A stretch of DNA of 64,000 bases from an uncultured virus (IMG/VR IMGVR_UViG_3300022602_000072) (lineage: Duplodnaviria > Heunggongvirae > Uroviricota > Caudoviricetes): the IMG/VR virus record IMGVR_UViG_3300022602_000072; one strand, given 5' to 3'. Numbering within the stretch: position 1 is the first letter of the stretch; each line of letters opens with the position of its first letter. The translations under genes were made by a program, and so were the position numbers. The notes under the pieces are model-generated. The model saw only the letters and a list, made by a program, of their open reading frames with translations. It did not search any database and was not told the origin of the DNA. This document shows positions 1-64,000 of this stretch, piece by piece.

Positions 1-1566
1 GCATCTATGTTGGGAGTAGGCGTAGGGTTTGATGACAAGGGTGCAGACAAGGACTTCACAATCTACGACTGCACAGAAGGAGACAACTATGTCATCTCAG
101 ATACCCGAGAAGGATGGGTTGAAAGTACAGCCGCCCTCATCAATAGCTACCTTAAGCCGGATACGAAGTGCCCTGTATTTGACTACTCAAAAATACGGCC
201 AGCAGGAGAGCTCATCAAAACCTTTGGTGGCACTGCGGCTGGACCCGATCCCCTTATCAAACTCCATGACCACATCCGCAAAATCTTTGGTGGACGGGCA
301 GGAGAAAAACTAACTCGCAGAGATATCGCAGACCTCGGTAACCTTATCGGAGTCTGCGTTGTCTCCGGAAACGTACGCCGTTCAGCTGAACTGCTGATCG
401 GACGTATTGATGACGAAGAGTTTATTAACCTTAAGAATTATGAGAAGTACCCAGAGCGTATGGGCCATGGCTGGATGTCCAACAACTCCGTTGAGGTATC
501 AGTAGGTCAAGACCTATCAGCAATCATTGAAGGTGTTGCCCGCAATGGTGAGCCTGGCGTTATCTGGATGGACACAACCCGTAAGTACGGCCGCCTAGCT
601 GATCCGGAGAACAATAAGGACTGGCGTGCGGCTGGATATAACCCGTGTGCTGAACAATCATTGGAATCAATGGAGTGCTGTACATTGGTAGAAACTTATA
701 TCGGTCGCCATGACAGTCTCGAGGATTTCAAGCGTACGCTGAAGTTCGCATACCTCTACGCTAAGACCGTTACTCTCATCCCTACCCACTGGGAAGAAAC
801 CAACGCCATCATGCAACGCAACCGCCGTATCGGAACATCAATCTCCGGTATCGCTAACTTTGCTGATATCAAGGGCCTGCCGCTGCTACGTACCTGGATG
901 GATGAAGGTTACGCTACGGTTGCTGCCTATGATAAGAGCTACTCTGAGTGGTTGGGTATTCGTGAGTCAATTAAGATGACTACAGTCAAGCCATCCGGAA
1001 CAGTTTCTATCCTGGCCGGAGAATCACCTGGAGTTCACTGGACACCAGGCGGAAAGTACTTCTTGCGTACTATTCGATTTGCTAATAGTGACCCAATGCT
1101 CCCATTGTTCAAAATGGCTAACTACCGTATTGAACCTGCCGCCTCAGACCCGGACGGCACTTCAGTTGTGTACTTCCCAATCAAGTCCTCTTCTATGCGT
1201 TCTGAGAAGGAAGTCTCTATCTATGAGAAGATGGCTATTGCGGCCACAGCTCAAAGGTACTGGTCAGATAACTCTGTCTCTGTGACAGTTTCGTTTGACC
1301 CTAAGACCGAAGCAGATGCAATCGGTACCGTGCTGCATATGTACGACGGTCAACTAAAGACCGTGTCATTCCTGGCTATGGATGATACGCTCTACCCCCA
1401 GATGCCTTACACTCAGGGTGAGGAGTCTGAATACGAAGAGGCCCGCATGACACACTTCCCAATTGATTTGAGTGGCGTGTACGCAGGTATGGCGTTTGAT
1501 GCAATTGGTGAGGCCTATTGCACCACAGACGCTTGTGAAGTAAAACTAATCAAAGATAATGCCTAG
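1..1566 (+). CDS. nrdJ: Class II (adenosylcobalamin-dependent) ribonucleotide reductase, 5'-truncated by window edge
   Basis: NPCAEQ catalytic loop, GNVRRSAE, TTVKPSGT and C-terminal CTTDAC cysteine pair typical of monomeric NrdJ/RTPR. Confidence 0.92.
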   Translation, partial: ASMLGVGVGFDDKGADKDFTIYDCTEGDNYVISDTREGWVESTAALINSYLKPDTKCPVFDYSKIRPAGELIKTFGGTAAGPDPLIKLHDHIRKIFGGRAGEKLTRRDIADLGNLIGVCVVSGNVRRSAELLIGRIDDEEFINLKNYEKYPERMGHGWMSNNSVEVSVGQDLSAIIEGVARNGEPGVIWMDTTRKYGRLADPENNKDWRAAGYNPCAEQSLESMECCTLVETYIGRHDSLEDFKRTLKFAYLYAKTVTLIPTHWEETNAIMQRNRRIGTSISGIANFADIKGLPLLRTWMDEGYATVAAYDKSYSEWLGIRESIKMTTVKPSGTVSILAGESPGVHWTPGGKYFLRTIRFANSDPMLPLFKMANYRIEPAASDPDGTSVVYFPIKSSSMRSEKEVSIYEKMAIAATAQRYWSDNSVSVTVSFDPKTEADAIGTVLHMYDGQLKTVSFLAMDDTLYPQMPYTQGEESEYEEARMTHFPIDLSGVYAGMAFDAIGEAYCTTDACEVKLIKDNA

Positions 1567-1576
1567 GGAGTAAGAC

Positions 1577-1711
1577 ATGTCAGACGATATTAACCCAGAC
1601 CTTTTCGATGAGGACTTCGAAGAGGATTTTGAAGATGGTTGGGAAGACTTTGACTTTGATGACGAAGACTTTGATACCTTTGAAGATGACCTATATACAG
1701 ACCCCGAATAA
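1577..1711 (+). CDS. 44-aa extremely acidic peptide (MSDDINPDLFDEDFEEDF...)
   Basis: Open frame ATG 1577 to TAA 1711 with GGGAG RBS, directly after nrdJ; not in ORF track (<60 aa). Confidence 0.7.
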   Translation: MSDDINPDLFDEDFEEDFEDGWEDFDFDDEDFDTFEDDLYTDPE

Positions 1712-1742
1712 AAGGGCATAGGTCGCCCCAACACAAACAATT

Positions 1743-1774
1743 GCCCCCAACTCAATGAAGAGCTGGGGGCTTTT
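1743..1774 (+). terminator. Intrinsic terminator at the convergence of + and - gene blocks
   Basis: GCCCCCA...TGGGGGC stem followed by TTTT. Confidence 0.7.
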
Positions 1775-1947
1775 GCTTGCCGTTATGCTTTTATTCCCTT
1801 ATTTCATCTAGAAGGTCTAGATACAGGTACAGGTCAAATACGGATTCTTCTATATCCCTAAGAGCCCTGTTGGTTTGAAACACCCACAATAGATTTGTTA
1901 TTATGAATGCTATAACTACTACTTGCCACCAGCCCATGTTGCTCTCC

Positions 1948-2157
1948 TTAGTCTGCTAGATGCATACCAGAGTTGTCGGTCAACTCATAGTATGTTGTAT
2001 CGGATACCTCTGTATCTTCATAGGCCTCAATCTCATCAGGATAAGTATCCCCAGAGATTAGACCTTCATAGATTTCTCTTGCATGGTCCGCATTATCTGC
2101 ATCAAAGATGATTGTACCGCTTCGATTAGAATCGAATTGGGCTCGGAATTTGGGCAT
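1948..2157 (-). CDS. Hypothetical acidic protein
   Basis: ORF; start chosen at MPKF with AAGGAG RBS. Confidence 0.65.
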   Translation of the reverse strand: MPKFRAQFDSNRSGTIIFDADNADHAREIYEGLISGDTYPDEIEAYEDTEVSDTTYYELTDNSGMHLAD

Positions 2158-2286
2158 CCTTATCTCCTTTGTATAGGCATTCACATTCTTCTGTTTCAAA
2201 TGTGCCCTCTTCATCAGAGAGCCAGCTAACAAGCCCAGTACCGTAGCACATGGTGCAGGTACGGGGCTTTATCGTCTCCATATCCA

Positions 2287-2577
2287 TTAGGCATCTACCT
2301 TATAGGTAAGTGAGCCGGCGATATGGGTAGGCTTTCCGGAACCGTGCATAGCCTTGACCTCCATCTTGATTGACTTGCGTGGAGTGTTGTCTAGCACCAC
2401 TTGCTTTAGATAACGCTTAGCTGCTGATGGGTTAGACCAAGCAGAGTGCGTATCCATGATGAAGGTTTGCTCACCTTCATTTTGGATAGTGATTGATAAC
2501 AGCCAAGCACCGCCTTTTTCTACAGCGGTATTCTTGGTTAGCTTTGCGTTTAGCGTTTGATTTAGCTTCTTAGCCAT
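2287..2577 (-). CDS. Hypothetical protein
   Basis: ORF with GGAGG RBS, tight packing. Confidence 0.7.
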   Translation of the reverse strand: MAKKLNQTLNAKLTKNTAVEKGGAWLLSITIQNEGEQTFIMDTHSAWSNPSAAKRYLKQVVLDNTPRKSIKMEVKAMHGSGKPTHIAGSLTYKVDA

Positions 2578-2585
2578 TTGCCCTC

Positions 2586-2819
2586 CTAGAGCCTTATATC
2601 TTTGGTAAACCCTACCTGCTTCAGGTCACGTAGGATATTGCGTCCCGCTCTGTGGTCCCCAAGACTTTGGGCACCAAAGAATACTGTCCGCTTTGTTTTA
2701 GGATTCACAACTTTGATGTGTTGCTTACCTGTTGAGGAGACTTGTAAACCTTCGGCCTCTAGTACAGATACTAGCTTCCGTATCTCCTTTGTTCTTATAT
2801 TTAGTTGTGCAAAGTACAT
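2586..2819 (-). CDS. HicA-like (dsRBD-fold) toxin/RNase
   Basis: 77 aa; pattern ...LEAEGLQV...GKQHIKV.NP...GDHRAGRNILRDLKQVGF resembles actinophage HicA-like proteins. Confidence 0.6.
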   Translation of the reverse strand: MYFAQLNIRTKEIRKLVSVLEAEGLQVSSTGKQHIKVVNPKTKRTVFFGAQSLGDHRAGRNILRDLKQVGFTKDIRL

Positions 2820-2834
2820 TACATCTCACTCTCC

Positions 2835-3035
2835 TTAATCTAGTACTTTTACTTCGGTTATATACGCTTCCTCGCCCGGTCTATTGAGCTCGGATACATT
2901 GACCCACTTGCCTAGATTGCGGTCGTATACTTTTAGGCACCACTCTCGGTTTGCGGCTATGCGTTGGTCATCTATGCGCCACTTCTTGATACTGACCTCA
3001 TAGGTGACCTGTACTTTATATGTGTCGTCATTCAT
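2835..3035 (-). CDS. Hypothetical protein
   Basis: ORF with RBS in packed minus-strand block. Confidence 0.6.
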   Translation of the reverse strand: MNDDTYKVQVTYEVSIKKWRIDDQRIAANREWCLKVYDRNLGKWVNVSELNRPGEEAYITEVKVLD

Positions 3036-3079
3036 TCATACCCTTTCTGATTCCAGTCTAGCCGATTTGTTTGTGTTGG

Positions 3080-3274
3080 TCAAACTTCCTCGCCAGACTC
3101 GTTATAGATGTCACCGACGTCTGTCCAGCACGCCATCTCATCTACTATCCAGAGATGCTTCTCATCATTGGCAGCACTTTCCTCTGCCTTTCCGATAGCT
3201 TCGTATTTAGACTCCGCCTCTACCCAATAATCATAGATAACGTGGTCATGCATAGTTACTCTGTATTTAGCCAT
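3080..3274 (-). CDS. Hypothetical acidic protein
   Basis: ORF with GGAGG RBS. Confidence 0.65.
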   Translation of the reverse strand: MAKYRVTMHDHVIYDYWVEAESKYEAIGKAEESAANDEKHLWIVDEMACWTDVGDIYNESGEEV

Positions 3275-3277
3275 TAT

Positions 3278-3547
3278 TTACACCTCCCAATCTTCATAGG
3301 TTGCTTGAACTGCATCATCAAGGTCTGCAATTAACAGGTCAATCTCATCAGGAGACCAATCTGCAACCATAGCCCTAGTTAAGTTAAGTTGCCATAGTAC
3401 TTCTCTACCTGGATTGGAACCTTCGTTACAACAAGGGCAGCCATTACCGCAACCACCGTAGTCTCTTGTGCCATCTGGCTTATCCTCAAGCACGATACTG
3501 CACTTGCATTCCTCGCACATAACCGGCATGTTATTCTTCCTCCCCAT
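3278..3547 (-). CDS. Hypothetical Cys-containing protein
   Basis: ORF; CEECKC and CGNGCPCC motifs. Confidence 0.55.
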   Translation of the reverse strand: MGRKNNMPVMCEECKCSIVLEDKPDGTRDYGGCGNGCPCCNEGSNPGREVLWQLNLTRAMVADWSPDEIDLLIADLDDAVQATYEDWEV

Positions 3548-3989
3548 TTGTGATTGGTAGTTCTGACATACAGTCTGCAGTTACTTTATCATCTAGTTGT
3601 TCACGCATAGTTGTTACGGTTTCTGGTGGTAACTTGGTATACATACGCTCTAATAGCTTAGCCAAAGAGTAATTGCTATTAACTTTAAGAGCATAGTCCA
3701 GCATGTTGACTGCGGCATCGATATTGCCACGCTCAAACTCAAACATAGAGTAGATTGTGACAAAGGGAACACCGTCTTGTTGAGTGGTGTGTACAGCCAT
3801 ATACTTTACAAATTCGATAGACTCTTCCATGGTAAACCTAGCTGGCATACCCATAACCCAGTCACGAACTTGTAGGTCATTATTGACTGCAAAGATTACC
3901 TTCTCAAGCCTCTCATCTTCAAGAGGCAAGACATTATCGATGCTCTCTTGGATAAGAGTTACAGCTTCCTTACGACTTGTTACTATCAT
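3531..3989 (-). CDS. DUF4192-like protein
   Basis: VRDW...G....A...LDYAL....NYSLAKLL...LPP pattern recalled from the actinobacterial DUF4192 C-terminus; AAGGAG RBS. Confidence 0.55.
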   Translation of the reverse strand: MIVTSRKEAVTLIQESIDNVLPLEDERLEKVIFAVNNDLQVRDWVMGMPARFTMEESIEFVKYMAVHTTQQDGVPFVTIYSMFEFERGNIDAAVNMLDYALKVNSNYSLAKLLERMYTKLPPETVTTMREQLDDKVTADCMSELPITNGEEE

Positions 3990-4444
3990 TCTGGCTCCTT
4001 TTTGGTTGTTCGGAATGTACCTTCTGGCGTAGGCCATTGATACGGTAGGTTATCATCCACCTCAAACGGATAATGCTCTGGTAGCTTACGCTTGAGGTTT
4101 GATTGGTGGCTTTTATGGAACTTCTCAGCCCCTAACCACCACGGCTTTCGTCTAGTGTATGGGTTCAGATTGAACCGTTTAACTAGCTCGATTACCTGTT
4201 GCTTGGTGTTATCAACATACCCACGCTTTACCCACTCATCGCAGATAGTCAGGGCATATTTTGCCAAGTGTGATTCGTGACCCCGCCACATTACAGCAGC
4301 GGGGTGGTTGCGCCATCCCACAGTTAGACCCAGGTTGGCCCTCAGAATCTGCAACGCTTCTACACGTTGCTTACCGAGTCTCCTATCGTCTAGGGATTGG
4401 GCTACTTGCTTGAAGTCTGCATAAGGCAGAAACGTATTTACCAT
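3986..4444 (-). CDS. Pyrimidine dimer DNA glycosylase / endonuclease V-like (MSMEG_6728 family)
   Basis: TFLPYADF, LDDRRLGKQRVEALQI, HPAAVMWRG, SHQSNL motifs. Confidence 0.85.
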   Translation of the reverse strand: MVNTFLPYADFKQVAQSLDDRRLGKQRVEALQILRANLGLTVGWRNHPAAVMWRGHESHLAKYALTICDEWVKRGYVDNTKQQVIELVKRFNLNPYTRRKPWWLGAEKFHKSHQSNLKRKLPEHYPFEVDDNLPYQWPTPEGTFRTTKKEPE

Positions 4445-4556
4445 GTGTCCTCCTCATCATCTCCAAAGTAACAGTCCCAGCAGGTAACTCTTTGACTGTG
4501 TACAACATATGAATCGTCTTGACCTAGCACCTCTTTACAGAGACTACATGTAATCA

Positions 4557-4718
4557 TTAGTCCTCCAATATCATTGGTATGAGGTCTTCTGCATGGTGTT
4601 TAATCAGCAGTTGACGTACGATTTCTTTGTTTGTGTTGAGCCTGTCCAGCTCCTCTTGCCTAAGCATTTCACTTAGCCACAGAGCTGGATTGGCATTACG
4701 TAGTTGCTCCTCGTTCAT
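4557..4718 (-). CDS. Hypothetical 53-aa protein
   Basis: Open frame MNEEQLRNA...MILED overlapping the upstream stop (ATGA). Confidence 0.55.
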   Translation of the reverse strand: MNEEQLRNANPALWLSEMLRQEELDRLNTNKEIVRQLLIKHHAEDLIPMILED

Positions 4719-4906
4719 GCAAGGGCGGCTAACGTAACGTTATTGTCTTGAGCCCACTCTTGTGCTGGAGTAATAGATTCGATGGTCAGGTTTGCACCAC
4801 CATCCGCTAGTTCTTCTGAGATATGAAGCAGGAACATCTGAGCTGATTCATAGTCATTGAACACTTCTATCAGTGTTTCAGTTAGGCTGTCATAGATTGT
4901 ATACAT
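4715..4906 (-). CDS. Hypothetical protein
   Basis: ORF translationally coupled to the vWA gene. Confidence 0.6.
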   Translation of the reverse strand: MYTIYDSLTETLIEVFNDYESAQMFLLHISEELADGGANLTIESITPAQEWAQDNNVTLAALA

Positions 4907-6732
4907 TATCGTCCTCGCTTTCTGATGGCACCCGTAACCACGGCTTTGGCAAACGGGAGTAAGTCGGCACCACTATTTACACGGGCATAGACCTCAGCAC
5001 CGTGGCGGAACGTGGCGTCTGTATAGTTGTAGCGTTCCTCATACCACTCTCTGTCTTTTTCTTCCATGATGAGAGTCATTGCTGTAAGCACGCCACGCTT
5101 GGCAATGCGAGCAATAATCTCATCGTTTGGGTTCTCATTGAAGACACCGTCAGTAATGATGAACAACATCTTGTTCTTCTTACGGGACGACATGAGTAGT
5201 TGTTCAGCCGCTAGTAGCGAGCTCTGTGGATTGGTACCACCGCTACCGTAGATGAACTTGTATTGCGTACGGTCAGCCGCTTGATTACGACGATAGGCTA
5301 CTTCAGTCTGGTCGTCGAATGCATAGACTGTAACGAGGCCATTGATTTGCTCAATACCACGCTTGATAGTCCAGCAGGCTATAGATGCTTGTAGGTCATT
5401 GCCACCATGCATTGAACCTGAACGGTCAACCAAGATGACGGCCTCGATATCTGCACCGTCTGTGCCCTCATCCCAACGGTCAAAGGCTTGGTCAATCTCA
5501 CAGCCTCTGATTGCTCGTTGGACATTGAGCTTACCGCTTGCTTCCTCCTTGTGCCATGCTGGCTCGCACTCGTCACGCAAGCGTTCTAGCTCACGTGCGA
5601 ACCTACGATAGGTAGCCATGCTGTCAGCCGGTACAGTTGTAAGGTCGAATCGACCAGCTTTGACGGAGTCATTGTGCTTACCGTCACCGCCGATGATTAC
5701 CTTTTGCTTTGTCTTGATATCGGATTGAACATCCTTACGAGACATGACTTCGTTGATAGTGTCTTGCAGTATTGCTTGAACACTATCTGGTATGCCACCA
5801 AGACTCTCGTGATGACCTGTTCCGGCTATTGGGTCACCGGGTACATAGTCTTTGCTTGTCTTGTCTGGCGCTGAGTTAGCGGCATCAAGAGCTTCTTGGA
5901 TTGTCTTGGGTGCAGATGGTGCTGGTTTGTTTGTGTTGGTTGATTCGGCTTTACCGACTCCACCACCACGCTTTGCGTCTTTCTCCTGTGCTTTGCCAGG
6001 TTCGGGACGACCTTTGGCTACAGGGTCACGACCCGTACAGCCATTCATACCCTTAGGCGGTTGAAAGCCTAGAGGCGCCAGCACTTCATCATTCCAGCGC
6101 TTGATTAGTTCTTGTGCCTTGGCATAGTCACGTGGGAATGCCAAGAGACGATACTCATCTACGATTTCGGCAATGACAGGGATAAGCTCGGGCTTTGCGA
6201 ACATATCTCTGAATGCCTCACGTACATCTAGTGGTAGATACCTACGACCACGCACCAGCATGTAGTTACCTACAGCATCGCTTGGTGTGCGGGCTAGCCA
6301 TCTAGCCACTGTTGCAGTTAGGAATGGTGCAATTGATGGATAACGACCCACGAGCAGAGTCTCGATACGCTGGTCCTCCAGCATATTGGCAGACTCCATG
6401 TAGCCATTCTCTACAACCCACTTCATGAACGTAGTGCCACGACGTGGAGTATAGAGATGATGAGCTAGCTCATGGAAGTTGAGGCCATTGACTTGCGCCA
6501 AAGCCTCAAGGTCGAAGTTATCAATCTCTTGCGAGTTGATATAGATAGCGGCACCGTCAGACCATGCAGGTGCTGGGCCATCATCCATCACGTGAACCAG
6601 AACTGGGTCACCAGTGATTACTCTGTCAGTCTGTTCATAGACACGACAGAGGGAGTTAAGCTGAACGGTACGTTCCTGTTCCTCTTCGGAACGAGATTGG
6701 TAATACCGTTCATCTAGGTTATCGTCATACAC
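4906..6732 (-). CDS. vWA-domain protein with N-terminal HExxH metallopeptidase-like domain (CobT-like MoxR partner)
   Basis: HELAH...LEDQRIE; MIDAS motif DRSGSM, GGT, ITDG. Confidence 0.85.
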   Translation of the reverse strand: MYDDNLDERYYQSRSEEEQERTVQLNSLCRVYEQTDRVITGDPVLVHVMDDGPAPAWSDGAAIYINSQEIDNFDLEALAQVNGLNFHELAHHLYTPRRGTTFMKWVVENGYMESANMLEDQRIETLLVGRYPSIAPFLTATVARWLARTPSDAVGNYMLVRGRRYLPLDVREAFRDMFAKPELIPVIAEIVDEYRLLAFPRDYAKAQELIKRWNDEVLAPLGFQPPKGMNGCTGRDPVAKGRPEPGKAQEKDAKRGGGVGKAESTNTNKPAPSAPKTIQEALDAANSAPDKTSKDYVPGDPIAGTGHHESLGGIPDSVQAILQDTINEVMSRKDVQSDIKTKQKVIIGGDGKHNDSVKAGRFDLTTVPADSMATYRRFARELERLRDECEPAWHKEEASGKLNVQRAIRGCEIDQAFDRWDEGTDGADIEAVILVDRSGSMHGGNDLQASIACWTIKRGIEQINGLVTVYAFDDQTEVAYRRNQAADRTQYKFIYGSGGTNPQSSLLAAEQLLMSSRKKNKMLFIITDGVFNENPNDEIIARIAKRGVLTAMTLIMEEKDREWYEERYNYTDATFRHGAEVYARVNSGADLLPFAKAVVTGAIRKRGR

Positions 6733-6743
6733 TAACTACCTCC

Positions 6744-8141
6744 TTAGACGTTGGCTTTGGCTTGTGATACCCACGCTGTTAGTTCCTCAGCGAGAGTTAG
6801 TTCAGTCTCTGCGGTATCGTTGTTGATTTCTGGTGCGATACCGAAGTCTTCCCTGATGTTGTACTCGTGTGTCTGGAAGACCAAGCGAACTGATGCTTGC
6901 TCCTCAGCACCGAAGTGAGCGATGAAGTTCTCAACCGCAAACTCATAGCCAAGCTTGTTGACGAAGTCAACGAACTCGATAAGCATATTGGTAGAGATAG
7001 GTGTGTCGTATTGACCCTTAGCGGCTTCGGTACGAAGTTGCTTAACGAGTGTACGAAGAGACTTGCTGTCAACCAGCTTCTCCTCAACCGAGTCATCGTA
7101 ATCCCACGCCAACTGAATGTCGAAGCGGTTACGCATAGCGAAGTTGAGAGGCGTGGTGCCTACATAGTCTGGGTTCATAGTCGCAAAGACTGTGACGTCG
7201 GGATGAGCTTCGATAGTCTCACCCATGTGGTCAAGCAACGTGATGGTACGACGACCATCAGTTAAGGGATACAGAGTCGTATAAATCTTGGGGCTGATGA
7301 AGTTCATCTCATCCAAGAGTAGTACGCCACCGTTACGCACAACGTCAGTTACTGGACCATCAATCCAGCCATAACCTCCGTTGCCGTCTGGGATAAAGCC
7401 ACCGAACAACTGTCGGGACTCCATCGATGCATTACCTGATACTGTAGCCATACGCAAGCCACGTGAGGCGGCCCACGCTTCTACAGCGGTTGTCTTACCA
7501 GGACCGGTAGGGCCATAGATAAGAACGTTGATATGGTCAGCACGAGCACGGTCAAAGATATCGAAGTCCTCGACACCATAGACCTTGCGATGGATATATC
7601 GCTCAGCTAAGCGCATAGGTGGCACTGTAGCTAGTGAGACATTGAACGCAGGCGCACTAGCTTTTGTTGATTGCTGTGGCATGTCGTCCAGTGTTTGTGT
7701 TGGAACGGGAACAACTAGCGGGCTAGTTGTTGCTCGGTTATCTATCACGTATTCCTCCAGTTGGTCATCTCCCATCTCGACTTGAGAATAGAAGTTTGTT
7801 ACGATGCCTATCACATCAGCGTTAGCCTCAGCAATAGACTTGTTGTGTGCACTAACTGCTTTGGTAGTCAGGACTGGAGAATAGCCCTTACTATCAATTG
7901 CCCTCATATCAGCGGCAGTAACATACACACCAACAGGCTTGCGAGTTGTGTTCTCGCTGTCTTTAATCTCACCCGATAGTGTGTCTAGGTTTGTTGGCTC
8001 CCACTTATTGTGAGTGCCCTTAGTCCCATCAGTCACACGTGAGTAGAGATTGACACCACCCTTGTATGGAACTACCAATACCTGACGGCGATGGTTTCCC
8101 ATACTAGGCTCGTATGATTCAATGAACATTGAGATGTCCAT
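6744..8141 (-). CDS. MoxR/CobS/CbbQ-type AAA+ ATPase
   Basis: Walker A GPTGPGKT, WIDGP, Walker B LLLDE, ATMNP sensor, NRF arginine finger. Confidence 0.9.
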   Translation of the reverse strand: MDISMFIESYEPSMGNHRRQVLVVPYKGGVNLYSRVTDGTKGTHNKWEPTNLDTLSGEIKDSENTTRKPVGVYVTAADMRAIDSKGYSPVLTTKAVSAHNKSIAEANADVIGIVTNFYSQVEMGDDQLEEYVIDNRATTSPLVVPVPTQTLDDMPQQSTKASAPAFNVSLATVPPMRLAERYIHRKVYGVEDFDIFDRARADHINVLIYGPTGPGKTTAVEAWAASRGLRMATVSGNASMESRQLFGGFIPDGNGGYGWIDGPVTDVVRNGGVLLLDEMNFISPKIYTTLYPLTDGRRTITLLDHMGETIEAHPDVTVFATMNPDYVGTTPLNFAMRNRFDIQLAWDYDDSVEEKLVDSKSLRTLVKQLRTEAAKGQYDTPISTNMLIEFVDFVNKLGYEFAVENFIAHFGAEEQASVRLVFQTHEYNIREDFGIAPEINNDTAETELTLAEELTAWVSQAKANV

Positions 8142-8154
8142 GCATTACCTTTCT

Positions 8155-8415
8155 CTAGTCGTCTTCGTCTACTATGCGCTTAAGGTTATCTTGAATGCGA
8201 TTCTCCATAACCGTGGCGACAGCAAACGCTAATTGTTTTTCCTTTGGCCATTCTGTAATCAACTGAATCAGGAACCCGCCCTGCTCAGCCTTATCCATAA
8301 TCGTAGCAAGTTGATAGCAAGCAAAGTCAAAGAACTCTTCTCGCTCGTGCTCGGGCATGGAATTCAACATATCCATTTCATCATCGAAATGGTCATCGCC
8401 ACATTTGTGACACAT
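8155..8415 (-). CDS. Hypothetical protein
   Basis: ORF with GAAAGG RBS before MCHKC. Confidence 0.6.
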   Translation of the reverse strand: MCHKCGDDHFDDEMDMLNSMPEHEREEFFDFACYQLATIMDKAEQGGFLIQLITEWPKEKQLAFAVATVMENRIQDNLKRIVDEDD

Positions 8416-8616
8416 TTTGTTTCCTTTCTCAGAGATAATTGGTTGGCTTACCTCTGGCGCCACTCATAGACATTCGGTATGCCCGCACCTTTGGCTCAAC
8501 TGTCGATACATTGCTGATACACAGCAATGCACTAGTCCTATTGCGTACTCGGGTCTTGGGGGACGGATTCTGCATGTGTGGAAGTAGGCTTAGCCAACCA
8601 ATCAGTATCTATCTAA

Positions 8617-8940
8617 CTATTCGTCAGATAGGCTCTCTCGGTCGTAATCCATTTCATTGGACATATCGCCATATAGGATTTCGTTGAGTCCACGTCTAAA
8701 ACGGTTTAGAACAACACGTGGACGGCTGTTCCTCCGGTGAGTTGCATCTACGCAACCTCTGTAATCGGCATGATAGAACTCAAACATTTTAAACCTCGTG
8801 TTGAACACTTGAGTGTATTGTTGAGTCTTACCGATTGCTTGACCACAACTACCGCAACTTTGGTAGTCGTAGTGCTGTGGCTGTATGAGTGGTCTAGCAG
8901 TTGTACTGTGCGCTGCTTTATACCCTTCGTATTTAGCCAT
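8617..8940 (-). CDS. Hypothetical protein, CxxC zinc-binding candidate
   Basis: CGSCGQAI...YH...GC; RBS. Confidence 0.6.
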   Translation of the reverse strand: MAKYEGYKAAHSTTARPLIQPQHYDYQSCGSCGQAIGKTQQYTQVFNTRFKMFEFYHADYRGCVDATHRRNSRPRVVLNRFRRGLNEILYGDMSNEMDYDRESLSDE

Positions 8941-8971
8941 GGTTCCCTTTCTGCTTGGTTGTTTGTGTTGG

Positions 8972-9454
8972 TTACGACAGCAGGGATGCTGACATAGCCG
9001 TGCTACTAGTTAGTAGCTCTTTGAACGTGCTTGCTGACATGCCGTTGATTAGGCCCTCAGCAATGTTTCTGATTAGCGAGCTTCTGGTAGTTGGGGAAAG
9101 ACGCAGAATAATAGCTTTCGCTAAGTCTTCTTCTCCAAAAGCATATGCTAATGAGGCACCATACTCACACCACATGGTTAGTGATGTATCTTCATCAGAC
9201 GTTGCCCTGATAGCCTGAACGAAAACATTCAGTGTTTGTATGGCATCTAAGTTACTTGGGTAAGTAACAATGCCGTGCAACACAGCATCTCTGAAGCTAC
9301 TATCTTTAGCAGTATTGAGCTCCAATGTAATTGGTAGCCTGTTTGATAGCAGGATAGCGATGTGTTCTTTAACGTCGGATATCTTATCTACAGTCGATGT
9401 AAGCGATGTAGTTTTACCGTCGTAAGCCACCATATCTTTATAGTTCATTAACAT
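8972..9454 (-). CDS. Second DUF4192-like protein (divergent paralogue of 3531-3989)
   Basis: FRDAVL...ASLAYAFGE.DLA...SSLIRNIAEGLINGM pattern. Confidence 0.4.
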   Translation of the reverse strand: MLMNYKDMVAYDGKTTSLTSTVDKISDVKEHIAILLSNRLPITLELNTAKDSSFRDAVLHGIVTYPSNLDAIQTLNVFVQAIRATSDEDTSLTMWCEYGASLAYAFGEEDLAKAIILRLSPTTRSSLIRNIAEGLINGMSASTFKELLTSSTAMSASLLS

Positions 9455-10172
9455 GGTCTGCTAGCATCCTTTCTAGTTGGGTTAGTGGTTGTTTATATAT
9501 GTTGCCATTCTGTACTCTGATAGGGGAACCGTCCCAGAGCACAGAAATCTTACGCTCACCATATAGGCGTTGCTTTGTACCGTTGCAGTAATAGCATGTT
9601 TGACCACGCTTAAGGTTATGTCCTGTGGCATCACCATGTATACATGGGATTCCATGCCAATTTCTCCAGGGGGCAAGATTTGTTGCATCAGGATGTGTAG
9701 GGCAGGTGATACTGCCGTCAGGCAAGGTGATTACGTTGCCACACATTTGTGGGTTGCACCACGAGTCCATCAATCCTGATGATGAGCATTGCCTACAGCC
9801 CTGCAACTTGCCTGGCTTAATAGGTGCATCACGCTCAGTGATATAGAACTTACCTTTACGACGGTTAACTTGAATGCCAGCGTACTTCCAGATTGTATAT
9901 CGTATGCTTTGGCTATCTAAGCAGTTGAATGAGCTATTCCAATAGGTAGTTATTAAGCCACCTTTGAGTGTCATAGTACTATCTGGATGAATAGTAATAA
10001 GTGGGTGCCTTTTGGTCCAAGGATTGACTATCTGGATATCACCAGAGCGTGACCACTTATTAGCGTATTGAACACGGTTACGCTGACCGTCATAGAGCGT
10101 ACGCTCCCATTTGTTACGACCACGGGCTATGTATGATTGCCACACGTCGTAATCGTGTACTTCCCAACTCAT
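9438..10172 (-). CDS. Hypothetical protein with CxxCxxxG zinc-finger-like motifs
   Basis: CRQCSSSG and CYYCNGT motifs. Confidence 0.65.
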   Translation of the reverse strand: MSWEVHDYDVWQSYIARGRNKWERTLYDGQRNRVQYANKWSRSGDIQIVNPWTKRHPLITIHPDSTMTLKGGLITTYWNSSFNCLDSQSIRYTIWKYAGIQVNRRKGKFYITERDAPIKPGKLQGCRQCSSSGLMDSWCNPQMCGNVITLPDGSITCPTHPDATNLAPWRNWHGIPCIHGDATGHNLKRGQTCYYCNGTKQRLYGERKISVLWDGSPIRVQNGNIYKQPLTQLERMLADHVNEL

Positions 10173-10465
10173 TGTGCCTCCATTGTCTCGAATAAGCCTA
10201 CTGGCTCTGGGTCTGACATGTCAACATACGTTAGTTCTATCAACTGCTCACGTTGGCGCTCTGTTTGTGTTGGAGCTTCTGTCCACCATGAGGATGTGAG
10301 AGATATCACAGACGACTTAGGCTTGAGCATTTGTAGGGCTAAGCCATAGCCATCAAGCAGTCCGTTAGTATATGCACGAGCATTCTGATGCTCTTCGAAG
10401 TGCAGGTCATCTTGAGCCTCAATGATTGCTTGCTCAAGTACCTTGACTATCTTCTTCCGCTTCAT
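10169..10465 (-). CDS. Hypothetical protein
   Basis: ORF with 4-nt overlaps on both sides. Confidence 0.65.
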   Translation of the reverse strand: MKRKKIVKVLEQAIIEAQDDLHFEEHQNARAYTNGLLDGYGLALQMLKPKSSVISLTSSWWTEAPTQTERQREQLIELTYVDMSDPEPVGLFETMEAQ

Positions 10466-10734
10466 ACTAATGACTTACCAAATACAGACGTGGCTTGAGG
10501 GTTGTATACCTTGCCAGTCTTCCAATGTGGGATTGACTTGTGGTCAGCACGACCACCCTTAGCTTTCCAAGCCTCACGCTTTTCATAGCTCTTGATAGTA
10601 CGACCATTGACATGGGTGAAGTTTGTCTTCTCCATCTGCGCTGGTCCTGGGTTTTGCTTGCGAGCCTTGCCGTTTTTACGGTCACCCGCTGTGTTTATCT
10701 TTGGAGCTGGTGCTCCGCCTTTACCTTTTGCCAT
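10462..10734 (-). CDS. Hypothetical basic protein
   Basis: ORF with GAAAGGGG RBS. Confidence 0.7.
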   Translation of the reverse strand: MAKGKGGAPAPKINTAGDRKNGKARKQNPGPAQMEKTNFTHVNGRTIKSYEKREAWKAKGGRADHKSIPHWKTGKVYNPQATSVFGKSLV

Positions 10735-10754
10735 TGTCTGGCCCCTTTCGGAGG

Positions 10755-11006
10755 TTAGTTGATTGTCTCTACACTTGTGTGCAGAGTTGTAATGCCGTCA
10801 TCCCATAGGGCTGACGCTTCCTTGTAGCGAAGTCCTTTGTAAGCAACTGCATCTACAATGAATTCCAGTCGTGCGAGAGAGCGTTCAAAGACTCCTTGAA
10901 CAGTCTCATCAATCAGTAATATGCGTCCCTGCTTAAGGGCTTGTTCTTGTACCTCAGCAATAGTTAGCTCAGGTGAGAGGCGCATTTCAAGATATACATC
11001 GTCCAT
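10755..11006 (-). CDS. Hypothetical protein
   Basis: ORF coupled to upstream stop (TAATG). Confidence 0.65.
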   Translation of the reverse strand: MDDVYLEMRLSPELTIAEVQEQALKQGRILLIDETVQGVFERSLARLEFIVDAVAYKGLRYKEASALWDDGITTLHTSVETIN

Positions 11007-11257
11007 TATTTATGCCAATCTACTCGATAGGTTGTTCCCCATCTGCGATAGGGTGCATCTATGATGCGATATAACTTCCACCACCTATAACATGCTTTAG
11101 ATATAGGTAGGCTATGCTGGTCAGCAAAGTCTTCGTGCTCTATTGCTTTGTGCAATGGGTATGAGGACATATGATTGCAAGCATTAGCAAACCAACGTAA
11201 GGGGAGAATGTTGGTCTTGTGTTCCGGTATGCCCGGAAACAGTTCAAAGAAACTCAC
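11006..11257 (-). CDS. Hypothetical protein
   Basis: GTG start with GAAAGGAG RBS; the longer track start overlaps structured non-coding sequence. Confidence 0.6.
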   Translation of the reverse strand: MSFFELFPGIPEHKTNILPLRWFANACNHMSSYPLHKAIEHEDFADQHSLPISKACYRWWKLYRIIDAPYRRWGTTYRVDWHK

Positions 11258-11288
11258 GGTTACTCCTTTCTGCTGTGATTGTTTATTT

Positions 11289-11318
11289 TGGGCAGTTTTA
11301 ATAGACATGCCCAGGTCT
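11289..11318 (-). ncRNA. Pseudoknot motif copy D
   Basis: AGAC-CUGGGCAU-GUCU-AU-UAAAAC-UGCCCA; compensatory changes in both stems relative to other copies. Confidence 0.7.
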
Positions 11319-11390
11319 TCTAGTGTTGAGGGGAAAAGGGGGAATTTCGTGCCTCGGCACTCCCATACACCCACAGGTACCTCACTAGCG

Positions 11391-11463
11391 TGCCCTCGGC
11401 TGGAATTGAACCAGCAACACCCACCTTAGGACGATGGTGTTCTATCCATTGAACTACGAGGGC
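11391..11463 (-). tRNA. tRNA-Arg (CCU)
   Basis: Cloverleaf: GCCCTCG/CGAGGGC acceptor, GTTC/GAAC D-stem, anticodon loop GTCCTAA, T-loop TTCAATT; no encoded CCA. Confidence 0.88.
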
Positions 11464-11466
11464 AAG

Positions 11467-11500
11467 TGAGCAGTTTTACCTCAGGTCATACTCAGGACCA
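11467..11500 (-). ncRNA. Pseudoknot motif copy C
   Basis: UGGUC-CUGAGUAU-GACC-UGAGG-UAAAAC-UGCUCA, ending 3 nt before the tRNA-Arg 5' end. Confidence 0.7.
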
Positions 11501-11507
11501 AATCTAT

Positions 11508-11795
11508 CTATGACAATAGACCGTGCAGTTCTTCTGAAGAAAGGATGCGGTCAGTTGGTTGAGGCCAATTAACCCAGCCCTCTGGCTGTTCCTGTCCTTC
11601 TTCAAGCCATGGGGAAATACGAACTGCGTAAGGAACCTCCATTAGTCCTACTTCTGGATTTCCTGTGCCATTTTTGAATGCTTCTAGCGTAGCCTTGTAG
11701 ATATCGTCTACATTATTGGCCGCTTCTACATCCATAATGACTTGTGTAGCAACCATCATGGACACACGATGTGTGTATGTCGTTTGCTTAGTCAT
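11508..11795 (-). CDS. Hypothetical protein
   Basis: ORF with AAAGGGA RBS. Confidence 0.7.
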   Translation of the reverse strand: MTKQTTYTHRVSMMVATQVIMDVEAANNVDDIYKATLEAFKNGTGNPEVGLMEVPYAVRISPWLEEGQEQPEGWVNWPQPTDRILSSEELHGLLS

Positions 11796-11836
11796 TTGTA
11801 TCCCTTTCTGTATGTTTTGCGGATTGTTTGTGGTAA

Positions 11837-11864
11837 TGAGCAGTTTATTGTCATACTCAGGACA
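11837..11864 (-). ncRNA. Pseudoknot motif copy B
   Basis: UGUC-CUGAGUAU-GACA-A-UAAAC-UGCUCA. Confidence 0.7.
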
Positions 11865-11868
11865 CGGA

Positions 11869-12096
11869 TTAACCTCTAGCTAAAAGAACCTCAACATCAG
11901 TACCGATAGAGGCAAAGTATGCCAATGAGGGTACGTTGTGCTCTCCGGATATAGGTGCTAGTACTAGCCCATTACACGCTAGAGTCTCAAGCAGTTCACT
12001 GACACCCAAATCAAACCCATTTGATTCTAGGTCATCTATAATTGTGGATGCCATTTCTTGTTGTGCTTTGATACTTGCCTTTAGTTCATCTGTCAT
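11869..12096 (-). CDS. Hypothetical protein
   Basis: ORF with AAGGAG RBS. Confidence 0.7.
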   Translation of the reverse strand: MTDELKASIKAQQEMASTIIDDLESNGFDLGVSELLETLACNGLVLAPISGEHNVPSLAYFASIGTDVEVLLARG

Positions 12097-12121
12097 GGTT
12101 TCTCCTTTTTCGTTGCATGGA

Positions 12122-12155
12122 TGAGCAGTTTTACCTCAGGTCATGCTCAGGACCA
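12122..12155 (-). ncRNA. Pseudoknot motif copy A
   Basis: UGGUC-CUGAGCAU-GACC-UGAGG-UAAAAC-UGCUCA. Confidence 0.7.
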
Positions 12156-12209
12156 ACCACATGTGGACTCTCGTCTCTTAGACCACTTAATGTGTCTCTA
12201 TTAAATTGT

Positions 12210-12644
12210 TTAGCGGATGAACAATGCCCATTGAGTTGATGTATTAATCTTGAACTCAACATCAGTTGAGCCCTCAATTAATGCAATAGCGTTTTGGACT
12301 TGTTCGTAGTCGCTGATTTCTCCACAACCTGCATCTTTATGTTCAGGTTTGCGACTATAACTAGGACGCTCACCTAAGGTCTCAGAAGCTAACTTTATGT
12401 CAAAGCTATACGATAAATCAAAACGGTTGTTATAAACTCCTACATCCGTTTCGTATGCTTTAGCCACATTCTTCTTAGCCCATGCGATTGCCTTTTTATC
12501 CCAAGCATCTTGACGCCTATCAACAGTCGCATAGTTCTTTTCCCATTCGACTATCTCATCGTCCATACGCTTGAGAGTTGCCTGCAACTTTTTGAGCAAG
12601 TCTTTCTTAGCCCAAGTGGTTGCTATGACTTTGGTATTAGCCAT
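12210..12644 (-). CDS. Hypothetical protein
   Basis: Start re-assigned to MANTKV with AAGGAGG RBS. Confidence 0.7.
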   Translation of the reverse strand: MANTKVIATTWAKKDLLKKLQATLKRMDDEIVEWEKNYATVDRRQDAWDKKAIAWAKKNVAKAYETDVGVYNNRFDLSYSFDIKLASETLGERPSYSRKPEHKDAGCGEISDYEQVQNAIALIEGSTDVEFKINTSTQWALFIR

Positions 12645-13062
12645 TACTGGCCCTCCTTTTTGCGTGGTTTTGTTTGTGTTGGTGCATGCATGGTTTATAC
12701 TCCCCATGCGCTGTGAGTTGGTTGTGCATACTATCTCTATACATGTACTCGATAAGGACAATACTGTTCCGAGCCCACGAAGTCTCGGGGAGAGTAAAGG
12801 GTCCACACCCTGGGTTCGATTCTCCTACTAGCGATGGCAAGCCAGTCGTTCGGAGTCTTAGCACCGGTCTTTCCTAACCCAACCTTTCGTGCGAGTCTGT
12901 ATGACTAGGGTTACTGTGTAACCCGAAGCCAGCACAGCACAGAGATTATTCATCGGGTGTGCTGTGGAGGCATCGCATCACACAGGTAAAAGGTGGGCGG
13001 GGGAGCGTACCCTCACACGCTCAACCCCGCCCGCTTGGTGGAGTCGGCACCAAGCATCCTCA

Positions 13063-13395
13063 CTAAATACTATTTTGCTCTCGTCTATAAGCTCGTTCTT
13101 CACGTTCCCTATCCATACGCACTCTATCTACATTAGAGTGATGAGTACAGAGTTGTGACTCACCTCTTGCTTCTCTGCGACAGCGTGTGCCTTTGTCTGT
13201 TATATGTCTACAAGACATAAGATGTGTGTGGCAGTAAAGGCATCGAATAACTATCCACATGGTATCTGTCTTGATTTGTTGTTCCTTACAGACACCATTA
13301 CAACCATCTGCCCAACCTTGATGCCTATCTTCATAGTAATAGGTTGCTGTGTATTGGTGTGTGCCTGGTTCTACGGGCCACAGTATGTTTCCCAT
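13063..13395 (-). CDS. Hypothetical Cys/His-rich (zinc-binding) protein
   Basis: CNGVC, CLYC, C..T..G.RC...LCTHH motifs. Confidence 0.55.
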   Translation of the reverse strand: MGNILWPVEPGTHQYTATYYYEDRHQGWADGCNGVCKEQQIKTDTMWIVIRCLYCHTHLMSCRHITDKGTRCRREARGESQLCTHHSNVDRVRMDREREERAYRREQNSI

Positions 13396-13397
13396 AG

Positions 13398-13649
13398 TTA
13401 TTCAACCACCGTACTGCCAGCACCAAAGAATCTGATTACCTCAGATGATGCTTCGATAAAGGCGCATGTATTTGCCATTAAATCTTCGGGATGGTGCAAG
13501 CCTTCACTTGGCCATGTGTTATCAAGATAGGCTGATAAGCCTGATGTGATTTTCTCAACGAACTCATCCTTGGTCATGAAGCCTAATGACCGTAGGCGTA
13601 GCTCATCGGGTGTGTATTTTGGGTTATCTGATTTAGAGCCCATTACCAT
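13398..13649 (-). CDS. Hypothetical protein
   Basis: ORF with GAAAGGA RBS. Confidence 0.65.
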   Translation of the reverse strand: MVMGSKSDNPKYTPDELRLRSLGFMTKDEFVEKITSGLSAYLDNTWPSEGLHHPEDLMANTCAFIEASSEVIRFFGAGSTVVE

Positions 13650-13921
13650 GTCCTTTCATCATAGGCAGCTAGTGCCTGAGCCAATTCGGGGAAGTATTTG
13701 CCACTTTGGCATTGTCCTGTTTCATGTACATAGGTCCATACGACATATGGGTCATGTGGGCTACGTGGTGCAAGGCACAGGATGATATCCGTACCGGGCG
13801 ATGATTGTTTGTGTTGGAGCACAACTGCGTCAGTTGATACACCACCGTCACCCTGTAGTGCAATGCCGGGGGCGATAGTTACGAACTCATGCTCATCATG
13901 CATCGTAATTAAACCTATCAA
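13643..13921 (-). CDS. Hypothetical protein
   Basis: ORF in packed block; start uncertain. Confidence 0.55.
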   Translation of the reverse strand: MIGLITMHDEHEFVTIAPGIALQGDGGVSTDAVVLQHKQSSPGTDIILCLAPRSPHDPYVVWTYVHETGQCQSGKYFPELAQALAAYDERTW

Positions 13922-14032
13922 AGTTGATTGTCAAGTCCCAGAACAACAGGTTAAACCAGAGTTCCTTGTAAAACCATGAGAATGATAGCCCCAAAGCCGC
14001 ACACCCATTCTTACGTCGCAACAGTATGTTCA

Positions 14033-14269
14033 TTATCCCTCCATCAGGTCTATGTCTACCACGGGCGTGGTAGTACGATACTTGCGTTTGCCATTCAATG
14101 ACCACTCTATGATGAGAGGTCTGCCTATTTCAGCATGTGCCACTTTGATATACGGTGTCCATTCCTCATCACGGGGTAACCGCATGGGGGATGTGTCGGG
14201 GATGCGTATGAAGCGGCGGTTGTTTGTGTTGAACACATATGTACTGTGCTCAGTTATTACCTTGTACAT
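14033..14269 (-). CDS. Hypothetical protein
   Basis: ORF; T..STY and RTTTPVV motifs. Confidence 0.6.
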   Translation of the reverse strand: MYKVITEHSTYVFNTNNRRFIRIPDTSPMRLPRDEEWTPYIKVAHAEIGRPLIIEWSLNGKRKYRTTTPVVDIDLMEG

Positions 14270-14385
14270 ACTTTTCCATTATCTCGGCCATAACTTTAGC
14301 CATAATAATCTCAGCCTGAATCTTGGCTAAGTTACTCTGTATCACATCAAGCTGTTTGGATATCTCTATGATGCGAGCTGTCTCT

Positions 14386-14715
14386 TCATCCTGCATGTTT
14401 CATTACCTCCATTACTTTATCTAACGGCCAGCAAGGGATGCCCTCACCGGTAGAGCCTCTGTCCTCAGGGCTTGTGCCACCTTGGATAGAGTGTCGGTCA
14501 TCTCGCTTGACTGCATCCGTGAGGCATTGCAATTTAACGGGACAACCTTGACAGATAGCTTTTGCTTTGTTTGCTTTCGCAAGACGCTGTTGTCCTCGTT
14601 GTAAATGGTCGTAGTAGAAAAGGTTAGTGTCCATTCCACGACATGAGGCGTTGTCTTGCCATGATAAGTCTTCCCACTTAGGGAAAGTGAGTATGACTGT
14701 TCTCTCATCATTCAT
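14386..14715 (-). CDS. whiB: WhiB-family Fe-S transcription regulator
   Basis: WQDNASC...AKAICQGCPVKLQC four-Cys pattern and SIQGG (variant of the GIWGG turn); AAGGAG RBS. Confidence 0.85.
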   Translation of the reverse strand: MNDERTVILTFPKWEDLSWQDNASCRGMDTNLFYYDHLQRGQQRLAKANKAKAICQGCPVKLQCLTDAVKRDDRHSIQGGTSPEDRGSTGEGIPCWPLDKVMEVMKHAG

Positions 14716-15146
14716 CTCCTTCCTCCCTGAAATCCCAATCTTCTTGGTCACTTTCATACTGCTTGTTAATGATGGTTAGGCTAAGCCAGCCTACCAGCAT
14801 GACTCCGATAAACCAAAGCCACATGGTGTGACTCCTTTCTGTTGAGGGTTTGCTTGGTTGTTTAGCGTGGGTTCTTGTAGCGCCACACAGGTATAGCGAA
14901 GATAACCTTGCCCTTAAGGACAAGCTCAATCTCCATAGTCATGTACGCTTCCTTGTTGGCAGGCGTATGGACTACATATGTACGGTGTAGACCCGACTTC
15001 AGGTCTAGTTCATCAAGGTAGAACATCGGCTTGTAGCCTCTCTTATAGTAGGTAAGAGATACACAGGATTACCTTTACGTAGGCACGCTACGACCTGTGT
15101 ATCCCCCATCAACTACAAGTTCAGCGGGGAAAAATTGGGCGGGGAC

Positions 15147-15401
15147 TTACCAATCACCAAACTCAATGACTAAAGCACCACGGTCACCAATAAAGAAGTA
15201 ACCATTACCATCTGCCTTATCCAACCATTCATCTAGGGCAGAGTGAAGCAGAGCCCTATCAGCGGTAGGCAAATCGCTATTGACTGGCTCATCATCAGCG
15301 TTGATGTAGCGAATCTGTGCTGACACCTCAAGGTGGCTCTCAGTACAGCGAACCCCCATGAAGCAATCCTTACAATCCTGTGACTTAATCTTCTTAGCCA
15401 T
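15147..15401 (-). CDS. Hypothetical protein (CxxC...C...H)
   Basis: Start re-assigned to MAKKIK with AGGAGG RBS. Confidence 0.6.
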   Translation of the reverse strand: MAKKIKSQDCKDCFMGVRCTESHLEVSAQIRYINADDEPVNSDLPTADRALLHSALDEWLDKADGNGYFFIGDRGALVIEFGDW

Positions 15402-15546
15402 TGACTTCCTCCTGTCCATACCAGTATTCATCCTTAATAGCACGACCCAGCAAAGTGCTGTGTCGCTCACAGAGATACAACTTGTTCAGCCCCATAATCT
15501 CAATAGACCACTCGGCTTTGGCATCACATAGCAAGCACTTCATAAC

Positions 15547-15693
15547 TTATCCTTTCTTCCATAGTTTTGGACTCCAGATGAAGGACTCACAACGAGGGCA
15601 ATATGGTGTGTCCTCATTGCCATCCTTCAGGTAAGCATCCAACCGCTTGTTGAGACACACCTTGTGGTGTTTCTTCTCCTTACGAATGCTCAT
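15547..15693 (-). CDS. Hypothetical 48-aa protein (MSIRKEKK...CPRC...)
   Basis: Complete frame left of the N gap, GAAAGGAG RBS; its 5' part is duplicated right of the gap. Confidence 0.55.
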   Translation of the reverse strand: MSIRKEKKHHKVCLNKRLDAYLKDGNEDTPYCPRCESFIWSPKLWKKG

Positions 15694-15958
15694 AGCCTCT
15701 CCTTTCTAAGAGGGCGAAAAATCGGCGGGGANNNNNNNNNNNNNNNNNNNNNNNNNNNNNNNNNNNNNNNNNNNNNNNNNNNNNNNNNNNNNNNNNNNNN
15801 NNNNNNNNNNNNNNNNNNNNNNNNNNNNNNNGGTGTGTCCTCATTGCCATCCTTCAGGTAAGCATCCAACCGCTTGTTGAGACACACCTTGTGGTGTTTC
15901 TTCTCCTTACGAATGCTCATAGCCTCTCCTTTCTAAGAGGGCGAAAAATCGGCGGGGA
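15605..15958. other. Scaffold gap (100 N, 15732-15831) flanked by an exact 127-bp duplication
   Basis: 15605-15731 is identical to 15832-15958. Confidence 0.9.
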
Positions 15959-16533
15959 CTTTCCCAGCCTACTTATTCCTTGTGAACCACGCATAGAGGA
16001 AGAAAGAGGTACTACCCAACCACAAGATAGTGATAGGCAGACCTGATTGCATAGGGTCTAAGAGGCTCATGATTGAGCCTCATTATCCAATGCCTCTAGG
16101 CATGGATTTGAACCACAGCACTGACATTCCATAATAACCTCCTTGTAGATACTCTCCAGATAGAGAGTGAGAGATACATAGGCTCAGGACTGTAATAGTC
16201 ACTGCGTTTAAGTCGTAAACACCTATGTATCTTCCACCAACTACCTGATAATAGAGAAGCCACCAGCCGTCTAATCTGGTCCTACGGCTACGCAGGCATG
16301 GGACTAGTCGGCCAGTGGCTTTTCTTGGATTTTATAGTTGGGCAAGAGTCACTCTGGTTCCGTATGGGAGAAAGCAGGCTAGCATCTCCAATAAGCCACC
16401 AGTCTGTTAGCCCTTACGGGTGCTGGTGCTGTGCTAGATGGTCCACTCCCACCTATGACCATAGATATTGCTACCTATGAGCATAGGAAGGAGTCGGGAG
16501 CAGGGTATGCCCCCGACTCTCCCGTCTAGCCGA

Positions 16534-17022
16534 TTAGACTAGAGCAACCTCGATACCATCGAGGTTGATTAAGGCAAAGAGGCGGTTGTACGCCTCTAGG
16601 GTCTCTCCCTCTAGTGTGGAGACAGAGACAGAGCCGTCCATAATGGCTTCTAGGACGGCTGAAGCAGAATCGAAGCGACGCTTCCAGTTAGGAGCCTTCG
16701 CTTCGAGGTTTTCCTTGACCTCTTCGAGGATAACACGCTGGGTGCGTGAATCATCAACGATGTCAATGTCTGACCAAGCACGGTCAATAGCGTCAAGATA
16801 TTTCTTGACCGCTTCTGGTGACATACCAGACTTGGCAGAGATGTAGCCAGCACGGACTAACTTCACGGCAGAACGCTTGGTGAAGAGCCCAAGAACATCA
16901 GCGGGAGTTTTCTCGCTGTCGTTCTTAAAACGGCTGGCTGATTGCGAGATAATGAATATCTCAGGGGCATTTGACACGGAAGCAATTTGCTCCCATGACA
17001 TGACTGTCGTGTTTTGGGACAC
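16534..17022 (-). CDS. Hypothetical protein, first gene of the leftward arm
   Basis: GTG start with GAAAGGAG RBS. Confidence 0.75.
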   Translation of the reverse strand: MSQNTTVMSWEQIASVSNAPEIFIISQSASRFKNDSEKTPADVLGLFTKRSAVKLVRAGYISAKSGMSPEAVKKYLDAIDRAWSDIDIVDDSRTQRVILEEVKENLEAKAPNWKRRFDSASAVLEAIMDGSVSVSTLEGETLEAYNRLFALINLDGIEVALV

Positions 17023-17411
17023 GGCAATCTCCTTTCGGATACATAGACACACGGTGTGCCTATGGGGTTTGACCCGTGCCTGCCTAGCGAATCGAACGCT
17101 AGTGATTTCAGCACCAGCGCAGGCTACGGGAGAGTGACCCTTGCCCTTCCTTCTGCCCCTGATGGGTGACCCCCACCCTTAAACTACTGCTACCCAAACT
17201 TCTGGCAGACGAGACGGAGGGTTGAGGGTATATAGACAAAGCAGTGGCCTAAACGGCGGGAAAGTGAGTTAGATCACTGTGTAAAAAATTGGCGGGGGAT
17301 TTCAAGTCTCCTATGATCATAGGTAGGTGTTTTCTAATAGGCAAGCTCAAATAATTCTCAGGAAACTCTAAATGCAGACAGTGGCCTATCAGGGCGTGGT
17401 ATAGTTACACC

Positions 17412-17948
17412 ATGGCAGATAACAACATTCCTGAGGGATATTACCGTGGTAAGAATGGGCGGTTATATCCTGCTAAGCGTGAGTCTCTAATACAGCGTAC
17501 TGCCAGGGAACGAGCAGAGCGGGAAGCTCAAGAGCTTGAGGCTACTGAGGAGCTAGAAGAGCTCCAAGATGAAGAGTTTGATTTTAATCCTACTCGTAAT
17601 CGTATCGGTACATGGCCATCTACCTTTGAGGTGATTGAAGCACCTACAAGTGATAAATCGGACAAAGCAGATAAACGTGATAGAGCGGAGCAGTGCGGCT
17701 ATCATCACGATAGCGAGACGCTAGTAATCATCTTTAGAGCTCCGGTGAAGAAGAACAAGGCAACTGGTACCTATGACCCTACCGGGGAGCCAGAGCCTCT
17801 AATCCGGTATGACGGGGTGGCTAAGTCTCAATGGGAGGGTTTGAAGAGGTCAGACTCTACAGGTCGCTATCTGAGGTCATCCGGTCTTGACGGGCATCCT
17901 TGGAGTAAGACAAATTTCACTCAATTACAAGGTGAGTTCATTAGTTAG
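17412..17948 (+). CDS. KTSC-like domain protein
   Basis: C-terminal Y...ETLVIIF...RYDGV....WEGLKRSDSTGRYL resembles KTSC. Confidence 0.55.
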   Translation: MADNNIPEGYYRGKNGRLYPAKRESLIQRTARERAEREAQELEATEELEELQDEEFDFNPTRNRIGTWPSTFEVIEAPTSDKSDKADKRDRAEQCGYHHDSETLVIIFRAPVKKNKATGTYDPTGEPEPLIRYDGVAKSQWEGLKRSDSTGRYLRSSGLDGHPWSKTNFTQLQGEFIS

Positions 17949-17975
17949 ACAAAATCTCTAAAAGTCGGCTATACT
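17946..17975 (+). promoter_or_regulatory. SigA/sigma70-type promoter for hsp20
   Basis: TAGACA-N18-TATACT. Confidence 0.65.
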
Positions 17976-18034
17976 GTAATTAGAAGCGCCGAATGGGCTT
18001 CTAGTTAACTTATATCGTCTAAGGAGATATAACT

Positions 18035-18547
18035 ATGGCACATCCATATCAAAATACAGGTCCACATGATCCATTTAAGGATCGTTATCAGGACCCATGG
18101 ACAAAACCAAAGCAAATCCAAGTACCAGCACCAGAGATTACAATCCAATCTCTATTTCCTCAATTCAATCGCTGGGCTATCGGTTTTGATCCACTTCTAC
18201 AGACTCTCCAGCAGGTATCTGCTACCGCTAAGCAGGCGAGCTATCCTCCATACAACATCTACAAGGATGAGGACAAATATGTCCTAGAACTGGCTGTAGC
18301 CGGTTTTGGTAAGGAAGATATCACCATTAGCGTAAAAGAGCTCCAGTTGACCGTAGAAGGCCGATTAGAGGCATCTGAGAAGGAACCTATCCATAAGGGA
18401 ATCGCTACCCGTGACTTTAAGCAGAACTTCGTATTAGCGGAGTATGTAGTAGTCAAGGGAGCAGAACTCAAGGATGGCATGCTCCGTATTACTCTAGAGC
18501 AAGAGCTACCCGAAGAGTTGCAACCAAAGTTGATCAAAATCAAATAA
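18035..18547 (+). CDS. Small heat-shock protein (Hsp20/IbpA-like)
   Basis: YPPYNI, LELAVAGF, HKGIATRDF, AELKDGML alpha-crystallin motifs. Confidence 0.93.
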   Translation: MAHPYQNTGPHDPFKDRYQDPWTKPKQIQVPAPEITIQSLFPQFNRWAIGFDPLLQTLQQVSATAKQASYPPYNIYKDEDKYVLELAVAGFGKEDITISVKELQLTVEGRLEASEKEPIHKGIATRDFKQNFVLAEYVVVKGAELKDGMLRITLEQELPEELQPKLIKIK

Positions 18548-18559
18548 TCACGCTATACT
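18530..18559 (+). promoter_or_regulatory. SigA-type promoter for the tRNA cluster
   Basis: TTGATC-N18-TATACT. Confidence 0.6.
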
Positions 18560-18609
18560 GTATGTAGAGCCCCTAGTTTCTACGGCGAATACGTGGCTAG
18601 GGGCTCCGA

Positions 18610-18683
18610 CGCAGAGTGGAGAAGTTCGGCATCTCGCTTGGCTCATAACCAAGAGGTCACGGGTTCAAATCCCGTCTCTGCAA
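18610..18683 (+). tRNA. tRNA-Met (CAU), initiator-like
   Basis: Cloverleaf; anticodon loop CTCATAA; C1:A72 mismatch and A11-U24. Confidence 0.88.
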
Positions 18684-18827
18684 CGAGGTAACACTTGTAT
18701 TGCTTCTCATTTGGTTTGAAGTTTACGCAAGTATCTAGGCGGACGCTAGCACGACCTAGACGGTCTCATCAGGGGACTCGGTTACGAGACCTTACGGCGT
18801 GGTGAAAGATAAACCGACCTGATACTT

Positions 18828-18900
18828 TGACCTTTAGCTCAGCAGGCAGAGCACTCGACTGTTAATCGAGTTGTCCCTGGTTCGATCCCAGGAAGGTCAG
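18828..18900 (+). tRNA. tRNA-Asn (GUU)
   Basis: TGACCTT/AAGGTCA acceptor, CTCGA/TCGAG stem, loop CTGTTAA, T-loop TTCGATC. Confidence 0.92.
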
Positions 18901-18959
18901 CGACGGTACGAGTGTGATTCCGTATGAAAGATTGCGATCTGCGTGCCGCCCATATTTTT

Positions 18960-19030
18960 TCCCGAATCGTATAACGGTAGTACAGGTGCCTCTGGAGCAC
19001 TCAGTTGTGGTTCGAATCCATGTTCGGGAG
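18960..19030 (+). tRNA. tRNA-Gln (CUG)
   Basis: TCCCGAA/TTCGGGA acceptor, anticodon loop CTCTGGA, T-loop TTCGAAT. Confidence 0.82.
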
Positions 19031-19229
19031 CTAGGGCAACGAATGTAAGGAAGTATTATGGAAAAGAAAGAAGTAACACCCGAAGATTTAGACAAATGGG
19101 CTGAAGAGTACGAAACTACTCATAGTGCTACAATTGTCCCAAGTAAAGAACAGATGGATGCTATCTGGGAGACCCAGCAGTCATTTGAAGAGTAACTACA
19201 CCCGTCCCGCCGAAAGTATGGAGAAGTAA

Positions 19230-19364
19230 ATGGCTACAATAGAATATAAGTGTCCTTCTTGCAAGTGGAGTGCCGATATTGAAATTGGTGAACTTCTCGC
19301 TGATGCAAAGACTGTGAATGTATCTCCTTGCCCAGAGTGTGGTGCTGATCTGGTAGAGGCATAA
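19230..19364 (+). CDS. Small zinc-ribbon protein
   Basis: MATIEYKCPSC...CPECG; GGAG RBS. Confidence 0.65.
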   Translation: MATIEYKCPSCKWSADIEIGELLADAKTVNVSPCPECGADLVEA

Positions 19365-19525
19365 TGCCTAACTACGATTACAAGTGCAACGTCTGTGGAG
19401 GCGTTCAAGAGATTTATCAGTCTTTTGGTGATGACAGTATCCCTGTCTGTTGCCAACAGTCTATGAGTAAGATTTTCCAAGCTACCCCCGCCGTTTTTAA
19501 GGGTGGAGGTTGGGGAGGACAATGA
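19364..19525 (+). CDS. FmdB-family zinc-ribbon protein
   Basis: MPNYDYKCNVC...VCC..M.KIF...AVFKGGGW. Confidence 0.75.
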   Translation: MPNYDYKCNVCGGVQEIYQSFGDDSIPVCCQQSMSKIFQATPAVFKGGGWGGQ

Positions 19526-19947
19526 GCGATCGATATCGTGCAAGGCACTTTAGGCCTGTTGTCGATTACGATAACTATGCCGCTATTGCTGCTGCCTTAA
19601 AGTACGATAGAGAGCGTAGCCGTGTATGTGGGCCAGGATATGAAGAGATTCCCGCCCCCACCTCCGGTGGTCCACGCCCCCGAGCTCAGAAGTGCTGCTA
19701 TAACGCTAATACTGAAACTCTTGTCATTGTAATGACAGACCCGTCCGTCGGCGGAAGAGCCCAATATACTTGGATTCAGTACGATGGCGTTTTGCCCGAA
19801 ATGTGGGATATGTTAAAAACAGCCAATTCCACTAATGACTTTGTAAATGATGCATTATTGGGCCTTCCTTGGCTCAGAACCTCATATGGAACTCTACCCC
19901 GTACTCGGGCTGAGACCTTTGAGGTAGGCGTTCAAGAGTACATGTGA
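19522..19947 (+). CDS. KTSC-like domain protein (paralogue of 17412)
   Basis: Shares APTS...RA..C.Y....ETLVI...YDGV....W..LK...ST with the 17412 ORF. Confidence 0.6.
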   Translation: MSDRYRARHFRPVVDYDNYAAIAAALKYDRERSRVCGPGYEEIPAPTSGGPRPRAQKCCYNANTETLVIVMTDPSVGGRAQYTWIQYDGVLPEMWDMLKTANSTNDFVNDALLGLPWLRTSYGTLPRTRAETFEVGVQEYM

Positions 19948-19977
19948 TACCCTTAGGGGAACCTACGAGAGGGAAAA

Positions 19978-20562
19978 ATGACAACAATCGCTGCAATTCA
20001 GGGTGACGGCTGGGTAGTTATGGGTGCAGATACCCAAGCAACCTATTACGAGTACCGTAAAGTGCAAATGAACGATCATAAGGTTATCGATAACAACGGC
20101 ATCCTTATCGCAGGTTGTGGGCTTGGTCGAGGTATGAACCTCCTACAACGAGCTTGGAAGGCCCCAAAGCCACGTGCTAACTCTACTGTTGAACAGTTAG
20201 ACACCTGGATGGTTAAGACTTTTATTCCCGGCATGCGTCAGCTATTTATTGATGGCGGATACGACATGAAGGATGATGGCGATTACGCACAATATGAGAA
20301 CGTGTTTATCATAGCTGTCCAAGGTATCGTCTATATTATTGATGAAGACTACTCATACGACCGTGACATCCGTAACTACATTACCTCAGGTAGTGGTGGA
20401 GACTTTGCTCAAGGCTCTTTATTCCAGGCCGCAAAGACTAGCTCACGTCTATTTACCGATATAGAGTACGCTAAGAAGGCTATGACTACGGCAATTGATG
20501 CTTCAAGGGAATTTGATGTCAACTCTGGTGGAGAAACCCGCATTTACGTACAAGAAGCCTAG
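19978..20562 (+). CDS. Ntn-hydrolase, proteasome beta/HslV-like protease
   Basis: N-terminal TTIAA nucleophile, GADTQ, SGSGG, D..SGG motifs. Confidence 0.8.
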   Translation: MTTIAAIQGDGWVVMGADTQATYYEYRKVQMNDHKVIDNNGILIAGCGLGRGMNLLQRAWKAPKPRANSTVEQLDTWMVKTFIPGMRQLFIDGGYDMKDDGDYAQYENVFIIAVQGIVYIIDEDYSYDRDIRNYITSGSGGDFAQGSLFQAAKTSSRLFTDIEYAKKAMTTAIDASREFDVNSGGETRIYVQEA

Positions 20563-20624
20563 TACCTCTGTTACCATTGCCCTGTCTCTTGGGCAAGACT
20601 CTCTAACCCTCTCTAGATAGGACT

Positions 20625-21734
20625 ATGTACATGGCAACTAATCTCGAAGGCAATAGCCTAGAGTCATGGACAGTTTATACTGGTAACCCAATTACCGGTA
20701 ACACAAGCTTGTCTGTGTCAACAACCTCAGCAACATACGCATACGCAATGTTGCAAAATGTAACCACATCAACTGTTACGGGTCGCCCTAACGTTGATTT
20801 CGTATGGGGTAACTTCCCACTACAACCAAACGATGAGCGTTCTGCAGGAACACCTTCCGCAACTGTTACAGTTGGCGGCTCACAGAACGTCCAATGGACC
20901 AACACTTCTACCGTAAACTCTGCATACTTGGATTACACCAAGGATACCCAGAACATCGCAGAAGCTAATTACTCAGGATTCCCAAGCTTTATTGCTGGAG
21001 ACCCAATCCTTCGTGTAACAGCTGCTTCGGGCAACGGAACAACCGTCACCTATACAGCTCAATCAAACGGAATCAATCCAGCTTCATTGGTTGGACAGAA
21101 CGTATCGATCTCAGGTCTCACAACCTCTGCATTCAACCTTACAAACGCTACAATCGCATCAGCAACTGCATACCAGTTCACAGTAACTAATGCAGCTGGT
21201 TCAGGCGTATCAATCACTGGTCAAACAGGCTACGCACAACTTGGTGCTGGGGCATCTGACTCAGATGGTTCATTCGTAGGCGGAACTGCTTATGTAAATG
21301 TTCCATCAGTTCTAGGTCTTTCGACCACTAATGCTCAAACACTTCTTGGTGATGTCGAGCTTGTTGCTACCACAGCTTCTGCTGCAACCAACACACCGAT
21401 CTCAATCACAGCTGCTGCTCGTACAGCTAGCTCAGCTACTGCAACTGTTACTGCTACAGGTGCTGGCGCTGCATTCCCAATTGGTACAAAGATCACAATC
21501 GCTGGTCTTGCAGATGCTACAACAACAGAACTTAACGGTACATGGACTGTTACCGCAAGTGCGACAAACACCGTCTCATTTGTCTCTAACGGAACAACCG
21601 CTATCGCTGTTGCTTCACCTACAGGTACCCCAACAGTCAAGGGTGCTTCTGCAACAATCAAGACCCAGAGCATTGCTGCAGGTACTGCATCAACCGCTGC
21701 TGGTGCTGCGATCACAATCACACCTTGGGCCTAA
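20625..21734 (+). CDS. Ser/Thr/Ala-rich probable virion protein with beta modules and a PASTA-like segment
   Basis: Composition; module shared with sheath and fibres; VPSVLGLSTTNAQTLL. Confidence 0.6.
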   Translation: MYMATNLEGNSLESWTVYTGNPITGNTSLSVSTTSATYAYAMLQNVTTSTVTGRPNVDFVWGNFPLQPNDERSAGTPSATVTVGGSQNVQWTNTSTVNSAYLDYTKDTQNIAEANYSGFPSFIAGDPILRVTAASGNGTTVTYTAQSNGINPASLVGQNVSISGLTTSAFNLTNATIASATAYQFTVTNAAGSGVSITGQTGYAQLGAGASDSDGSFVGGTAYVNVPSVLGLSTTNAQTLLGDVELVATTASAATNTPISITAAARTASSATATVTATGAGAAFPIGTKITIAGLADATTTELNGTWTVTASATNTVSFVSNGTTAIAVASPTGTPTVKGASATIKTQSIAAGTASTAAGAAITITPWA

Positions 21735-21750
21735 TAGCCTAAATGTAATT

Positions 21751-21778
21751 AGCCGGGAGTTAACGCTCCCGGCTTTTT
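21751..21778 (+). terminator. Intrinsic terminator
   Basis: AGCCGGGAG/CTCCCGGCT stem plus T tract. Confidence 0.8.
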
Positions 21779-21800
21779 GCTTTAGTGAGAGAATACTCGT

Positions 21801-22058
21801 ATGACTCACCCAAAGAAAGAGCATCGCCAGTTCAAGGTGCCTCTAAAGGACCCTGCAACAGTAGGGCGGCTGGGTGACGCTCGCTTTCCCCTCCCCAATT
21901 CTGTAGTAGACTACGACCAGCTTTACTATGGATTAGGCCCAGATTCTGATATAGACATGGATCAATACCAAGGAATGGATGCAGATGACACAGCTACTGG
22001 AACCGGAGTTACAGGCAATGCCGCTGGCGGAGGAATCTCAGGAGCGAATTCAATGTGA
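21801..22058 (+). CDS. Hypothetical protein
   Basis: ORF. Confidence 0.5.
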   Translation: MTHPKKEHRQFKVPLKDPATVGRLGDARFPLPNSVVDYDQLYYGLGPDSDIDMDQYQGMDADDTATGTGVTGNAAGGGISGANSM

Positions 22059-22221
22059 TAGCTGCTCAGCTAGGGCTAAAGTCCTAGTAGAGCTCCCATA
22101 CGGGGTTTTGAGCTTCTGTATCCACCACTATAATAAAAACTCTCATGTGCTTACAGAACAGGGCGGAGTTGCTAAACTTTTGTCCATATCGGAAAAGACA
22201 GGATCTTTAGATGAATCTTAA
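21979..22221 (+). CDS. Small CxxC...CxHH zinc-binding protein (DUF7455-like)
   Basis: CDSCSARA...LSFCIHHY pattern seen in actinobacteria and actinophages; true start probably later. Confidence 0.55.
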   Translation: MQMTQLLEPELQAMPLAEESQERIQCDSCSARAKVLVELPYGVLSFCIHHYNKNSHVLTEQGGVAKLLSISEKTGSLDES

Positions 22222-22882
22222 TGGCGGTCAGAATATCTCCCCAGCCGGCGGTGCAGGAGGAGGAGGAAACTTCTTGAACCAACTTCTAGGTGGTGTAGGA
22301 AGTATTCGTCAGATGAAGAATAAGATGCAACTTCAGCAAAGTCTTGCTCTTTTTAATGATAAGTTAATGCGTGATCGCATGGATAAGCAACATGAACAAG
22401 GTTTAGAGCGTGATGCGTTTAACCACGTCGCAAAGAACATGGCTGAGGGTCTCGGAACCCAATCTAACTTTGAGGCTAATCGCCAATCTTACATTGATAC
22501 CCATGGCGAAGAAGAAGGCAATCGTTTGTGGAAAGAACACTCCGCACTTGCTGGAATTCGTAATGGTGTCCTAGGAGATATCTCCCTTAGGGTTCAAGAA
22601 GAAAAGAATGCCGCAGATAGGCAAAAAATTAAAACAGAAAATGCAAAGCCTGCAGCCTCTGATGTTTTCAACGCACTTAAGCCTGGAACAACCTTTTCAG
22701 AAAATACGGCCGGTGCTGAAGGACGTACTGGCGTATTTAATCAAAGCCTAGCTACTGCAAAAACACCTCTAGGTCAGATTAAGAATGCTCAGGGTGACTG
22801 GGAAGACGTTAAAGATGAAAGTGGTAGCACTACCGGCCCACTTTTCAATGAAGAACACGCTACAGGACTTTTGGAGGACTAA
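22211..22882 (+). CDS. Hypothetical protein
   Basis: 223-aa ORF. Confidence 0.7.
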   Translation: MNLNGGQNISPAGGAGGGGNFLNQLLGGVGSIRQMKNKMQLQQSLALFNDKLMRDRMDKQHEQGLERDAFNHVAKNMAEGLGTQSNFEANRQSYIDTHGEEEGNRLWKEHSALAGIRNGVLGDISLRVQEEKNAADRQKIKTENAKPAASDVFNALKPGTTFSENTAGAEGRTGVFNQSLATAKTPLGQIKNAQGDWEDVKDESGSTTGPLFNEEHATGLLED

Positions 22883-22884
22883 TA

Positions 22885-25725
22885 ATGGGCCAATTTGATA
22901 AGTACACTGCTCCTGGAAAAGGTGGACAAAGTGTTGTCCGTTTGCCATTTGCAGATCGTCCTGAGATTGTACGCACTGAGACAAGCGACATTGAGCAAAA
23001 TCCAGAGCGTTTTGAAGAAACCTCTACGGGAGTTGCTGAAGAACGTCGCAGTGATCAGCCTGCACCAGATGTCTTGGAAAGAATGGCAGCAAAGCGAGAG
23101 CAAGATAAAGATGCTCGCTTAGCAAAGCGTGGTCTTGCCAGAAAAGCAAAGCGTGAGCGTGTAGAAACTTATAAAAACTTAGCAACTACCACTATGCGTA
23201 TGGGACCTAATGGTAAAGAGTACGATCTAGAAGATCTTAATCGTGGCACTCGTGAGCGAGTTGCCAACCGTGTTGTAGGTCAATTTACACCAGAACAACA
23301 GGCGCAAGAAGCTGCAAAGGCTAATCGCCGCGGTGAAGCTCGAGCACGTCTGGATAGAATTAAAAACACCCTAATTGGTAAGGGAACAAAAGATACCGCA
23401 GCTAATTCTGGCGGTGCTCTTGCAGATACTCCTATTCCTGAATATGATTCAAATGGCGAACTAAACTATCCATATAATGATCCAAGCTCTCCAGCTAGTA
23501 CTACATACCGTCTTGGTGCAGAAGGAAAGCTAAAAAGTGGAGAAAAAGTTACAGTATCTGAGACTGGACCTGCACGTGTTATAGAGTCTGGACTTAATCA
23601 GGCATATAGAACTCCTAAGGGAGATACTGTCACGGCTGCAGAAAAAGCAGATAGTCTTAAGGGTCAGCAATTCCGTTCATCTAAGGATGCTCAGCTAGAT
23701 AAGCTATCTACTGACGCAGAGCGTGCAGTATCTGAAGAAGATGTAGAGACTCCTTTAGTGGGTTCTTCAGGCTCAAAGCAGCGTGAAGCAGCAAGCATTG
23801 ATGAAGAAGACACGGCTGCAGAAAACAAGCGCAACTTGTCATTGTCTGAGGATGAAGAGTCTGGATCTACCTCTGGTGTTAAAGAGCCTAAGAATTGGTC
23901 TGAGCAAAATCTTTGGGATGAAAACGGCAATCTAAAGGACGAGTATAACCTAAGCAATAATGCTGCCGATCCTCTTAGCACAACCACTATGCGTATGAGG
24001 GATATCTCCCCAGGTATTTATCGTTCTCCAAAGCATAAGCGTATGCATAAGGCACGTCAAGCAGCGTTTGCTGAAATGAACGCTCGCCATGAAGATGAAA
24101 TTTCAAAAGAAGGAAATCTTTCTGATTCGGAGCAAGAGGCTGCACACAATCGCCGTGTAGCTGAGCGCAGCGAGTTTGAACAGAAGCACGCTGAGCCTGC
24201 CGAAGGTTACTTCCGTGATAATTGGGAAGATCGTGAGATGGTTCCTAATTATGAGCCAGGAGATGATTCTGACTTCTACGAAGGTAAAGTTAAAGAAGTT
24301 GCAAAGCCAATTGTTAAAGAGCCTCGCCTAACTGCTAAAAATGTTGTTAATCGCAGCACAGCTAGTGAGCCAGGTGTTGGAAGAACTTTTGAAAGCGTTG
24401 AGGTTGAGGACCAATTAGGTCGTCCAGAGACTCTTGAAGAAGAAAATGCTAGGGTTAGAAAGCGTCGTATGCCAGGAGGCCTGGGCACTCATGACCTAAA
24501 TCTAAATGAAACCACTGCTGGTCGTCCTCCTGCTAAGACTTCAGAGCGAAATGCTATTGAAACCGGTAGGATGATAAACCGTGCAAATGCCGGCACAGAG
24601 ATTACTACCATGGAGCCGCACGTTATTGATCGTGCTAAGCGTCTTTCTGCTCGATTGGCCCCAGATCTTCCTGAAACTGATTCGGGTCACCCAAATCACC
24701 CAGCCTTTGCTCGTAGTGACTATGCAAAGATGGCCTTTGTTATGAACCATGCCGGAATCCCTGAGACTAGGGATAACGGAGACTACAACCATTTAACTAA
24801 GTTCTTGGGTACTAATTCAAGCAACTTTAGCAATAATCTTGAATATGCTCGTCAAGTCATTGATAATAAGAAGCGTTTCCAATCAGGAAAGATGGTTGAA
24901 TACCATCCTAATAACGGCAACGTTGATGTAGCAACAGACTTCTTTAGGCATGGCAATGAAGTCATTCCTTTGAGTGATATGAGCCATCCACATAACCCAC
25001 TTCGTAATGGACCTATGCGTGGTTCAGAATCACCATTTATGGGATTCAATGGAGACTCTAGGTCTCAAAGTGGTATTAAGCCTACGGCCAAAGGAAAGAT
25101 CGGTAAGGGCGTTGACTGGCTGCATGAAGGTTGGCATCCATATAAGGATCAAAACGGAAACCGTGTGTTTGAAAACCACAGTGTATCCGGAGCAACCCAT
25201 ATTGCTGATCTAGTTACAGACTCTATTAAGCGTGGTCGCAGTTTCGGTAACATGATGACACGTCTAAAGCGTGGTTCTGAAATGGGTTTTAGAAGCGGTG
25301 AGAATAAGCGCCATATTTCACAAGGACCTATCCATCGTGATGGAAAGCCTGTTGATATGGAAGCTGAGCACCAAACTCACGTAGCTGGCGGTACAAATAA
25401 CCCTCAGTGCCCAGAGTGTGTAAAGCTTGCTAGTGCAGCGTCTAGAAAGCGTGGACAGGAAGCTGCCGCCAGCTTTGACCCACTTCGTCAGAGTCTTTTG
25501 GAAGAAGGCAAGCCACCTCTTGCTGCAAGCAACGGAGTACCAGGTAAGACCTTGTCTATTCAGGTTAATGGTGAGAATAAAGTACTAGAAGGAACAGAGC
25601 CTGAAGCTAAGCTTATGGACACTGTTAAGCCTTCTGATGATAAGTTTATTCTTCCAAACCCTAGAGAAGTATTTGAAACTCGTAAGAAGCGTGGAAATAA
25701 CAAGCCTGACACTTCAGCAGAGTAG
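22885..25725 (+). CDS. Large hydrophilic hypothetical protein (946 aa)
   Basis: Long ORF, charged and low in hydrophobic residues. Confidence 0.8.
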   Translation: MGQFDKYTAPGKGGQSVVRLPFADRPEIVRTETSDIEQNPERFEETSTGVAEERRSDQPAPDVLERMAAKREQDKDARLAKRGLARKAKRERVETYKNLATTTMRMGPNGKEYDLEDLNRGTRERVANRVVGQFTPEQQAQEAAKANRRGEARARLDRIKNTLIGKGTKDTAANSGGALADTPIPEYDSNGELNYPYNDPSSPASTTYRLGAEGKLKSGEKVTVSETGPARVIESGLNQAYRTPKGDTVTAAEKADSLKGQQFRSSKDAQLDKLSTDAERAVSEEDVETPLVGSSGSKQREAASIDEEDTAAENKRNLSLSEDEESGSTSGVKEPKNWSEQNLWDENGNLKDEYNLSNNAADPLSTTTMRMRDISPGIYRSPKHKRMHKARQAAFAEMNARHEDEISKEGNLSDSEQEAAHNRRVAERSEFEQKHAEPAEGYFRDNWEDREMVPNYEPGDDSDFYEGKVKEVAKPIVKEPRLTAKNVVNRSTASEPGVGRTFESVEVEDQLGRPETLEEENARVRKRRMPGGLGTHDLNLNETTAGRPPAKTSERNAIETGRMINRANAGTEITTMEPHVIDRAKRLSARLAPDLPETDSGHPNHPAFARSDYAKMAFVMNHAGIPETRDNGDYNHLTKFLGTNSSNFSNNLEYARQVIDNKKRFQSGKMVEYHPNNGNVDVATDFFRHGNEVIPLSDMSHPHNPLRNGPMRGSESPFMGFNGDSRSQSGIKPTAKGKIGKGVDWLHEGWHPYKDQNGNRVFENHSVSGATHIADLVTDSIKRGRSFGNMMTRLKRGSEMGFRSGENKRHISQGPIHRDGKPVDMEAEHQTHVAGGTNNPQCPECVKLASAASRKRGQEAAASFDPLRQSLLEEGKPPLAASNGVPGKTLSIQVNGENKVLEGTEPEAKLMDTVKPSDDKFILPNPREVFETRKKRGNNKPDTSAE

Positions 25726-25730
25726 TTCCT

Positions 25731-25928
25731 ATGAAAGATTATCGTTTTCAGATCTTTCAAGATAGCGCTACATTTTGTGAGTCTTGTGGCAAGATGCCAC
25801 CAAACTTACGATATAGGGCTAATGAAGCAAAGACTTTTCTTACCAATCAACGGTATGAGAAGGATCCTAATAGGGAAACTTTTGTAGCACGTCCTGGACG
25901 TGGTGCTAATGGTGAATCGAGCAACTAA
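25731..25928 (+). CDS. Hypothetical protein
   Basis: ORF coupled to neighbours. Confidence 0.55.
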   Translation: MKDYRFQIFQDSATFCESCGKMPPNLRYRANEAKTFLTNQRYEKDPNRETFVARPGRGANGESSN

Positions 25929-26131
25929 TGGCAAGAAAGATTGACTACCAGGTTGGTGGTAAGGTAAACGGCCTTACAAGCCACTCCTGGACTTGTCGTA
26001 CTTGTGCCTATCATGTAACCAAACTTGGTGGGGCTTCTGCCATTCGTGCTGGTAAAAAGGAAGCAAATAACCACGATTGTGTGGATACTTCTCAACATGC
26101 AGAAAAAGATCGGAAGGATATATTCGGATGA
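25928..26131 (+). CDS. Hypothetical protein (CxxC...H)
   Basis: ORF coupled to neighbours. Confidence 0.55.
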   Translation: MARKIDYQVGGKVNGLTSHSWTCRTCAYHVTKLGGASAIRAGKKEANNHDCVDTSQHAEKDRKDIFG

Positions 26132-26421
26132 CAACTACTAAGAAAAAAGAGCATCATAAGTCTGCTGCTTGGACTCGTAAAGAAGGTCAAAATCCTGAAG
26201 GTGGTCTAAATGCTAGGGGTCGTGCCTCTGCTAAAAAAGAAGGTCACAATCTAAAGCCGCCTGTTAAAAAGGAAGAGGCCGCTAAGTCTAAGAAGTCTGC
26301 CGCTCGTCGTAAATCTTTCTGTGCTCGTATGGAAGGCATGAAGAAGCACAATACCTCTTCAAAGACCGCTAAGGACCCAAATAGCCGCATTAATAAGTCA
26401 TTGAGGGCGTGGGACTGCTAA
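26128..26421 (+). CDS. Conserved basic phage protein (DUF6321-like)
   Basis: GGLNARGRAS...RRKSFCARM...DPNSRINKSLRAWDC motif recalled from aquatic phages. Confidence 0.6.
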   Translation: MTTTKKKEHHKSAAWTRKEGQNPEGGLNARGRASAKKEGHNLKPPVKKEEAAKSKKSAARRKSFCARMEGMKKHNTSSKTAKDPNSRINKSLRAWDC

Positions 26422-26585
26422 TGGCTGAGAAAAAAGTTTGGGATAAAAAAGATCCTGATGGTGGCAAGCATAAGAAGTTGTCATCAAAGAAGAAATCTGC
26501 CGCTAAAGCACGTGCTAAAGCTGCTGGACGTCCCTATCCTAATTTAATTGACAATATGGCCGTATCTAAGAAAAAGGGCAAGTAA
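26421..26585 (+). CDS. Small Lys-rich protein
   Basis: MAEKKVWDKK...GRPYPNLIDNM...; TAATG coupling at both ends. Confidence 0.7.
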   Translation: MAEKKVWDKKDPDGGKHKKLSSKKKSAAKARAKAAGRPYPNLIDNMAVSKKKGK

Positions 26586-27148
26586 TGGGACGCAATACTA
26601 ACGATTTTGAATTTGGTAAGTACACAGACCGTGATCGAGAAGAGCTGGATAGAATTGTTGACGCTACTATGTCACCAAATTATTACCAAAATAAGTCTGA
26701 AGTAGAAAAGACAATTCAAAACTCTAATTTAAGAACATTAGATAATATTTCAGACCACTTTAAAAAAGCAGGTACTTATACGCCTGAGATGGAGGCGTTA
26801 AAGAACGAGCATAAGACTAGGCTCCTAGTCCCTTCCGATCACCCAACTATAGCTGATGGTGCAATTTATGACGGTATTTTGCGAGGTCATGATCGCCATG
26901 GGGTGTCTAGAACTGAAGGTAGAGATTATCCAGATGGTTCAAAATATACGCCGGTTAAGTTGGACCACTCTGCATGCCCTTTTTGTGATCACGTAGAGTT
27001 ACAAAATAATGATTTTTATGAGCAACCCGAAATTCAAAAAACACTTCTTAGATCACAACAGTTTAGTGATCAATTTTTTGCTGGTTACGATAAAAAACCA
27101 GAGGATGATATAGATAGAGAATATCGAGGCTTAACAGATGGCAACTAA
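26585..27148 (+). CDS. Hypothetical protein
   Basis: 187-aa ORF. Confidence 0.65.
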   Translation: MGRNTNDFEFGKYTDRDREELDRIVDATMSPNYYQNKSEVEKTIQNSNLRTLDNISDHFKKAGTYTPEMEALKNEHKTRLLVPSDHPTIADGAIYDGILRGHDRHGVSRTEGRDYPDGSKYTPVKLDHSACPFCDHVELQNNDFYEQPEIQKTLLRSQQFSDQFFAGYDKKPEDDIDREYRGLTDGN

Positions 27149-27434
27149 GAAAAAAGAAGTAGCTGGCGGCAAAGAGTACAAAGGTTCAGCTGCTAACGGT
27201 GGTCGTAAGATCATTGTTGAGCACTACAAAGACTCTAAAGGTAAGTGGCACACTACTTCTAAGAATGCTGCTCGTGCTAAGTATGAGAAGAAGCATGGCA
27301 AGCTATCTAAGGGTACAGACGTGGATCACAAAGATAATAACCACGATAACGATTCTTCCAGCAACCTACGCCCACTCAAGCATGGCAAAAATACTGCCAA
27401 GGAGAATAAGCGCAGGGCCGGTAAGAAGTCTTAA
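27138..27434 (+). CDS. HNH-endonuclease-like small protein
   Basis: DVDHKDNN..ND...NLR......N motif. Confidence 0.7.
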   Translation: MATKKKEVAGGKEYKGSAANGGRKIIVEHYKDSKGKWHTTSKNAARAKYEKKHGKLSKGTDVDHKDNNHDNDSSSNLRPLKHGKNTAKENKRRAGKKS

Positions 27435-27952
27435 GCTGCCAAAAATTGAGGGCAGATCTTAATCCACATTTGAACTAGCTTGTGATCCCGCTCACCTGGG
27501 TCAGCGTGCCAAGGGGACCAGTTAGTACCCCCAGAACTCATCTTGTAGGCGATTTGAGCGTTCTTTACAGGGTTGGTGAGGTCTTGTGCCGACTTTAAGC
27601 CAAAGTCCTTTATACGGCCCTTCAGAGCCCCGTAAAGGTTAATCTGGAAGACCCCATAAGAGTTGTCTCCCGTTCGTGGGTTGAAATTATGGGCAAGAGG
27701 GTTGCCGTGGGTTTCTTTCATAGCTACAGCCCAAGCGACCTTAAGGGAATGGCCTTTAAACCCTACATGCTGTAAAAGTTGGTAGAGCTGCTTTGGGGTG
27801 AGCTTTTTAGCCACTTCAAGCTTTCCGACAGGTGTTAAGCACCTTTGTAGCATCGGGGCCGTGGCCTTGGCCGTAAACGTTATTAAATTTGAGATTGTTA
27901 AGAGGGCTGCGAGCCCAAGGATTATAAGTTTCCTTTTGTCATTCAGATTCAC
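27431..27952 (-). CDS. Exported lytic transglycosylase / lysozyme-like protein
   Basis: N-terminal signal/TM segment; AVAMKET catalytic Glu, DNSYGVFQIN, NP..NA.IA, WSPW. Confidence 0.8.
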   Translation of the reverse strand: MNLNDKRKLIILGLAALLTISNLITFTAKATAPMLQRCLTPVGKLEVAKKLTPKQLYQLLQHVGFKGHSLKVAWAVAMKETHGNPLAHNFNPRTGDNSYGVFQINLYGALKGRIKDFGLKSAQDLTNPVKNAQIAYKMSSGGTNWSPWHADPGERDHKLVQMWIKICPQFLAA

Positions 27953-28092
27953 ACTATCTCCTAGGCTAGAGAGCCAACCCGAACTATTGACCTACTGTCA
28001 CTAGGTCCTCAGCAGTTCGGTCTCTTTCTACCGAACAAGTTGTAACTCTTTTGTTTCGTTGTTAGTGTCGGAGGGTTTAATCTCCTGCCTCC

Positions 28093-28121
28093 AGTATAGC
28101 CGTAAATACAGTGTCGTGCAA
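28093..28121 (-). promoter_or_regulatory. SigA-type promoter for the transglycosylase
   Basis: TTGCAC-N17-TATACT on minus strand. Confidence 0.7.
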
Positions 28122-28171
28122 ACCTCTAACATGGTGTAATATTAGTCACTATACAGAGAAAAGGGCAAAAT

Positions 28172-28441
28172 ATGACAATTGAGCGTATAGAGACCAAACA
28201 AGGTCATCCTGTTCCACGTTCATCGCAAGCTGCCAAGGGACCATTCCCACCAGAAATTTTTATGCGCCCAGAGGTAGTTCATGAGTACTTTAGGCCTGGA
28301 CAAGACGATGTTGTTGAAGGAGCTACTGCTCAGAACAACTTTAATCCACCAAAAGTATTTAAATGCCGGGATTGCTCAGCTTTGGTTCTGGAACATGAGA
28401 TTCCTACCCACATGTGCGAAAGATTAGGCGACAATGGCTAG
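28172..28441 (+). CDS. Hypothetical protein with C2HC zinc finger
   Basis: CRDC...H.C. Confidence 0.65.
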   Translation: MTIERIETKQGHPVPRSSQAAKGPFPPEIFMRPEVVHEYFRPGQDDVVEGATAQNNFNPPKVFKCRDCSALVLEHEIPTHMCERLGDNG

Positions 28442-28724
28442 AACGCACGATATGGGCAAAAAGTACTTTTGGCATGCTATGGTTTATCCTATAAAGCCTA
28501 AAGTAATTATTGAGCGCTCTAATACACAAGAAATCGAAGAGCCCTTTAGGTATGGCAGTGGCCTGGTATTTAGGTTGCCGTTTACCCGATTATCTATTGT
28601 CGTAGGTAAGTGGGTAGCACAATATGATGAAAGCCAAGCATTGACCAATGCAATTGCAGGTAGGGCAGTGGCTGAAGGCGAATTTGATTGGGATATAGTA
28701 CGAGGGGAAGAATACGATGTTTAA
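28434..28724 (+). CDS. Hypothetical protein
   Basis: ORF upstream of terminase. Confidence 0.7.
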   Translation: MARTHDMGKKYFWHAMVYPIKPKVIIERSNTQEIEEPFRYGSGLVFRLPFTRLSIVVGKWVAQYDESQALTNAIAGRAVAEGEFDWDIVRGEEYDV

Positions 28725-28944
28725 GAAAAAAGAAGAACGAGTTAAGAGCCGCATTGAAAAAAGAGTGGCTAAGCTTTCTACAGCAGAGCTGCTTACCTGG
28801 TCTGACCAAGTCTTGTATTCAATTGGCCGTAACTTATCTAGCTGGCAGAAAACAGAAGATAATTTTAATCTAGAAGAGGCACGAGTTGGCGCAGAATCTA
28901 TCTATGCCATTCTAACTACGCTTAAAGAAAGATACCCTGAGTGA
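28717..28944 (+). CDS. Hypothetical protein
   Basis: ORF coupled to terminase. Confidence 0.7.
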   Translation: MFKKKEERVKSRIEKRVAKLSTAELLTWSDQVLYSIGRNLSSWQKTEDNFNLEEARVGAESIYAILTTLKERYPE

Positions 28945-30524
28945 ACGAACACGAGTTTGAAGAGGTAGATCTTGAGGCAGTGGAGGATGAATCCTTCAAT
29001 CCTATTCCTGAAGATGAGGAAGAGGACACTCTAGACGAACTCTCCAAAGAATTTGTTAAGATCTTGATCACTAAGATCATGGCCTTCATGGAGATGCTTG
29101 TAGGACATAAGCTTCACCCGTACCAGGAACCCTTGGCACGCCGTGTTATCGAATCAGTCATTATCAATGATGGCGAAGAAATCACCGCCCTCGCATCACG
29201 TCAGTCAGGAAAGTCAGAAACCATCGCTAATACAGTGGCCACACTGATGGTTATCCTTCCACGACTAGCTAAGATCTATCCAGAGCTTTTAGGTAAGTTT
29301 GGTGATGGAATTTGGGTGGGAATGTTTGCTCCTACTCAAAACCAGGTAGAAACTCTATACTCCCGTACAGTGTCCCGCCTTACCTCTGAAAGAGCTATGG
29401 AAGTCTTTGGTGACCCTGAAATTGATGATATTCCTACTAAGACTCCTGGCGTTGTAAGAAACTTAAAGCTAAAGAAGTCTGGAAGCACCATCATGATGAT
29501 GACAGCTAACCCAAGAGCTAAAATTGAGTCTAAGTCTTTCCACCTTATTATTGTTGATGAGTGTCAAGAAGCAGATGACTTTGTGGTATCAAAGTCTATT
29601 GCGCCTATGGGTGCGTACTATAACGCCACCATGGTTAAAACAGGCACTCCTACAACCCACAAGAATGGTTTCTATCGTTCTATTCAACTTAATAAGCGCC
29701 GTCAAACACAGAACTCTAAGGCTAAGCAGAATCATTTCCAGTGGGACTGGAAAGATGTGGCTAAGATTCAGCCTAACTATGAAAAGTTTATTAAGAAAGA
29801 GATGCTTCGTATTGGCGAGGACTCTGATGAGTTCCAGCTATCCTATAACTGCAAGTGGCTACTTGAGCGAGGTATGTTCGTAACATCCAACATTATGGAT
29901 GATCTTGGAGATACTTCACAAGAAATAGTTAAATCTTGGCACCGCTCTCCTGTTGTGGTTGGAATTGACCCGGCCCGTAAGATGGACAGCACAGTGGTCA
30001 CAGTAGTTTGGGTAGACTGGGATCGTCCAGATGAGTATGGATACTATGATCATAGGGTGCTCAACTGGCTGGAGCTTCAAGGAGATGACTGGGAAGAACA
30101 ATATTTCCAAATCCAGCAGTTCCTTGGAAACTATGATGTACTTGCTATCGGAGTAGATGCTAATGGTGTAGGTGATGCAGTGGCCGGACGTCTAAAGATT
30201 CTTATGCCTAGAGCAGAAGTGGTGCCAGTTACTTCCAGCCCTACTGAGCAGTCAAAGCGGTGGAAGCACCTTCAGGCCCTGATTCAACGTCAGATGGTCT
30301 CTTGGCCTGCCCACGCTAAAACCCGTCGCCTTCGTATCTGGAAGAAGTTTTACCAACAGATGACAGATGCTGAAGTTCAGTATAAGGGGCCTAACTTTTT
30401 AGTGGCTGCGCCGGATGAAGTCCACGCCCACGACGATTTTGTGGACTCTTTGGCCCTTGCCTGCTCCCTGACCCAAGAAATGGTTATGCCTACCGTAGAG
30501 GTAAGCTCCAATCCTTTCTTTTAA
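28941..30524 (+). CDS. terL: Terminase large subunit
   Basis: Walker A SRQSGKS, Walker B IIVDE, GTPT coupling motif, nuclease GID and HDDFVDS. Confidence 0.93.
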   Translation: MNEHEFEEVDLEAVEDESFNPIPEDEEEDTLDELSKEFVKILITKIMAFMEMLVGHKLHPYQEPLARRVIESVIINDGEEITALASRQSGKSETIANTVATLMVILPRLAKIYPELLGKFGDGIWVGMFAPTQNQVETLYSRTVSRLTSERAMEVFGDPEIDDIPTKTPGVVRNLKLKKSGSTIMMMTANPRAKIESKSFHLIIVDECQEADDFVVSKSIAPMGAYYNATMVKTGTPTTHKNGFYRSIQLNKRRQTQNSKAKQNHFQWDWKDVAKIQPNYEKFIKKEMLRIGEDSDEFQLSYNCKWLLERGMFVTSNIMDDLGDTSQEIVKSWHRSPVVVGIDPARKMDSTVVTVVWVDWDRPDEYGYYDHRVLNWLELQGDDWEEQYFQIQQFLGNYDVLAIGVDANGVGDAVAGRLKILMPRAEVVPVTSSPTEQSKRWKHLQALIQRQMVSWPAHAKTRRLRIWKKFYQQMTDAEVQYKGPNFLVAAPDEVHAHDDFVDSLALACSLTQEMVMPTVEVSSNPFF

Positions 30525-30603
30525 TTTACTATGACAAAACACCTACTACAAGACAGAATTAACCCTGAGGAACCTCAATCCCTTATCCTATAGGAGATAA
30601 ACA

Positions 30604-31011
30604 ATGGCAACACCAAATATCGCACCAACTCCACAGTACCCAGAGCGTCCAGGAAACGTATACGAGCGCAAGTTCTCTCCTGCAACTTCAGGTCTCCGTG
30701 GCCCACTTCGTTTTGAAGAAGGTATCGCTACAGACACCGACGTTCCAAATGATTTCCAAGTTGGCTTGGATCAAGGTTACGAGACTCCAGATGGACGTCC
30801 TAACCACAACAACAACGTCTTTGAAAAGTATGCTGATGAGACAATGCGTGAACGTGCTCACGTGGGTTCAGCTGCTTGGGTCGAAGCTCCAACATTCCTT
30901 GGCGAGTTTGCTCAGGGTAACTTCGGAGACCACTCAACAGTTGTAATCGAAGAAGTTGTACGCAACGGTTCACGCCAGGAGCGTTTGAACCCTGCATCAG
31001 TAAACGACTAA
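30604..31011 (+). CDS. Conserved hypothetical (probable virion) protein between terL and portal
   Basis: AGGAG RBS; GPLRFEEG.ATDTDVP.DF. Confidence 0.65.
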   Translation: MATPNIAPTPQYPERPGNVYERKFSPATSGLRGPLRFEEGIATDTDVPNDFQVGLDQGYETPDGRPNHNNNVFEKYADETMRERAHVGSAAWVEAPTFLGEFAQGNFGDHSTVVIEEVVRNGSRQERLNPASVND

Positions 31012-31035
31012 AGTACGATAGACTATACCTGTTCC

Positions 31036-31064
31036 CAGCCCCGTTCCCTTTCTCCGGGGCTGGT
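31036..31064 (+). terminator. Hairpin, possible terminator
   Basis: CCAGCCCCG/CGGGGCTGG stem; weak T tract. Confidence 0.45.
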
Positions 31065-31123
31065 GAACCTTTAACATCAGAGACTGTGCATTCGGGGGCA
31101 AAACAAATGAATGGAATTAACCG

Positions 31124-32845
31124 ATGAGTGGTGGTATCGATTTTTCACCTCCCAGTTATAGGGCGGCGTCATCAGACTTAACCATCTCAATTTCACCTCT
31201 TGGTCTTGTAGAACTAGCAGATGAAGAGTTTGAAGTTCATGGTCCACGTTTAAATCGTTATTCTCTTAACTGGGCAATGTACTTAGGACATCACTGGTCC
31301 TATCGCCGTGAAATTGGCGAAGCACAGATGGTTTATAACTACTATCGTGCCTTTACAGATTTTATTACTAACTTTACATTTAGCCGTGGAGTTTCATTCC
31401 GCAGCCCAGTGGCTACAGAAGCAATCGTTCCAGATATCCTAAAGCGTGCTTGGGAGATTGATAATAACAAGCATGGCGTTCTATGGGAAATGGGACAGCA
31501 AGGCGGAGTATCTGGTGACTGCTTTGTTAAAGTAGCTTACGAAGAAGCATTTGAAGATTCTATTGGTCGCCCTCATCCAGGACGAGTTCGTATCCTTCCC
31601 CTGAACTCATCTTTCTGCTTCCCAGAGTTTCACCCACACGACCGCACACGTTTGATTCGTTTTAAGCTCAAGTACCGTTTCTGGGGCACATCTATCGAAG
31701 GTACTCGTCAGGTCTATACCTATACTGAAATCTTGACCGATGATCGCATCGAAGAATACATTAACGACGAGCTAATTGATTCACGCCCTAATCCAATCGG
31801 CGTAGTTCCTATCATTCATATTCCAAACGTCTTAGTTTCAGGATCTCCATGGGGCCTATCTGATTGCCACGACCTTATTGTCTTGAACCGTAACTATAAT
31901 GAAGTGGCTACTGATATTGCCGATATCGTCAACTATCACGCAGCCCCCGTTACAGTTATTATCGGAGCTAAGGCCTCAGCCCTTGAGAAGGGCCCTAAGA
32001 AGGTTTGGGGCGGTCTTCCAAAGGATGCTCGTGTTGAGAACCTAGAGGGCGGCGGAGCCGGTCTTGCAGGAGCTCTTGAGTATCTTAAGGTAGTTAAGAC
32101 TGCTATGCACGAAATGGTTGGTGTCCCAGAGACCGCTCTTGGACAAGTACAGCCTATTTCTAATACCTCAGGTGTTGCCCTCGCTATCCAGTATCAACCT
32201 CTGATGAATCGCTACCACCAGAAGATTGTGCAGTATAGCGAGGGTATTCGACGTATCAATGAATTAGTCCTCCTAACCCTTGCATTCAAGGAGCCAGAAG
32301 CATTTGTTTATAATCCAGATGTAAATGGACCTATTAAGGACCAGCAGCTCTTTGCCTTGGATCTTAATGATCCATTGACCTACGAGTCTGTAGTCCACTT
32401 CCCACCTCCACTACCTCTTGATAAGCTCATTACTTTGCAGGAAATCCAGGCCAAGATGCAGATGAATCTTGAATCCCGTGAAGGTGCTCTACGCCAGCTA
32501 GGCGAGGAGTTCCCAGATGAGAAGCTTGAAGAAATTCGTGCAGAGCTTATTGCTGATGCTAAAGCTGATGGCGCCCTAGCCCTCATAAAGCAACAGATCG
32601 CTTCAGCAATTACGTCATTAACTGGTATGATGCCGGATGGAACTCTTCCTCCTGGAGCCGCTCCAGCTGATGGAACAGGTCCTGGACCTCTAGGACAACC
32701 TGGAGTCATCACACCATTTGAAGAGCAAACCTTGGCTCAGATGCAAGCAGAGCTTGTAACAAAGGCCTATGGAACAAAGCTTCCTGGACGAGGCGTATCT
32801 AACGATCAGAAGGATAGCCCTAGCTCAGAAGAAAACGCTAAGTAA
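31124..32845 (+). CDS. Portal protein (SPP1 gp6-like)
   Basis: Position; G.VPIIHIPN...GLSD, TSGVAL motifs. Confidence 0.88.
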   Translation: MSGGIDFSPPSYRAASSDLTISISPLGLVELADEEFEVHGPRLNRYSLNWAMYLGHHWSYRREIGEAQMVYNYYRAFTDFITNFTFSRGVSFRSPVATEAIVPDILKRAWEIDNNKHGVLWEMGQQGGVSGDCFVKVAYEEAFEDSIGRPHPGRVRILPLNSSFCFPEFHPHDRTRLIRFKLKYRFWGTSIEGTRQVYTYTEILTDDRIEEYINDELIDSRPNPIGVVPIIHIPNVLVSGSPWGLSDCHDLIVLNRNYNEVATDIADIVNYHAAPVTVIIGAKASALEKGPKKVWGGLPKDARVENLEGGGAGLAGALEYLKVVKTAMHEMVGVPETALGQVQPISNTSGVALAIQYQPLMNRYHQKIVQYSEGIRRINELVLLTLAFKEPEAFVYNPDVNGPIKDQQLFALDLNDPLTYESVVHFPPPLPLDKLITLQEIQAKMQMNLESREGALRQLGEEFPDEKLEEIRAELIADAKADGALALIKQQIASAITSLTGMMPDGTLPPGAAPADGTGPGPLGQPGVITPFEEQTLAQMQAELVTKAYGTKLPGRGVSNDQKDSPSSEENAK

Positions 32846-32956
32846 TTTAGGCAGACAAACTAGTCATAGTTTGCGAGTCTATATACCACTAAACAAAACC
32901 CGCAGGTCATCGTGGCACTCATTCGGACAACGACCTCTCAAACCTAAGGAATAAGC

Positions 32957-33730
32957 ATGTCAGAAAACTCAACAGCAGTAGACAGTGCAGTGGCTCAAGA
33001 TGCGTTTGCATCTGAGGTAAACCAAACCGCACCTGTAGCCCAGCAGGCAGTGGCTGAAGATCAGTTCACTCAAGTTAAGGGATACACAGAGCAAGACTTG
33101 CAAAAAGTACGTGAGCAAGAAAAATCAAAACTGTACCCACAAATCGACTCTCTTAAAGAAGAACTTAATCTTCTTAAGAAGGATCGTGAAGAGCGCCTAT
33201 CAGAGGCTCGCCAGGCAGCAGAAGCTGCAGCAGAAGCAGAACGTAAGAGGCTTGAGGCCGATATGGACGTTCGAACACTCCTTGAAACAAAAGAAAAGGA
33301 ATGGGCTTCTAAGATTGAGGCGGAGCGCCTAGAGCGTGAACGTGCATTTGCTCTCCTTGAGCGTGAGCGTGAGTATGCTGAACTAACACAGTATCTCAAT
33401 CGCCGCATTAGTGAGGAGCAAGATAACATTGCACCAGAATTGATCGATATGGTCACTGGTAACAATGTAGAAGAGATAGAACAGAGTATTACCAGACTGA
33501 AGGATAAAACCTCAAAGCTTCTGGAATCGGCGCAGCAGGCTATTCAGGCTCAGCGTCGTGATATGACCGGTACAAGGACAACCTTGCCACCAACCTTGGA
33601 AAACAATTCGGACCAACAATCGTATACACCGGAGCAAATTGCTTCTATGTCGGTAGCTGATTACGCAAAAAACCGATCACGTCTGTTGGGTTCAGCAGCT
33701 AATGATCGTAACAAGGGAATCTTCGGGTAA
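32957..33730 (+). CDS. Capsid scaffolding protein
   Basis: Coiled-coil, acidic, directly upstream of the capsid gene. Confidence 0.8.
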   Translation: MSENSTAVDSAVAQDAFASEVNQTAPVAQQAVAEDQFTQVKGYTEQDLQKVREQEKSKLYPQIDSLKEELNLLKKDREERLSEARQAAEAAAEAERKRLEADMDVRTLLETKEKEWASKIEAERLERERAFALLEREREYAELTQYLNRRISEEQDNIAPELIDMVTGNNVEEIEQSITRLKDKTSKLLESAQQAIQAQRRDMTGTRTTLPPTLENNSDQQSYTPEQIASMSVADYAKNRSRLLGSAANDRNKGIFG

Positions 33731-33782
33731 GTCATTACCTTTTTACTAACCTAAACATATATGAATAAGGAGTAACACCGAC

Positions 33783-34859
33783 ATGGCATCAGCCGTAACA
33801 GGTACCGGCAATCTCGCCGCAGCACCTACAGCGTACTCTGGCGCTAACAGCCAGCTTACACAAGCAATTCAGACCATCTGGTCTAAGGAAATTCTATTCC
33901 AGTCAATGCCTATCTTGCGCTTCGAGCAGTTCGCAGTCAAGAAGACAGAACTTGGCGTAGCTCCTGGTCTCCAGATCAACTTCATGCGTTACAACAACCT
34001 CGGATTCGCTTCAACTCTCGTTGAAGGCGTCCGTATGTCAACCAACGCATTGACAGCACAGCAGTTCTCAATCACCGTTGCAGAGCAGGGATACGCAATC
34101 GCAGTATCTGAGCTTCTTCTCAACGCTTCTTTCGATGACGTTATGGCTTCTGCTTCACGTCTTCTTGGTCGCAACATGGCTCTCTATCTTGATGGCCAGG
34201 CTCGTGACACCCTTATGGCAGCATCTTCAGTCATCTATGGCGAAGATCGCTCTAACCTCTCAGCAGTTAACAACTGGTATGCATATGGCACAGAAGCAAC
34301 TTCTCGTGCAACCATGACCGGTGCATCATACCTCTCAACCCGTACCGTTAAGGACGCAGTTGAGACCCTCGCAACCAAGAACATCCCAAGGCTTGGCGAG
34401 ACCTACGTTGCATTCGTTCACCCACACCAGAGCCGTCGTCTTCGTGACCTCCCAGAGTTCATTGAAGTAACAAAGTATGCTGCTCCAGGTAACTTCATGC
34501 TCGGTGAGATCGGCCGTCTTTATGACACCGTCTTCATTGAGACCACCCAGATCACCAAGGTAACCAATGGTGCAGGTTCAGGATATACAACTGATACAGC
34601 TGTAGCTCCAGGATCAATCCAGTACCCAACAGGTGGAGGTTACACCACTCCAGTAACAGCTACAGGTAACGGTTCATCTGACCGCTACTCAGCTATCTTC
34701 ATTGGAGACAATGCATTCGGTCACGCTATCTCACTTCCAGTTGAGCTTCGTGACGGCGGTATTCTTGACTTCGGTCGTGAACACGCTCTTGCTTGGTACG
34801 CAATCTACGGTCTTGGTCTTATCACTGACCAGTCTGTAGTTATCGCAGAAACCAACTAA
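33783..34859 (+). CDS. Major capsid protein (HK97 fold, N4-gp56-like)
   Basis: 358 aa, YVAFVHP, GEIGRL...FIET, strong codon bias, position. Confidence 0.9.
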   Translation: MASAVTGTGNLAAAPTAYSGANSQLTQAIQTIWSKEILFQSMPILRFEQFAVKKTELGVAPGLQINFMRYNNLGFASTLVEGVRMSTNALTAQQFSITVAEQGYAIAVSELLLNASFDDVMASASRLLGRNMALYLDGQARDTLMAASSVIYGEDRSNLSAVNNWYAYGTEATSRATMTGASYLSTRTVKDAVETLATKNIPRLGETYVAFVHPHQSRRLRDLPEFIEVTKYAAPGNFMLGEIGRLYDTVFIETTQITKVTNGAGSGYTTDTAVAPGSIQYPTGGGYTTPVTATGNGSSDRYSAIFIGDNAFGHAISLPVELRDGGILDFGREHALAWYAIYGLGLITDQSVVIAETN

Positions 34860-34931
34860 TTTAATACCCGGGGGAGAGACCTTGAAGCCTCTCCCCCACC
34901 TTAAAATCAATCTAATAGGAGAATATACATC

Positions 34932-35300
34932 GTGGCAAAAGCAAAAGTAACTGACGTTACAGGACGTCAACGTGAAGCCCTTCTAGCAGCAAATGCTGAG
35001 GCACTAGCAGAACGAGCTAACGAAATTTCATTAGCTACCCAGACAAAAGCTCATAAAGATGAGACTGAAGTTGTGGACCTAACATCTAACCCAGAAGCAC
35101 CCACAGTTCTTGATGAAGTCGAGAGCGTCGGTGTAAGTCTTGCTGATGATCAGGTTGTTATCCGAGTGGCAGAAAACCTAGATATGGTCACAATTGGTTC
35201 TGGAAATCATTATTCTTTCCAAGCAGGTAAAAAGTACAAAGTTCCAAAGCATGTAGCGGCACACTTACAAGAAAAAGGTTATTTGTACGACCGCCTATAA
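34932..35300 (+). CDS. Hypothetical head-associated protein
   Basis: ORF after capsid with AGGAG RBS. Confidence 0.65.
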   Translation: MAKAKVTDVTGRQREALLAANAEALAERANEISLATQTKAHKDETEVVDLTSNPEAPTVLDEVESVGVSLADDQVVIRVAENLDMVTIGSGNHYSFQAGKKYKVPKHVAAHLQEKGYLYDRL

Positions 35301-35316
35301 GCCGCACCCCTAGATC

Positions 35317-35358
35317 GCCCTCACAGACAACCGCCCTCCTGTCTGTGGGGGCCCTTTT
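35317..35358 (+). terminator. Intrinsic terminator
   Basis: CCCTCACAGACA/TGTCTGTGGGGG stem followed by CCCTTTT. Confidence 0.6.
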
Positions 35359-35416
35359 ACCTTGACGAATCATCAACTTTGTTAGATGATTATCCTACTA
35401 CCGGTGTGGAGGATTT

Positions 35417-36763
35417 GTGGCAGATTTAAATACGCTTTCGAGCAGATTACGCTCTGAAATTGGCGACACAGCACGATCCTTTGTGGACAAATTTACTAGC
35501 GACGGAATTACAACTCGCTATCAACTTTCTCAAGCTCCAGTACAGGGAGCTACTCTTTCTGTAGTTATCTCAATTCCCCAAAGCACCCAAGCTGTTACGG
35601 GGGCCTATGCATTTGGCGGCAGCATTAGCTACTACTCAGCTAATAATAACTTTGTCGTAGGTCAGGTAGTAAACATTACTGGCCTATCAACCCCCGCCTT
35701 TAATATTACCGGTACAGTGGCCTCGGCCACCTCAACAGGCTTTACTATCCTAAACTCTGCTACGGGAACTACTGTAACCAACTCTACTACCGGAACTGCC
35801 GTAGGATTCCCGGCCACAGAGGATATCTCAAATATTTCTATTATTGAAGAAGGTGTAGGTGTTCTAACCCTCCCTTCAACTGCTGTCCCTATTAATGGCT
35901 CTGTTATAACAGTGTCTGGACAGGCATATAGGTACTTTACTGATTCTGAGATTGCCTACTATATAAACACTGCTTTTGCCCAGCATACCAATACAGAAAC
36001 GACAAGTTTGGGAAGTCGCATTACTCAGCTTGCTTATCTTCCAGCAATTGAAGAATATCCTGTAGTACTTTTTGCATCTACAATGGCCCTATATACTTTG
36101 GCTAACGATGCTGCTTTTGATATTGATATCATCTCACCAGATGGAGTATCTATTCCTCGTACTGAGCGTTACCGCCAGCTAATGGAGATGGTTCAGACTC
36201 GCAAAGCTCAATATACTGAGCTATGCACTATGCTGAATATCGGCCTATACCGCATTGAGGTATTTAGCCTACGCCGCATAAGCCGCCTCACAAACAGGTA
36301 CGTACCTATCTATCGCCCACAAGAGGTGGATGACTGGTCGCTTCCTCAAAGGGTCATGCTACCCACACCTACTTATGGGGATCAAACACCAGACGAACCT
36401 ATTGTGGTTCAAGATCTTGAAATGTACTCGGGAGACGACTTCTATCAGGAGTTCGGCTTCTCCTTTGATCTTACTAACTACACCGCAGCTTCTGAGATTG
36501 TTCTTTATCAGAACAGCGAATTCTCTCAAGTTGGGCCGGTTGTACTTGGCACCTTTACCATTGAAAAGGTAACAGCTACGGGAGGGGTATACCCAACCCT
36601 ACTTAAGCTTACCTTGCCAGCTAGTGTTACAGAGGAGCTTCCAAAGGTCTCCTACTATGACCTACGCTTGACCGACTCAAGCGGCAAAATCAAGACCTAC
36701 TTTGGGGGCAAGGTCTATACCTTCCCATCCGTAACCAATTCCTATAATCGTGGGGTCGTATAA
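35417..36763 (+). CDS. Head-to-tail adaptor with inserted beta module and C-terminal BppU-like domain
   Basis: LRSEIGD...YFTDSEI adaptor signature; GDDF...DLT.Y...YYDL C-terminus. Confidence 0.65.
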   Translation: MADLNTLSSRLRSEIGDTARSFVDKFTSDGITTRYQLSQAPVQGATLSVVISIPQSTQAVTGAYAFGGSISYYSANNNFVVGQVVNITGLSTPAFNITGTVASATSTGFTILNSATGTTVTNSTTGTAVGFPATEDISNISIIEEGVGVLTLPSTAVPINGSVITVSGQAYRYFTDSEIAYYINTAFAQHTNTETTSLGSRITQLAYLPAIEEYPVVLFASTMALYTLANDAAFDIDIISPDGVSIPRTERYRQLMEMVQTRKAQYTELCTMLNIGLYRIEVFSLRRISRLTNRYVPIYRPQEVDDWSLPQRVMLPTPTYGDQTPDEPIVVQDLEMYSGDDFYQEFGFSFDLTNYTAASEIVLYQNSEFSQVGPVVLGTFTIEKVTATGGVYPTLLKLTLPASVTEELPKVSYYDLRLTDSSGKIKTYFGGKVYTFPSVTNSYNRGVV

Positions 36764-37113
36764 TGCCTACAGTATGGACACCGTCCGGTACATCAGCCCA
36801 AACCACAGTAACTTATGCCTGTACTGGCACTAGCACCTGTGCATGTGGACAACAAGACGCCATAACCATCGTTGAACCTACCCCGATTACCCTTACCAAT
36901 GAGGGTAATGGCTTTCCGGCCATCGCCTTTACCTATTCTCAGCAGCTTGCTTCAGCCACCTGGACAATTAAACACAATTTAAACTTTTATCCGAACGTAA
37001 CTGTTGTAGACTCAGCAGGAACGATCTGTGAAGGTGAAATTAACTACGTGGACCAGAACAACATCATCCTCACATTTCAATCAGCTTTTAGCGGTAACGC
37101 TTACCTGTCATAA
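36763..37113 (+). CDS. Virion structural protein
   Basis: WTIKHNL..YPNVTVVD motif. Confidence 0.65.
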   Translation: MPTVWTPSGTSAQTTVTYACTGTSTCACGQQDAITIVEPTPITLTNEGNGFPAIAFTYSQQLASATWTIKHNLNFYPNVTVVDSAGTICEGEINYVDQNNIILTFQSAFSGNAYLS

Positions 37114-37127
37114 GGAGACCAGAGTAA

Positions 37128-38516
37128 ATGTCACGTTTATTTCTAACGCCGATAAACTTAAACAAGAATGAACTGCAGAATGCCGTCATTCAGAACCTTT
37201 CTACGGCGCCGTCTTCTCCCACGACCGGTCAAGTATATTTTGATACAGTAGCCAACCAGCTTAAGGTATATGAAGGTACCGGCTGGGCACCAGTAGGTGG
37301 AGTAGCCTACGGTTCTGGAGCACCTGCTAGTGCCCCACTTTCTACAGGCTCAATGTATCTTGATACAACTAATAACGTACTTTATGTATCTAATGGAACT
37401 AGCTCTTCAGCTAACTGGGTTCCATCAATGCCATACGGTCTTACTTCAGACATGGCATCACTCAATACTGCAAACAATGGTGGCTCATCTCTTAAGGTAG
37501 CTCGTGCAGATCACGTTCACCGCCACACCGATGCAGATCACTCTGGAATTCATCTTAATGCTCTTGCTACAGCAACCGGCAACTACTCAATGGGTACGTA
37601 TAATATTACGAACCTTGCTGATCCGGTTAACGCACAAGATGCTGCGACTAAGAACTATGTAGATGCAACTGCTCAAGGTCTTGTAGTCTTAGGATCTGTT
37701 GAGTATGCGTATGGTCCAACTGTTCCTGTTCCAGGAACTTACTCCGCTGGTTCAACTGGCGCAGATGGTGGTACCGGTGTTGGTGCAAAGATTACCTTTA
37801 CTGCAACTGGAACAACAACAGTTGATAATGGACCAGATGTACTACAACTTGGCGATCGTGTTCTTGTTATGGGCGGTACTACTGCTCTTTCAGGTTCGTC
37901 TTCTATTGCAAACGGTCTCTATACCGTAACAACAAAGGGAACTTCCGGAGTTGCTACTGTTCTTACTCGTTCAACTGACTATGACAACCACATTCTTGGT
38001 CAAGTAGTTGCAGGTACATTCGTATTCGTTGCTTCAGGAACTGTTTACGGCAACACTGGTTGGACTCAGATTCTTCAGGGAACTGCCACAACTCCTGCTG
38101 ATGGAATCAAGATTGGCACAGACCCAATTCAATTTACCCAGTTCTCTGGTGTAGGTTCTTGGATTAATGCTACTAACGGTGCGTTAAACTTTAGCGGAAA
38201 CACTATTGCGGTAATTCCAGGTCTTGGTATCACTACCACAGCTCAAGGAGCTGCGGGAGCTGCTACAGCTAACCAGGTAGCAATCAATACTGACGTAGTA
38301 GTTCGCAAATATGCGGCTACCATCGGTGATGGTTCCTCTACCTCTATTACAGTTACCCACAACCTTAACACTAGGGATGTAACGGTAGTCATCTACGATG
38401 CGGCTACTTATGCTGAAGTTGGTTGCGACATTACTCACACAACGGTAAATACCGTAACCTTTGCCTTCTCAGTGGCCCCAGCCTCTAGCGCCTATAGAGT
38501 AGTGATCCACGGATAA
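37128..38516 (+). CDS. Virion fibre/decoration protein
   Basis: DAATKNYVD fibre motif, ARADHVH, THNLNT C-terminal domain. Confidence 0.7.
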   Translation: MSRLFLTPINLNKNELQNAVIQNLSTAPSSPTTGQVYFDTVANQLKVYEGTGWAPVGGVAYGSGAPASAPLSTGSMYLDTTNNVLYVSNGTSSSANWVPSMPYGLTSDMASLNTANNGGSSLKVARADHVHRHTDADHSGIHLNALATATGNYSMGTYNITNLADPVNAQDAATKNYVDATAQGLVVLGSVEYAYGPTVPVPGTYSAGSTGADGGTGVGAKITFTATGTTTVDNGPDVLQLGDRVLVMGGTTALSGSSSIANGLYTVTTKGTSGVATVLTRSTDYDNHILGQVVAGTFVFVASGTVYGNTGWTQILQGTATTPADGIKIGTDPIQFTQFSGVGSWINATNGALNFSGNTIAVIPGLGITTTAQGAAGAATANQVAINTDVVVRKYAATIGDGSSTSITVTHNLNTRDVTVVIYDAATYAEVGCDITHTTVNTVTFAFSVAPASSAYRVVIHG

Positions 38517-38716
38517 TGAGTAAGCTGAACCTAACCCCGGTAAATATTCCGGCGTTTGTAGCTAATCCGGCCACCCCTACCGCTAAAGCTGGAGATATGT
38601 ACTACAATACTTCCAGCAACGCTATGTTCTATTTTAATGGGACAACCTGGCAACAATTTGCCTCAGGTAGTGGAGCAATTGCGGACATAACCTACTTTAA
38701 CTATTGGACTGAATAA
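38516..38716 (+). CDS. Small virion protein
   Basis: GDMYYNT...FYFNGTTW motif. Confidence 0.6.
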   Translation: MSKLNLTPVNIPAFVANPATPTAKAGDMYYNTSSNAMFYFNGTTWQQFASGSGAIADITYFNYWTE

Positions 38717-39051
38717 TGGCATCGATCGTAGCAGACCTTGGAGTTGTATACAACTCTACAGCAACCACGCCCACTTCTAGCCCAAATTTGCTTTATACAG
38801 CTCCATCTAATTTTTTGTTAGAAGTTGTGGCTACAAACTTAGCCGTAACTGATGGGGTAATTTATGTGCATGTAAACCATGCTGGGGATGTCTCACCTAC
38901 CCAGTGGGCCTATATTGTATATAACCTGCCCCTACCATCTCAGAACTCATATGAGACATCAAAGATAGCCGTAAAGCAGGGCGATTCTGTATATGTATCA
39001 GGTTCTGCAAATATTTCATTTCATGCCCAAGGCATGGCTCAGGTATCTTAA
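38716..39051 (+). CDS. Small virion protein
   Basis: ORF coupled in structural operon. Confidence 0.6.
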   Translation: MASIVADLGVVYNSTATTPTSSPNLLYTAPSNFLLEVVATNLAVTDGVIYVHVNHAGDVSPTQWAYIVYNLPLPSQNSYETSKIAVKQGDSVYVSGSANISFHAQGMAQVS

Positions 39052-39063
39052 TAGGAGGATAGA

Positions 39064-39477
39064 ATGGCTCAAGGATACGCATACCCAGTCGGGGCTAGTG
39101 GAAGCACTGGCTCAGCTAACTCTGTCACCGTACCTCTAAGCACAACCGGCGTCACTACTATCTGGACAGCTGCCCTTAAGACCCAGATTAACTCAGTCCT
39201 TATCACCAACACCTCCGGTGGAATCTTACCTGTCTACCTATACCTTAGGGATTCAGATGAGTCTACCGATGAGCAGATTCTATATACCCGAGTCCTTAAG
39301 AACCGCTATGCAGTTATGCCACTGGTTGCTGGGGATCCAAGGGTTGGCGACACAGACAGCACCCTATCTGGAACTTTGACCGAGATTATCCTCAACACGG
39401 GCGATATCCTTAAGGCATCTTGTCCAGTAGCTGGGGCTATTAATATCACCGTAAACTTCTCTGAAGGAGTTAAATAA
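39064..39477 (+). CDS. Small virion protein
   Basis: ORF with AGGAGG RBS. Confidence 0.6.
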   Translation: MAQGYAYPVGASGSTGSANSVTVPLSTTGVTTIWTAALKTQINSVLITNTSGGILPVYLYLRDSDESTDEQILYTRVLKNRYAVMPLVAGDPRVGDTDSTLSGTLTEIILNTGDILKASCPVAGAINITVNFSEGVK

Positions 39478-39743
39478 TGGCAGACTTCGTCTGGTATCCT
39501 TCAACCATAGACTCCAACTCAGCAACCCTTGAGGACTTTGTAGATAAGATTTTCTACGGGGTTCGCCAAGACTCTGCCACGGGTCATGCTACAATTGAGA
39601 AGATTGCGGGGGACTCTCCAATTAGCCTACCAAGTGCCACAAGCCAGTCGGCTAATGACTATCGAAATTGGATGTGGACAAATAACACATTCACATTTAG
39701 CTGGAACAACGCAACAGGACATCTTCTAATGGAGGTTTTATAA
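39477..39743 (+). CDS. Small virion protein
   Basis: ORF coupled to fibre gene. Confidence 0.6.
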   Translation: MADFVWYPSTIDSNSATLEDFVDKIFYGVRQDSATGHATIEKIAGDSPISLPSATSQSANDYRNWMWTNNTFTFSWNNATGHLLMEVL

Positions 39744-39744
39744 C

Positions 39745-42700
39745 ATGGCTCAGATCCTAGACCTGGGTAAGATCCGCTTTAACTGGGCCGGTGCATACTC
39801 GTCAACAACAACCTATAGCTACAACGATGTTGTCACGTTTGGACCAAACCTTTACGCATTCACCTCAGCAACAAGTGCAACTAACGTTGACCCTACCAAC
39901 ACTGGTAGCTGGACTCTAGTTGTACAGGGTTTTGAATGGCGTGGAACCTGGACCCACAGCACCCTCTACTACCTAAACGATGTCGTAACTGATGGCGTTA
40001 GCGCATGGATCTCAACCTCTCAGCATACATCTCCAAGCACTGGAGCAATTGCTGCTGATTCTAACTTTAATCTTTTAGCTCTAGGTAACACTGAGCTTCC
40101 TTCTCTTATCTCTGAGTCAAATAAGCTTCTTACCAACGATGGTGCAAACACCTCTTGGACAGATACTGTCGAGCTCACCAAGGAATACCTTGGAAGCAAC
40201 CAGGGTGCAGATGCAGTAGCTTTTGAAACAAGTGCTACTCTTACAAATGCAGCAGAAGTTGTTGTAACAAATCACCCAGATAACTTTGCTCAAATTGCTT
40301 TCCAAAACTCAGGTACCGGAGCTAACGCTTCTACAGACTTTATTGCCTATACTGATACCGGAAATGATGCCTCTGGCTACATTGACATGGGTATTACAAG
40401 CAGCACATTTAGTGCAGCTAACTACGGAATTACTGGCCCACATGATGGTTATATTTTCATGTCTGGTCCTCGTGGAACAACCCAACAAATTCTTCTTGCA
40501 CAGAGCTTGGGTGGCGTAGTAACTCTTACTACAGGTACCCCACACGGATGGACAGTTGGACAAACTGTACGTGTTGAAGGTGTCCCACTAGGCGGAACAG
40601 TATTTGTAAATGGCGAATACACAATCACAGCCGTTACAACCAGCACAGTAAGCTATGCTGCTCCAGCTGGATCAACGCCATTCGTTTCCCAGTCTCTCGG
40701 TACTCCAGGAACAGCTTACCGCCCACTAGGAACTGGTAACCTTGTTCTTGCTACTGACCTTTCTGGTACATCTAACGAAATCATCTTTGCTGCGGGTGGT
40801 TTCTTCACCGGTCGTACACAGATGTCTATCATTCCTGATCAGTCTGTTAATATCGCAATCTCTACCTCTTCAACAAGCCCAACTACTGGTGCTCTTGTTG
40901 TAGCTGGTGGTGCTGGTATTACTGGCAACATTAACTCTCTTGGAAACATCTCTACAACAGGTATCTTCTACGGTGGACTTAATGCTCAGACAGCAGCAAA
41001 CATTGCTCTGCTCTCTAATACAAATGCAGTCTTTACTTCAAACGTAAACAGCTACGCTCAGATTGCCTTCATCAACGAAGGAAACCAGGGTAACAGCTCA
41101 ACCGACTTTATTGCCTACCCAGCTAACGGTAATGATAACCATGGTTACATTGATATGGGTATTACCTCCCAGTCATTTAACCAAGCAACCTATGGAATTA
41201 CCGGACCTAATGATGGTTACATCTTTATGTCTGCTCCACAGTCTGTTACTATTTCAGCCACAGCTTACTCAGTTACTTCTAACGTAGTAACAATTACTAC
41301 CCAATCAGCCCACAATATTCCAATCGGTGCGTTGATTACTGTATCTGGCTTTAGCACCGGAGCTATTAACGGTTCTAAGACAGTTCTTTCTGTTCCAGCT
41401 GTTAATACCCTTACATTTGCAACAACCACAACTAACACTTCTGGCACAGTAAGCCTAAGCCCTTACGCCACGGTTGTTATGCCTACCGGACACGGTAACT
41501 TGGTACTTGCTACAGATAACACCGGTACACAAAATAACATCGTATTTGCTGCAGGTGGTTTGACATCTGGTACAACTCAGATGACTATCGTTCCAGCAAG
41601 CACAGTAAATATTGCAATTACTACAGCTGCTACCTCAACTACTACAGGTGCTTTAACAGTATCTGGTGGCGCCGGTCTTGTTGGAGACTTGTGGGTTGGT
41701 GGAACTATCCACGCTCACGGAACTCTTCTTGCTGGTGACGCTGGTGTAGAAAACTTCTTTAACACCGCATTCTTGACAGCTCCTGCTGCAGTATTTGAGC
41801 AGACCTCTCCTGCTAATACCTACGCACAGGTTGCTCTTCGTAACCCAACCTCATCATCTTCAGCTGACTTCATCGCATATCCAGATAATGGAAATGACGC
41901 TGATGGCTGGATTGATATGGGTATCACAGGCTCTACCTTTAACTCTGCTACCTATGGCATCACAGGACCTAACGATGGTTATCTCTTTGTAGATGCTCCA
42001 AACATTAGCCCTAAGATTGGTAACGGTAACCTTGTTTTAGCAACAGGTGTTAACGGTCTCCAGAACCGTATTATCTTCGCTGCTGGTGGTTTTGTTACTG
42101 GCCGTACTCAGATGACAATCATCCCAGATACCTCAGTCAACATTGCTATCTCAACAGCCTCTACCTCTACGACAACCGGTGCTTTGGTTGTTAACGGCGG
42201 CGTAGGTCTTACCGGTAACTTGAACGTTGGCGGTAACGTAAATATCACCGGTAACATTACCTTCGGTGGTTCTGGAACCCAGGTTACCTCAGCTAACTTG
42301 GCTGTTACTAACCCAGTAGTATTCGTAGGAAACAGCAACCCATCAGACGTTTTGGATATGGGTCTCTTCGGACAGTATGTAACTGGCTCAACAACCTACT
42401 ATGCCGGTATCGTCCGTGACCACAGCACCGGTGTTTTCAAGCTCCTAAAGACCTTGGGAACCAAGCCTACAAATACAGTAAACTTTGCTGATAGCACAGT
42501 AGCCTTCGCAGACCTTCAGCTTAATAACCTGACGATCAACAAGGCAACTATCAGCGGAACCCCAAGCGCTAGCACAGATGCGGCTACCGTAACAACGGTT
42601 CAGTCCTACATCGGTACTCGTACAACCGTAAACTCAAACTACACAATGAACCCATTTGACGCCCTATGGTGCGACAGCTCCGCAGGTGCGTTTACCCTGA

Positions 42701-42903
42701 CCCTCCCAGCTAACCCAACGGTTAACACAAGGGTCTGGATCACTGACGTTGCCTCAGCCTTTGCCACAAATAACGTAACTGTGGTAGTATCTGACAGCTC
42801 AAAGATTATGGGTATCGCCTCAAACAACCTCATACTCAACGTAAAAAATGCAACGGTAACCCTGGTATACTCAGGTACCACCTATGGATGGAGACTAGTC
42901 TAA
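39745..42903 (+). CDS. Long fibre protein with three internal repeats
   Basis: DLGKIRF.W.GAY N-terminus; three copies of DFIAY...GND..G.IDMGIT...YGITGP.DGY...GNLVLAT...FAAGG; TLTLPANP C-terminal domain. Confidence 0.8.
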   Translation: MAQILDLGKIRFNWAGAYSSTTTYSYNDVVTFGPNLYAFTSATSATNVDPTNTGSWTLVVQGFEWRGTWTHSTLYYLNDVVTDGVSAWISTSQHTSPSTGAIAADSNFNLLALGNTELPSLISESNKLLTNDGANTSWTDTVELTKEYLGSNQGADAVAFETSATLTNAAEVVVTNHPDNFAQIAFQNSGTGANASTDFIAYTDTGNDASGYIDMGITSSTFSAANYGITGPHDGYIFMSGPRGTTQQILLAQSLGGVVTLTTGTPHGWTVGQTVRVEGVPLGGTVFVNGEYTITAVTTSTVSYAAPAGSTPFVSQSLGTPGTAYRPLGTGNLVLATDLSGTSNEIIFAAGGFFTGRTQMSIIPDQSVNIAISTSSTSPTTGALVVAGGAGITGNINSLGNISTTGIFYGGLNAQTAANIALLSNTNAVFTSNVNSYAQIAFINEGNQGNSSTDFIAYPANGNDNHGYIDMGITSQSFNQATYGITGPNDGYIFMSAPQSVTISATAYSVTSNVVTITTQSAHNIPIGALITVSGFSTGAINGSKTVLSVPAVNTLTFATTTTNTSGTVSLSPYATVVMPTGHGNLVLATDNTGTQNNIVFAAGGLTSGTTQMTIVPASTVNIAITTAATSTTTGALTVSGGAGLVGDLWVGGTIHAHGTLLAGDAGVENFFNTAFLTAPAAVFEQTSPANTYAQVALRNPTSSSSADFIAYPDNGNDADGWIDMGITGSTFNSATYGITGPNDGYLFVDAPNISPKIGNGNLVLATGVNGLQNRIIFAAGGFVTGRTQMTIIPDTSVNIAISTASTSTTTGALVVNGGVGLTGNLNVGGNVNITGNITFGGSGTQVTSANLAVTNPVVFVGNSNPSDVLDMGLFGQYVTGSTTYYAGIVRDHSTGVFKLLKTLGTKPTNTVNFADSTVAFADLQLNNLTINKATISGTPSASTDAATVTTVQSYIGTRTTVNSNYTMNPFDALWCDSSAGAFTLTLPANPTVNTRVWITDVASAFATNNVTVVVSDSSKIMGIASNNLILNVKNATVTLVYSGTTYGWRLV

Positions 42904-42904
42904 T

Positions 42905-45900
42905 ATGTCATTTCTAACTGACTTCACAATCTCAGACCCTAACGCCGGTCGTTTAGGAATTCTCGAGCAAGTCTTTACCTCTTCTGGTACATGGACTGCA
43001 CCTGCAGGTGTTAACGCTGCACAGGTTATCCTCGTTGGTGGAGGTGGAGGTGGTGGCCAGTCTACCGGTAACACTGCTGGTGGTGGAGGCGGTGGCGGTG
43101 CCGTAGTAACCCGTAACCTTGCTGTTACTCCAGGAACCACATACAACGTTACTGTTGGTGCTGGTGGACAAGGTGGAGCTGGACAGCTTACCTCTTGGCA
43201 GGATTACAACCAGTCATTTCCTGGCGTAAACGGTGGTTCTTCAATCTTTGGTACAGGCTCTGTACTTAACCTTCTTCAGAACACTACTTTTGACTTCTCT
43301 ATTGCTGGTTGGGAAAACCTTGCCTATATCCGTCAGGGTATTGGCGCTATTAGCCAGAACACTGTTAACATCTATCCAAACGTAACCGGTTTGCAGGTAG
43401 GTATGTACATAACTGGACCTAACGTTCCATCTTCAACTACAGTTACTGCTATCAATACTACAACCAACCAGGTTACCCTTTCTCAGAACATTACCACTTC
43501 TACCAGCCTTGGAACTTACTACTTCAACTGGGCTGAATCATGGGTATACCAGGGCACAATTAACTACCCAGCTATTTCAAGCAACACGGTATTTAACAAT
43601 AACCTTCAGACTGCTAACAAGCCTGCTACCCCAGACTGGAAGAACCTTTCCAATAACCTTTGGTTCTGGAACAACGCCACAATGGAAGATCCAAACATTA
43701 TTAACAATGGTTGGGTACGTAACCGTATTTCAGGAACTTTGAGCATTACAAATACAAACGTTCCACCAAAGCTTCAGGAAATGCAGTTCAGCTTTACTAA
43801 GTCTGGCGCTGTAGTTACTAGCGGTTCTGCTGTTGTTACTGGTCTTGATACTACCCAGCTTATGCCTGGAATGTACGTAACACTTCAGTCTGCTTTCCCA
43901 GCAAACACTCAGATTAACACAATTGATGTGAACTCTACTTCAGGTCAGATTACCCTGTCTAACGTAGCCTACGCTACAAATGCTTCAGCAACATTGACCT
44001 TTAGCTATGGTCCATATTCAGTACTTAACCAGAACTGTCTTGTATTCCAGACTGGTTCTACAGTACCTAATATGCTTACTGTTTCAGCATTTAACAACGG
44101 AACAACCTCTAACGGTGGTTCAGTAGCTATAGCAGTGATCCCAGGACAGACCTACACAATGTCTGCGTATATCGCTGTAAACACTAATATCTCTACATCT
44201 ACACCTATTTTGTTCCAGCTTCGTTCAACTGGTTATTCTAACTATGCTGACGTTAACACTACCTTCCTCGGCGGTACAAGCTCATCTAACGGTGGATCTA
44301 TTGATGCATCAGCAGCTAACGGATTCTTTGTTCGCCAGCAGACTCCAACTGTAGTTACTGGTTATGGAACTAACGTAGTTCAGACTGCAACTTTTGCATC
44401 AGCAGCTACAACCCTTACACTTCCAAGCGTAGCTGGTATCTTGGTTAACATGACTGTTACAGGTACAGGTATTACTGCTGGAACCACAGTTACTGCGGTT
44501 AACACCTCAACCAACGTTGTAACTTTGAGCACAGGTACTGCTTCTGCTCAGAGCGGTGTAAACATTACCTTTGCAATGCCAGCTAATACACAGCTTCTTG
44601 CTACAGGTAATACTGCACCTACATATACCTACCAGCGTGTATCTGCAACATTTACTATCCCAGCTGTTGCTGCGACTCGTTCAGCCGGCGTATATGCGTG
44701 GGGAGATAACCCAATCTGGGTATACCCACAGCTTGTATTCCAGCAACCAAACGTAACAGTGTATATGTCTGATTTCCAACTTGAAGTAGGATCAAACGTA
44801 ACAGCGTTTACCCCTCCTACAACTAACTACCGCACCGTAGTACGTCTACTTCCACGTACTGCTAACGTAGGTAACCTTGAAATGACGCACCGCTTTACTA
44901 AGGTAGTTGCTGGAACTGCTTACTCGGGTTCCGCATTCCTTGTTGGTGGCGGTAGCTCAACAGGTATGCGCCCAATTAACGCATTCATTGAGTGGTTTGA
45001 TGCACAGTACAACTCACTAGGTCGTGTAGTTGGATCTAACCAGTTTGTAGCACATACCGGTGTAGGTTCTTATGCTCAAGACTGGGGATTCCAGTACTTG
45101 GCACACCCTCTTCGTATAGCCATTGAAAACCAAGTTGCTCCAGTAGGAACTGCTTATGCACGCTTTGGTTTCCAAGTAATCAATGGTGCTACCGCTACTA
45201 CAGCAAACTATGTTGAATACTACATGTTTGCTCCTCAGTTTGAGGCTGGAACAACTATTACTAACTTCCACGATCCTTTGAATCCAAACGATACAGCTGT
45301 TTGGTCAGGTATGCCTGGAATGTCTCCAATTACTAGCACACCTCTTGCTATAGCAGGAGGCGGTGGCGGTGGTGGAGCATATAACTCACCTACAGTTATC
45401 TGGACCTATGGTCTTCCTGGTGCAAACCAGGGCGGTCAGGCCGGACAGTACTGGAGCACCTCAGCCGGTAAGGATAACCCTAACTATGCTGGTGGCGGCG
45501 CTGGTGCAGGTGGTTGGGGCTACAACGGCGCATGGAATATCATGCAGTCACACAACAGTGGCACTACTCAGTACCCTAGCTCTACTATCCAATGGGGTAA
45601 CCAATATATGCCTGCTGGACAGCATAAGTCCGGTAACTACGGTGGATATGGTGTTGCTTTCTGGGGAACTAGCGATAACTACCTTAACGCCCAAGGTGGC
45701 GATGGTGGTCCGGGAATTGCACTTACAGGTGCGGGCGGAACCAGCATTACCGGCATCATGTTTGGTGGCGGAGGAGGCGGTGGAGGTTGGGGCAGCACAA
45801 CCATCCACTTACCAGGAAAGGGAAATGCTGGCGGTGGACGTGGTGGAGTAACCTATCTTTACCAGCCATACAACTCTTCAGATTACCACTCACGTGGTAT

Positions 45901-46810
45901 GGATGCACAGCCTAACACCGGTTCTGGTGGTGGTGGTGGCGGAAACATCTCTACCAACGAATGGGATTCGCTACAACAGCACAGCTCATACTACTGGCTA
46001 TCTAACGAATCAAACGCTGAAATTGAAAAGTGGATTAACCAGTACAACACTCAGATTAACACAGCAACACCTTCGCTATATTCCTCCAATACTGCGATGC
46101 GTATGACTGCTGAATCTCAGGGTAACGGTAAGATGGTAACAGCTTTCCCAATTGCCGTACTTCCACGTACTGAGCTTGTATTCCCTGGAATGGCCGCTAT
46201 CCTTCGTAACGCACCTGGTGGTGTTAACGCACAGAGCTATACGGCCACAGTTACTGCAGCATCTGCCACAGGCGGTGTTGTTACCTATACAGCAGCTAAT
46301 AACTTCTCGGTTGGCTCTACAGTAACAATTACAGGCCTATCAACAGCGGCCTTTAACCTAACATCAGTAACAATTGCGTCAGCTACCTCTACTCAGTTTA
46401 CGGTTGTAAACGCAGCAACAGGTACAGCAGTTACTGGCGCTACAGCTACGGCAACGGTTATTGGTCAGACTAAAAAGGCTCGCTTCTCAGTTCGCTGGTT
46501 GGATGCTTCACAGAACCTAATCTTTGAAGATCGTATGTCAGATATCATCTTTACCTCTGTTGGCGCATGGACCTACAATACGGGACAGGCCCAGACTATC
46601 GGTACAAACGCCTACTGGCAGACACGTAAGGCTCCAGACAATGCCGTTTGGTGTCAGTATTCGTGGGAATTTGCAAACTTCGATGCTGGTGACTATATGG
46701 ACGTAGACTTCAGCAACACCGGTATTCAGTACTACGCATGGCGTGGTGAAGGCGGTAACGGTGCTGACGGTATTGCAATTGTTCGTTGGTACCAGAAGGC
46801 CTCATTCTAA
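42905..46810 (+). CDS. Glycine-rich fibre/receptor-binding protein with carbohydrate-binding-like domains
   Basis: FTSSGTWTAP, GGGGGG blocks, QLEVG/QFEAG motifs, C-terminal G.DGIAIVRW. Confidence 0.75.
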   Translation: MSFLTDFTISDPNAGRLGILEQVFTSSGTWTAPAGVNAAQVILVGGGGGGGQSTGNTAGGGGGGGAVVTRNLAVTPGTTYNVTVGAGGQGGAGQLTSWQDYNQSFPGVNGGSSIFGTGSVLNLLQNTTFDFSIAGWENLAYIRQGIGAISQNTVNIYPNVTGLQVGMYITGPNVPSSTTVTAINTTTNQVTLSQNITTSTSLGTYYFNWAESWVYQGTINYPAISSNTVFNNNLQTANKPATPDWKNLSNNLWFWNNATMEDPNIINNGWVRNRISGTLSITNTNVPPKLQEMQFSFTKSGAVVTSGSAVVTGLDTTQLMPGMYVTLQSAFPANTQINTIDVNSTSGQITLSNVAYATNASATLTFSYGPYSVLNQNCLVFQTGSTVPNMLTVSAFNNGTTSNGGSVAIAVIPGQTYTMSAYIAVNTNISTSTPILFQLRSTGYSNYADVNTTFLGGTSSSNGGSIDASAANGFFVRQQTPTVVTGYGTNVVQTATFASAATTLTLPSVAGILVNMTVTGTGITAGTTVTAVNTSTNVVTLSTGTASAQSGVNITFAMPANTQLLATGNTAPTYTYQRVSATFTIPAVAATRSAGVYAWGDNPIWVYPQLVFQQPNVTVYMSDFQLEVGSNVTAFTPPTTNYRTVVRLLPRTANVGNLEMTHRFTKVVAGTAYSGSAFLVGGGSSTGMRPINAFIEWFDAQYNSLGRVVGSNQFVAHTGVGSYAQDWGFQYLAHPLRIAIENQVAPVGTAYARFGFQVINGATATTANYVEYYMFAPQFEAGTTITNFHDPLNPNDTAVWSGMPGMSPITSTPLAIAGGGGGGGAYNSPTVIWTYGLPGANQGGQAGQYWSTSAGKDNPNYAGGGAGAGGWGYNGAWNIMQSHNSGTTQYPSSTIQWGNQYMPAGQHKSGNYGGYGVAFWGTSDNYLNAQGGDGGPGIALTGAGGTSITGIMFGGGGGGGGWGSTTIHLPGKGNAGGGRGGVTYLYQPYNSSDYHSRGMDAQPNTGSGGGGGGNISTNEWDSLQQHSSYYWLSNESNAEIEKWINQYNTQINTATPSLYSSNTAMRMTAESQGNGKMVTAFPIAVLPRTELVFPGMAAILRNAPGGVNAQSYTATVTAASATGGVVTYTAANNFSVGSTVTITGLSTAAFNLTSVTIASATSTQFTVVNAATGTAVTGATATATVIGQTKKARFSVRWLDASQNLIFEDRMSDIIFTSVGAWTYNTGQAQTIGTNAYWQTRKAPDNAVWCQYSWEFANFDAGDYMDVDFSNTGIQYYAWRGEGGNGADGIAIVRWYQKASF

Positions 46811-46822
46811 GGAGATATAATC

Positions 46823-47209
46823 ATGGCACTATTCGCTATCATAAACTTGACAGAAGTACTCAATGTAGTTACTGCTAATAGCATTGATGATGTTGTTGAG
46901 TCTACTTGGGCGGAAGAAGTGGTTGATGTAACCAATCTTCCATATCGCCCAAGCGCTGGTTGGGGCTATATGGGTGGAATATTCTACCCACCAGGAATAC
47001 CTGATGCACATAAGCCTTATTGGAATGGCTCAGCATTTGTTAATCTACCAGACCACTTAGCAGCCGCTCCTGCAGACACTGGAGTAGCTCCTGAGCCTTT
47101 GACTCCAGTAATCGAGGCACCTAAGGCCCCTAAGATTGCAGAGCTAATGGCTACGGTAGCCGCAGAAGCTACCAAAAAAGTAGATGACCCTAACACGGTT
47201 AACGCTTAA
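46823..47209 (+). CDS. Probable fibre-associated protein
   Basis: FAII....V.NV...GWGY.GG.F.PP pattern typical after Gly-rich fibres. Confidence 0.55.
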   Translation: MALFAIINLTEVLNVVTANSIDDVVESTWAEEVVDVTNLPYRPSAGWGYMGGIFYPPGIPDAHKPYWNGSAFVNLPDHLAAAPADTGVAPEPLTPVIEAPKAPKIAELMATVAAEATKKVDDPNTVNA

Positions 47210-47228
47210 TCTATAAACTCTGATATAG

Positions 47229-47256
47229 TTAGCCCTGGGATATTCCCGGGGCTTAC
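47229..47256 (+). terminator. Hairpin, possible terminator
   Basis: AGCCCTGGGA/TCCCGGGGCT stem. Confidence 0.5.
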
Positions 47257-47289
47257 TAATTTGTAACACTATTTGAGGAGAAAGAATCC

Positions 47290-47538
47290 ATGCTACCTAA
47301 GGCAGAACGAATCGCTATTATCCTAGAGCGTATGAAGTCTATTGAAACCGAGCTATTCCACGTAGAGCTTAACATGGAATACTGCGACTATACCAAAAAC
47401 CTTGAGGGATACGAAGAATTTAACAAGCGTGCTACCGATATGAATACCGGTATTGACTGGCTACGCCAGAAGCTTGATCGGGTTCAGGAAGAACCTGACA
47501 TCGAAGATGCAGAGATTGTGCCAAATAAGCCGGAGTAA
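47290..47538 (+). CDS. Hypothetical coiled-coil protein
   Basis: GAGGAG RBS. Confidence 0.65.
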   Translation: MLPKAERIAIILERMKSIETELFHVELNMEYCDYTKNLEGYEEFNKRATDMNTGIDWLRQKLDRVQEEPDIEDAEIVPNKPE

Positions 47539-47581
47539 CCTGCTAAACTTGGCCTATTAAACAAGAAGGATAGGCACCCCT

Positions 47582-48520
47582 ATGACAGCTGTATACCAAA
47601 ATGCTGCAAATATTAAGTCTTACACGCCTGAAGTTGACCTTGTAAGTACAGTAGTTGCAGATAACGTTAACTCACTCCAGGTAGAAGTTACCGCTATTGA
47701 AAGCGTATTGGGTAGTGCAGCCACTAATCAGAGTCCGCTTATCTCTACCTATGCTGGTACCTTTGCTAGAACCACTGGTTGGTCTACTGTAGCTGATCGC
47801 CTTGCCAATATTGAGGCAGGTCTTGTTAGCGGCGTATCCGGTGGAGCCTATGTGACTGTAACCGGTGGAAGCACAATCACCACCAACAGTAATAAGGGTC
47901 TGGTATTAACAACCAACTCTGGAACCTCTAACCTTCTTGAAACCTACAGCTCTGCTAATGCGCTAGGCTTTAACGTAAGCGCTTCTGGTATTCCTGCAGT
48001 TGGAACCGGTAACGTACTTTATGTAAATGGTCCAGATTACAACACGCTGACCGCCTCTATTGCTTCAGCAGTAGCCTTAGCAAATACTAAGGTCCCGCTA
48101 TCTACAGTAAGCTCTGCTGGTGATTTAATCATTGGAACAGGCTCTGCTACAGTAACAAAGTTATCTGCTGGAACATCTGGCCAAGCTCTTATTATTAATA
48201 GCGGTGGTTCTGTAGTATGGGGTACCCCAACAGATACCACTAAGGTTCCTCTATCAACCTTTACCACAAACGGAGATTTAGTTGTTGGTACTGGAAATGG
48301 AACCATTACTAAGCTAGGCATTGGTTCTACTGGTCAGGTATTAACCAGTACAAATACTGGTCTTGCTTGGCAGACCCCAACAACATATCTTGCAACGGCA
48401 AACGCTTCAGTAACAGCCGCATCTACATCCCAAGGAGTCGTGCGTAACGTCTGGGTATCTACTTCAGCCCCAACTTCTGGTCAAGGTGCAGATGGCGATA
48501 TCTGGATTGTGTATGCATAA
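47582..48520 (+). CDS. Fibre-like virion protein
   Basis: VNSLQ.EV.AIE..LG N-terminus; two GDL..GTG...T.L..G..GQ.L repeats; G.DGDIW C-terminus. Confidence 0.7.
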   Translation: MTAVYQNAANIKSYTPEVDLVSTVVADNVNSLQVEVTAIESVLGSAATNQSPLISTYAGTFARTTGWSTVADRLANIEAGLVSGVSGGAYVTVTGGSTITTNSNKGLVLTTNSGTSNLLETYSSANALGFNVSASGIPAVGTGNVLYVNGPDYNTLTASIASAVALANTKVPLSTVSSAGDLIIGTGSATVTKLSAGTSGQALIINSGGSVVWGTPTDTTKVPLSTFTTNGDLVVGTGNGTITKLGIGSTGQVLTSTNTGLAWQTPTTYLATANASVTAASTSQGVVRNVWVSTSAPTSGQGADGDIWIVYA

Positions 48521-49629
48521 TGGCCGGCAAAGTAAATATAGCCGGTACCTGGCATAGAACTCCAGAGCTTTTAACAAAGATTAATGGTAGCTGGCATGCC
48601 GCCAGTACTGCATATGTAAAAGTCTCTGGTTCTTGGCGTCAATGGTTTACTCAAACTATTCTTGATTCTTTTACAAGAACAACTTCAGGCTCTTTAGGCA
48701 ATACCGATATCAACACCCCATGGACTGCCGTTAATGGAGTTTGGTACGCTAATGGAAGCCAGGCTCAATCTGACACTTCTACAACCCCAAGTACTCCATC
48801 AACCTTTGCTGTAGCTTCGGTAGCTTGGACTAGTTCTGATATAACACTTTCAGCTAACCCTAGCCCGGGAGTTGGTTTGGCTTTTTGGATTCAAGACGCC
48901 AATAATTACTGGGGAGTTATTCCATACGAAACCCCGTATACCTATACATATTCTTATACCGGAACCTGTTGTAGTACGGGAACCTGTTGTAGCCAAATTT
49001 TAGTGTGCTCCTCTTGTGGCCCTTGTTATAACTCTACGCCTGGTACCCCATCTACCTATTCATGTAGCTGCTGTCCTGGTGGAAGCTGTACTCAGGTGAC
49101 ACATATAACCGTTTATGGCGGAGCAACTGCCTGCAGCCCTTGTGGAACTACAGGATGCTCATATCAGTATGTTGGAAGCACATTAACTAACGTATGCGGC
49201 TGTAACTGCTATTCTACTATTTCACCATGTAACTGCAATAATGGTACTGCTGGAACACCAGATACATACAATTGCCCTAAATATACAACCTCTTGTTCAA
49301 GCTGTACGGTATGCTCAAGCTGTACTCAGACTGCTACTGCTACCGGATATAACTATTACATGAAGCTTTTTTCAGTTGTAGGTGGGACCTATACTGAGGT
49401 AGACACTATCTCTTTGGGTCAAAATATTACTCCGCCTACCTATATCCAGGCGTCAATTACTGGCAGCACTGTTGTATACGGAGCCTACTCAGACAATGGC
49501 ACAACGGTAATTGGATCTACCTCTACCTATACTGCAACCTCGCCTACAAAAACTAACAGCCATGGTATAGTTAAGGCATACAGTGCAAACCAGGGCTCTA
49601 CACTAGACAACTTTGCTGGAGGACTATAA
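48520..49629 (+). CDS. Fibre-tip-like protein with a central 24-Cys insertion
   Basis: K..G.W repeats at N-terminus, DSFTR...DNF beta-sandwich ends, Cys-rich middle. Confidence 0.7.
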   Translation: MAGKVNIAGTWHRTPELLTKINGSWHAASTAYVKVSGSWRQWFTQTILDSFTRTTSGSLGNTDINTPWTAVNGVWYANGSQAQSDTSTTPSTPSTFAVASVAWTSSDITLSANPSPGVGLAFWIQDANNYWGVIPYETPYTYTYSYTGTCCSTGTCCSQILVCSSCGPCYNSTPGTPSTYSCSCCPGGSCTQVTHITVYGGATACSPCGTTGCSYQYVGSTLTNVCGCNCYSTISPCNCNNGTAGTPDTYNCPKYTTSCSSCTVCSSCTQTATATGYNYYMKLFSVVGGTYTEVDTISLGQNITPPTYIQASITGSTVVYGAYSDNGTTVIGSTSTYTATSPTKTNSHGIVKAYSANQGSTLDNFAGGL

Positions 49630-49630
49630 T

Positions 49631-49888
49631 ATGACAGACCCATTTCAAAGGCCGGCTCGACCATGGGACCTATTCAATAAGAATCTTGGACGTGTAAACG
49701 ACTCTGTATTTAGTGAGCGCCTAGAAATATGCAGGGCTTGTCCCTCATTTATAAAGGCCACAACTCAATGTAAGGAGTGCGGCTGCATTATGAACCTTAA
49801 AACAAAGCTACCTAATGCAGAATGCCCTCTTGGTAAGTGGGGACAAATTAAGGTAACGTATAAGGAAACTGAGGAAACAAATGGTTGA
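49631..49888 (+). CDS. Cys-motif protein (DUF6171-like)
   Basis: RLEICRACP...QCKECGCIM..KTKL...CPLGKW. Confidence 0.65.
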   Translation: MTDPFQRPARPWDLFNKNLGRVNDSVFSERLEICRACPSFIKATTQCKECGCIMNLKTKLPNAECPLGKWGQIKVTYKETEETNG

Positions 49889-50111
49889 AAAAACTGTGTC
49901 AACACCTGTAGAAGTAACTAATGCTGTAGCTTTTGTTATTGATGACGAGGTTGTCGATATCATGCGTACAGATGCAAGAATGGCCGCCATTCTTTTGAGT
50001 GAGCCTGTAATTGTAGACATTACAGATGAGTATTTTGCTAATATGAGTTCTGTCACACATGGCATGAAGTACGACGCAAAAACCAACACCTTTTCAAATC
50101 CAGAGGAGTAA
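49881..50111 (+). CDS. Hypothetical protein
   Basis: AFVIDDEVVD...AAILLSEP. Confidence 0.65.
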   Translation: MVEKTVSTPVEVTNAVAFVIDDEVVDIMRTDARMAAILLSEPVIVDITDEYFANMSSVTHGMKYDAKTNTFSNPEE

Positions 50112-50114
50112 CCA

Positions 50115-50693
50115 ATGCGTGGGGAAAACCGACAGGGGCGTTTTGACGTACAGTTTGAGCGTTCGTCTTTTGTATCCGGCACCACTACGGAGCTGGTAAA
50201 GACTGTCGGCACAACTGTAGCCTGGTGGATCTTTGATCAAGCCAATACTGTTGTTGACCCTATCTACGATACCGGTGCTAGCACTGGTACTGGCCGTATG
50301 TGGAAGACCCCACTAATCATCCCTGTAGTTCAGGCGCACCTAGAGCAAGGCGTTACTGTCCAGGCAGACCGTGGTTTCTATAACACTGACCAGCTAATCT
50401 TGACTATCAATGTCGATGTTATTGAGGATAACCTAAACTTTTATGGGGCTAATATGAACAACATCCCCGAGCTAGCCAACGTAGAAATCAACCCAGATGA
50501 CTATCTACGTGACCGCATAGTATTCCGTGATGAAGTTTTTACCCCTATCCGAGTCCTACCCCAAGGTATCATTGGGGATAAGTACACGCTTCTTCAGGTA
50601 ACCTGTAACCAGGTAAACGCAGAAGAAATGGTGAACGACTCCCAGTTCCAGCACTATGCAGGCTACTCTGCGTTTGACCCTACGACCTACTAA
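50115..50693 (+). CDS. Probable head-to-tail connector/stopper
   Basis: Position; DPIYD, DRIVFR motifs. Confidence 0.5.
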   Translation: MRGENRQGRFDVQFERSSFVSGTTTELVKTVGTTVAWWIFDQANTVVDPIYDTGASTGTGRMWKTPLIIPVVQAHLEQGVTVQADRGFYNTDQLILTINVDVIEDNLNFYGANMNNIPELANVEINPDDYLRDRIVFRDEVFTPIRVLPQGIIGDKYTLLQVTCNQVNAEEMVNDSQFQHYAGYSAFDPTTY

Positions 50694-50701
50694 GGAAGAC
50701 C

Positions 50702-51013
50702 ATGTCACTATCTCATGCAACAGTTGCACTCAATAGCTCAACAGCTGTTGATCTAACACCAGATAACGTAATTACAGATACAGTAACTGGTGAAAAAAAT
50801 TACACTTGGCAGTCAGCCGCCGTATACATTGAAAATGTAGACACTGCCGCTACCGTATACATTGGTGCCTCTGGAGTTACCTCTTCAAACTATGGCATCT
50901 CTTTAGTACCAGGGGCTTCTGTTTCAATTGACCTCCTCGGAGGAAATGAAAATGTGTGGGCAATCTCAAGCGGCTCTTCTAACGTAGCGGTATTGTTGGT
51001 GACAACAGCATGA
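50702..51013 (+). CDS. Small virion protein
   Basis: VYIGASGVT..NYG..L.PG motif. Confidence 0.6.
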   Translation: MSLSHATVALNSSTAVDLTPDNVITDTVTGEKNYTWQSAAVYIENVDTAATVYIGASGVTSSNYGISLVPGASVSIDLLGGNENVWAISSGSSNVAVLLVTTA

Positions 51014-51504
51014 GCGTAAAAAAGTCATTATCTCCCGCAGCCATTCTTTACTACGGTAACTTTGCTAGAAGCACAAGCCAAGCTAGTGGCGGAGCCACCT
51101 CAGATAATTTAATTACTTGGGACACAACAAACTTAACTAAAGGAATGGCTCTTGGTTCAGATACTAGCAAGATTGTTTTTGCTGTACCTGGCACCTACAA
51201 CCTTAACTTTTTAGGTCAGTTTAACTTTACTGGTGGAACAAGTGACTACCACATTACTTGTTGGTTTTCTAAAAACGGTGTTCAGGTTCCGTCTTCTGCT
51301 TTTACCTTTACTACAGCTAGTGCTCAGAATTCACAAGTATTAGCAAATATTGAAGCCCCTATTTCAATTGTTGCTGGGGACTATATCCAATTTCACTGGT
51401 GGTCTGGTGCATCGGGGATGTCACTAATTGCTACAGCGGCTGGTACTAACCCAACTCGCCCAGCATCTCCATCAGCTAACCTAACCATCTATAACGTCGG
51501 ATAA
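51010..51504 (+). CDS. C1q/BclA-like beta-sandwich virion protein
   Basis: PGTYNLNF..Q, W..KNG, AGDYIQ pattern. Confidence 0.5.
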   Translation: MSVKKSLSPAAILYYGNFARSTSQASGGATSDNLITWDTTNLTKGMALGSDTSKIVFAVPGTYNLNFLGQFNFTGGTSDYHITCWFSKNGVQVPSSAFTFTTASAQNSQVLANIEAPISIVAGDYIQFHWWSGASGMSLIATAAGTNPTRPASPSANLTIYNVG

Positions 51505-51647
51505 TGCCGTTTAAGTCTCAATCTCAGCGTAAGTGGATGTATGCTAACGATCCCAAGATGGCAGAAAAGTGGGAGGAACATACTCCCAAAGGTAAGAAAC
51601 TACCCAAGAAGGTGAAGAAGAAAAATGGCAGCAAAAAAGGCAAGTAA
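51504..51647 (+). CDS. Small basic protein (MPFKSQSQRKW...)
   Basis: Coupled ORF; not in track. Confidence 0.7.
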   Translation: MPFKSQSQRKWMYANDPKMAEKWEEHTPKGKKLPKKVKKKNGSKKGK

Positions 51648-51801
51648 GAAACACCCAGGCTTTGACAAAGCCTCATCTAAGATTGCTAAGAAGGAAGGTG
51701 TCTCTCAGGAGGCGGCTGACCGTATCCTAGCGGCATCTTCCCGTGGAGCTTCTAAGAAAGCTCATAAGAAGAACCCTAAGCTTAATAAGGTTAAAGGCTA
51801 A
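51625..51801 (+). CDS. Small Lys/Ala-rich protein
   Basis: MAAKKASKKHPGF...; coupled stop/start. Confidence 0.65.
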   Translation: MAAKKASKKHPGFDKASSKIAKKEGVSQEAADRILAASSRGASKKAHKKNPKLNKVKG

Positions 51802-51992
51802 TGGCTAAGGTAAAGATTGACGGTAAGACCCACAAGTTCGTTAAGAATAAAAAGGGTGATGTTATCGTAAGCCATCCAGATGGCGGAGGTCCTACTATGG
51901 ATCTTACCAAAAAAGATGCTAAGATTAAGACAGTAAAAGATGGAATTGCTGCTGGACGGCAGTGGCATAAAACTCACAAGAAGGGTAAATAA
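51801..51992 (+). CDS. Small basic protein
   Basis: Coupled ORF. Confidence 0.65.
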   Translation: MAKVKIDGKTHKFVKNKKGDVIVSHPDGGGPTMDLTKKDAKIKTVKDGIAAGRQWHKTHKKGK

Positions 51993-51994
51993 AT

Positions 51995-52087
51995 ATGTGC
52001 AAAGCATGTGGATGTGGCTGCTCAAAGCCAAACTGCAAAGGCGCCTGCAAGAAAAAGGGCACCAAAAGCACCAAGAAGGGTAAGTAA
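51995..52087 (+). CDS. 30-aa Cys/Lys-rich peptide
   Basis: MCKACGCGCSKPNCKGACKKKG...; exactly fills the gap between neighbours. Confidence 0.55.
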   Translation: MCKACGCGCSKPNCKGACKKKGTKSTKKGK

Positions 52088-52093
52088 GGTTAA

Positions 52094-52666
52094 ATGGCAA
52101 ATGCCGTAACACCATCTATGATCAAAGCCCCCTCTGCAACCGGAGGTGGCGTTGTCAACATAGGTGGTAAGACCATGTCTGTGCCTACTCTTGGTATTGA
52201 GCCAATCACACCAGGTAGCAACAGAACATCCAGTTACGGCATCATGCCTTCCCAAAATTCAATGTCCCAAGCTAATTGGAACTTAGCCAATAACTCAGTT
52301 TCAGCTATGCGTACTAGTGGACGTTCCCCAGCTTTCATGCAGTCCCATCTGGGACAAGAAATGCAGATGCAAAGTCCTAACTGGGGAATGACTCCTAAGC
52401 AAGGTGAGATGGCTAGGGAGATGTCAGAGAGTGGTCGTAACGCCACCTTTATGCAGGCACATCTTGGAATAGGACCTAATCAGGCCCTACCAGCAGGTAC
52501 TTCTATGGGAACTTCCCACGCATCTACCCCAATGCCAAGACCTACAGTAATGGCTCCGACCTCTACACCAAAAATGTCTTTACAGTTTCAGCAGCCCACA
52601 ATGGCTACTCAGACTGCTACAATGTCCTCACCGGCAACCAATGTATTTGGAAAGGTAAGTAAATGA
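52094..52666 (+). CDS. Met/Ser/Pro/Thr-rich hypothetical protein
   Basis: 190-aa ORF with internal SGR...FMQ.HLG repeat. Confidence 0.6.
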   Translation: MANAVTPSMIKAPSATGGGVVNIGGKTMSVPTLGIEPITPGSNRTSSYGIMPSQNSMSQANWNLANNSVSAMRTSGRSPAFMQSHLGQEMQMQSPNWGMTPKQGEMAREMSESGRNATFMQAHLGIGPNQALPAGTSMGTSHASTPMPRPTVMAPTSTPKMSLQFQQPTMATQTATMSSPATNVFGKVSK

Positions 52667-52716
52667 CAACACCAGAATGCAAGTGCGATAACTGCACCTG
52701 CGGAAAGAAGGGCTAA

Positions 52717-52854
52717 ATGGCTCACAAGGATAGCAAGTTTGAAAAGGGCATGACAGCAGCCCAAAAGAAAAAGTTTGAAGCTCAGGATGAAAAGAATGAT
52801 GCCAAACTAGCTAAGAAGGTCAAGAAGACCGTAAAGAAAAAGGCAAAGAAGTAA
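52717..52854 (+). CDS. Small Lys-rich protein
   Basis: MAHKDSKFEKG...KKKAKK. Confidence 0.65.
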   Translation: MAHKDSKFEKGMTAAQKKKFEAQDEKNDAKLAKKVKKTVKKKAKK

Positions 52855-52859
52855 TAGTT

Positions 52860-52886
52860 AAGCCCCCCCTGAGGGGGCTTTTCCTT
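52860..52886 (+). terminator. Intrinsic terminator
   Basis: AAGCCCCC/GGGGGCTT stem plus TTCCTTT. Confidence 0.7.
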
Positions 52887-52956
52887 TATGATTACCTTGA
52901 CGCCAGAGAAATCTGGAACCCTGCTGCTTTACCCCCTGCGCCTTCCTATGGAGGAT

Positions 52957-53124
52957 ATGATGATTTACCTTGCCAAGAAACTGGCAGCTCAGGAAACTGA
53001 TGCTGACCGTGTTGAGTTCATTCGTGGAGCAGCAAACCTTACTGCAAAAACTGGGGAGAAAAAAGTAGTCCTCGGTGCAATAACAGGTCTTCTGCTAGCG
53101 AAAGTTCTCAAGAAAAATGGCTAG
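52957..53124 (+). CDS. Hypothetical protein
   Basis: GGAGG RBS before MMIYL. Confidence 0.55.
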   Translation: MMIYLAKKLAAQETDADRVEFIRGAANLTAKTGEKKVVLGAITGLLLAKVLKKNG

Positions 53125-53386
53125 TCTTACATCAGTATTCAACCATGCATTGAGGCGTGCTGAGCGAGCAGCTACTGCCGGATATACAACCAAGCTTCGT
53201 GAACATACCAAAGCTTACGGGTGGCCCGATCATCTAGTCTCAAGCCTCTCTATGTATCATGATGGAGAGAACCACACCATCACATATCCAAAGCATCTTG
53301 AGGAACAGATCCTTACTCTTGAGTACGGCACTCAGAGTGTTCCACCATCTCCTGCTCTCAGGACATTTATGATTGGAGGAGTGTAA
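53117..53386 (+). CDS. Neck/tail completion protein (HK97 gp10-like)
   Basis: LEYGT...PP.PALR motif. Confidence 0.6.
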   Translation: MASLTSVFNHALRRAERAATAGYTTKLREHTKAYGWPDHLVSSLSMYHDGENHTITYPKHLEEQILTLEYGTQSVPPSPALRTFMIGGV

Positions 53387-53985
53387 TGCCTTTTATCCTT
53401 AATGAGGAAGCTGCCCTTAAGTCTTTGCTAACTGGCATGACTGTATCTGATGGAGGAAATTCTGCCCGTCCGGTAAACGTATTCTATGGCCAACCTGAAA
53501 AGGAAATCCGGCAACAGTCCTACCCATACATCACTATTGACTTGGTGGGTATATCTGAGGAAGTAGACCGAGCCCATCGTGGAACTGTGACCATTCCAGA
53601 CCAGACTTTCTACACCCCAGAGGGTGTAACCTCCACCCCTGTACAAACTGACTTTCCTATCCCAGTACAACTGTTTTACCAGATATCTACCTGGTCTCGT
53701 CAGCCACGTCATGACAGGGCAATCATAGCCCAGCTGTTTTCTTATGGTAGACTTCCGTTTAGATTTGGGCAGCTCTCTATACCCGAGGACGGTACCAACC
53801 GTCGTTTGGATATGTTGAGCTTTTCAAAAAGAGACACTACAGAAAATGAAAAGCGTCTCTTTAATAATGTATATAACATCCGGATAAGTGCAGAACTCTT
53901 CCAGGATGTAATTAACCAGCTATACCAAGTAACACAAAAGCCTATAATCACGACTACATACCAAACGGTATCCTTTACCGAATAA
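53386..53985 (+). CDS. Tail terminator / sheath stabiliser
   Basis: YPYITI, P.PVQLFYQI motifs; directly before sheath. Confidence 0.65.
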   Translation: MPFILNEEAALKSLLTGMTVSDGGNSARPVNVFYGQPEKEIRQQSYPYITIDLVGISEEVDRAHRGTVTIPDQTFYTPEGVTSTPVQTDFPIPVQLFYQISTWSRQPRHDRAIIAQLFSYGRLPFRFGQLSIPEDGTNRRLDMLSFSKRDTTENEKRLFNNVYNIRISAELFQDVINQLYQVTQKPIITTTYQTVSFTE

Positions 53986-54042
53986 TCCGGAACATAATAA
54001 CTAAATGTCAACCAAACAACCTAACCCTAAGGAGTAACCGGA

Positions 54043-55803
54043 ATGGCAACATACAGCCGCCCCGGAGTCTACATCCAAGAAGTAGCTCTACCTCAGGCAA
54101 TTACCCCTGCAGATACGTCAACAGCTGTTGCCGCCTTTGCTGGTGCTCTTGCACAAGGTACTATTGCAGCCCCAGTGTACGTAAGTACCTGGAGTGACTT
54201 TAAGAATACTTTCGGTGGATTGAATGACTCTTATCCAACCACATGGGCCGCATACAATTATTTTGCAAATAATGGCCGTGGTCTTTATGTAAAGCGTGTC
54301 GTAGGCTCAGGTTCTTCTGCTGCTTCTACAGTTCTTACCGATGGCGTATCTGGTACAAACACCGCCACCATAACTGCAGCAAGCTACTCAGGCGGAACCA
54401 TTACATATACAGCTAACAACACATTTTCAGCAGGTCAAAGCGTAACAGTCACTGGTCTTAGCACCAGCGCCTTTAACGTAACCAATGCAACTATCGTATC
54501 TGCAACCTCTACTCAGTTTACTCTGACAGGTAGCTCTGGCTCCTCAGTAAGTGGTGCAAGCGGTACAGCAACAGTTACCTACACAGCTTCAAACGTATTT
54601 ACCCTAACCATCTCTAACCCAGGGTCTTGGGGAAATAACTATTCGGTTCAGATTGCTACAGGCGGAGTAAACACTCGCTTTAACATGAACCTCTTTGCTA
54701 CCACCACGGTAAATGGAATTACTTCTAATACCTTGGTAGAATCTTATACAGACTTGAGCATGTCTTCTACAGATGCTAACTATGTAGGTGCCGTAATTCC
54801 TGCACAGTCTAATATCTTGACAATCTCTAACATCAACACAGCAAAGTTTCCAGCAACAACTTCTTCAAACGTAAGCTTCTCTGGTGGTCTTGACGGTGCA
54901 GCACCTGCACGTACAGACTACTCAACAGCATGGTCTACATTTGATTCTATTGGAAGCAGCCTGGTACTTTACGCATCAGATGCCTCGTACCAGTCTACTT
55001 CTACAGTTGCTACTCAGTATCATGGCGACGCTATTATTTATGCAGCGTCTCGTACAGACTGCTTTGTAGTTGTCGATACTTTGTCAGGTCTTTCAGCCAC
55101 CTCTGCACAGACTCAGGTCTCTGCCATTGCCGCTGCAGCTGCCGCATCTACTACAGGAAACATTGCAGCAGCTTACTACCCATGGGTTAACATTCCAGAC
55201 CCAACAAAGATCCCAGGCGCAACTCGTTTGCAGGCTCCGGGTGCTGCGGTAGTAGGACAGTACATTGCTACAGATGCAACTCGTGGTCCAGCTAAGACAC
55301 CTGCCGGTCTTCAGAACCGCATTGCCTTGGCAGTATCAACAGAACACTCGTTCACAAATGCTGAACTTGATTCTTTGAATACCTCCACAGATCCAGTCAA
55401 TACTATTCGCCAGGTTCCTGGTGCCGGTATTGTCATCATGGGTGGCCGTACTTTGGATAACACCCCAAATAACCGCTACATCAACATTCGTCGTTCCTTG
55501 ATTTACATCGAGAAGACTTTGACAGAGCTAACTTCGTTTGCTCTATTTGAGAACAATGATTATCGTCTATGGACAAGAATCAATACTGCTCTCAATAGCT
55601 TCCTCTTTGCATACTGGAATAATGGAAACTTGCGTGGAAATACTTCTGCTCAAGCTTACTACGTAATTTGTAACGATTCAAACAACTCATTTACTGACAT
55701 CCAAAATGGAAAAGTCAATATTACAGTTGGCGTTGCACTAGAATATCCGGCTGAGTTTGTTGTCATTCAAATTGGACAACTTACTGGAAACGCTACGGCA
55801 TAA
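54043..55803 (+). CDS. Contractile tail sheath protein
   Basis: RPGVYIQE, YYPWV, K.PAG, GGRTL, YINIRR, FENN, YPAEFVVI. Confidence 0.95.
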   Translation: MATYSRPGVYIQEVALPQAITPADTSTAVAAFAGALAQGTIAAPVYVSTWSDFKNTFGGLNDSYPTTWAAYNYFANNGRGLYVKRVVGSGSSAASTVLTDGVSGTNTATITAASYSGGTITYTANNTFSAGQSVTVTGLSTSAFNVTNATIVSATSTQFTLTGSSGSSVSGASGTATVTYTASNVFTLTISNPGSWGNNYSVQIATGGVNTRFNMNLFATTTVNGITSNTLVESYTDLSMSSTDANYVGAVIPAQSNILTISNINTAKFPATTSSNVSFSGGLDGAAPARTDYSTAWSTFDSIGSSLVLYASDASYQSTSTVATQYHGDAIIYAASRTDCFVVVDTLSGLSATSAQTQVSAIAAAAAASTTGNIAAAYYPWVNIPDPTKIPGATRLQAPGAAVVGQYIATDATRGPAKTPAGLQNRIALAVSTEHSFTNAELDSLNTSTDPVNTIRQVPGAGIVIMGGRTLDNTPNNRYINIRRSLIYIEKTLTELTSFALFENNDYRLWTRINTALNSFLFAYWNNGNLRGNTSAQAYYVICNDSNNSFTDIQNGKVNITVGVALEYPAEFVVIQIGQLTGNATA

Positions 55804-55817
55804 GGAGAAGATAAAAA

Positions 55818-56492
55818 ATGGCAATAACTAACCAAAATCAACTAAGTAACTTGATGACGGATCCGGTCCGTAATTTTAAGTTCCTTGTGCAATTTAGCCC
55901 AATCTCCCCAGATGGTAAAACCCAAGATGCTTACTGGAATAAGAGTGCATCTCAGAGTACGGCAAACTCATTTGGTACGATGGGGTTTGTTTCCCTTACC
56001 GGCCTAAGCGTATCGACAGAGTCGATTGCTTACCGTGAAGGCGGATACAACACCAACGTTCACCAGATTCCAGGACAAAGCTCATTTACACCAATCACCC
56101 TTACTAAAGGTGTTATGTTGGGACAAATGGGTAACGCTGACTGGATGCGCCGTTTGTTTACCGTACTAACCCCACAGTCGGGGCCTTCAGTCGGTGAGCA
56201 ATTCCGTTGCAACCTAGATATCCAGGTTCTTACTCATCCAAATCCTGGCTTCACTGCAGGAAGCGATTCTACTTCTATGGGTGATGGTGCAACAAGTTCA
56301 CCACACACCTCACTTCGTTTCAAGGTCTATAACGCATGGATTACATCCTTGACCTATAGCAACCTTGATGCAGGTGCTAACACCCTCATGGTAGAGGACA
56401 TTACTTTGGTACATGAAGGATTCGATGTATCATACGCAACTGATTACACAAAGAGTGGAACAGCCCCAGGTCTTGGCGGCTATAACGCATAA
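55818..56492 (+). CDS. Tail tube protein (T4 gp19-like)
   Basis: DPVRNFKF, YREGG, ITLTKG, NAW...LDA...E.ITLVHEG. Confidence 0.93.
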   Translation: MAITNQNQLSNLMTDPVRNFKFLVQFSPISPDGKTQDAYWNKSASQSTANSFGTMGFVSLTGLSVSTESIAYREGGYNTNVHQIPGQSSFTPITLTKGVMLGQMGNADWMRRLFTVLTPQSGPSVGEQFRCNLDIQVLTHPNPGFTAGSDSTSMGDGATSSPHTSLRFKVYNAWITSLTYSNLDAGANTLMVEDITLVHEGFDVSYATDYTKSGTAPGLGGYNA

Positions 56493-56518
56493 TCTATTAA
56501 AATAAAAAGGTACACAAT

Positions 56519-57331
56519 ATGACTACAAAAACAGTAAACGCAGCACTAGATCCATCAGTAGCTAACAAGCTAGCTACAGAAGCAATGTCTGATCAGGAGG
56601 CAACAGTTAAGGCTTTTAAGCCTGACGTTAAGTTGCCTCCTGCTACAGATGTAGAATTGCCTGGTGGCTTAATGGATCCCTTTAGCGGACTCATTAAGAC
56701 AGCAGAAGTAAGGGAGCTCAATGGAGCTGATGAAGAGGCCATCTCTAAGATGGCTGATCCAGGCCGAGCTCTCCTTACAATTCTAGAACGAGGCACAGTA
56801 AAGATTGGCTCTGAGAAGGTAACTGAACCACTATTAGATTCACTCTACGCTGGTGATAGGGAAGCAATCCTATTAGCTATTAGAAAAGCTACCTTTGGTT
56901 CAGATGTTAAGCTTGGACCAGCTCCTTGCCCATCATGCGGTGAAGAGCAGGTATTTGAAGTAGATTTAGATAAAGATGTTCCAGTAAAGACTCTGGAAGG
57001 TCCTGGAGAATTTACAGTAGATTGTAAGGTAGGAGAGGTAAGAGTTACCCTTCCTAAGGGCTCTGCTCAGAAGGCTGTCATTACTTCTAGCAACAAAACT
57101 GCAGCAGAACTAGATACAATTATTCTTAATAACTGCGTGTTATCTATAAATGACACGCTTGTAATAAGTCCGGCAGCTGTGAGGAATCTCAGCATCATGG
57201 ACCGCAGGAAGATTTTAGAAGAGATTACAGACCGCAACCCTGGCCCACAACTCAGTGAAATAAAAGTCTCATGTCAATTCTGCGGCACGGAGGTACCGCT
57301 TCCGCTAACTTTAGCGGAGTTGTTTCGCTAG
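56519..57331 (+). CDS. Tail assembly chaperone / baseplate-hub assembly protein
   Basis: RELNGADEE, GDR..ILLAIR..TFG, CPSCG, CQFCG; between tube and tape measure. Confidence 0.75.
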   Translation: MTTKTVNAALDPSVANKLATEAMSDQEATVKAFKPDVKLPPATDVELPGGLMDPFSGLIKTAEVRELNGADEEAISKMADPGRALLTILERGTVKIGSEKVTEPLLDSLYAGDREAILLAIRKATFGSDVKLGPAPCPSCGEEQVFEVDLDKDVPVKTLEGPGEFTVDCKVGEVRVTLPKGSAQKAVITSSNKTAAELDTIILNNCVLSINDTLVISPAAVRNLSIMDRRKILEEITDRNPGPQLSEIKVSCQFCGTEVPLPLTLAELFR

Positions 57332-57476
57332 TGCAGTAGATTACGAGACCTTAATGGATATGTACTACCTATTAACGGAGGAATATCCTGGATGGTCTTT
57401 AGAAGACGTACGTTCCCTAAGTATACGGGAACGCTTAAACTGGTTAAGTAAAGCTACGGGAAGAAAAAGGCGGTGA
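57324..57476 (+). CDS. Chaperone C-terminal extension (G-T-like), probably via +1 frameshift
   Basis: +1 frame open 57315-57476 encoding ...Y.TL...YPGWSLEDVRSL..RER..W. Confidence 0.6.
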   Translation, partial: FASAVDYETLMDMYYLLTEEYPGWSLEDVRSLSIRERLNWLSKATGRKRR

Positions 57477-57481
57477 GTTAA

Positions 57482-60037
57482 ATGGCAGATGCCTATGGTA
57501 ATGCAGTAGGGCCTTCAGATCAGCCTGGCTATGCAAGCGTAGAGTCAGCTGCCTTTGACGCCATGCCTAAAGAATGGCTAAAGCTATTTACAGATGTACG
57601 TAAGATCGTCAAAGAAATTGTTGACGATGTTAATACTTCTACTCAAAAGATACAGTCTGCCCGAGGTATTGTAGATCAAAATACCCCTGGCTCTGGAAGA
57701 CTGGGTCTTGGAGCAATTACTAAAGGTCAAGCCCTATCTGGTTTAGGACTTGGCGTAGTTGCAACCGGTGCTCTTGGCATGTCCATGGCACCAAGCACAA
57801 TGTCTGCGGTAACTCAGGCAATGGGTGCTTCAACCTATGCCGGCTTTGCAGGCATGACAAATATGCAAGCGACCCGTCTTGCTAATTCTCAAGTAGGTAT
57901 GGGAGCTACAAGCGCTATGGGACCAACCATGGCTGCTATGACCCTTTCTAATCTTGGCTATACAGCTAACTCTATGAGCTCACAAAATGTTATGAGCCAA
58001 TTAGCGGGCCTTAGTGCTATGACCGGTATGAGCAACGAACAAGCTGCTGGTGCTGTAGCAGGCGTAAATGGAATGAATTTCCTGCGTCTAGGTATCAGGG
58101 TTCGTGATAGCAAGGGTAACTTGCTTCCACCTAACCAGATTGTTAACTCTGTATACAACGCTTTAATTCGTGGCAAGATTACTTCTCAACAAGCTGCCAC
58201 CGCATTTTTAAATCCTGGTGGTAAGGGCTATCAAGTTCTTCAACAAGTGTCTGGTGGCAATGCTGCCTTGATGCAAACACTGCAGTCCGGTATGATGGCC
58301 CGTGCTCAAATTGGTAGCGACATAACAGCTGCTCAAATGGGCAATGCTAAGACAATGCTTGGCGCTATGAATGTTGATAAGTCAAGCCCTATGTATTCTA
58401 ATTTTGCAAATAACACTGCACAAGCCAATGCGCTAGCTGCTACTGAGCAGGGGCTTGTTGGTGGATACAATACGGCGCTCAATACTAATGCGTCTTTAAC
58501 AAATGATTTTGCCAGTGTTGCTAATGCAGCATCTGGTGTAACCCGAGCCCTTATGGGACTTAAGGGTATGCTTGAAACTTTTCCAAATGCTGGTGGTGTT
58601 GGAGGAACTCTAACTAGAGGTGCCGGAGCTATTGGCGGAGCTGCTATGAACGCCTATGCTATGAAAAAGGTTTTAGGGGGAATGGGAACAGCAGTAACAG
58701 TTGCTGAAGATGTTGGAACAGTTGCTAAGGACGCAGGTCTTTTAGCTAAGATTGGCGGGGTTGCTCTTAAGGCTCTCCCACTATTAGCATTCCTAGGTGG
58801 ACCAGAAGATCATGGTGATGGTGGACACGGCGCATCTACAGGACAGGGCGGACCAACTAGCGGAACTCTTCCTGTACCTAAGAGCACCCCGATTACATCA
58901 AAGTACGGACCACGTGGTGGTGGAGCAAAGACAAAAGGTTTCCACGCAGGTATTGACTTTGGTGCCCAAACAGGAACTAGGGTATTTGCACACGCTGCCG
59001 GCACAGTAACCATCGTAGGCAATGGTGGTGGATATGGTAAGTATGTAGAAGTAGATCACGGAACCTATCGCACTCGTTATGCTCACTTAAAGTCTATCTC
59101 TGTATCAAGAGGACAAAAAGTTTCTGGTGGAGATATTATCGGCATTTCTGGTGCTACAGGTAATGTAACTGGACCTCACCTTCACTTTGAAGTATTGGTT
59201 AATGGTAAAAAAGTTGACCCAACTCCTTACCTAAGTAACTCTACAAACGCCTCACCTAAAGCAGTTAATTCTTCTGTAGGTTCATTATCAAGCCAGGACA
59301 TCAACTCTATTATTGCTAGCTTGGGACCTACAGGCGCAAATAATGCAGGCAACATGTTTGGTGAAGCGGCAGCAAAAAATTTAAATAATGGAACTGCTTA
59401 TTCCTTTTTCAAAGGTAAATTTCAAACTACTCAAGGAACTATTCTTGGTACCGGCTCTCAGCAGGCTTGGGCTAAGACACTTCTACAAAAATTAGGTAAA
59501 CCTACAACCTCTTCTAACATTGCTGCTTTAACTACTTGGGCTGCATACGAAGGCGGTCAGTGGCATAACTCAGCTCACTATAACCCTTTAAATACTGAGC
59601 AAGGTGCTCCTGGCGCTACTAATATGAATACTGAGGGAGTTAAGTCTTACGTATCTTGGGATCAAGGATACAAGGCAACCATAGCTACCCTAAATAATGG
59701 AAGGTATAAGAATATCCTTGCCGCCTTAGGTCGTGGAAATAATACTGGCGCCGTATTAAGTGCAGTAGACCATTCTCCTTGGGGCACACATATTCCTGGC
59801 TATGGTGGACCTGGAGCTGAATTAGGAACTGCTGGAGTGGCAGTAAAGTACTCTAGTGGTCGTGGAGGCCCCGCATCTGTAAGCCCTCCTATGGTTGGAT
59901 CTAATGTTGTAATTAACCTAAACATGAAGGTTCAAATTGCTCAGTCAAGTGTTGCTGAGGCTAAGAGACTAGTCAATATTGTTGGACAAGAGCTAAAGAA
60001 TAGCGCTGTGCTTAAGAGCATTGGGGGATCAATCTAA
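57482..60037 (+). CDS. Tape-measure protein with M23 peptidase and C-terminal lysozyme-like domain
   Basis: Ala/Gly/Met-rich helical N-half; HAGIDF, GYG.YV, YAHL, GPHLHFE; W...EGG...NPLNT. Confidence 0.85.
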   Translation: MADAYGNAVGPSDQPGYASVESAAFDAMPKEWLKLFTDVRKIVKEIVDDVNTSTQKIQSARGIVDQNTPGSGRLGLGAITKGQALSGLGLGVVATGALGMSMAPSTMSAVTQAMGASTYAGFAGMTNMQATRLANSQVGMGATSAMGPTMAAMTLSNLGYTANSMSSQNVMSQLAGLSAMTGMSNEQAAGAVAGVNGMNFLRLGIRVRDSKGNLLPPNQIVNSVYNALIRGKITSQQAATAFLNPGGKGYQVLQQVSGGNAALMQTLQSGMMARAQIGSDITAAQMGNAKTMLGAMNVDKSSPMYSNFANNTAQANALAATEQGLVGGYNTALNTNASLTNDFASVANAASGVTRALMGLKGMLETFPNAGGVGGTLTRGAGAIGGAAMNAYAMKKVLGGMGTAVTVAEDVGTVAKDAGLLAKIGGVALKALPLLAFLGGPEDHGDGGHGASTGQGGPTSGTLPVPKSTPITSKYGPRGGGAKTKGFHAGIDFGAQTGTRVFAHAAGTVTIVGNGGGYGKYVEVDHGTYRTRYAHLKSISVSRGQKVSGGDIIGISGATGNVTGPHLHFEVLVNGKKVDPTPYLSNSTNASPKAVNSSVGSLSSQDINSIIASLGPTGANNAGNMFGEAAAKNLNNGTAYSFFKGKFQTTQGTILGTGSQQAWAKTLLQKLGKPTTSSNIAALTTWAAYEGGQWHNSAHYNPLNTEQGAPGATNMNTEGVKSYVSWDQGYKATIATLNNGRYKNILAALGRGNNTGAVLSAVDHSPWGTHIPGYGGPGAELGTAGVAVKYSSGRGGPASVSPPMVGSNVVINLNMKVQIAQSSVAEAKRLVNIVGQELKNSAVLKSIGGSI

Positions 60038-61944
60038 TGGCTGTCACATATACTTACGGCTACACTGTACAGGCATATATCAATTGGGATGCTGCATATA
60101 AAACTGATCCTAACCTTGATATAGTAAACCTGCAGTACTACCCAAGCTACTTTCCTAACCTGTACCCAGTTCAAGCAGAGACAATAAACACGTCTACTAG
60201 TACAAAGTTTGAAGTTCAAAAGGGATTTGGACTAGTATTCCATGTTCGTCTTTATCAAATTAAAAACGATGGCGGCATTAAGACCTACTATGCGCTTAAG
60301 GAATCTTCTGATCTTCTTAAGCTTAAAATGAACTTCGAGTCTCAGTATTTTTCTCCTGCATCTGTAGGGGCGTCTACTAACAACGCACCAACACAGTTAA
60401 CCACCCCCACTATTGTTGGTGGCTCTAGTATGCCATACTATACTTTTCAGACAACGCTTTCAGCGGCCGGTGCAACTCTTACACAACCTTACTCAGTAAC
60501 TTTAGGTCAACAGGTTTCGGCTAATGATTTTAGTGGAACTTATGGAGGTGATACCTCAGTAACCCCTATTACTTTGGTCCCACTTAGCCCATCTCCAATT
60601 ATAGTTATAGGAGAAGCTGTACCTATTCCTACTTACCCTAAAGGATTAACCACTTATATTCAAAGCAGGCCACCATGGAAAACCTCAGGATATCAAAATG
60701 CTGGTGGTGGAAGCTTAAATACTATTTTTGATAAATGTAATAAACAATGGTATGTATTATTTATTGGTACACCTACACCTAACTCAACAAATACGGCAAG
60801 TACGTACAATATTGCCTACTATACCTCTGCAGTTAGTGGGGATATTTCTACATACCTCGAACACATTATTGATATGAATCACGACATGAGTGATTATGAT
60901 GGAAAAAATAGCCCTAGGACTGTGGCCCTGCAAACCATGCAGCAAATTGCTCTTGGGGATTGTATAGGGCAAAAGACTCTTAAAACTCCTGCCCCTTCTA
61001 ATGGAGGCGCAGCTTCGCCTAATCCACCGGCTATGGGTACAGAACGGTTTAACCCACCTACCCACATGATGACTAAGACTGCACCGTTTGCACCAAACAT
61101 TGTTGCGGCTCGTGCCTATGTGGGCTCAGAGCTTATGGTTACGGCTATGGCTGAAGATGTTTTAAAGCAGTATGCCTCTAGCAGCTTGGGAAAGATTATT
61201 CAGGATCCAAATGGAGCTGCTACTCTTAATACTAATCCGGATCACATTAAAAATTTGGCGGTGGGTAAAGGACAGACAGCTGCTCAATGGGGATTTAGGT
61301 TTATGTATAACCCAACTACTTTCTCCTATAGCACCGCATCTAATAATGCTGTTGACTGGACGCTTGGTTCATCAGATCCATCTATATTGTTACAAGGCAA
61401 TCAGACTGTAAACGTGGAGCTTTATCTAAACCGTATTGTGGATATGACCTACCTTCTTAGATATCCTACAGGTGGACCAGAGACTGCCGGCTCCTATGGT
61501 GGTGGCGGGTTAAGTGAAGAACAGGCTCAAGGCATTCTAAATAGAGGTACTGAATACGACATTGAATATTTATATCGTGTGCTAAATGGCGACCCTCTAA
61601 CTAACTCACTTCTTCTTTCCGATAGCTACAGAGGTTCGGGAGCTACCGCAGACTTTGGCTACACAACTGGAACTCCTTGCTGGCTTTATCTAAACGATAA
61701 TCTTAGGTACTTTGGATCAGTGGCGTCTATGCAGGTCAACCACATGATCTTTAACGTTCAGATGATTCCTATGTTAAGTGTGGTTAACATAACATTTACT
61801 AGGTACCCGGCTCTCTGGACTGACCCAAATGCTGCAAAGGTTGTTAAGGGAACAAAGATTGGTACAGAAGCTAACTTTGTAACAACCATATCACAGTATC
61901 TAATTAGTAACGGCAATACTACCGGAACAGGAACAGGTGCCTAA
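60037..61944 (+). CDS. Baseplate / tube-initiator protein
   Basis: FRFMYNP, GTEYDIEYL motifs; position after tape measure. Confidence 0.6.
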   Translation: MAVTYTYGYTVQAYINWDAAYKTDPNLDIVNLQYYPSYFPNLYPVQAETINTSTSTKFEVQKGFGLVFHVRLYQIKNDGGIKTYYALKESSDLLKLKMNFESQYFSPASVGASTNNAPTQLTTPTIVGGSSMPYYTFQTTLSAAGATLTQPYSVTLGQQVSANDFSGTYGGDTSVTPITLVPLSPSPIIVIGEAVPIPTYPKGLTTYIQSRPPWKTSGYQNAGGGSLNTIFDKCNKQWYVLFIGTPTPNSTNTASTYNIAYYTSAVSGDISTYLEHIIDMNHDMSDYDGKNSPRTVALQTMQQIALGDCIGQKTLKTPAPSNGGAASPNPPAMGTERFNPPTHMMTKTAPFAPNIVAARAYVGSELMVTAMAEDVLKQYASSSLGKIIQDPNGAATLNTNPDHIKNLAVGKGQTAAQWGFRFMYNPTTFSYSTASNNAVDWTLGSSDPSILLQGNQTVNVELYLNRIVDMTYLLRYPTGGPETAGSYGGGGLSEEQAQGILNRGTEYDIEYLYRVLNGDPLTNSLLLSDSYRGSGATADFGYTTGTPCWLYLNDNLRYFGSVASMQVNHMIFNVQMIPMLSVVNITFTRYPALWTDPNAAKVVKGTKIGTEANFVTTISQYLISNGNTTGTGTGA

Positions 61945-61946
61945 CA

Positions 61947-62228
61947 ATGATTGAGCGTGTATCACGATACTACGACGGTCCTTTGGGCCAAACTCCTAAT
62001 AAGTACACAGGAAACTATGAGATATCTGTTTATAGAAAATTTCCTGATTACAAGGTAGTTAATTACCTTTTGTACTCTTGGAAAGACGGAGATAGTCTTG
62101 CTCACTTAGCAAATGTATATTGCGGTGGGTCTAAGTACTGGTGGGAAATTATGGATATCAACCCAGATATTTCTGACCCATTCTCTATACTTCCTGGAAC
62201 AACTATTAGGGTTCCATATGGCAATTAA
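61947..62228 (+). CDS. LysM-like baseplate protein (P2 gpX-like)
   Basis: GDSL..LA..Y.G...WWEI...NP...PGT.IRVP. Confidence 0.8.
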   Translation: MIERVSRYYDGPLGQTPNKYTGNYEISVYRKFPDYKVVNYLLYSWKDGDSLAHLANVYCGGSKYWWEIMDINPDISDPFSILPGTTIRVPYGN

Positions 62229-63078
62229 TGATTTTAGTCAGGATATACCTGCCCAACAAAACTTTGTTTGGAGTACGGCATCCTCTACTTCCTTTTTTGT
62301 TTCCTTTCCTAATACTCCGGATATGGACCTAATTCTTGTTGGGGCTGAACTTCATCAGGATATAGAAGAGCACGATCGCTTAGTGCTGCACTTTAAAGGC
62401 AAGCCTATGCTGAAGCGTGGTGCCATTGTATCTAATGACCCTGTAGTATTTTCTTTTACGTCTGGAAAGATAAACTCTATCTGGCACGGATATGTGCACC
62501 ATATAACTCAGGGCAATACCCATCAGGGCGGTAATACGGACATTGTCTGCGTAGGGGCATCCTCTATTCTTAAAGACACTGCTCAAAAGGTTTACACGAA
62601 CACTACCTATGATAAGGTCGTTACTAGTGTAGGGACTTCTAAAGGTTTTGAAGTAATTGCTCAGAGGCATGGACAGCTTAAAGAAGTAATAGTTCAGACC
62701 GGCGAAAGCTACTGGCAGCTACTTAAGCGTATGGCTAGGGTAAGTGGATTTGCTCTTCTTGTCGAGAACATGACTATCTTTTTTGTATCTAAGGATAAGA
62801 TTTTTCAAAGTAAGAAAAAAGGCGCCTCATACTTTAAGTACGTAGATAGCGAAGTTACTGGAGTTACTACACGAGAGCTTCGTATGACTGGAACTATCCT
62901 AGAATTTAAGCCTATTATTTCTGATCAGACTCCTGAGATGGGGGTAAGAATAGACAGGGTTATCTCTGGTATTGATAAGCAAACCGGAACCTTGATTAAG
63001 TCTAAGCACCCAAATACTGGACCTCTTCCAAGTAACCCTGGAGTTGTTATACCTAATGAGGAGTACTTCTTATCATGA
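62218..63078 (+). CDS. Baseplate hub protein, N-part (P2 gpD/VgrG-like)
   Basis: W.GYV, Q.GESYWQLLKRMA...GF. Confidence 0.75.
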   Translation: MAINDFSQDIPAQQNFVWSTASSTSFFVSFPNTPDMDLILVGAELHQDIEEHDRLVLHFKGKPMLKRGAIVSNDPVVFSFTSGKINSIWHGYVHHITQGNTHQGGNTDIVCVGASSILKDTAQKVYTNTTYDKVVTSVGTSKGFEVIAQRHGQLKEVIVQTGESYWQLLKRMARVSGFALLVENMTIFFVSKDKIFQSKKKGASYFKYVDSEVTGVTTRELRMTGTILEFKPIISDQTPEMGVRIDRVISGIDKQTGTLIKSKHPNTGPLPSNPGVVIPNEEYFLS

Positions 63079-63689
63079 GTAACTTTTCAAACAACACCCC
63101 AACATCTACTTTAAAATCTACGTATCAAAAGCACCATGTCTATGAGGTATCCGGTAGTTTAACTGAATCAAAGCATATTGCCGATAACTATGCAAACGCT
63201 AATCGCTATCAGCATAGGGCTGAGGTTCTTGTTGTCGGGGATTCAACTATACGTCCTTATGATCCAATATACCTTGACGGTCTACCTAATGGCATGTCTG
63301 GTTATTGGACAGTTCTTTCTGTACGTCACGTATTTGGTGGTACTCCTGCCAGCTACATGCTGCGTCTAGAGGTAGGAACTGATGTAATTGGGGATGTAGA
63401 TCCCAATGCCGCCAATAGATCAAACCTACGGGATGTTCAAAGCGATCTTGCTGGACAATCTTTGACCTCATCAGGTGCTCAACTAACTCAGTACTCTTTG
63501 TCTCCAAATGCTAGTCCCATAGAACCTTTGACTAGCGCTAGCGACCCCACAGCTGTGGTTAACCCATCTCCAGTAGCTGTTCCAACTATCGCAGGTATAA
63601 CTCCTAATAAGGATCATGCCCCTAATCTAAAGAATGTAAAAAGAACGGTACAATGGACCGCTAAGAGTAATGGGAAGGTCCTCAAATGA
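63075..63689 (+). CDS. Baseplate hub protein, C-part
   Basis: GD..IRP...IYL.GL...SGYW.V.SV.H. Confidence 0.65.
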   Translation: MSNFSNNTPTSTLKSTYQKHHVYEVSGSLTESKHIADNYANANRYQHRAEVLVVGDSTIRPYDPIYLDGLPNGMSGYWTVLSVRHVFGGTPASYMLRLEVGTDVIGDVDPNAANRSNLRDVQSDLAGQSLTSSGAQLTQYSLSPNASPIEPLTSASDPTAVVNPSPVAVPTIAGITPNKDHAPNLKNVKRTVQWTAKSNGKVLK

Positions 63690-64000
63690 GTTTGCCTACA
63701 GAACATGAATACGGTTTTGATCCCCAAGGACGCCACCGCTTTTATGGGATTTATTCAGCCCGAGTCACCAGTATCTCTGATCCTCTTAAAAAATATAGAA
63801 TTCAAGTTCAGATACCTCAGCTACATGGTACGGAAATACGGAACCATTGGATTCCGGCTTGCCTACCAGTAACCCATCTATCCTCTCAAGTTGCATCCTC
63901 GTTGACTACAACTGCTACCACTGCCTCGGGTGGAGATCCCCAAGGGGGAACCGTAACAGTTTCTATACCGGCCCTGACCGTTACCCCAAAGACGACACCA
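63686..64000 (+). CDS. Baseplate spike (gp5/gpV OB-fold), 3'-truncated
   Basis: RFYGIYSARV....DP....RIQVQIPQL.G.....W. Confidence 0.8.
   Translation, partial: MSLPTEHEYGFDPQGRHRFYGIYSARVTSISDPLKKYRIQVQIPQLHGTEIRNHWIPACLPVTHLSSQVASSLTTTATTASGGDPQGGTVTVSIPALTVTPKTTP

Follow-up and report, generated by a model that had tools for sequence, protein, structure and literature searches.

The window analysed here is a stretch of 64,000 nt from the 100-kb genome of an uncultured lake phage, which is probably a virulent myovirus and whose two WhiB genes suggest an actinobacterial host. Its leftward arm, presumed to be early, encodes WhiB, CobS-like and CobT-like proteins, Pyr_excise and a tRNA-Arg, and is the only large block in its orientation; the remaining genome is transcribed in one direction, and this opposite, rightward unit measures about 85 kb. 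No strong internal intrinsic terminator is predicted inside the arm. The features of the arm and of the adjoining end of the rightward unit are collected in the table.

Features of the leftward arm and the adjoining 3' end of the rightward unit (window coordinates)
Feature	Position	Strand	Remarks
3' end of long rightward unit	7..1711	+	nrdJ (7-1566) and 44-aa acidic ORF (1577-1711)
Flipped word copy	1729..1739	+	sense for the long rightward unit; between last-ORF stop (1709-1711) and terminator hairpin
Intrinsic terminator hairpin	1743..1770	both	bidirectional; complement of the word forms its minus-strand U-rich tail
Leftward arm, presumed early	1791..17052	-	~35 mostly small ORFs
HicA-like ORF (mRNA interferase family)	2586-2819		in arm; match below Pfam cut-off
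Word copy 9, last of arm	3068..3078	-	intergenic, 1 nt past stop codon
Word copy 8	4628..4638	-	within 53-aa ORF
Word copy 7	5928..5938	-	CobT/VWA-like gene, indel-rich linker
Word copy 6	7692..7702	-	CobS/MoxR-like AAA gene, variable linker, read CCA ACA CAA ACA
Word copy 5	8960..8970	-	intergenic: stop codon, 1 nt, word, ~20 nt with ribosome-binding site, start codon
Word copy 4	10262..10272	-	within conserved 98-aa ORF, relative position ~0.65
Degenerate copy	11825..11835	-	2 mismatches; inside longest gap (2409 bp)
Word copy 3	12671..12681	-	start region of 198-aa ORF; followed by Shine-Dalgarno-like AAGGAGG
Word copy 2	13806..13816	-	within 92-aa ORF; 415 bp from copy 1
Word copy 1, first of arm	14221..14231	-	outside long ORFs by gene calls made here
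WhiB-like gene	14386..14757	-	just upstream of first word copy in window
First ORF of arm	16534..17052	-	172 aa, helical, no known fold

The 11-mer CAACACAAACA occurs ten times in the window as an exact match, nine times on the minus strand and once on the plus strand (the flipped copy), compared to a mean of 0.10 copies and a maximum of 2 in 100 dinucleotide-preserving shuffles, which bears out the count and strand distribution of the original prediction. The 1-mismatch scan that it had proposed leaves the total at 10, with every match exact, and both strands are free of copies from 14232 to 64000, as had been claimed. The positions given earlier hold, apart from some that were 1 too low because the trailing A of a 12-13-mer had been counted. 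The partial copy placed near 11824 is present as TACCACAAACA, with the two mismatches noted in the table, and it is doubtful that it functions. The plus-strand copy does not directly follow nrdJ, as first thought, but the acidic ORF behind it. Every copy in the window lies on the strand of the local ORFs, and both the copies directly past stop codons (3068, 8960) and the in-gene copies in all three frames were found as described. The word is 11–13 nt long (extended form YCAACACAAACAA), is preceded by Y at -1 and mostly followed by A at +11, and recurs about once per 1,300 bases in the arm, the gaps between minus-strand copies being 415, 1135, 2409, 1302, 1268, 1764, 1300 and 1560 bp. In one DNA run, a variant strain carries G>T at 13813, which yields a C4A variant of copy 2.

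Among 57 related IMG/VR loci, 54 have an exact copy of the word on their gene strand; two of the exceptions have transition variants and the third is a distant high-GC relative, which may use a different word. The variants CRACRYAAACA (L048/G007), CGACACAAACA (L053) and CAACATAAACA (L055 and L056, flipped copy included) shift jointly within lineages, as expected for a dedicated reader. In the CobS-like gene, 21 of 21 orthologues keep the word unchanged even at synonymous sites: only 15 of the 211 invariant-residue columns of the alignment hold one codon, and four of these 15 are the consecutive word codons in a variable linker. In the CobT-like genes of L011, L016 and L017, the frame of the word differs, and the slot of copy 4 in the 98-aa ORF is retained in many relatives. 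As had been suspected, protein sequence therefore does not explain the in-gene copies. The word is not a side effect of the encoded proteins but a cis-signal under selection, and it is a real control signal because more than 50 relatives retain it, even within protein genes.

Orientation is likewise preserved, since 21 arms contain 169 co-oriented copies, and the 20 reversed copies all correspond to the flipped copy behind nrdJ; single-mismatch variants in the arms number 57 on the sense strand vs 2 on the antisense strand. A sense-strand bias would also be expected of DNA nick sites that avoid the template strand. Confinement to the arm nearly holds in the relatives, but 0–4 further copies lie elsewhere, two of them at terminators, and the copies that fall within the opposite unit follow its direction of transcription.

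The copies are spaced more evenly than random in 46 of 48 non-redundant loci (median CV 0.265), in keeping with a rule on the maximum gap. About half are intergenic and about half lie in genes: the former fill the stretch that separates the stop codon from the ribosome-binding site (64 of the 133 sites with a nearby ORF end start 1–2 nt past the stop codon), and in long genes the internal copies reside in tolerant linkers. The 3' flank from +11 to +20 contains 35–37% C and 10–15% T, compared to 21.5% and 24% in the background (169 in-ORF and 154 other sites), and this bias is present alike in both groups of sites, while the upstream flank of the same sites has no compositional bias. The mean predicted unpaired probability is 0.75 for the word vs 0.41 for control 11-mers, a high accessibility that is partly automatic for a word made of A and C only. 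Flank and accessibility are both taken as signs that a single strand is read.

The flipped copy sits 3 nt before its strong hairpin. In 49 of 51 relatives it is likewise flanked by the final stop codon of the ~85-kb unit on one side and by a strong bidirectional terminator on the other, whose hairpin reaches -12 kcal/mol or lower in 48 of these 49. A second terminator-linked site is found in L022, L045, L060, L063 and L082; the long unit thus has two distinct locations at which the word precedes a strong terminator hairpin by 3–20 nt. As termination-modulating signals occupy the position just 5' of terminators, this placement counts for a reading linked to elongation or termination.

The explanation that we tentatively favour is that the strand-specific word is read during transcription and re-engages an elongation or termination factor. 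The signal would consist of YCAACACAAACAA and the C-rich, T-poor tail of ~10 nt, and it would be recognised as the DNA is transcribed, with the nascent RNA or the exposed non-template strand as the target. The earlier proposal that a factor acts on periodic sites tied to transcription fits the selection, the sense orientation and the joint lineage variants, whereas pacing of DNA entry, offered alongside it, finds no support. Lambda nut/boxA (NusB-S10), HK022 put and RfaH ops are co-transcriptional loading signals for elongation factors, recognised in the nascent transcript or on the non-template DNA strand, and rRNA operons repeat boxA in leader and spacer. Like these, the word is linear, strand-specific, ~12 nt long, sense-only and found upstream of terminators; unlike them, which are known to act once or twice per operon, it recurs every 1.3 kb, bears no sequence likeness to boxA or ops, and no NusG-, N- or Q-like reader was detected here. 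To our knowledge, processive antitermination signals work once per operon and not periodically, which counts against this explanation, as does the lack of a predicted strong intrinsic terminator within the arm for such a signal to override.

A search for the reader yielded no phage RNA polymerase, sigma factor, integrase or repressor. T7-like polymerase gave no match (in a search without positive control), sigma-70 region 2 was not found, and no repressor, NusG-like or RNA-binding family was present in the 34 arm ORFs. Of the candidates named by the original prediction, WhiB does not in all relatives precede the first word site, and the helical product of the 16534 ORF matches no fold, nucleic-acid-binding or other. 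The most widespread uncharacterised arm protein (244 aa, with a DnaJ-type zinc finger) likewise matches no nucleic-acid-binding fold (best Z 3.9). A second locus with the word complement is absent from the window and from five whole relatives; the phage thus has no antisense RNA partner for the word, which suggests that the reader is a protein.

RNA contigs from three metatranscriptomes, which cannot reveal partial effects, bridge eight of the nine arm copies and never the terminator beside the flipped copy, and thus show neither read-through nor pausing, cleavage or transcription starts at the word. Their depth in the arm peaks at 16571-17157, in the region of the first ORF.

Less probable, but still a serious contender, is a set of stoperator-like polar roadblocks, where a monomer of a phage DNA-binding protein on the double-stranded word would stop RNA polymerase from one side and switch the arm off after the early phase. 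According to PMC9283540, the stoperators of cluster A mycobacteriophages are an asymmetric ~13-bp word with transcription-correlated orientation and short intergenic sites, and lose their function if reversed. The likeness to these stoperators and operators (L5 gp71, TipsytheTRex repressor; PMC9283540) is considerable: a many-copy asymmetric word, here of 11–13 bp, always sense and intergenic in about half of its copies, with lineage-specific variants which suggest that reader and sites change jointly, in a phage whose WhiB genes suggest an actinobacterial host. Unlike those of cluster A, as far as that source describes them, the present sites lie in one 12-kb arm, with one or two terminator-linked copies, and are not spread genome-wide; they are evenly spaced, about half of them are in genes under synonymous constraint, and they carry a compositional 3' tail. 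Furthermore, the divergent promoter region at 17.05-17.41 kb contains no copy and hence no operator, and the 100-kb phage is probably virulent. A search of 5 relatives for a tyrosine integrase came back empty, and none of the 67 window ORFs that were searched, 34 of which belong to the arm, matches a PHROG annotated as repressor. A roadblock would also assign no role to the even spacing, the 3' tail or the universally kept pre-terminator copy. Other virulent phages carry repeated words between genes, such as the oriented intergenic direct repeats of T1-like phages (TLS; PMC11447400) and the 11-bp motif of Nostoc cyanophage N-1 (PMC4916379), with no assigned function; unlike the word, these are intergenic only and not reported there as evenly spaced or gene-embedded, and the N-1 motifs are not consistently co-oriented with genes (PMC4916379).

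It is unlikely that the copies serve as strand-specific DNA sites, which could be nicks kept off the template strand, polar fork barriers or Chi-like protective sites facing a DNA end. Chi, KOPS, Tus-Ter and DUS/USS are genome-wide words determined by the host; the first three are, like the word, short and oriented with a polarity that flips at a defined point, and DUS/USS, which occur at ~1 per kb, in genes in all frames and paired at terminators, share its density and its presence in all frames. The nick sites of T5-, phiKMV- and tf-like phages also place a one-strand consensus word, of 9–19 nt, at several positions of a virulent phage. Strand cannot be separated from transcription direction, since no other large block than the arm is inverted, and fork barriers would shield just this block from head-on forks, the flipped copy closing the trap. 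In addition, arm copies and flipped copy converge on 1740-3067, as sites would in a fork trap or as Chi would around a break, and the phage encodes its own DnaB-like helicase, DnaG-type primase, PolA and RecA. Unlike the host-determined words, however, this one keeps to a phage arm and to the direction of transcription, and where the long unit has extra copies, these too are sense-oriented and located at terminators. Fork barriers would not be expected to show a C-rich, T-poor flank or maximum-gap spacing, we know of no periodicity in the T5-, phiKMV- or tf-like nick sites, and the contigs analysed here give no evidence of nicks at the present word. The DNA contig depth of run X5 is similar in arm and flanks (~15-18), which indicates that the arm is not a collapsed terminal repeat, and a Pfam search of 98 proteins from the window and G003 showed no nickase or Tus-like family, though it left many ORFs without a family.

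Improbable to a greater degree is an mRNA decay or processing signal, at which a sequence-specific ribonuclease activity would cut the 12-kb polycistronic early RNA into ~1.3-kb pieces and sever protective 3' hairpins. Such a role would suit a sense-only word that is predicted to be single-stranded, has a U/G-poor flank and lies just 5' of the long-unit terminator hairpins as well as between stop codon and ribosome-binding site, and even spacing minimises the longest fragment. A weak hint comes from the RNA contigs of all three runs, which end at 1732 inside the flipped copy, where one DNA run continues; a similar dropout at 1776-1820, across the other side of the hairpin, however, fits poor capture of a structured 3' end, and the contigs are unbroken at the bridged arm copies. 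The HicA-like ORF is a conceivable nuclease, but it has tblastn matches in only 42 of 57 loci, and none in L031, L035, L050-L053 and L058, all of which reach nrdJ and carry the word. A guide RNA complement is absent from the phage, and we know of no protein ribonuclease with 11-13-nt specificity. Very improbable, finally, are promoters or activator boxes for middle or delayed-early transcription, dependent for example on WhiB or a phage factor, since the many copies 11-36 nt upstream of start codons, the ~3.5-fold rise in RNA contig depth near the copy at 3068 and the WhiB gene ahead of the first copy are set against the lack of a -10/-35-like signal at any fixed distance from the word, a T-poor flank where the -10 belongs, conserved copies in the middle of 1.4-1.8-kb genes and ~1 kb from the next start, a flipped copy that would fire directly into a terminator, other RNA depth steps that do not coincide with copies, the missing polymerase and sigma matches, and the inconstant position of WhiB.

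To conclude, if the word is read during transcription, as we tentatively favour, a dedicated sequence-specific factor of phage or host origin would re-engage the elongating complex at intervals of at most ~1.8 kb along the leftward arm, with an extra copy placed just before the terminator that closes the opposite 85-kb unit. Such a factor would control elongation or termination, and may either help RNA polymerase to overcome polarity or Rho-type termination and stay processive, or arrest it on cue.

The word, an 11-mer (CAACACAAACA) repeated through the arm, the leftward minus-strand gene block of the phage, is firmly established as a selected, strand-specific and evenly spaced cis-signal. All ten copies of the original prediction were recovered in the window, one on the plus strand (here called the flipped copy) and nine on the minus strand (3068-3078 to 14221-14231), while shuffled sequences contain 0.10 copies on average. 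A scan of the window with one mismatch allowed yields no copies beyond the exact ten, and the copies are therefore exact rather than members of a fuzzy family. An additional partial copy had also been proposed, and it is present at 11825-11835, although it differs from the word by two mismatches. Both the claimed orientation and the claimed absence from the rightward part hold, as ORF maps and family searches place every copy on the locally coding strand, and the 49.8 kb right of 14231 contain no copy on either strand. The gaps between the arm copies range from 415 to 2409 bp, and with its flanks the word extends to Y-CAACACAAACA-A. The shortest gap (415 bp) belongs to the copy at 13806-13816, which becomes a C4A variant in the DNA run of a variant strain (T for G at position 13813) and may be dispensable.

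The window comes from a myovirus-like phage of ~100 kb with terminase, portal, major head, sheath, tube and baseplate genes, and its WhiB genes point to an actinobacterial host. The minus-strand genes of the arm extend leftward from about 17.05 kb to 1.79 kb and include many small ORFs without an assigned role, WhiB, a MoxR/CobS-like AAA+ ATPase, a VWA/CobT-like protein, a pyrimidine-dimer glycosylase and tRNA-Arg, and everything right of 17.4 kb is carried by the plus strand. In the complete relative G003, nearly all non-arm genes share one direction, including the structural genes, DnaB-like helicase, DnaG-type primase, PolA, RecA, a second WhiB, the lysis genes and nrdJ. The genome therefore consists of two units, the 12-15-kb arm and a ~85-kb unit (the long unit), with a single point of divergence and a single terminator on which they converge.

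The flipped copy had been placed just after nrdJ; it does follow this gene, but not directly, as a 44-aa acidic ORF intervenes. A similar ORF starts beyond the nrdJ stop in most relatives, and we would guess at a DNA-mimic-like make-up. When the terminator hairpin next to the flipped copy is read on the arm strand, its U-rich tail is the complement of the word, and its extended fold reaches -37.5 kcal/mol with a z-score of -5.4. At the other end of the arm, in its first, word-free part, an identical 32-nt stretch comprising a small hairpin and a tail occurs twice, 227 bp apart (15652-15673 and 15879-15900), and the two small ORFs next to it may be paralogues.

Coordinates and main properties of features in and next to the arm
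Feature	Position	Strand	Remarks
44-aa acidic ORF	1577-1711	+	after nrdJ; final gene of the long unit; extremely acidic, with many D, E and F residues
Flipped copy	1729-1739	+	terminal position in the long unit; the hairpin follows after 3 nt
Terminator hairpin	1743-1770	read on both strands	strongest terminator-like site on the minus strand of the arm within the first 19 kb
HicA-like 77-aa ORF	2586-2819	-	weak HicA_toxin match (E 3e-4, below the Pfam cut-off); matches phrog_2089
244-aa protein	9438-10172	-	most widespread arm protein without an assigned role; 54 of 58 loci including the window

Conservation was assessed in 57 IMG/VR loci fetched via the CobS-like protein (41-84% identity), with eight loci of unrelated phages that have a distant AAA protein as comparison. 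Of the 57 family loci, 54 carry the exact word on the strand that encodes the genes, vs none of the eight unrelated ones. Confinement to the arm, as seen in the window, is largely retained in whole relatives (93-105 kb), where the copies cluster in one arm of 10-14 kb, although zero to four copies lie elsewhere. The slots that hold copies partly turn over and gene order varies across genomes, and the array is kept throughout. The most constant copy is the flipped one: a sense-oriented word lies within 700 nt beyond nrdJ in 49 of the 51 loci that hold this gene, and in 48 loci a hairpin of -12 kcal/mol or stronger follows the flipped copy within 45 nt. Five loci (L022, L045, L060, L063 and L082) have a second site in the long unit with the same succession of stop codon, word and terminator hairpin. 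Neither arm nor word is present in G001, the 27-kb record closest to the window, and a megablast of window positions 1-20000 against the phage GenBank collection returned nothing but a 69-bp tRNA-like match. Scanning IMG/VR with a 14-base version of the word matched at least 124 stretches, mostly as single, scattered matches. In a Cyclobacteriaceae metagenome bin, one 106-kb contig (L078, JBDNFI010000028.1) encodes an nrdJ 77% identical to that of the window; it is probably a misbinned phage genome of this clade.

Selection on the nucleotides themselves is most evident in the CobS-like gene, where the copy lies within a variable linker bordered by indels. In agreement with the expected conservation at synonymous sites, its codons CCA ACA CAA ACA are identical in 21 of 21 genes, which form 17 groups at 95% nucleotide identity. 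Across this gene, a single codon is kept in 15 of the 211 invariant-residue columns, and four of these are the consecutive codons of the word. In the CobT-like gene the word occupies a hypervariable linker, and it is read in another frame in three loci (L011, L016 and L017). The copies are also evenly spaced. The 148 gaps in the window and the first 20 relatives, near-identical genomes included, average 1280 bp (CV 0.32), and with the generalised word and the flipped copy counted, placement is more even than random (P<0.05) in 46 of 48 non-redundant loci (median CV 0.265), the exceptions being L031 and L035. An ORF ends within 60 nt upstream of 133 of the 336 sites with non-identical context, and in 64 of these 133 the stop codon ends 1-2 nt before the 11-mer. 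Intergenic copies usually precede the next start codon by 11-36 nt, and the ribosome-binding site falls within this stretch. The arrangement looks like a rule that at most about 1.8 kb may pass without a copy, which seems to be met at the least cost by using tiny intergenic spaces where possible and tolerant protein linkers in long genes.

The word is accompanied by a one-sided sequence context. Positions +11 to +20 contain 35-37% C and 10-15% T vs a background of 21.5% C and 24% T, and this C-rich, T-poor 3' tail is present both in 169 sites within long ORFs and in 154 others, while the composition upstream of the word is ordinary. The predicted unpaired probability of the word is 0.75 on average vs 0.41 for control 11-mers, which is partly automatic for a word made of A and C only, and the 40 nt upstream are predicted to fold slightly better than controls. 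Variants with a single mismatch occur in the arms 57 times on the sense strand vs twice on the antisense strand, most commonly as C6T (24), A11C (10) and A2G (9), and C4A and C6A are also seen. Some lineages have shifted as a whole: L048 (genome G007) has no canonical copy and instead holds seven CRACRYAAACA sites at ~1.4 kb spacing, L055 and L056 use CAACATAAACA, flipped copy included, and L053 (genome G008) has CGACACAAACA three times, again including the flipped copy, plus two canonical copies. The most distant family member (L061, G012:C1:7249-20103; CobS-like protein 41% identical, 64% GC) is without the word; here the arm strand contains CCTCCCCGAGG, with up to one mismatch, ten times and the opposite strand once, vs two and two for a control pattern, and G012 may thus have the same system with a different word. 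Such lineage-wide shifts would fit a reader, the supposed factor recognising the word, that changes together with its sites.

As regards function, the word probably acts on transcription or on transcripts. Within this wider class we tentatively favour, at clearly less than even confidence, that a single strand of the word is read during transcription, because the sense orientation is strict, even in the opposite unit, and because the compositional tail is one-sided and copies are placed just upstream of terminators. The nut/boxA, put and ops signals are strand-specific, in the transcript or the non-template strand, and lie upstream of the terminators that are overridden. The present word is sense-only and predicted to be unpaired, and two of its positions in the long unit are 3-20 nt ahead of terminator hairpins. 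Within the arm, no strong internal terminator is predicted.

A somewhat unlikely alternative is that the word is bound as double-stranded DNA and acts as a roadblock in the manner of the stoperators of cluster A phages, with which much of the phenomenology is shared. Stoperators are asymmetric ~13-bp words in more than 20 transcription-oriented copies, and the present word matches in kind, being 11-13 nt long, non-palindromic and always sense, with ten copies here and five to 13 in relatives, fewer than in L5 (PMC9283540). However, the operator and whole-genome features fail. The cluster A word doubles as an operator at the early lytic promoter, whereas the divergent region at 17.05-17.41 kb contains no copy at up to one mismatch, nor does any position beyond 14231. 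Cluster A sites are distributed over the whole genome and both arms, in contrast to the window, where all copies are within 1729-14231. Cluster A phages are temperate and encode an immunity repressor with an HTH and a stoperator domain; in the 34 arm ORFs, no repressor-annotated PHROG or Pfam match was found. Among the listed papers on stoperators, none deals with lake actinophages as far as its title or the opening of its abstract shows. The word and its array were not found described: the listed papers that contain the exact 11-mer are, by title, unrelated to phages, and the term 'motif' is absent from the main text of the COBRA paper on whiB-encoding lake phages. Oriented repeats without an assigned role are also noted for T1-like phages and a Nostoc cyanophage.

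It is unlikely that the copies instead act at the DNA level in a strand-specific way, as nick sites, fork barriers or Chi-like words. This explanation draws on the fact that the arm is the only inverted block, and strand and transcription direction are for this reason confounded. Polar words such as Chi, KOPS and Ter are typically over-represented and skewed with replication in the host chromosome, or have a Tus, RecBCD or FtsK reader, and nick sites of the T5, phiKMV and tf type are marked by single-strand breaks in virion DNA.

The arm is represented in 24 public runs from 24 studies, 13 of which are RNA libraries; all are stored as contigs, which cannot show molecule ends, and three RNA runs and one DNA run were mapped to the arm. 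Contig depth is uneven in RNA (3 to 57) vs flat in DNA (about 15-18), therefore the arm appears to be transcribed. RNA depth peaks at 16571-17157, over the first arm ORF (54-57 vs 3-15 elsewhere in the first 18 kb), in two of the three metatranscriptomes, and the 3' border of the peak falls in a strain-hypervariable stretch (16547-16578). The possibility that the arm is a long terminal repeat was rejected, since DNA contig depth is not doubled over it. A role of the word as a decay or processing signal is quite unlikely. The copies at 3068, 4628, 5928, 7692, 8960, 10262, 12671 and 13806 are bridged by RNA contigs in at least one run, and within the covered stretches none of the listed contig ends coincides with an arm copy. 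All three RNA runs end at 1732 and restart at 1776-1820, where the DNA run is continuous, and no RNA contig bridges the terminator near the flipped copy. Because both sides of the hairpin drop out, the stop is read as poor capture of a structured 3' end, and it hints at most weakly that an RNA ends within the flipped copy. A contig of raised depth with nearly the same ends (11523/11524 to 12950-12959) was also present in all three RNA runs, which suggests that a transcript begins internally, in the intergenic space near 12.96 kb, and stops ahead of the tRNA-Arg (11390-11463); this putative transcript has no link to a word copy.

Phage promoters depend on a phage polymerase or sigma factor, lie upstream of genes and have a start nearby, and that the copies are promoters is highly improbable, as no conserved -35 or -10-like element occurs at any distance from the word, conserved copies lie mid-gene and the flipped copy faces a terminator.

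The search for the reader covered both known families and structural similarity. Among five relatives, sigma-70 region 2 (PF04542) and tyrosine integrases were not found, with working controls, and a T7-like polymerase (PF00940) was likewise found in none of the five in a search without a positive control. With Pfam and PHROGs, none of the 34 arm ORFs was assigned to a repressor, NusG-like or RNA-binding family, and no N, Q, NusB-S10 or RfaH/NusG paralogue was found among 41 window and 57 G003 proteins, many of which are ORFs without a family. Three arm-family profiles gave no match, or spurious coiled-coil matches alone, against PDB sequences. The 244-aa protein has invariant Cys and His residues with a DnaJ-type CxxCxGxG motif and a confident AlphaFold model (pLDDT 88.7). 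Foldseek searches with this model and with that of the first arm ORF, plus VIA-align wide for the former, reached E 0.3 and Z 3.9 at best. The top match of the 244-aa protein (Z 3.9) is a short stretch of an unrelated chain, and its Cys-rich part bears a weak likeness to the DnaJ cysteine-rich domain (about Z 3). Its gene is usually close upstream of the MoxR/CobS-like AAA and VWA pair, with which the protein more likely belongs. The first arm ORF (16534 ORF), earlier named as a candidate reader, is helical (model pLDDT 75.3) and gave no structural match, hence no nucleic-acid-binding fold. The HicA-like ORF, located between the last arm copy and the flipped copy with a shadow ORF on the other strand, is 36-76% identical in 42 of the 57 loci, and it was rejected since tblastn missed it in 15 of the 57 loci with the word, although some of these 15 end before that region. 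An antisense RNA partner was rejected as well: with up to one mismatch, the complement of the word occurs nowhere else in the window, and none is recurrent in five whole relatives. The flipped copy fails in this role in G008, where two of five arm sites are mismatched, and once in G009, and wobble pairing through transition-only tolerance is not clean, as the transversions C4A and C6A occur.

A possible though doubtful reading is that the array forms the cis half of a new kind of phage gene control, a periodic reload or licensing system. According to this model, the reader would have to engage the transcription complex, or the transcript itself, anew after ~1.8 kb at most, and selection would therefore tile the whole operon with the exact word, even in protein linkers. 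One copy would be coupled to the terminator of the converging 85-kb unit, and distant relatives would run the scheme with a different word, as may be the case in G012. If true, such a system would be distinct from stoperators, nut/ops signals and promoters. Oriented regulatory words are already known in phages, and a categorically new kind is possible if periodic re-engagement holds.

That the word remains exact while the CobS-like protein diverges to 52-53% identity, and is forced into coding sequence, speaks for a strong control mechanism. It also offers a simple metagenome marker for this phage clade and its presumed early arm. Once identified, the reader would prove to be a new factor regulating how actinobacterial RNA polymerase elongates or terminates, an enzyme acting on RNA or DNA with a recognition sequence of 11-13 nt, or a new polar DNA barrier, in phages that are widespread in lakes and whose hosts are abundant, hard-to-culture actinobacteria.

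Follow-up and report, generated by a model that had tools for sequence, protein, structure and literature searches.

The window we analysed is a 64-kb stretch of DNA (64,000 nt) from a tailed phage, as it carries terminase, portal, capsid and sheath genes. The source is a lake phage whose host is probably an actinobacterium, since there is a WhiB gene in the window, and the stretch is represented in 24 lake-water RNA runs. Within it, a block on the minus strand contains four copies of a short repeat, A–D, in the order ORF 12644-12210, copy A, ORF 12096-11869, copy B, ORF 11795-11508, copy C, tRNA-Arg(CCT) 11463-11390, copy D and the ORF from 11257. The features are listed here, with S1 and S2 referring to the two stems and L1–L3 to the unpaired segments of each copy:

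12210..12644, minus strand: putative 144-aa ORF, function unassigned, which opens the block and has homologues in relatives.
12122..12154, minus strand: copy A, 55 nt past the stop of ORF 12644-12210 and 25 nt ahead of the ATG at 12096; S1 GGUC/GACC (12154-12151 / 12142-12139), L1 C, S2 UGAGCA/UGCUCA (12149-12144 / 12127-12122), L2 U, and an L3 of 11 nt ending AAAC.
11869..12096, minus strand: 75-aa ORF between copies A and B.
11837..11864, minus strand: copy B, 4 nt past the stop of ORF 12096-11869 and 41 nt ahead of the ATG at 11795; S1 UGUC/GACA, one U.G in S2, L3 of 6 nt.
11508..11795, minus strand: 95-aa ORF between copies B and C, 100% identical in the relative L589.
11467..11499, minus strand: copy C, 8 nt past the stop of ORF 11795-11508 and 3 nt ahead of the tRNA-Arg; like copy A but with one U.G in S2.
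11390..11463, minus strand: tRNA-Arg(CCT), a single tRNA within a protein-coding operon, with copies C and D on either side.
11289..11318, minus strand: copy D, 71 nt past the tRNA 3' end and 31 nt ahead of the GTG at 11257; S1 AGAC/GUCU, S2 UGGGCA/UGCCCA, L3 of 8 nt.
11006..11257, minus strand: 83-aa ORF after copy D, with a GTG start behind a Shine-Dalgarno-like run.

At threshold, neither PHROGs nor NCBIfam nor Pfam has a family for the 144-aa, 75-aa and 95-aa ORFs. We note two further structures at the head of this block. A structured RNA of about 220 nt lies just upstream of the four copies and has no Rfam match, and a fifth pseudoknot of another H-type, absent from the earlier sequence-only reading of this DNA, is found at 12688..12718 on the minus strand, about 43 nt ahead of the ATG at 12644 (S1 ACUC/GAGU, L1 of 5 nt, S2 GCAUGG/CCAUGC, L2 G, L3 AUAAA). 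Its descriptor has a single match in the window, and 13 of 20 related loci keep its topology, both stems showing compensatory changes.

The sequence-only reading had placed an H-type pseudoknot in each of four successive junctions around the tRNA-Arg, with copy C ending 3 nt before the tRNA 5' end, and the sequences at A, B, C and D and the gene order confirm this; the extent of copy A required correction, as the U at 12155 is unpaired and the 4-bp S1 starts at 12154. Exact matches to the loop word in the window are the four copies only, and the family descriptor, applied to both strands, has four matches in the window compared with one match in total in 60 second-order Markov copies of it. 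A generic H-type descriptor without the family sequence features finds dozens of chance matches in the window, and the fold by itself would therefore be poor evidence; what carries the case is the recurrence of the core together with the covariation seen amongst homologues. Nested folding programs, which cannot represent the knot, gave no significant z-scores, and a covariance model built from the alignment with S1 fixed was weak, recovering copies A, B and C at E ~0.6, missing D and finding no extra copy.

Homologues were aligned with one stem or the other left out of the query. With S1 left out (150 rows, being 149 of the 166 distinct fixed-length matches listed plus copy B), pairing at the S1 positions was 94%, each of the 4 pairs showed compensatory changes, and none of 500 shuffles reached the S1 score. 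With both the loop and S2 free (all 119 distinct matches listed, chance matches included), pairing at the S2 positions was 83%, each of the 6 pairs showed compensatory changes, and 91 of the 119 rows had 5 or 6 pairs; the S2 covariation was 0.340 compared with 0.155 +/- 0.010 in shuffles, and again 0/500 shuffles reached it. Slid controls brought the pairing down to 20–50%. It should be noted that kinship may inflate covariation scores, and that the rows come from unrelated contexts. A wobble pair in S2 had been taken earlier as an argument for RNA, and this is borne out by 85 G.U/U.G compared with 23 A.C/C.A cells in S2 of the 119 homologues, chosen without regard to S2, an excess which indicates that the transcribed strand folds. 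The four repeats are real copies of one predicted RNA pseudoknot fold, a conclusion well supported by the covariation of both stems.

The family consensus consists of S1 (3–5 bp), C, a 6-bp S2, one base (U, C or A), S1', NnAAAC and S2', in which S1 is closed by C-G or G-C, the 5' strand of S2 ends with A and S2' starts with U; L3 comprises 1–8 free bases plus AAAC, and some 6–8 G-poor bases follow S2'. S1 is 3–5 bp long in 261 of the 279 copies listed, with C-G as the closing pair in 248 and G-C in 31, while S1' and L3 together measure 9–16 nt and L3 is variable in length, with insertions at its 5' end. Amongst positions left free in the query, U follows AAAC in 101/119 and the loop A is found in 105/119 (AAAC itself was queried, and is dominant in a relaxed scan); the second loop base is U in 94/119 and G in 7, and the last loop base is C in 17. 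The junction made up of the L1 C, the A-U pair, the unpaired L2 base and the AAAC linker is near-invariant. Copy B, at 28 nt, is the commonest form of the family.

The element is not confined to the lake phage but belongs to a very widespread family. Loop-plus-tail patterns found at least 126 and at least 122 stretches in viral contigs and at least 118 matches in genome contigs, and another pattern at least 125 in metagenomes, all family counts being lower bounds taken from the matches listed. S1, which was absent from the query, has at least 3 pairs in 242 of the 250 distinct viral matches listed, and both stems are present in 66 of the 118 genome matches listed, from many phyla (the other 52 were left uncounted, 50 of them without a 3-bp S1 and two with an S2 mismatch). 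Cultured carriers include cyanophages S-H35, in which the 28-mer of copy B is found unchanged, and S-EIVl, the Lactobacillus phage phig1e, and phages of Staphylococcus, Vibrio, Paracoccus, Corynebacterium and Arthrobacter; one microvirus carries a copy, and a copy in enterobacterial Chaseviridae has a G.A mismatch in S1. Closer to the window, one or more copies are present in 16 of 20 relatives of the lake phage, and both stems show compensatory changes. Ten model phages with published transcript maps (LUZ7, PAK_P3, phiKZ, 14-1, LUZ24, Syn9, T4, T5, SPO1 and YuA) have chance-level pattern matches only and no copy, and the published end maps are therefore unusable here.

The sequence-only reading could not assign the element to a named family, and this stands: at the gathering threshold of Rfam 15 no covariance model matches a free-standing copy, and the only scoring models are those of neighbours (tRNA, hammerhead, DUF2800) and of three tmRNAs. 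A description of the family is likewise absent from the literature searched, and it may sit in the 224-motif set of PMC5737381 or amongst the 10,006 viral candidate RNAs of PMC10690425, which according to the available text include motifs upstream of GP20 scaffold genes. We conclude that these pseudoknots form a family of about 28 nt, uncatalogued in the resources searched, whose copies number in the hundreds and are found in bacterial genomes as well as in phages that infect many different hosts.

The copies have a characteristic position with respect to genes. Amongst 476 dereplicated copies listed, an ORF stop is found 5–6 nt before S1 in 139, 4–11 nt before in 257 and 0–3 nt before in 10, and the 5–6 nt peak was replicated in an independent metagenome set (34 of the 110 matches listed). 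Amongst the viral matches listed, none of 253 copies lies inside a long ORF and 181 of 211 are on the strand of both flanking genes, with 1 on the other strand; convergent and divergent placements account for 15 and 14 of the 211 (ORF calls are noisy). A tRNA starts within 30 nt downstream of 23 copies, compared with two in which a tRNA ends within 30 nt upstream (476 listed; p = 2e-5), and within 200 nt there are 27 downstream and 11 upstream. Knots are found 1–13 nt before tRNA 5' ends, 0 nt before a DUF2800 RNA in three loci, and, amongst the matches listed, directly 5' of hammerhead cores twice and never 3' of one. As a knot ahead of a tRNA or hammerhead cut is left on the 3' end of the upstream piece, this placement speaks for 3' protection, and a block facing 5' alone would not account for it.

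The arrangement in the window recurs elsewhere. In 5/5 relatives carrying the tRNA-Arg there is a copy 1–3 nt before it and another 46–71 nt after it, a lone tRNA is flanked by copies on both sides in two other lineages (L224 and L183), and the Arthrobacter phage Molivia has a stop, knot and tRNA laid out as at copy C. In phig1e and phiJB the knot lies ahead of the scaffold and major capsid genes. The tie to a downstream ribosome-binding site is real but loose, with a Shine-Dalgarno-like word within 80 nt downstream of 149 of the 370 copies listed compared with 84 on the control strand. The 40 nt downstream fold weakly (mean -4.2 compared with -5.0 to -6.2 in the flanks), with G under 10% for about 6 nt. 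Some short stand-alone peptide genes end in a copy which is followed by a convergent gene, and the knot extends over the final codons of some two dozen bacterial peptide genes, sometimes with an ordinary terminator after it; at these loci S1 begins 6–7 nt after the second Cys/His codon (24/24).

Assembled RNA contigs from four runs cross copies A, B and D unbroken (DNA carry-over is possible, and contigs show neither ends, strand nor level). Contigs end at 11523/11524 in three runs and at 11508 in one, just before copy C. We rejected the ends near 11523 as a transcript end because the next X6 contig ends at 11521 without overlap, and the stop there would fit a strain polymorphism at a third codon position. 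The tRNA is uncovered in three runs, and this carries no weight as evidence.

The family bears comparison with coremin (xrRNA-C) and its Watson-Crick variant, xrRNA-WCC. From the available text of PMC6546385, PMC10520033 and PMC10321173, the family and coremin have in common a first hairpin of 3–4 bp with a pyrimidine-purine closing pair (the commonest S1 is identical and C-G is preferred), a pyrimidine at L1, and a junction A-U pair with one unpaired base after it, and the commonest form of the family equals coremin positions 1–5 and 9–19, including the spacer to AAAC-U (PMC10520033). This AAAC-U spacer is described as essential for stalling Xrn1 (PMC6546385, PMC10520033); A16–A20 are essential in it, it tolerates insertions nowhere but at the 5' end, and stem 1 can do without its fourth pair (PMC6546385); the family varies likewise. 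Both are also intergenic and tandem in place. However, the family has an 8-nt loop giving a full 6-bp S2, whereas the coremin S2 is reported as 2–3 bp or non-canonical, and the second loop base is U rather than G and the last A/C/U rather than A/G/U, so that the family fails the coremin loop consensus YG(N)nAD of 4–8 nt. Coremin is also described as needing a second hairpin right after the spacer, and the family has none, its downstream sequence being G-poor and weakly folding; a tRNA or ribozyme could stand in for this hairpin in a minority of copies, and the longer S2 may replace it. The family is carried by DNA phages and bacteria and is tied to an upstream stop codon, whereas coremin is known from plant and other eukaryotic RNA viruses; the available text of PMC6546385, PMC10520033 and PMC10321173 names no phages or bacteria as carriers and contains no solved structure of the coremin fold. 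Given the departure from the loop consensus and the lack of a second hairpin, the family is not a coremin member, and on present evidence it would appear to work alike, with the nuclease block putative.

Other compact knots share parts of the design. BWYV-type frameshift pseudoknots are, like the family, compact and H-type with a 1-nt L1, a bulged L2 base and an A-rich L3 (PMC10321173, available text), and are placed at a similar spacing of 5–6 nt from the A-site codon. The same source reports that ordinary frameshift pseudoknots of like size, BWYV included, do not stall Xrn1, and that those of BWYV type do not do so even with a second hairpin, and nuclease resistance of the family therefore cannot be assumed. 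In three tmRNAs (L406, L487 and L504) pk1 (RF00023) has the same S2 and AAAC linker, but with a 9-nt loop and within the tmRNA, while the family is free-standing in mRNA; no tmRNA was found in the 64-kb window. The T2/T4 gene 32 operator pseudoknot is another compact H-type fold. Its role as an operator is cited in PMC10690425, and the family differs from it and from the luteoviral knots in lying outside coding sequence, with no slippery site, no open readthrough frame and no single gene to which it belongs. Finally, H-type pseudoknots with 8–15 coaxial pairs hinder the scanning of RNase E in E. coli to a graded extent and protect downstream sites, and the family with about 10 falls inside this range; an 11-bp pseudoknot was only a modest obstacle, and the obstacles described in the available text of PMC9943677 are engineered reporters or ligand-dependent, with no natural constitutive phage family amongst them.

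We give roughly even chances to the proposal that the knot, folding unaided, passively obstructs mRNA decay from either side at gene junctions and is placed just out of reach of the terminating ribosome. Some 10 coaxially stacked pairs would be held together by the C, lying in the major groove of S2, and by adenines of the linker, lying in the minor groove of S1, an arrangement like that of luteoviral knots and coremin. Where RNase P, a hammerhead, an endonuclease or Rho creates a new 3' end just downstream, the knot would halt 3'–5' exonucleases just past the stop and keep the upstream gene whole (copy C and probably B), and where the cut is upstream, it would slow RNase J or RNase E scanning and spare the downstream gene (copy D, probably A, and the scaffold–capsid genes of Firmicute phages). 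Copies C and D might thus protect the two mRNA ends left by the excision of the tRNA-Arg. A helix 5–6 nt past the stop would be the first contact with a ribosome that has the stop in its A site. A knot nearer than about 5 nt would be in the mRNA entry channel and impede the ribosome before termination, and genome compaction may then push knots to this minimal distance.

This barrier reading is suggested by the structure, the coremin likeness, the tie to stops, the placement at tRNAs and hammerheads, the tRNA sandwiches and the downstream tie. Several points count against it: no publication that we found demonstrates the arrest of PNPase or RNase II by a knot of this kind, a step that we infer; the ordinary terminator after some peptide-gene copies would already protect the 3' end; the peptide-gene knots overlap the last codons, against the ribosome-clearance rule; and a protein ligand could just as well account for the high degree of sequence conservation. 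The processing or stability role proposed in the sequence-only reading is supported as far as sequence can take it. Its example of a block to 5'–3' RNase J agrees with the coremin likeness and with copy D but does not fit the whole pattern, as the tie to the upstream gene (5–6 nt past the stop) is tighter than that to the downstream gene, knots precede tRNAs and hammerhead cores where the cut leaves them on the upstream piece, and copies occur in Vibrio and enterobacterial phages, whose hosts are not known to have RNase J. A bolder version, which we regard as possible but on balance doubtful, would make the family the equivalent in prokaryotes of the coremin xrRNA, a fold of 28 nt that needs no protein and is found across phages of many phyla and some bacterial chromosomes, which acts as a two-way insulator letting operon genes decay independently, is positioned by the footprint of the terminating ribosome and is paired around excised tRNAs.

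The spacing from the stop may instead be directed at the ribosome, although we think this unlikely. A knot at the mRNA entry channel could aid termination or block post-termination scanning, uncoupling the next gene or shielding a tRNA, with the G-poor tail serving as a fresh loading site. The 5–6 nt peak, with its hard lower edge, equals the spacer used by frameshift signals and matches where the ribosomal helicase is located. Coremin is reported to stall scanning ribosomes and to promote frameshifting in vitro (PMC10321173, PMC10520033, available text), the constant distance from the second Cys/His codon in the peptide genes is of the same kind, and the near-same core is found as pk1 beside the resume codon in the three tmRNAs. 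Set against this, 219 of the 476 copies listed, A and D included, have no ORF stop 4–11 nt upstream, and ahead of hammerheads and ncRNAs there is no ribosome downstream for a copy to insulate. A frameshift or readthrough pseudoknot in particular we rejected, as slippery heptamers are present in 5/300, the stop is UAA in 79/124 and the frame closes inside the motif in 60/124.

A protein docking site, or a guide for a neighbouring endonuclease cut, would mark processing rather than block decay, and could account for the near-invariant bases within a helix as well as for the placement immediately before tRNA 5' ends and the DUF2800 RNA. We consider this improbable, as hosts of many phyla and even a microvirus would require a near-universal partner, coremin depends for its own folding on the same bases that are invariant here (PMC6546385, available text), and the RNA contigs which cross A, B and D unbroken argue weakly in the same direction. 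There is also a low probability that the knot is a transcription signal, acting as a pause, non-canonical terminator or antiterminator once the ribosome leaves at the stop. The position right after stops would suit this, and a sigma-70-like promoter lies within 39 nt downstream of 10 of the 370 copies listed, with no start site within 19 nt upstream; but at least six U in the 8 nt just downstream are found in only 45 of the 370, the four copies have no terminator-like site, other copies lie within operons ahead of capsid genes and tRNAs, and the contigs pass through A, B and D, again a weak point.

The sequence-only reading had also offered a small ribozyme and a ligand-binding aptamer, and we found no support for either. 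A minimal self-cleaving ribozyme is very improbable, although intergenic multicopy elements beside tRNAs and known ribozymes have the setting of phage ribozymes: no Rfam ribozyme matches, the conserved bases are explained by a coremin-like fold with nothing conserved beyond S2, intact tmRNAs contain near-identical cores, as do peptide genes, where the core spans the final codons, and the contigs are unbroken at A, B and D (weak, as cleavage may be partial). Theta (minimal HDV-like) ribozymes are small double pseudoknots found beside phage tRNAs, which they follow, whereas the family has a single H-type knot that precedes tRNAs (23 compared with 2 after, within 30 nt, of the 476 listed) and does not begin at the tRNA 3' end. 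We attach scant probability to an aptamer of preQ1-I type, which the strong conservation, the size and the A-rich L3 recall, as the 66-nt stretch with copy B matches no Rfam riboswitch even at E 10, the genes downstream are unrelated (capsid scaffold, an ATPase, tRNAs and hypothetical genes), the Shine-Dalgarno sequence is outside the fold at a variable distance with no terminator after it, and S2 forms by Watson-Crick pairs alone. The downstream genes in the annotated records and 19 bacterial loci looked at include no queuosine genes. That the repeats are DNA sites (an operator, promoter part or recombination site) with inverted repeats that are only stem-like is extremely improbable, for while a word present in A and C is kept by relatives in another upstream element, the one-strand excess of G.U over A.C largely refutes it, and the strand bias relative to flanking genes, the spacing set by the stop codon and the freely varying L3 are further points against it.

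The unequal protein levels that phages obtain from long operons, and the excision of tRNAs without the loss of their neighbours, are mostly explained by promoters and terminator hairpins, and a very common 28-nt element absent from the resources searched would add a post-transcriptional layer to this. The short size, the natural compensatory variants and the presence of copies in cultured phages with harmless hosts (Molivia, phig1e) make testing cheap, and the full Watson-Crick S2 would provide a tractable model for the coremin fold and possibly a minimal stabiliser for synthetic RNA. If the barrier reading is true, no nuclease barrier that occurs naturally in bacteria would be smaller, and one fold would link the xrRNAs of eukaryotic viruses, tmRNA pk1 and phage gene control.

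The knot, the H-type pseudoknot of about 28 nt found as copies A–D around the tRNA-Arg(CCT) gene, forms the 3' end of an unannotated peptide gene of about 20–30 aa with the pattern PRxAHCxxGC, which lies some 70 nt upstream of the motif in anaerobe genomes from several phyla (loci L410, L411, L419, L421, L438, L448, L451, L454, L457, L459, L463, L465, L466 and L472, plus others). At 24 such loci the first stem, S1, starts 6–7 nt past the last Cys/His codon without exception, and searches with two of the peptides returned no Pfam or NCBIfam family.

The knot is also found close to other structured RNAs. The Rfam DUF2800 RNA begins at most a few bases from its 3' end in L413, L474 and L059, and 6 kb of L435 hold four copies of the knot, two of them immediately 5' of hammerhead cores. 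Furthermore, the second stem, S2, and the linker of pk1, the tmRNA pseudoknot (Rfam RF00023), are identical to those of the phage motif in three tmRNAs (L406 2997-3024, L487 and L504).

The further features located in the window are as follows:

12718-12688, minus strand: a fifth H-type pseudoknot, of a type unlike copies A–D, with a 5-nt L1 and an AUAAA linker
About 12985-12770, minus strand: a conserved, structured non-coding RNA of ~220 nt behind a terminator-like hairpin
Within 4906-8141, minus strand: a CobS-like AAA ATPase gene (PHROG 249)
13817, 12682, 10273, 8971, 7703, 5939 and 3079, minus strand: the oriented A/C-rich word CCAACACAAAC
12158-12129, copy A region: the window counterpart of the GUUGGU..CCUGAGGUAAAA element

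The fifth pseudoknot lies at the start of the block of small minus-strand ORFs and shows covariation in both stems at 13 of 20 related loci, with its exact core present in only 4 contigs in IMG/VR. In the ~220-nt RNA, compensatory change was seen at 8 of the 38 predicted pairs when six sequences were compared, and an Rfam search found no family for it. In the same stretch a 608-aa gene adjoins the AAA ATPase gene and resembles the vWA partner of that protein. Elsewhere, at about 15547-15920, a run of 100 N separates two short, near-identical ORFs, and is probably a scaffold join which duplicates sequence.

The seven listed occurrences of CCAACACAAAC all read in the sense direction of the leftward block, and one more lies on the opposite strand at 1728. 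The GUUGGU..CCUGAGGUAAAA element is a second element which relatives of the window phage (L576–L594) keep immediately 5' of the knot (e.g. L579 4290-4331), and in copies A and C the two appear to have fused, with this word forming the third loop, L3.
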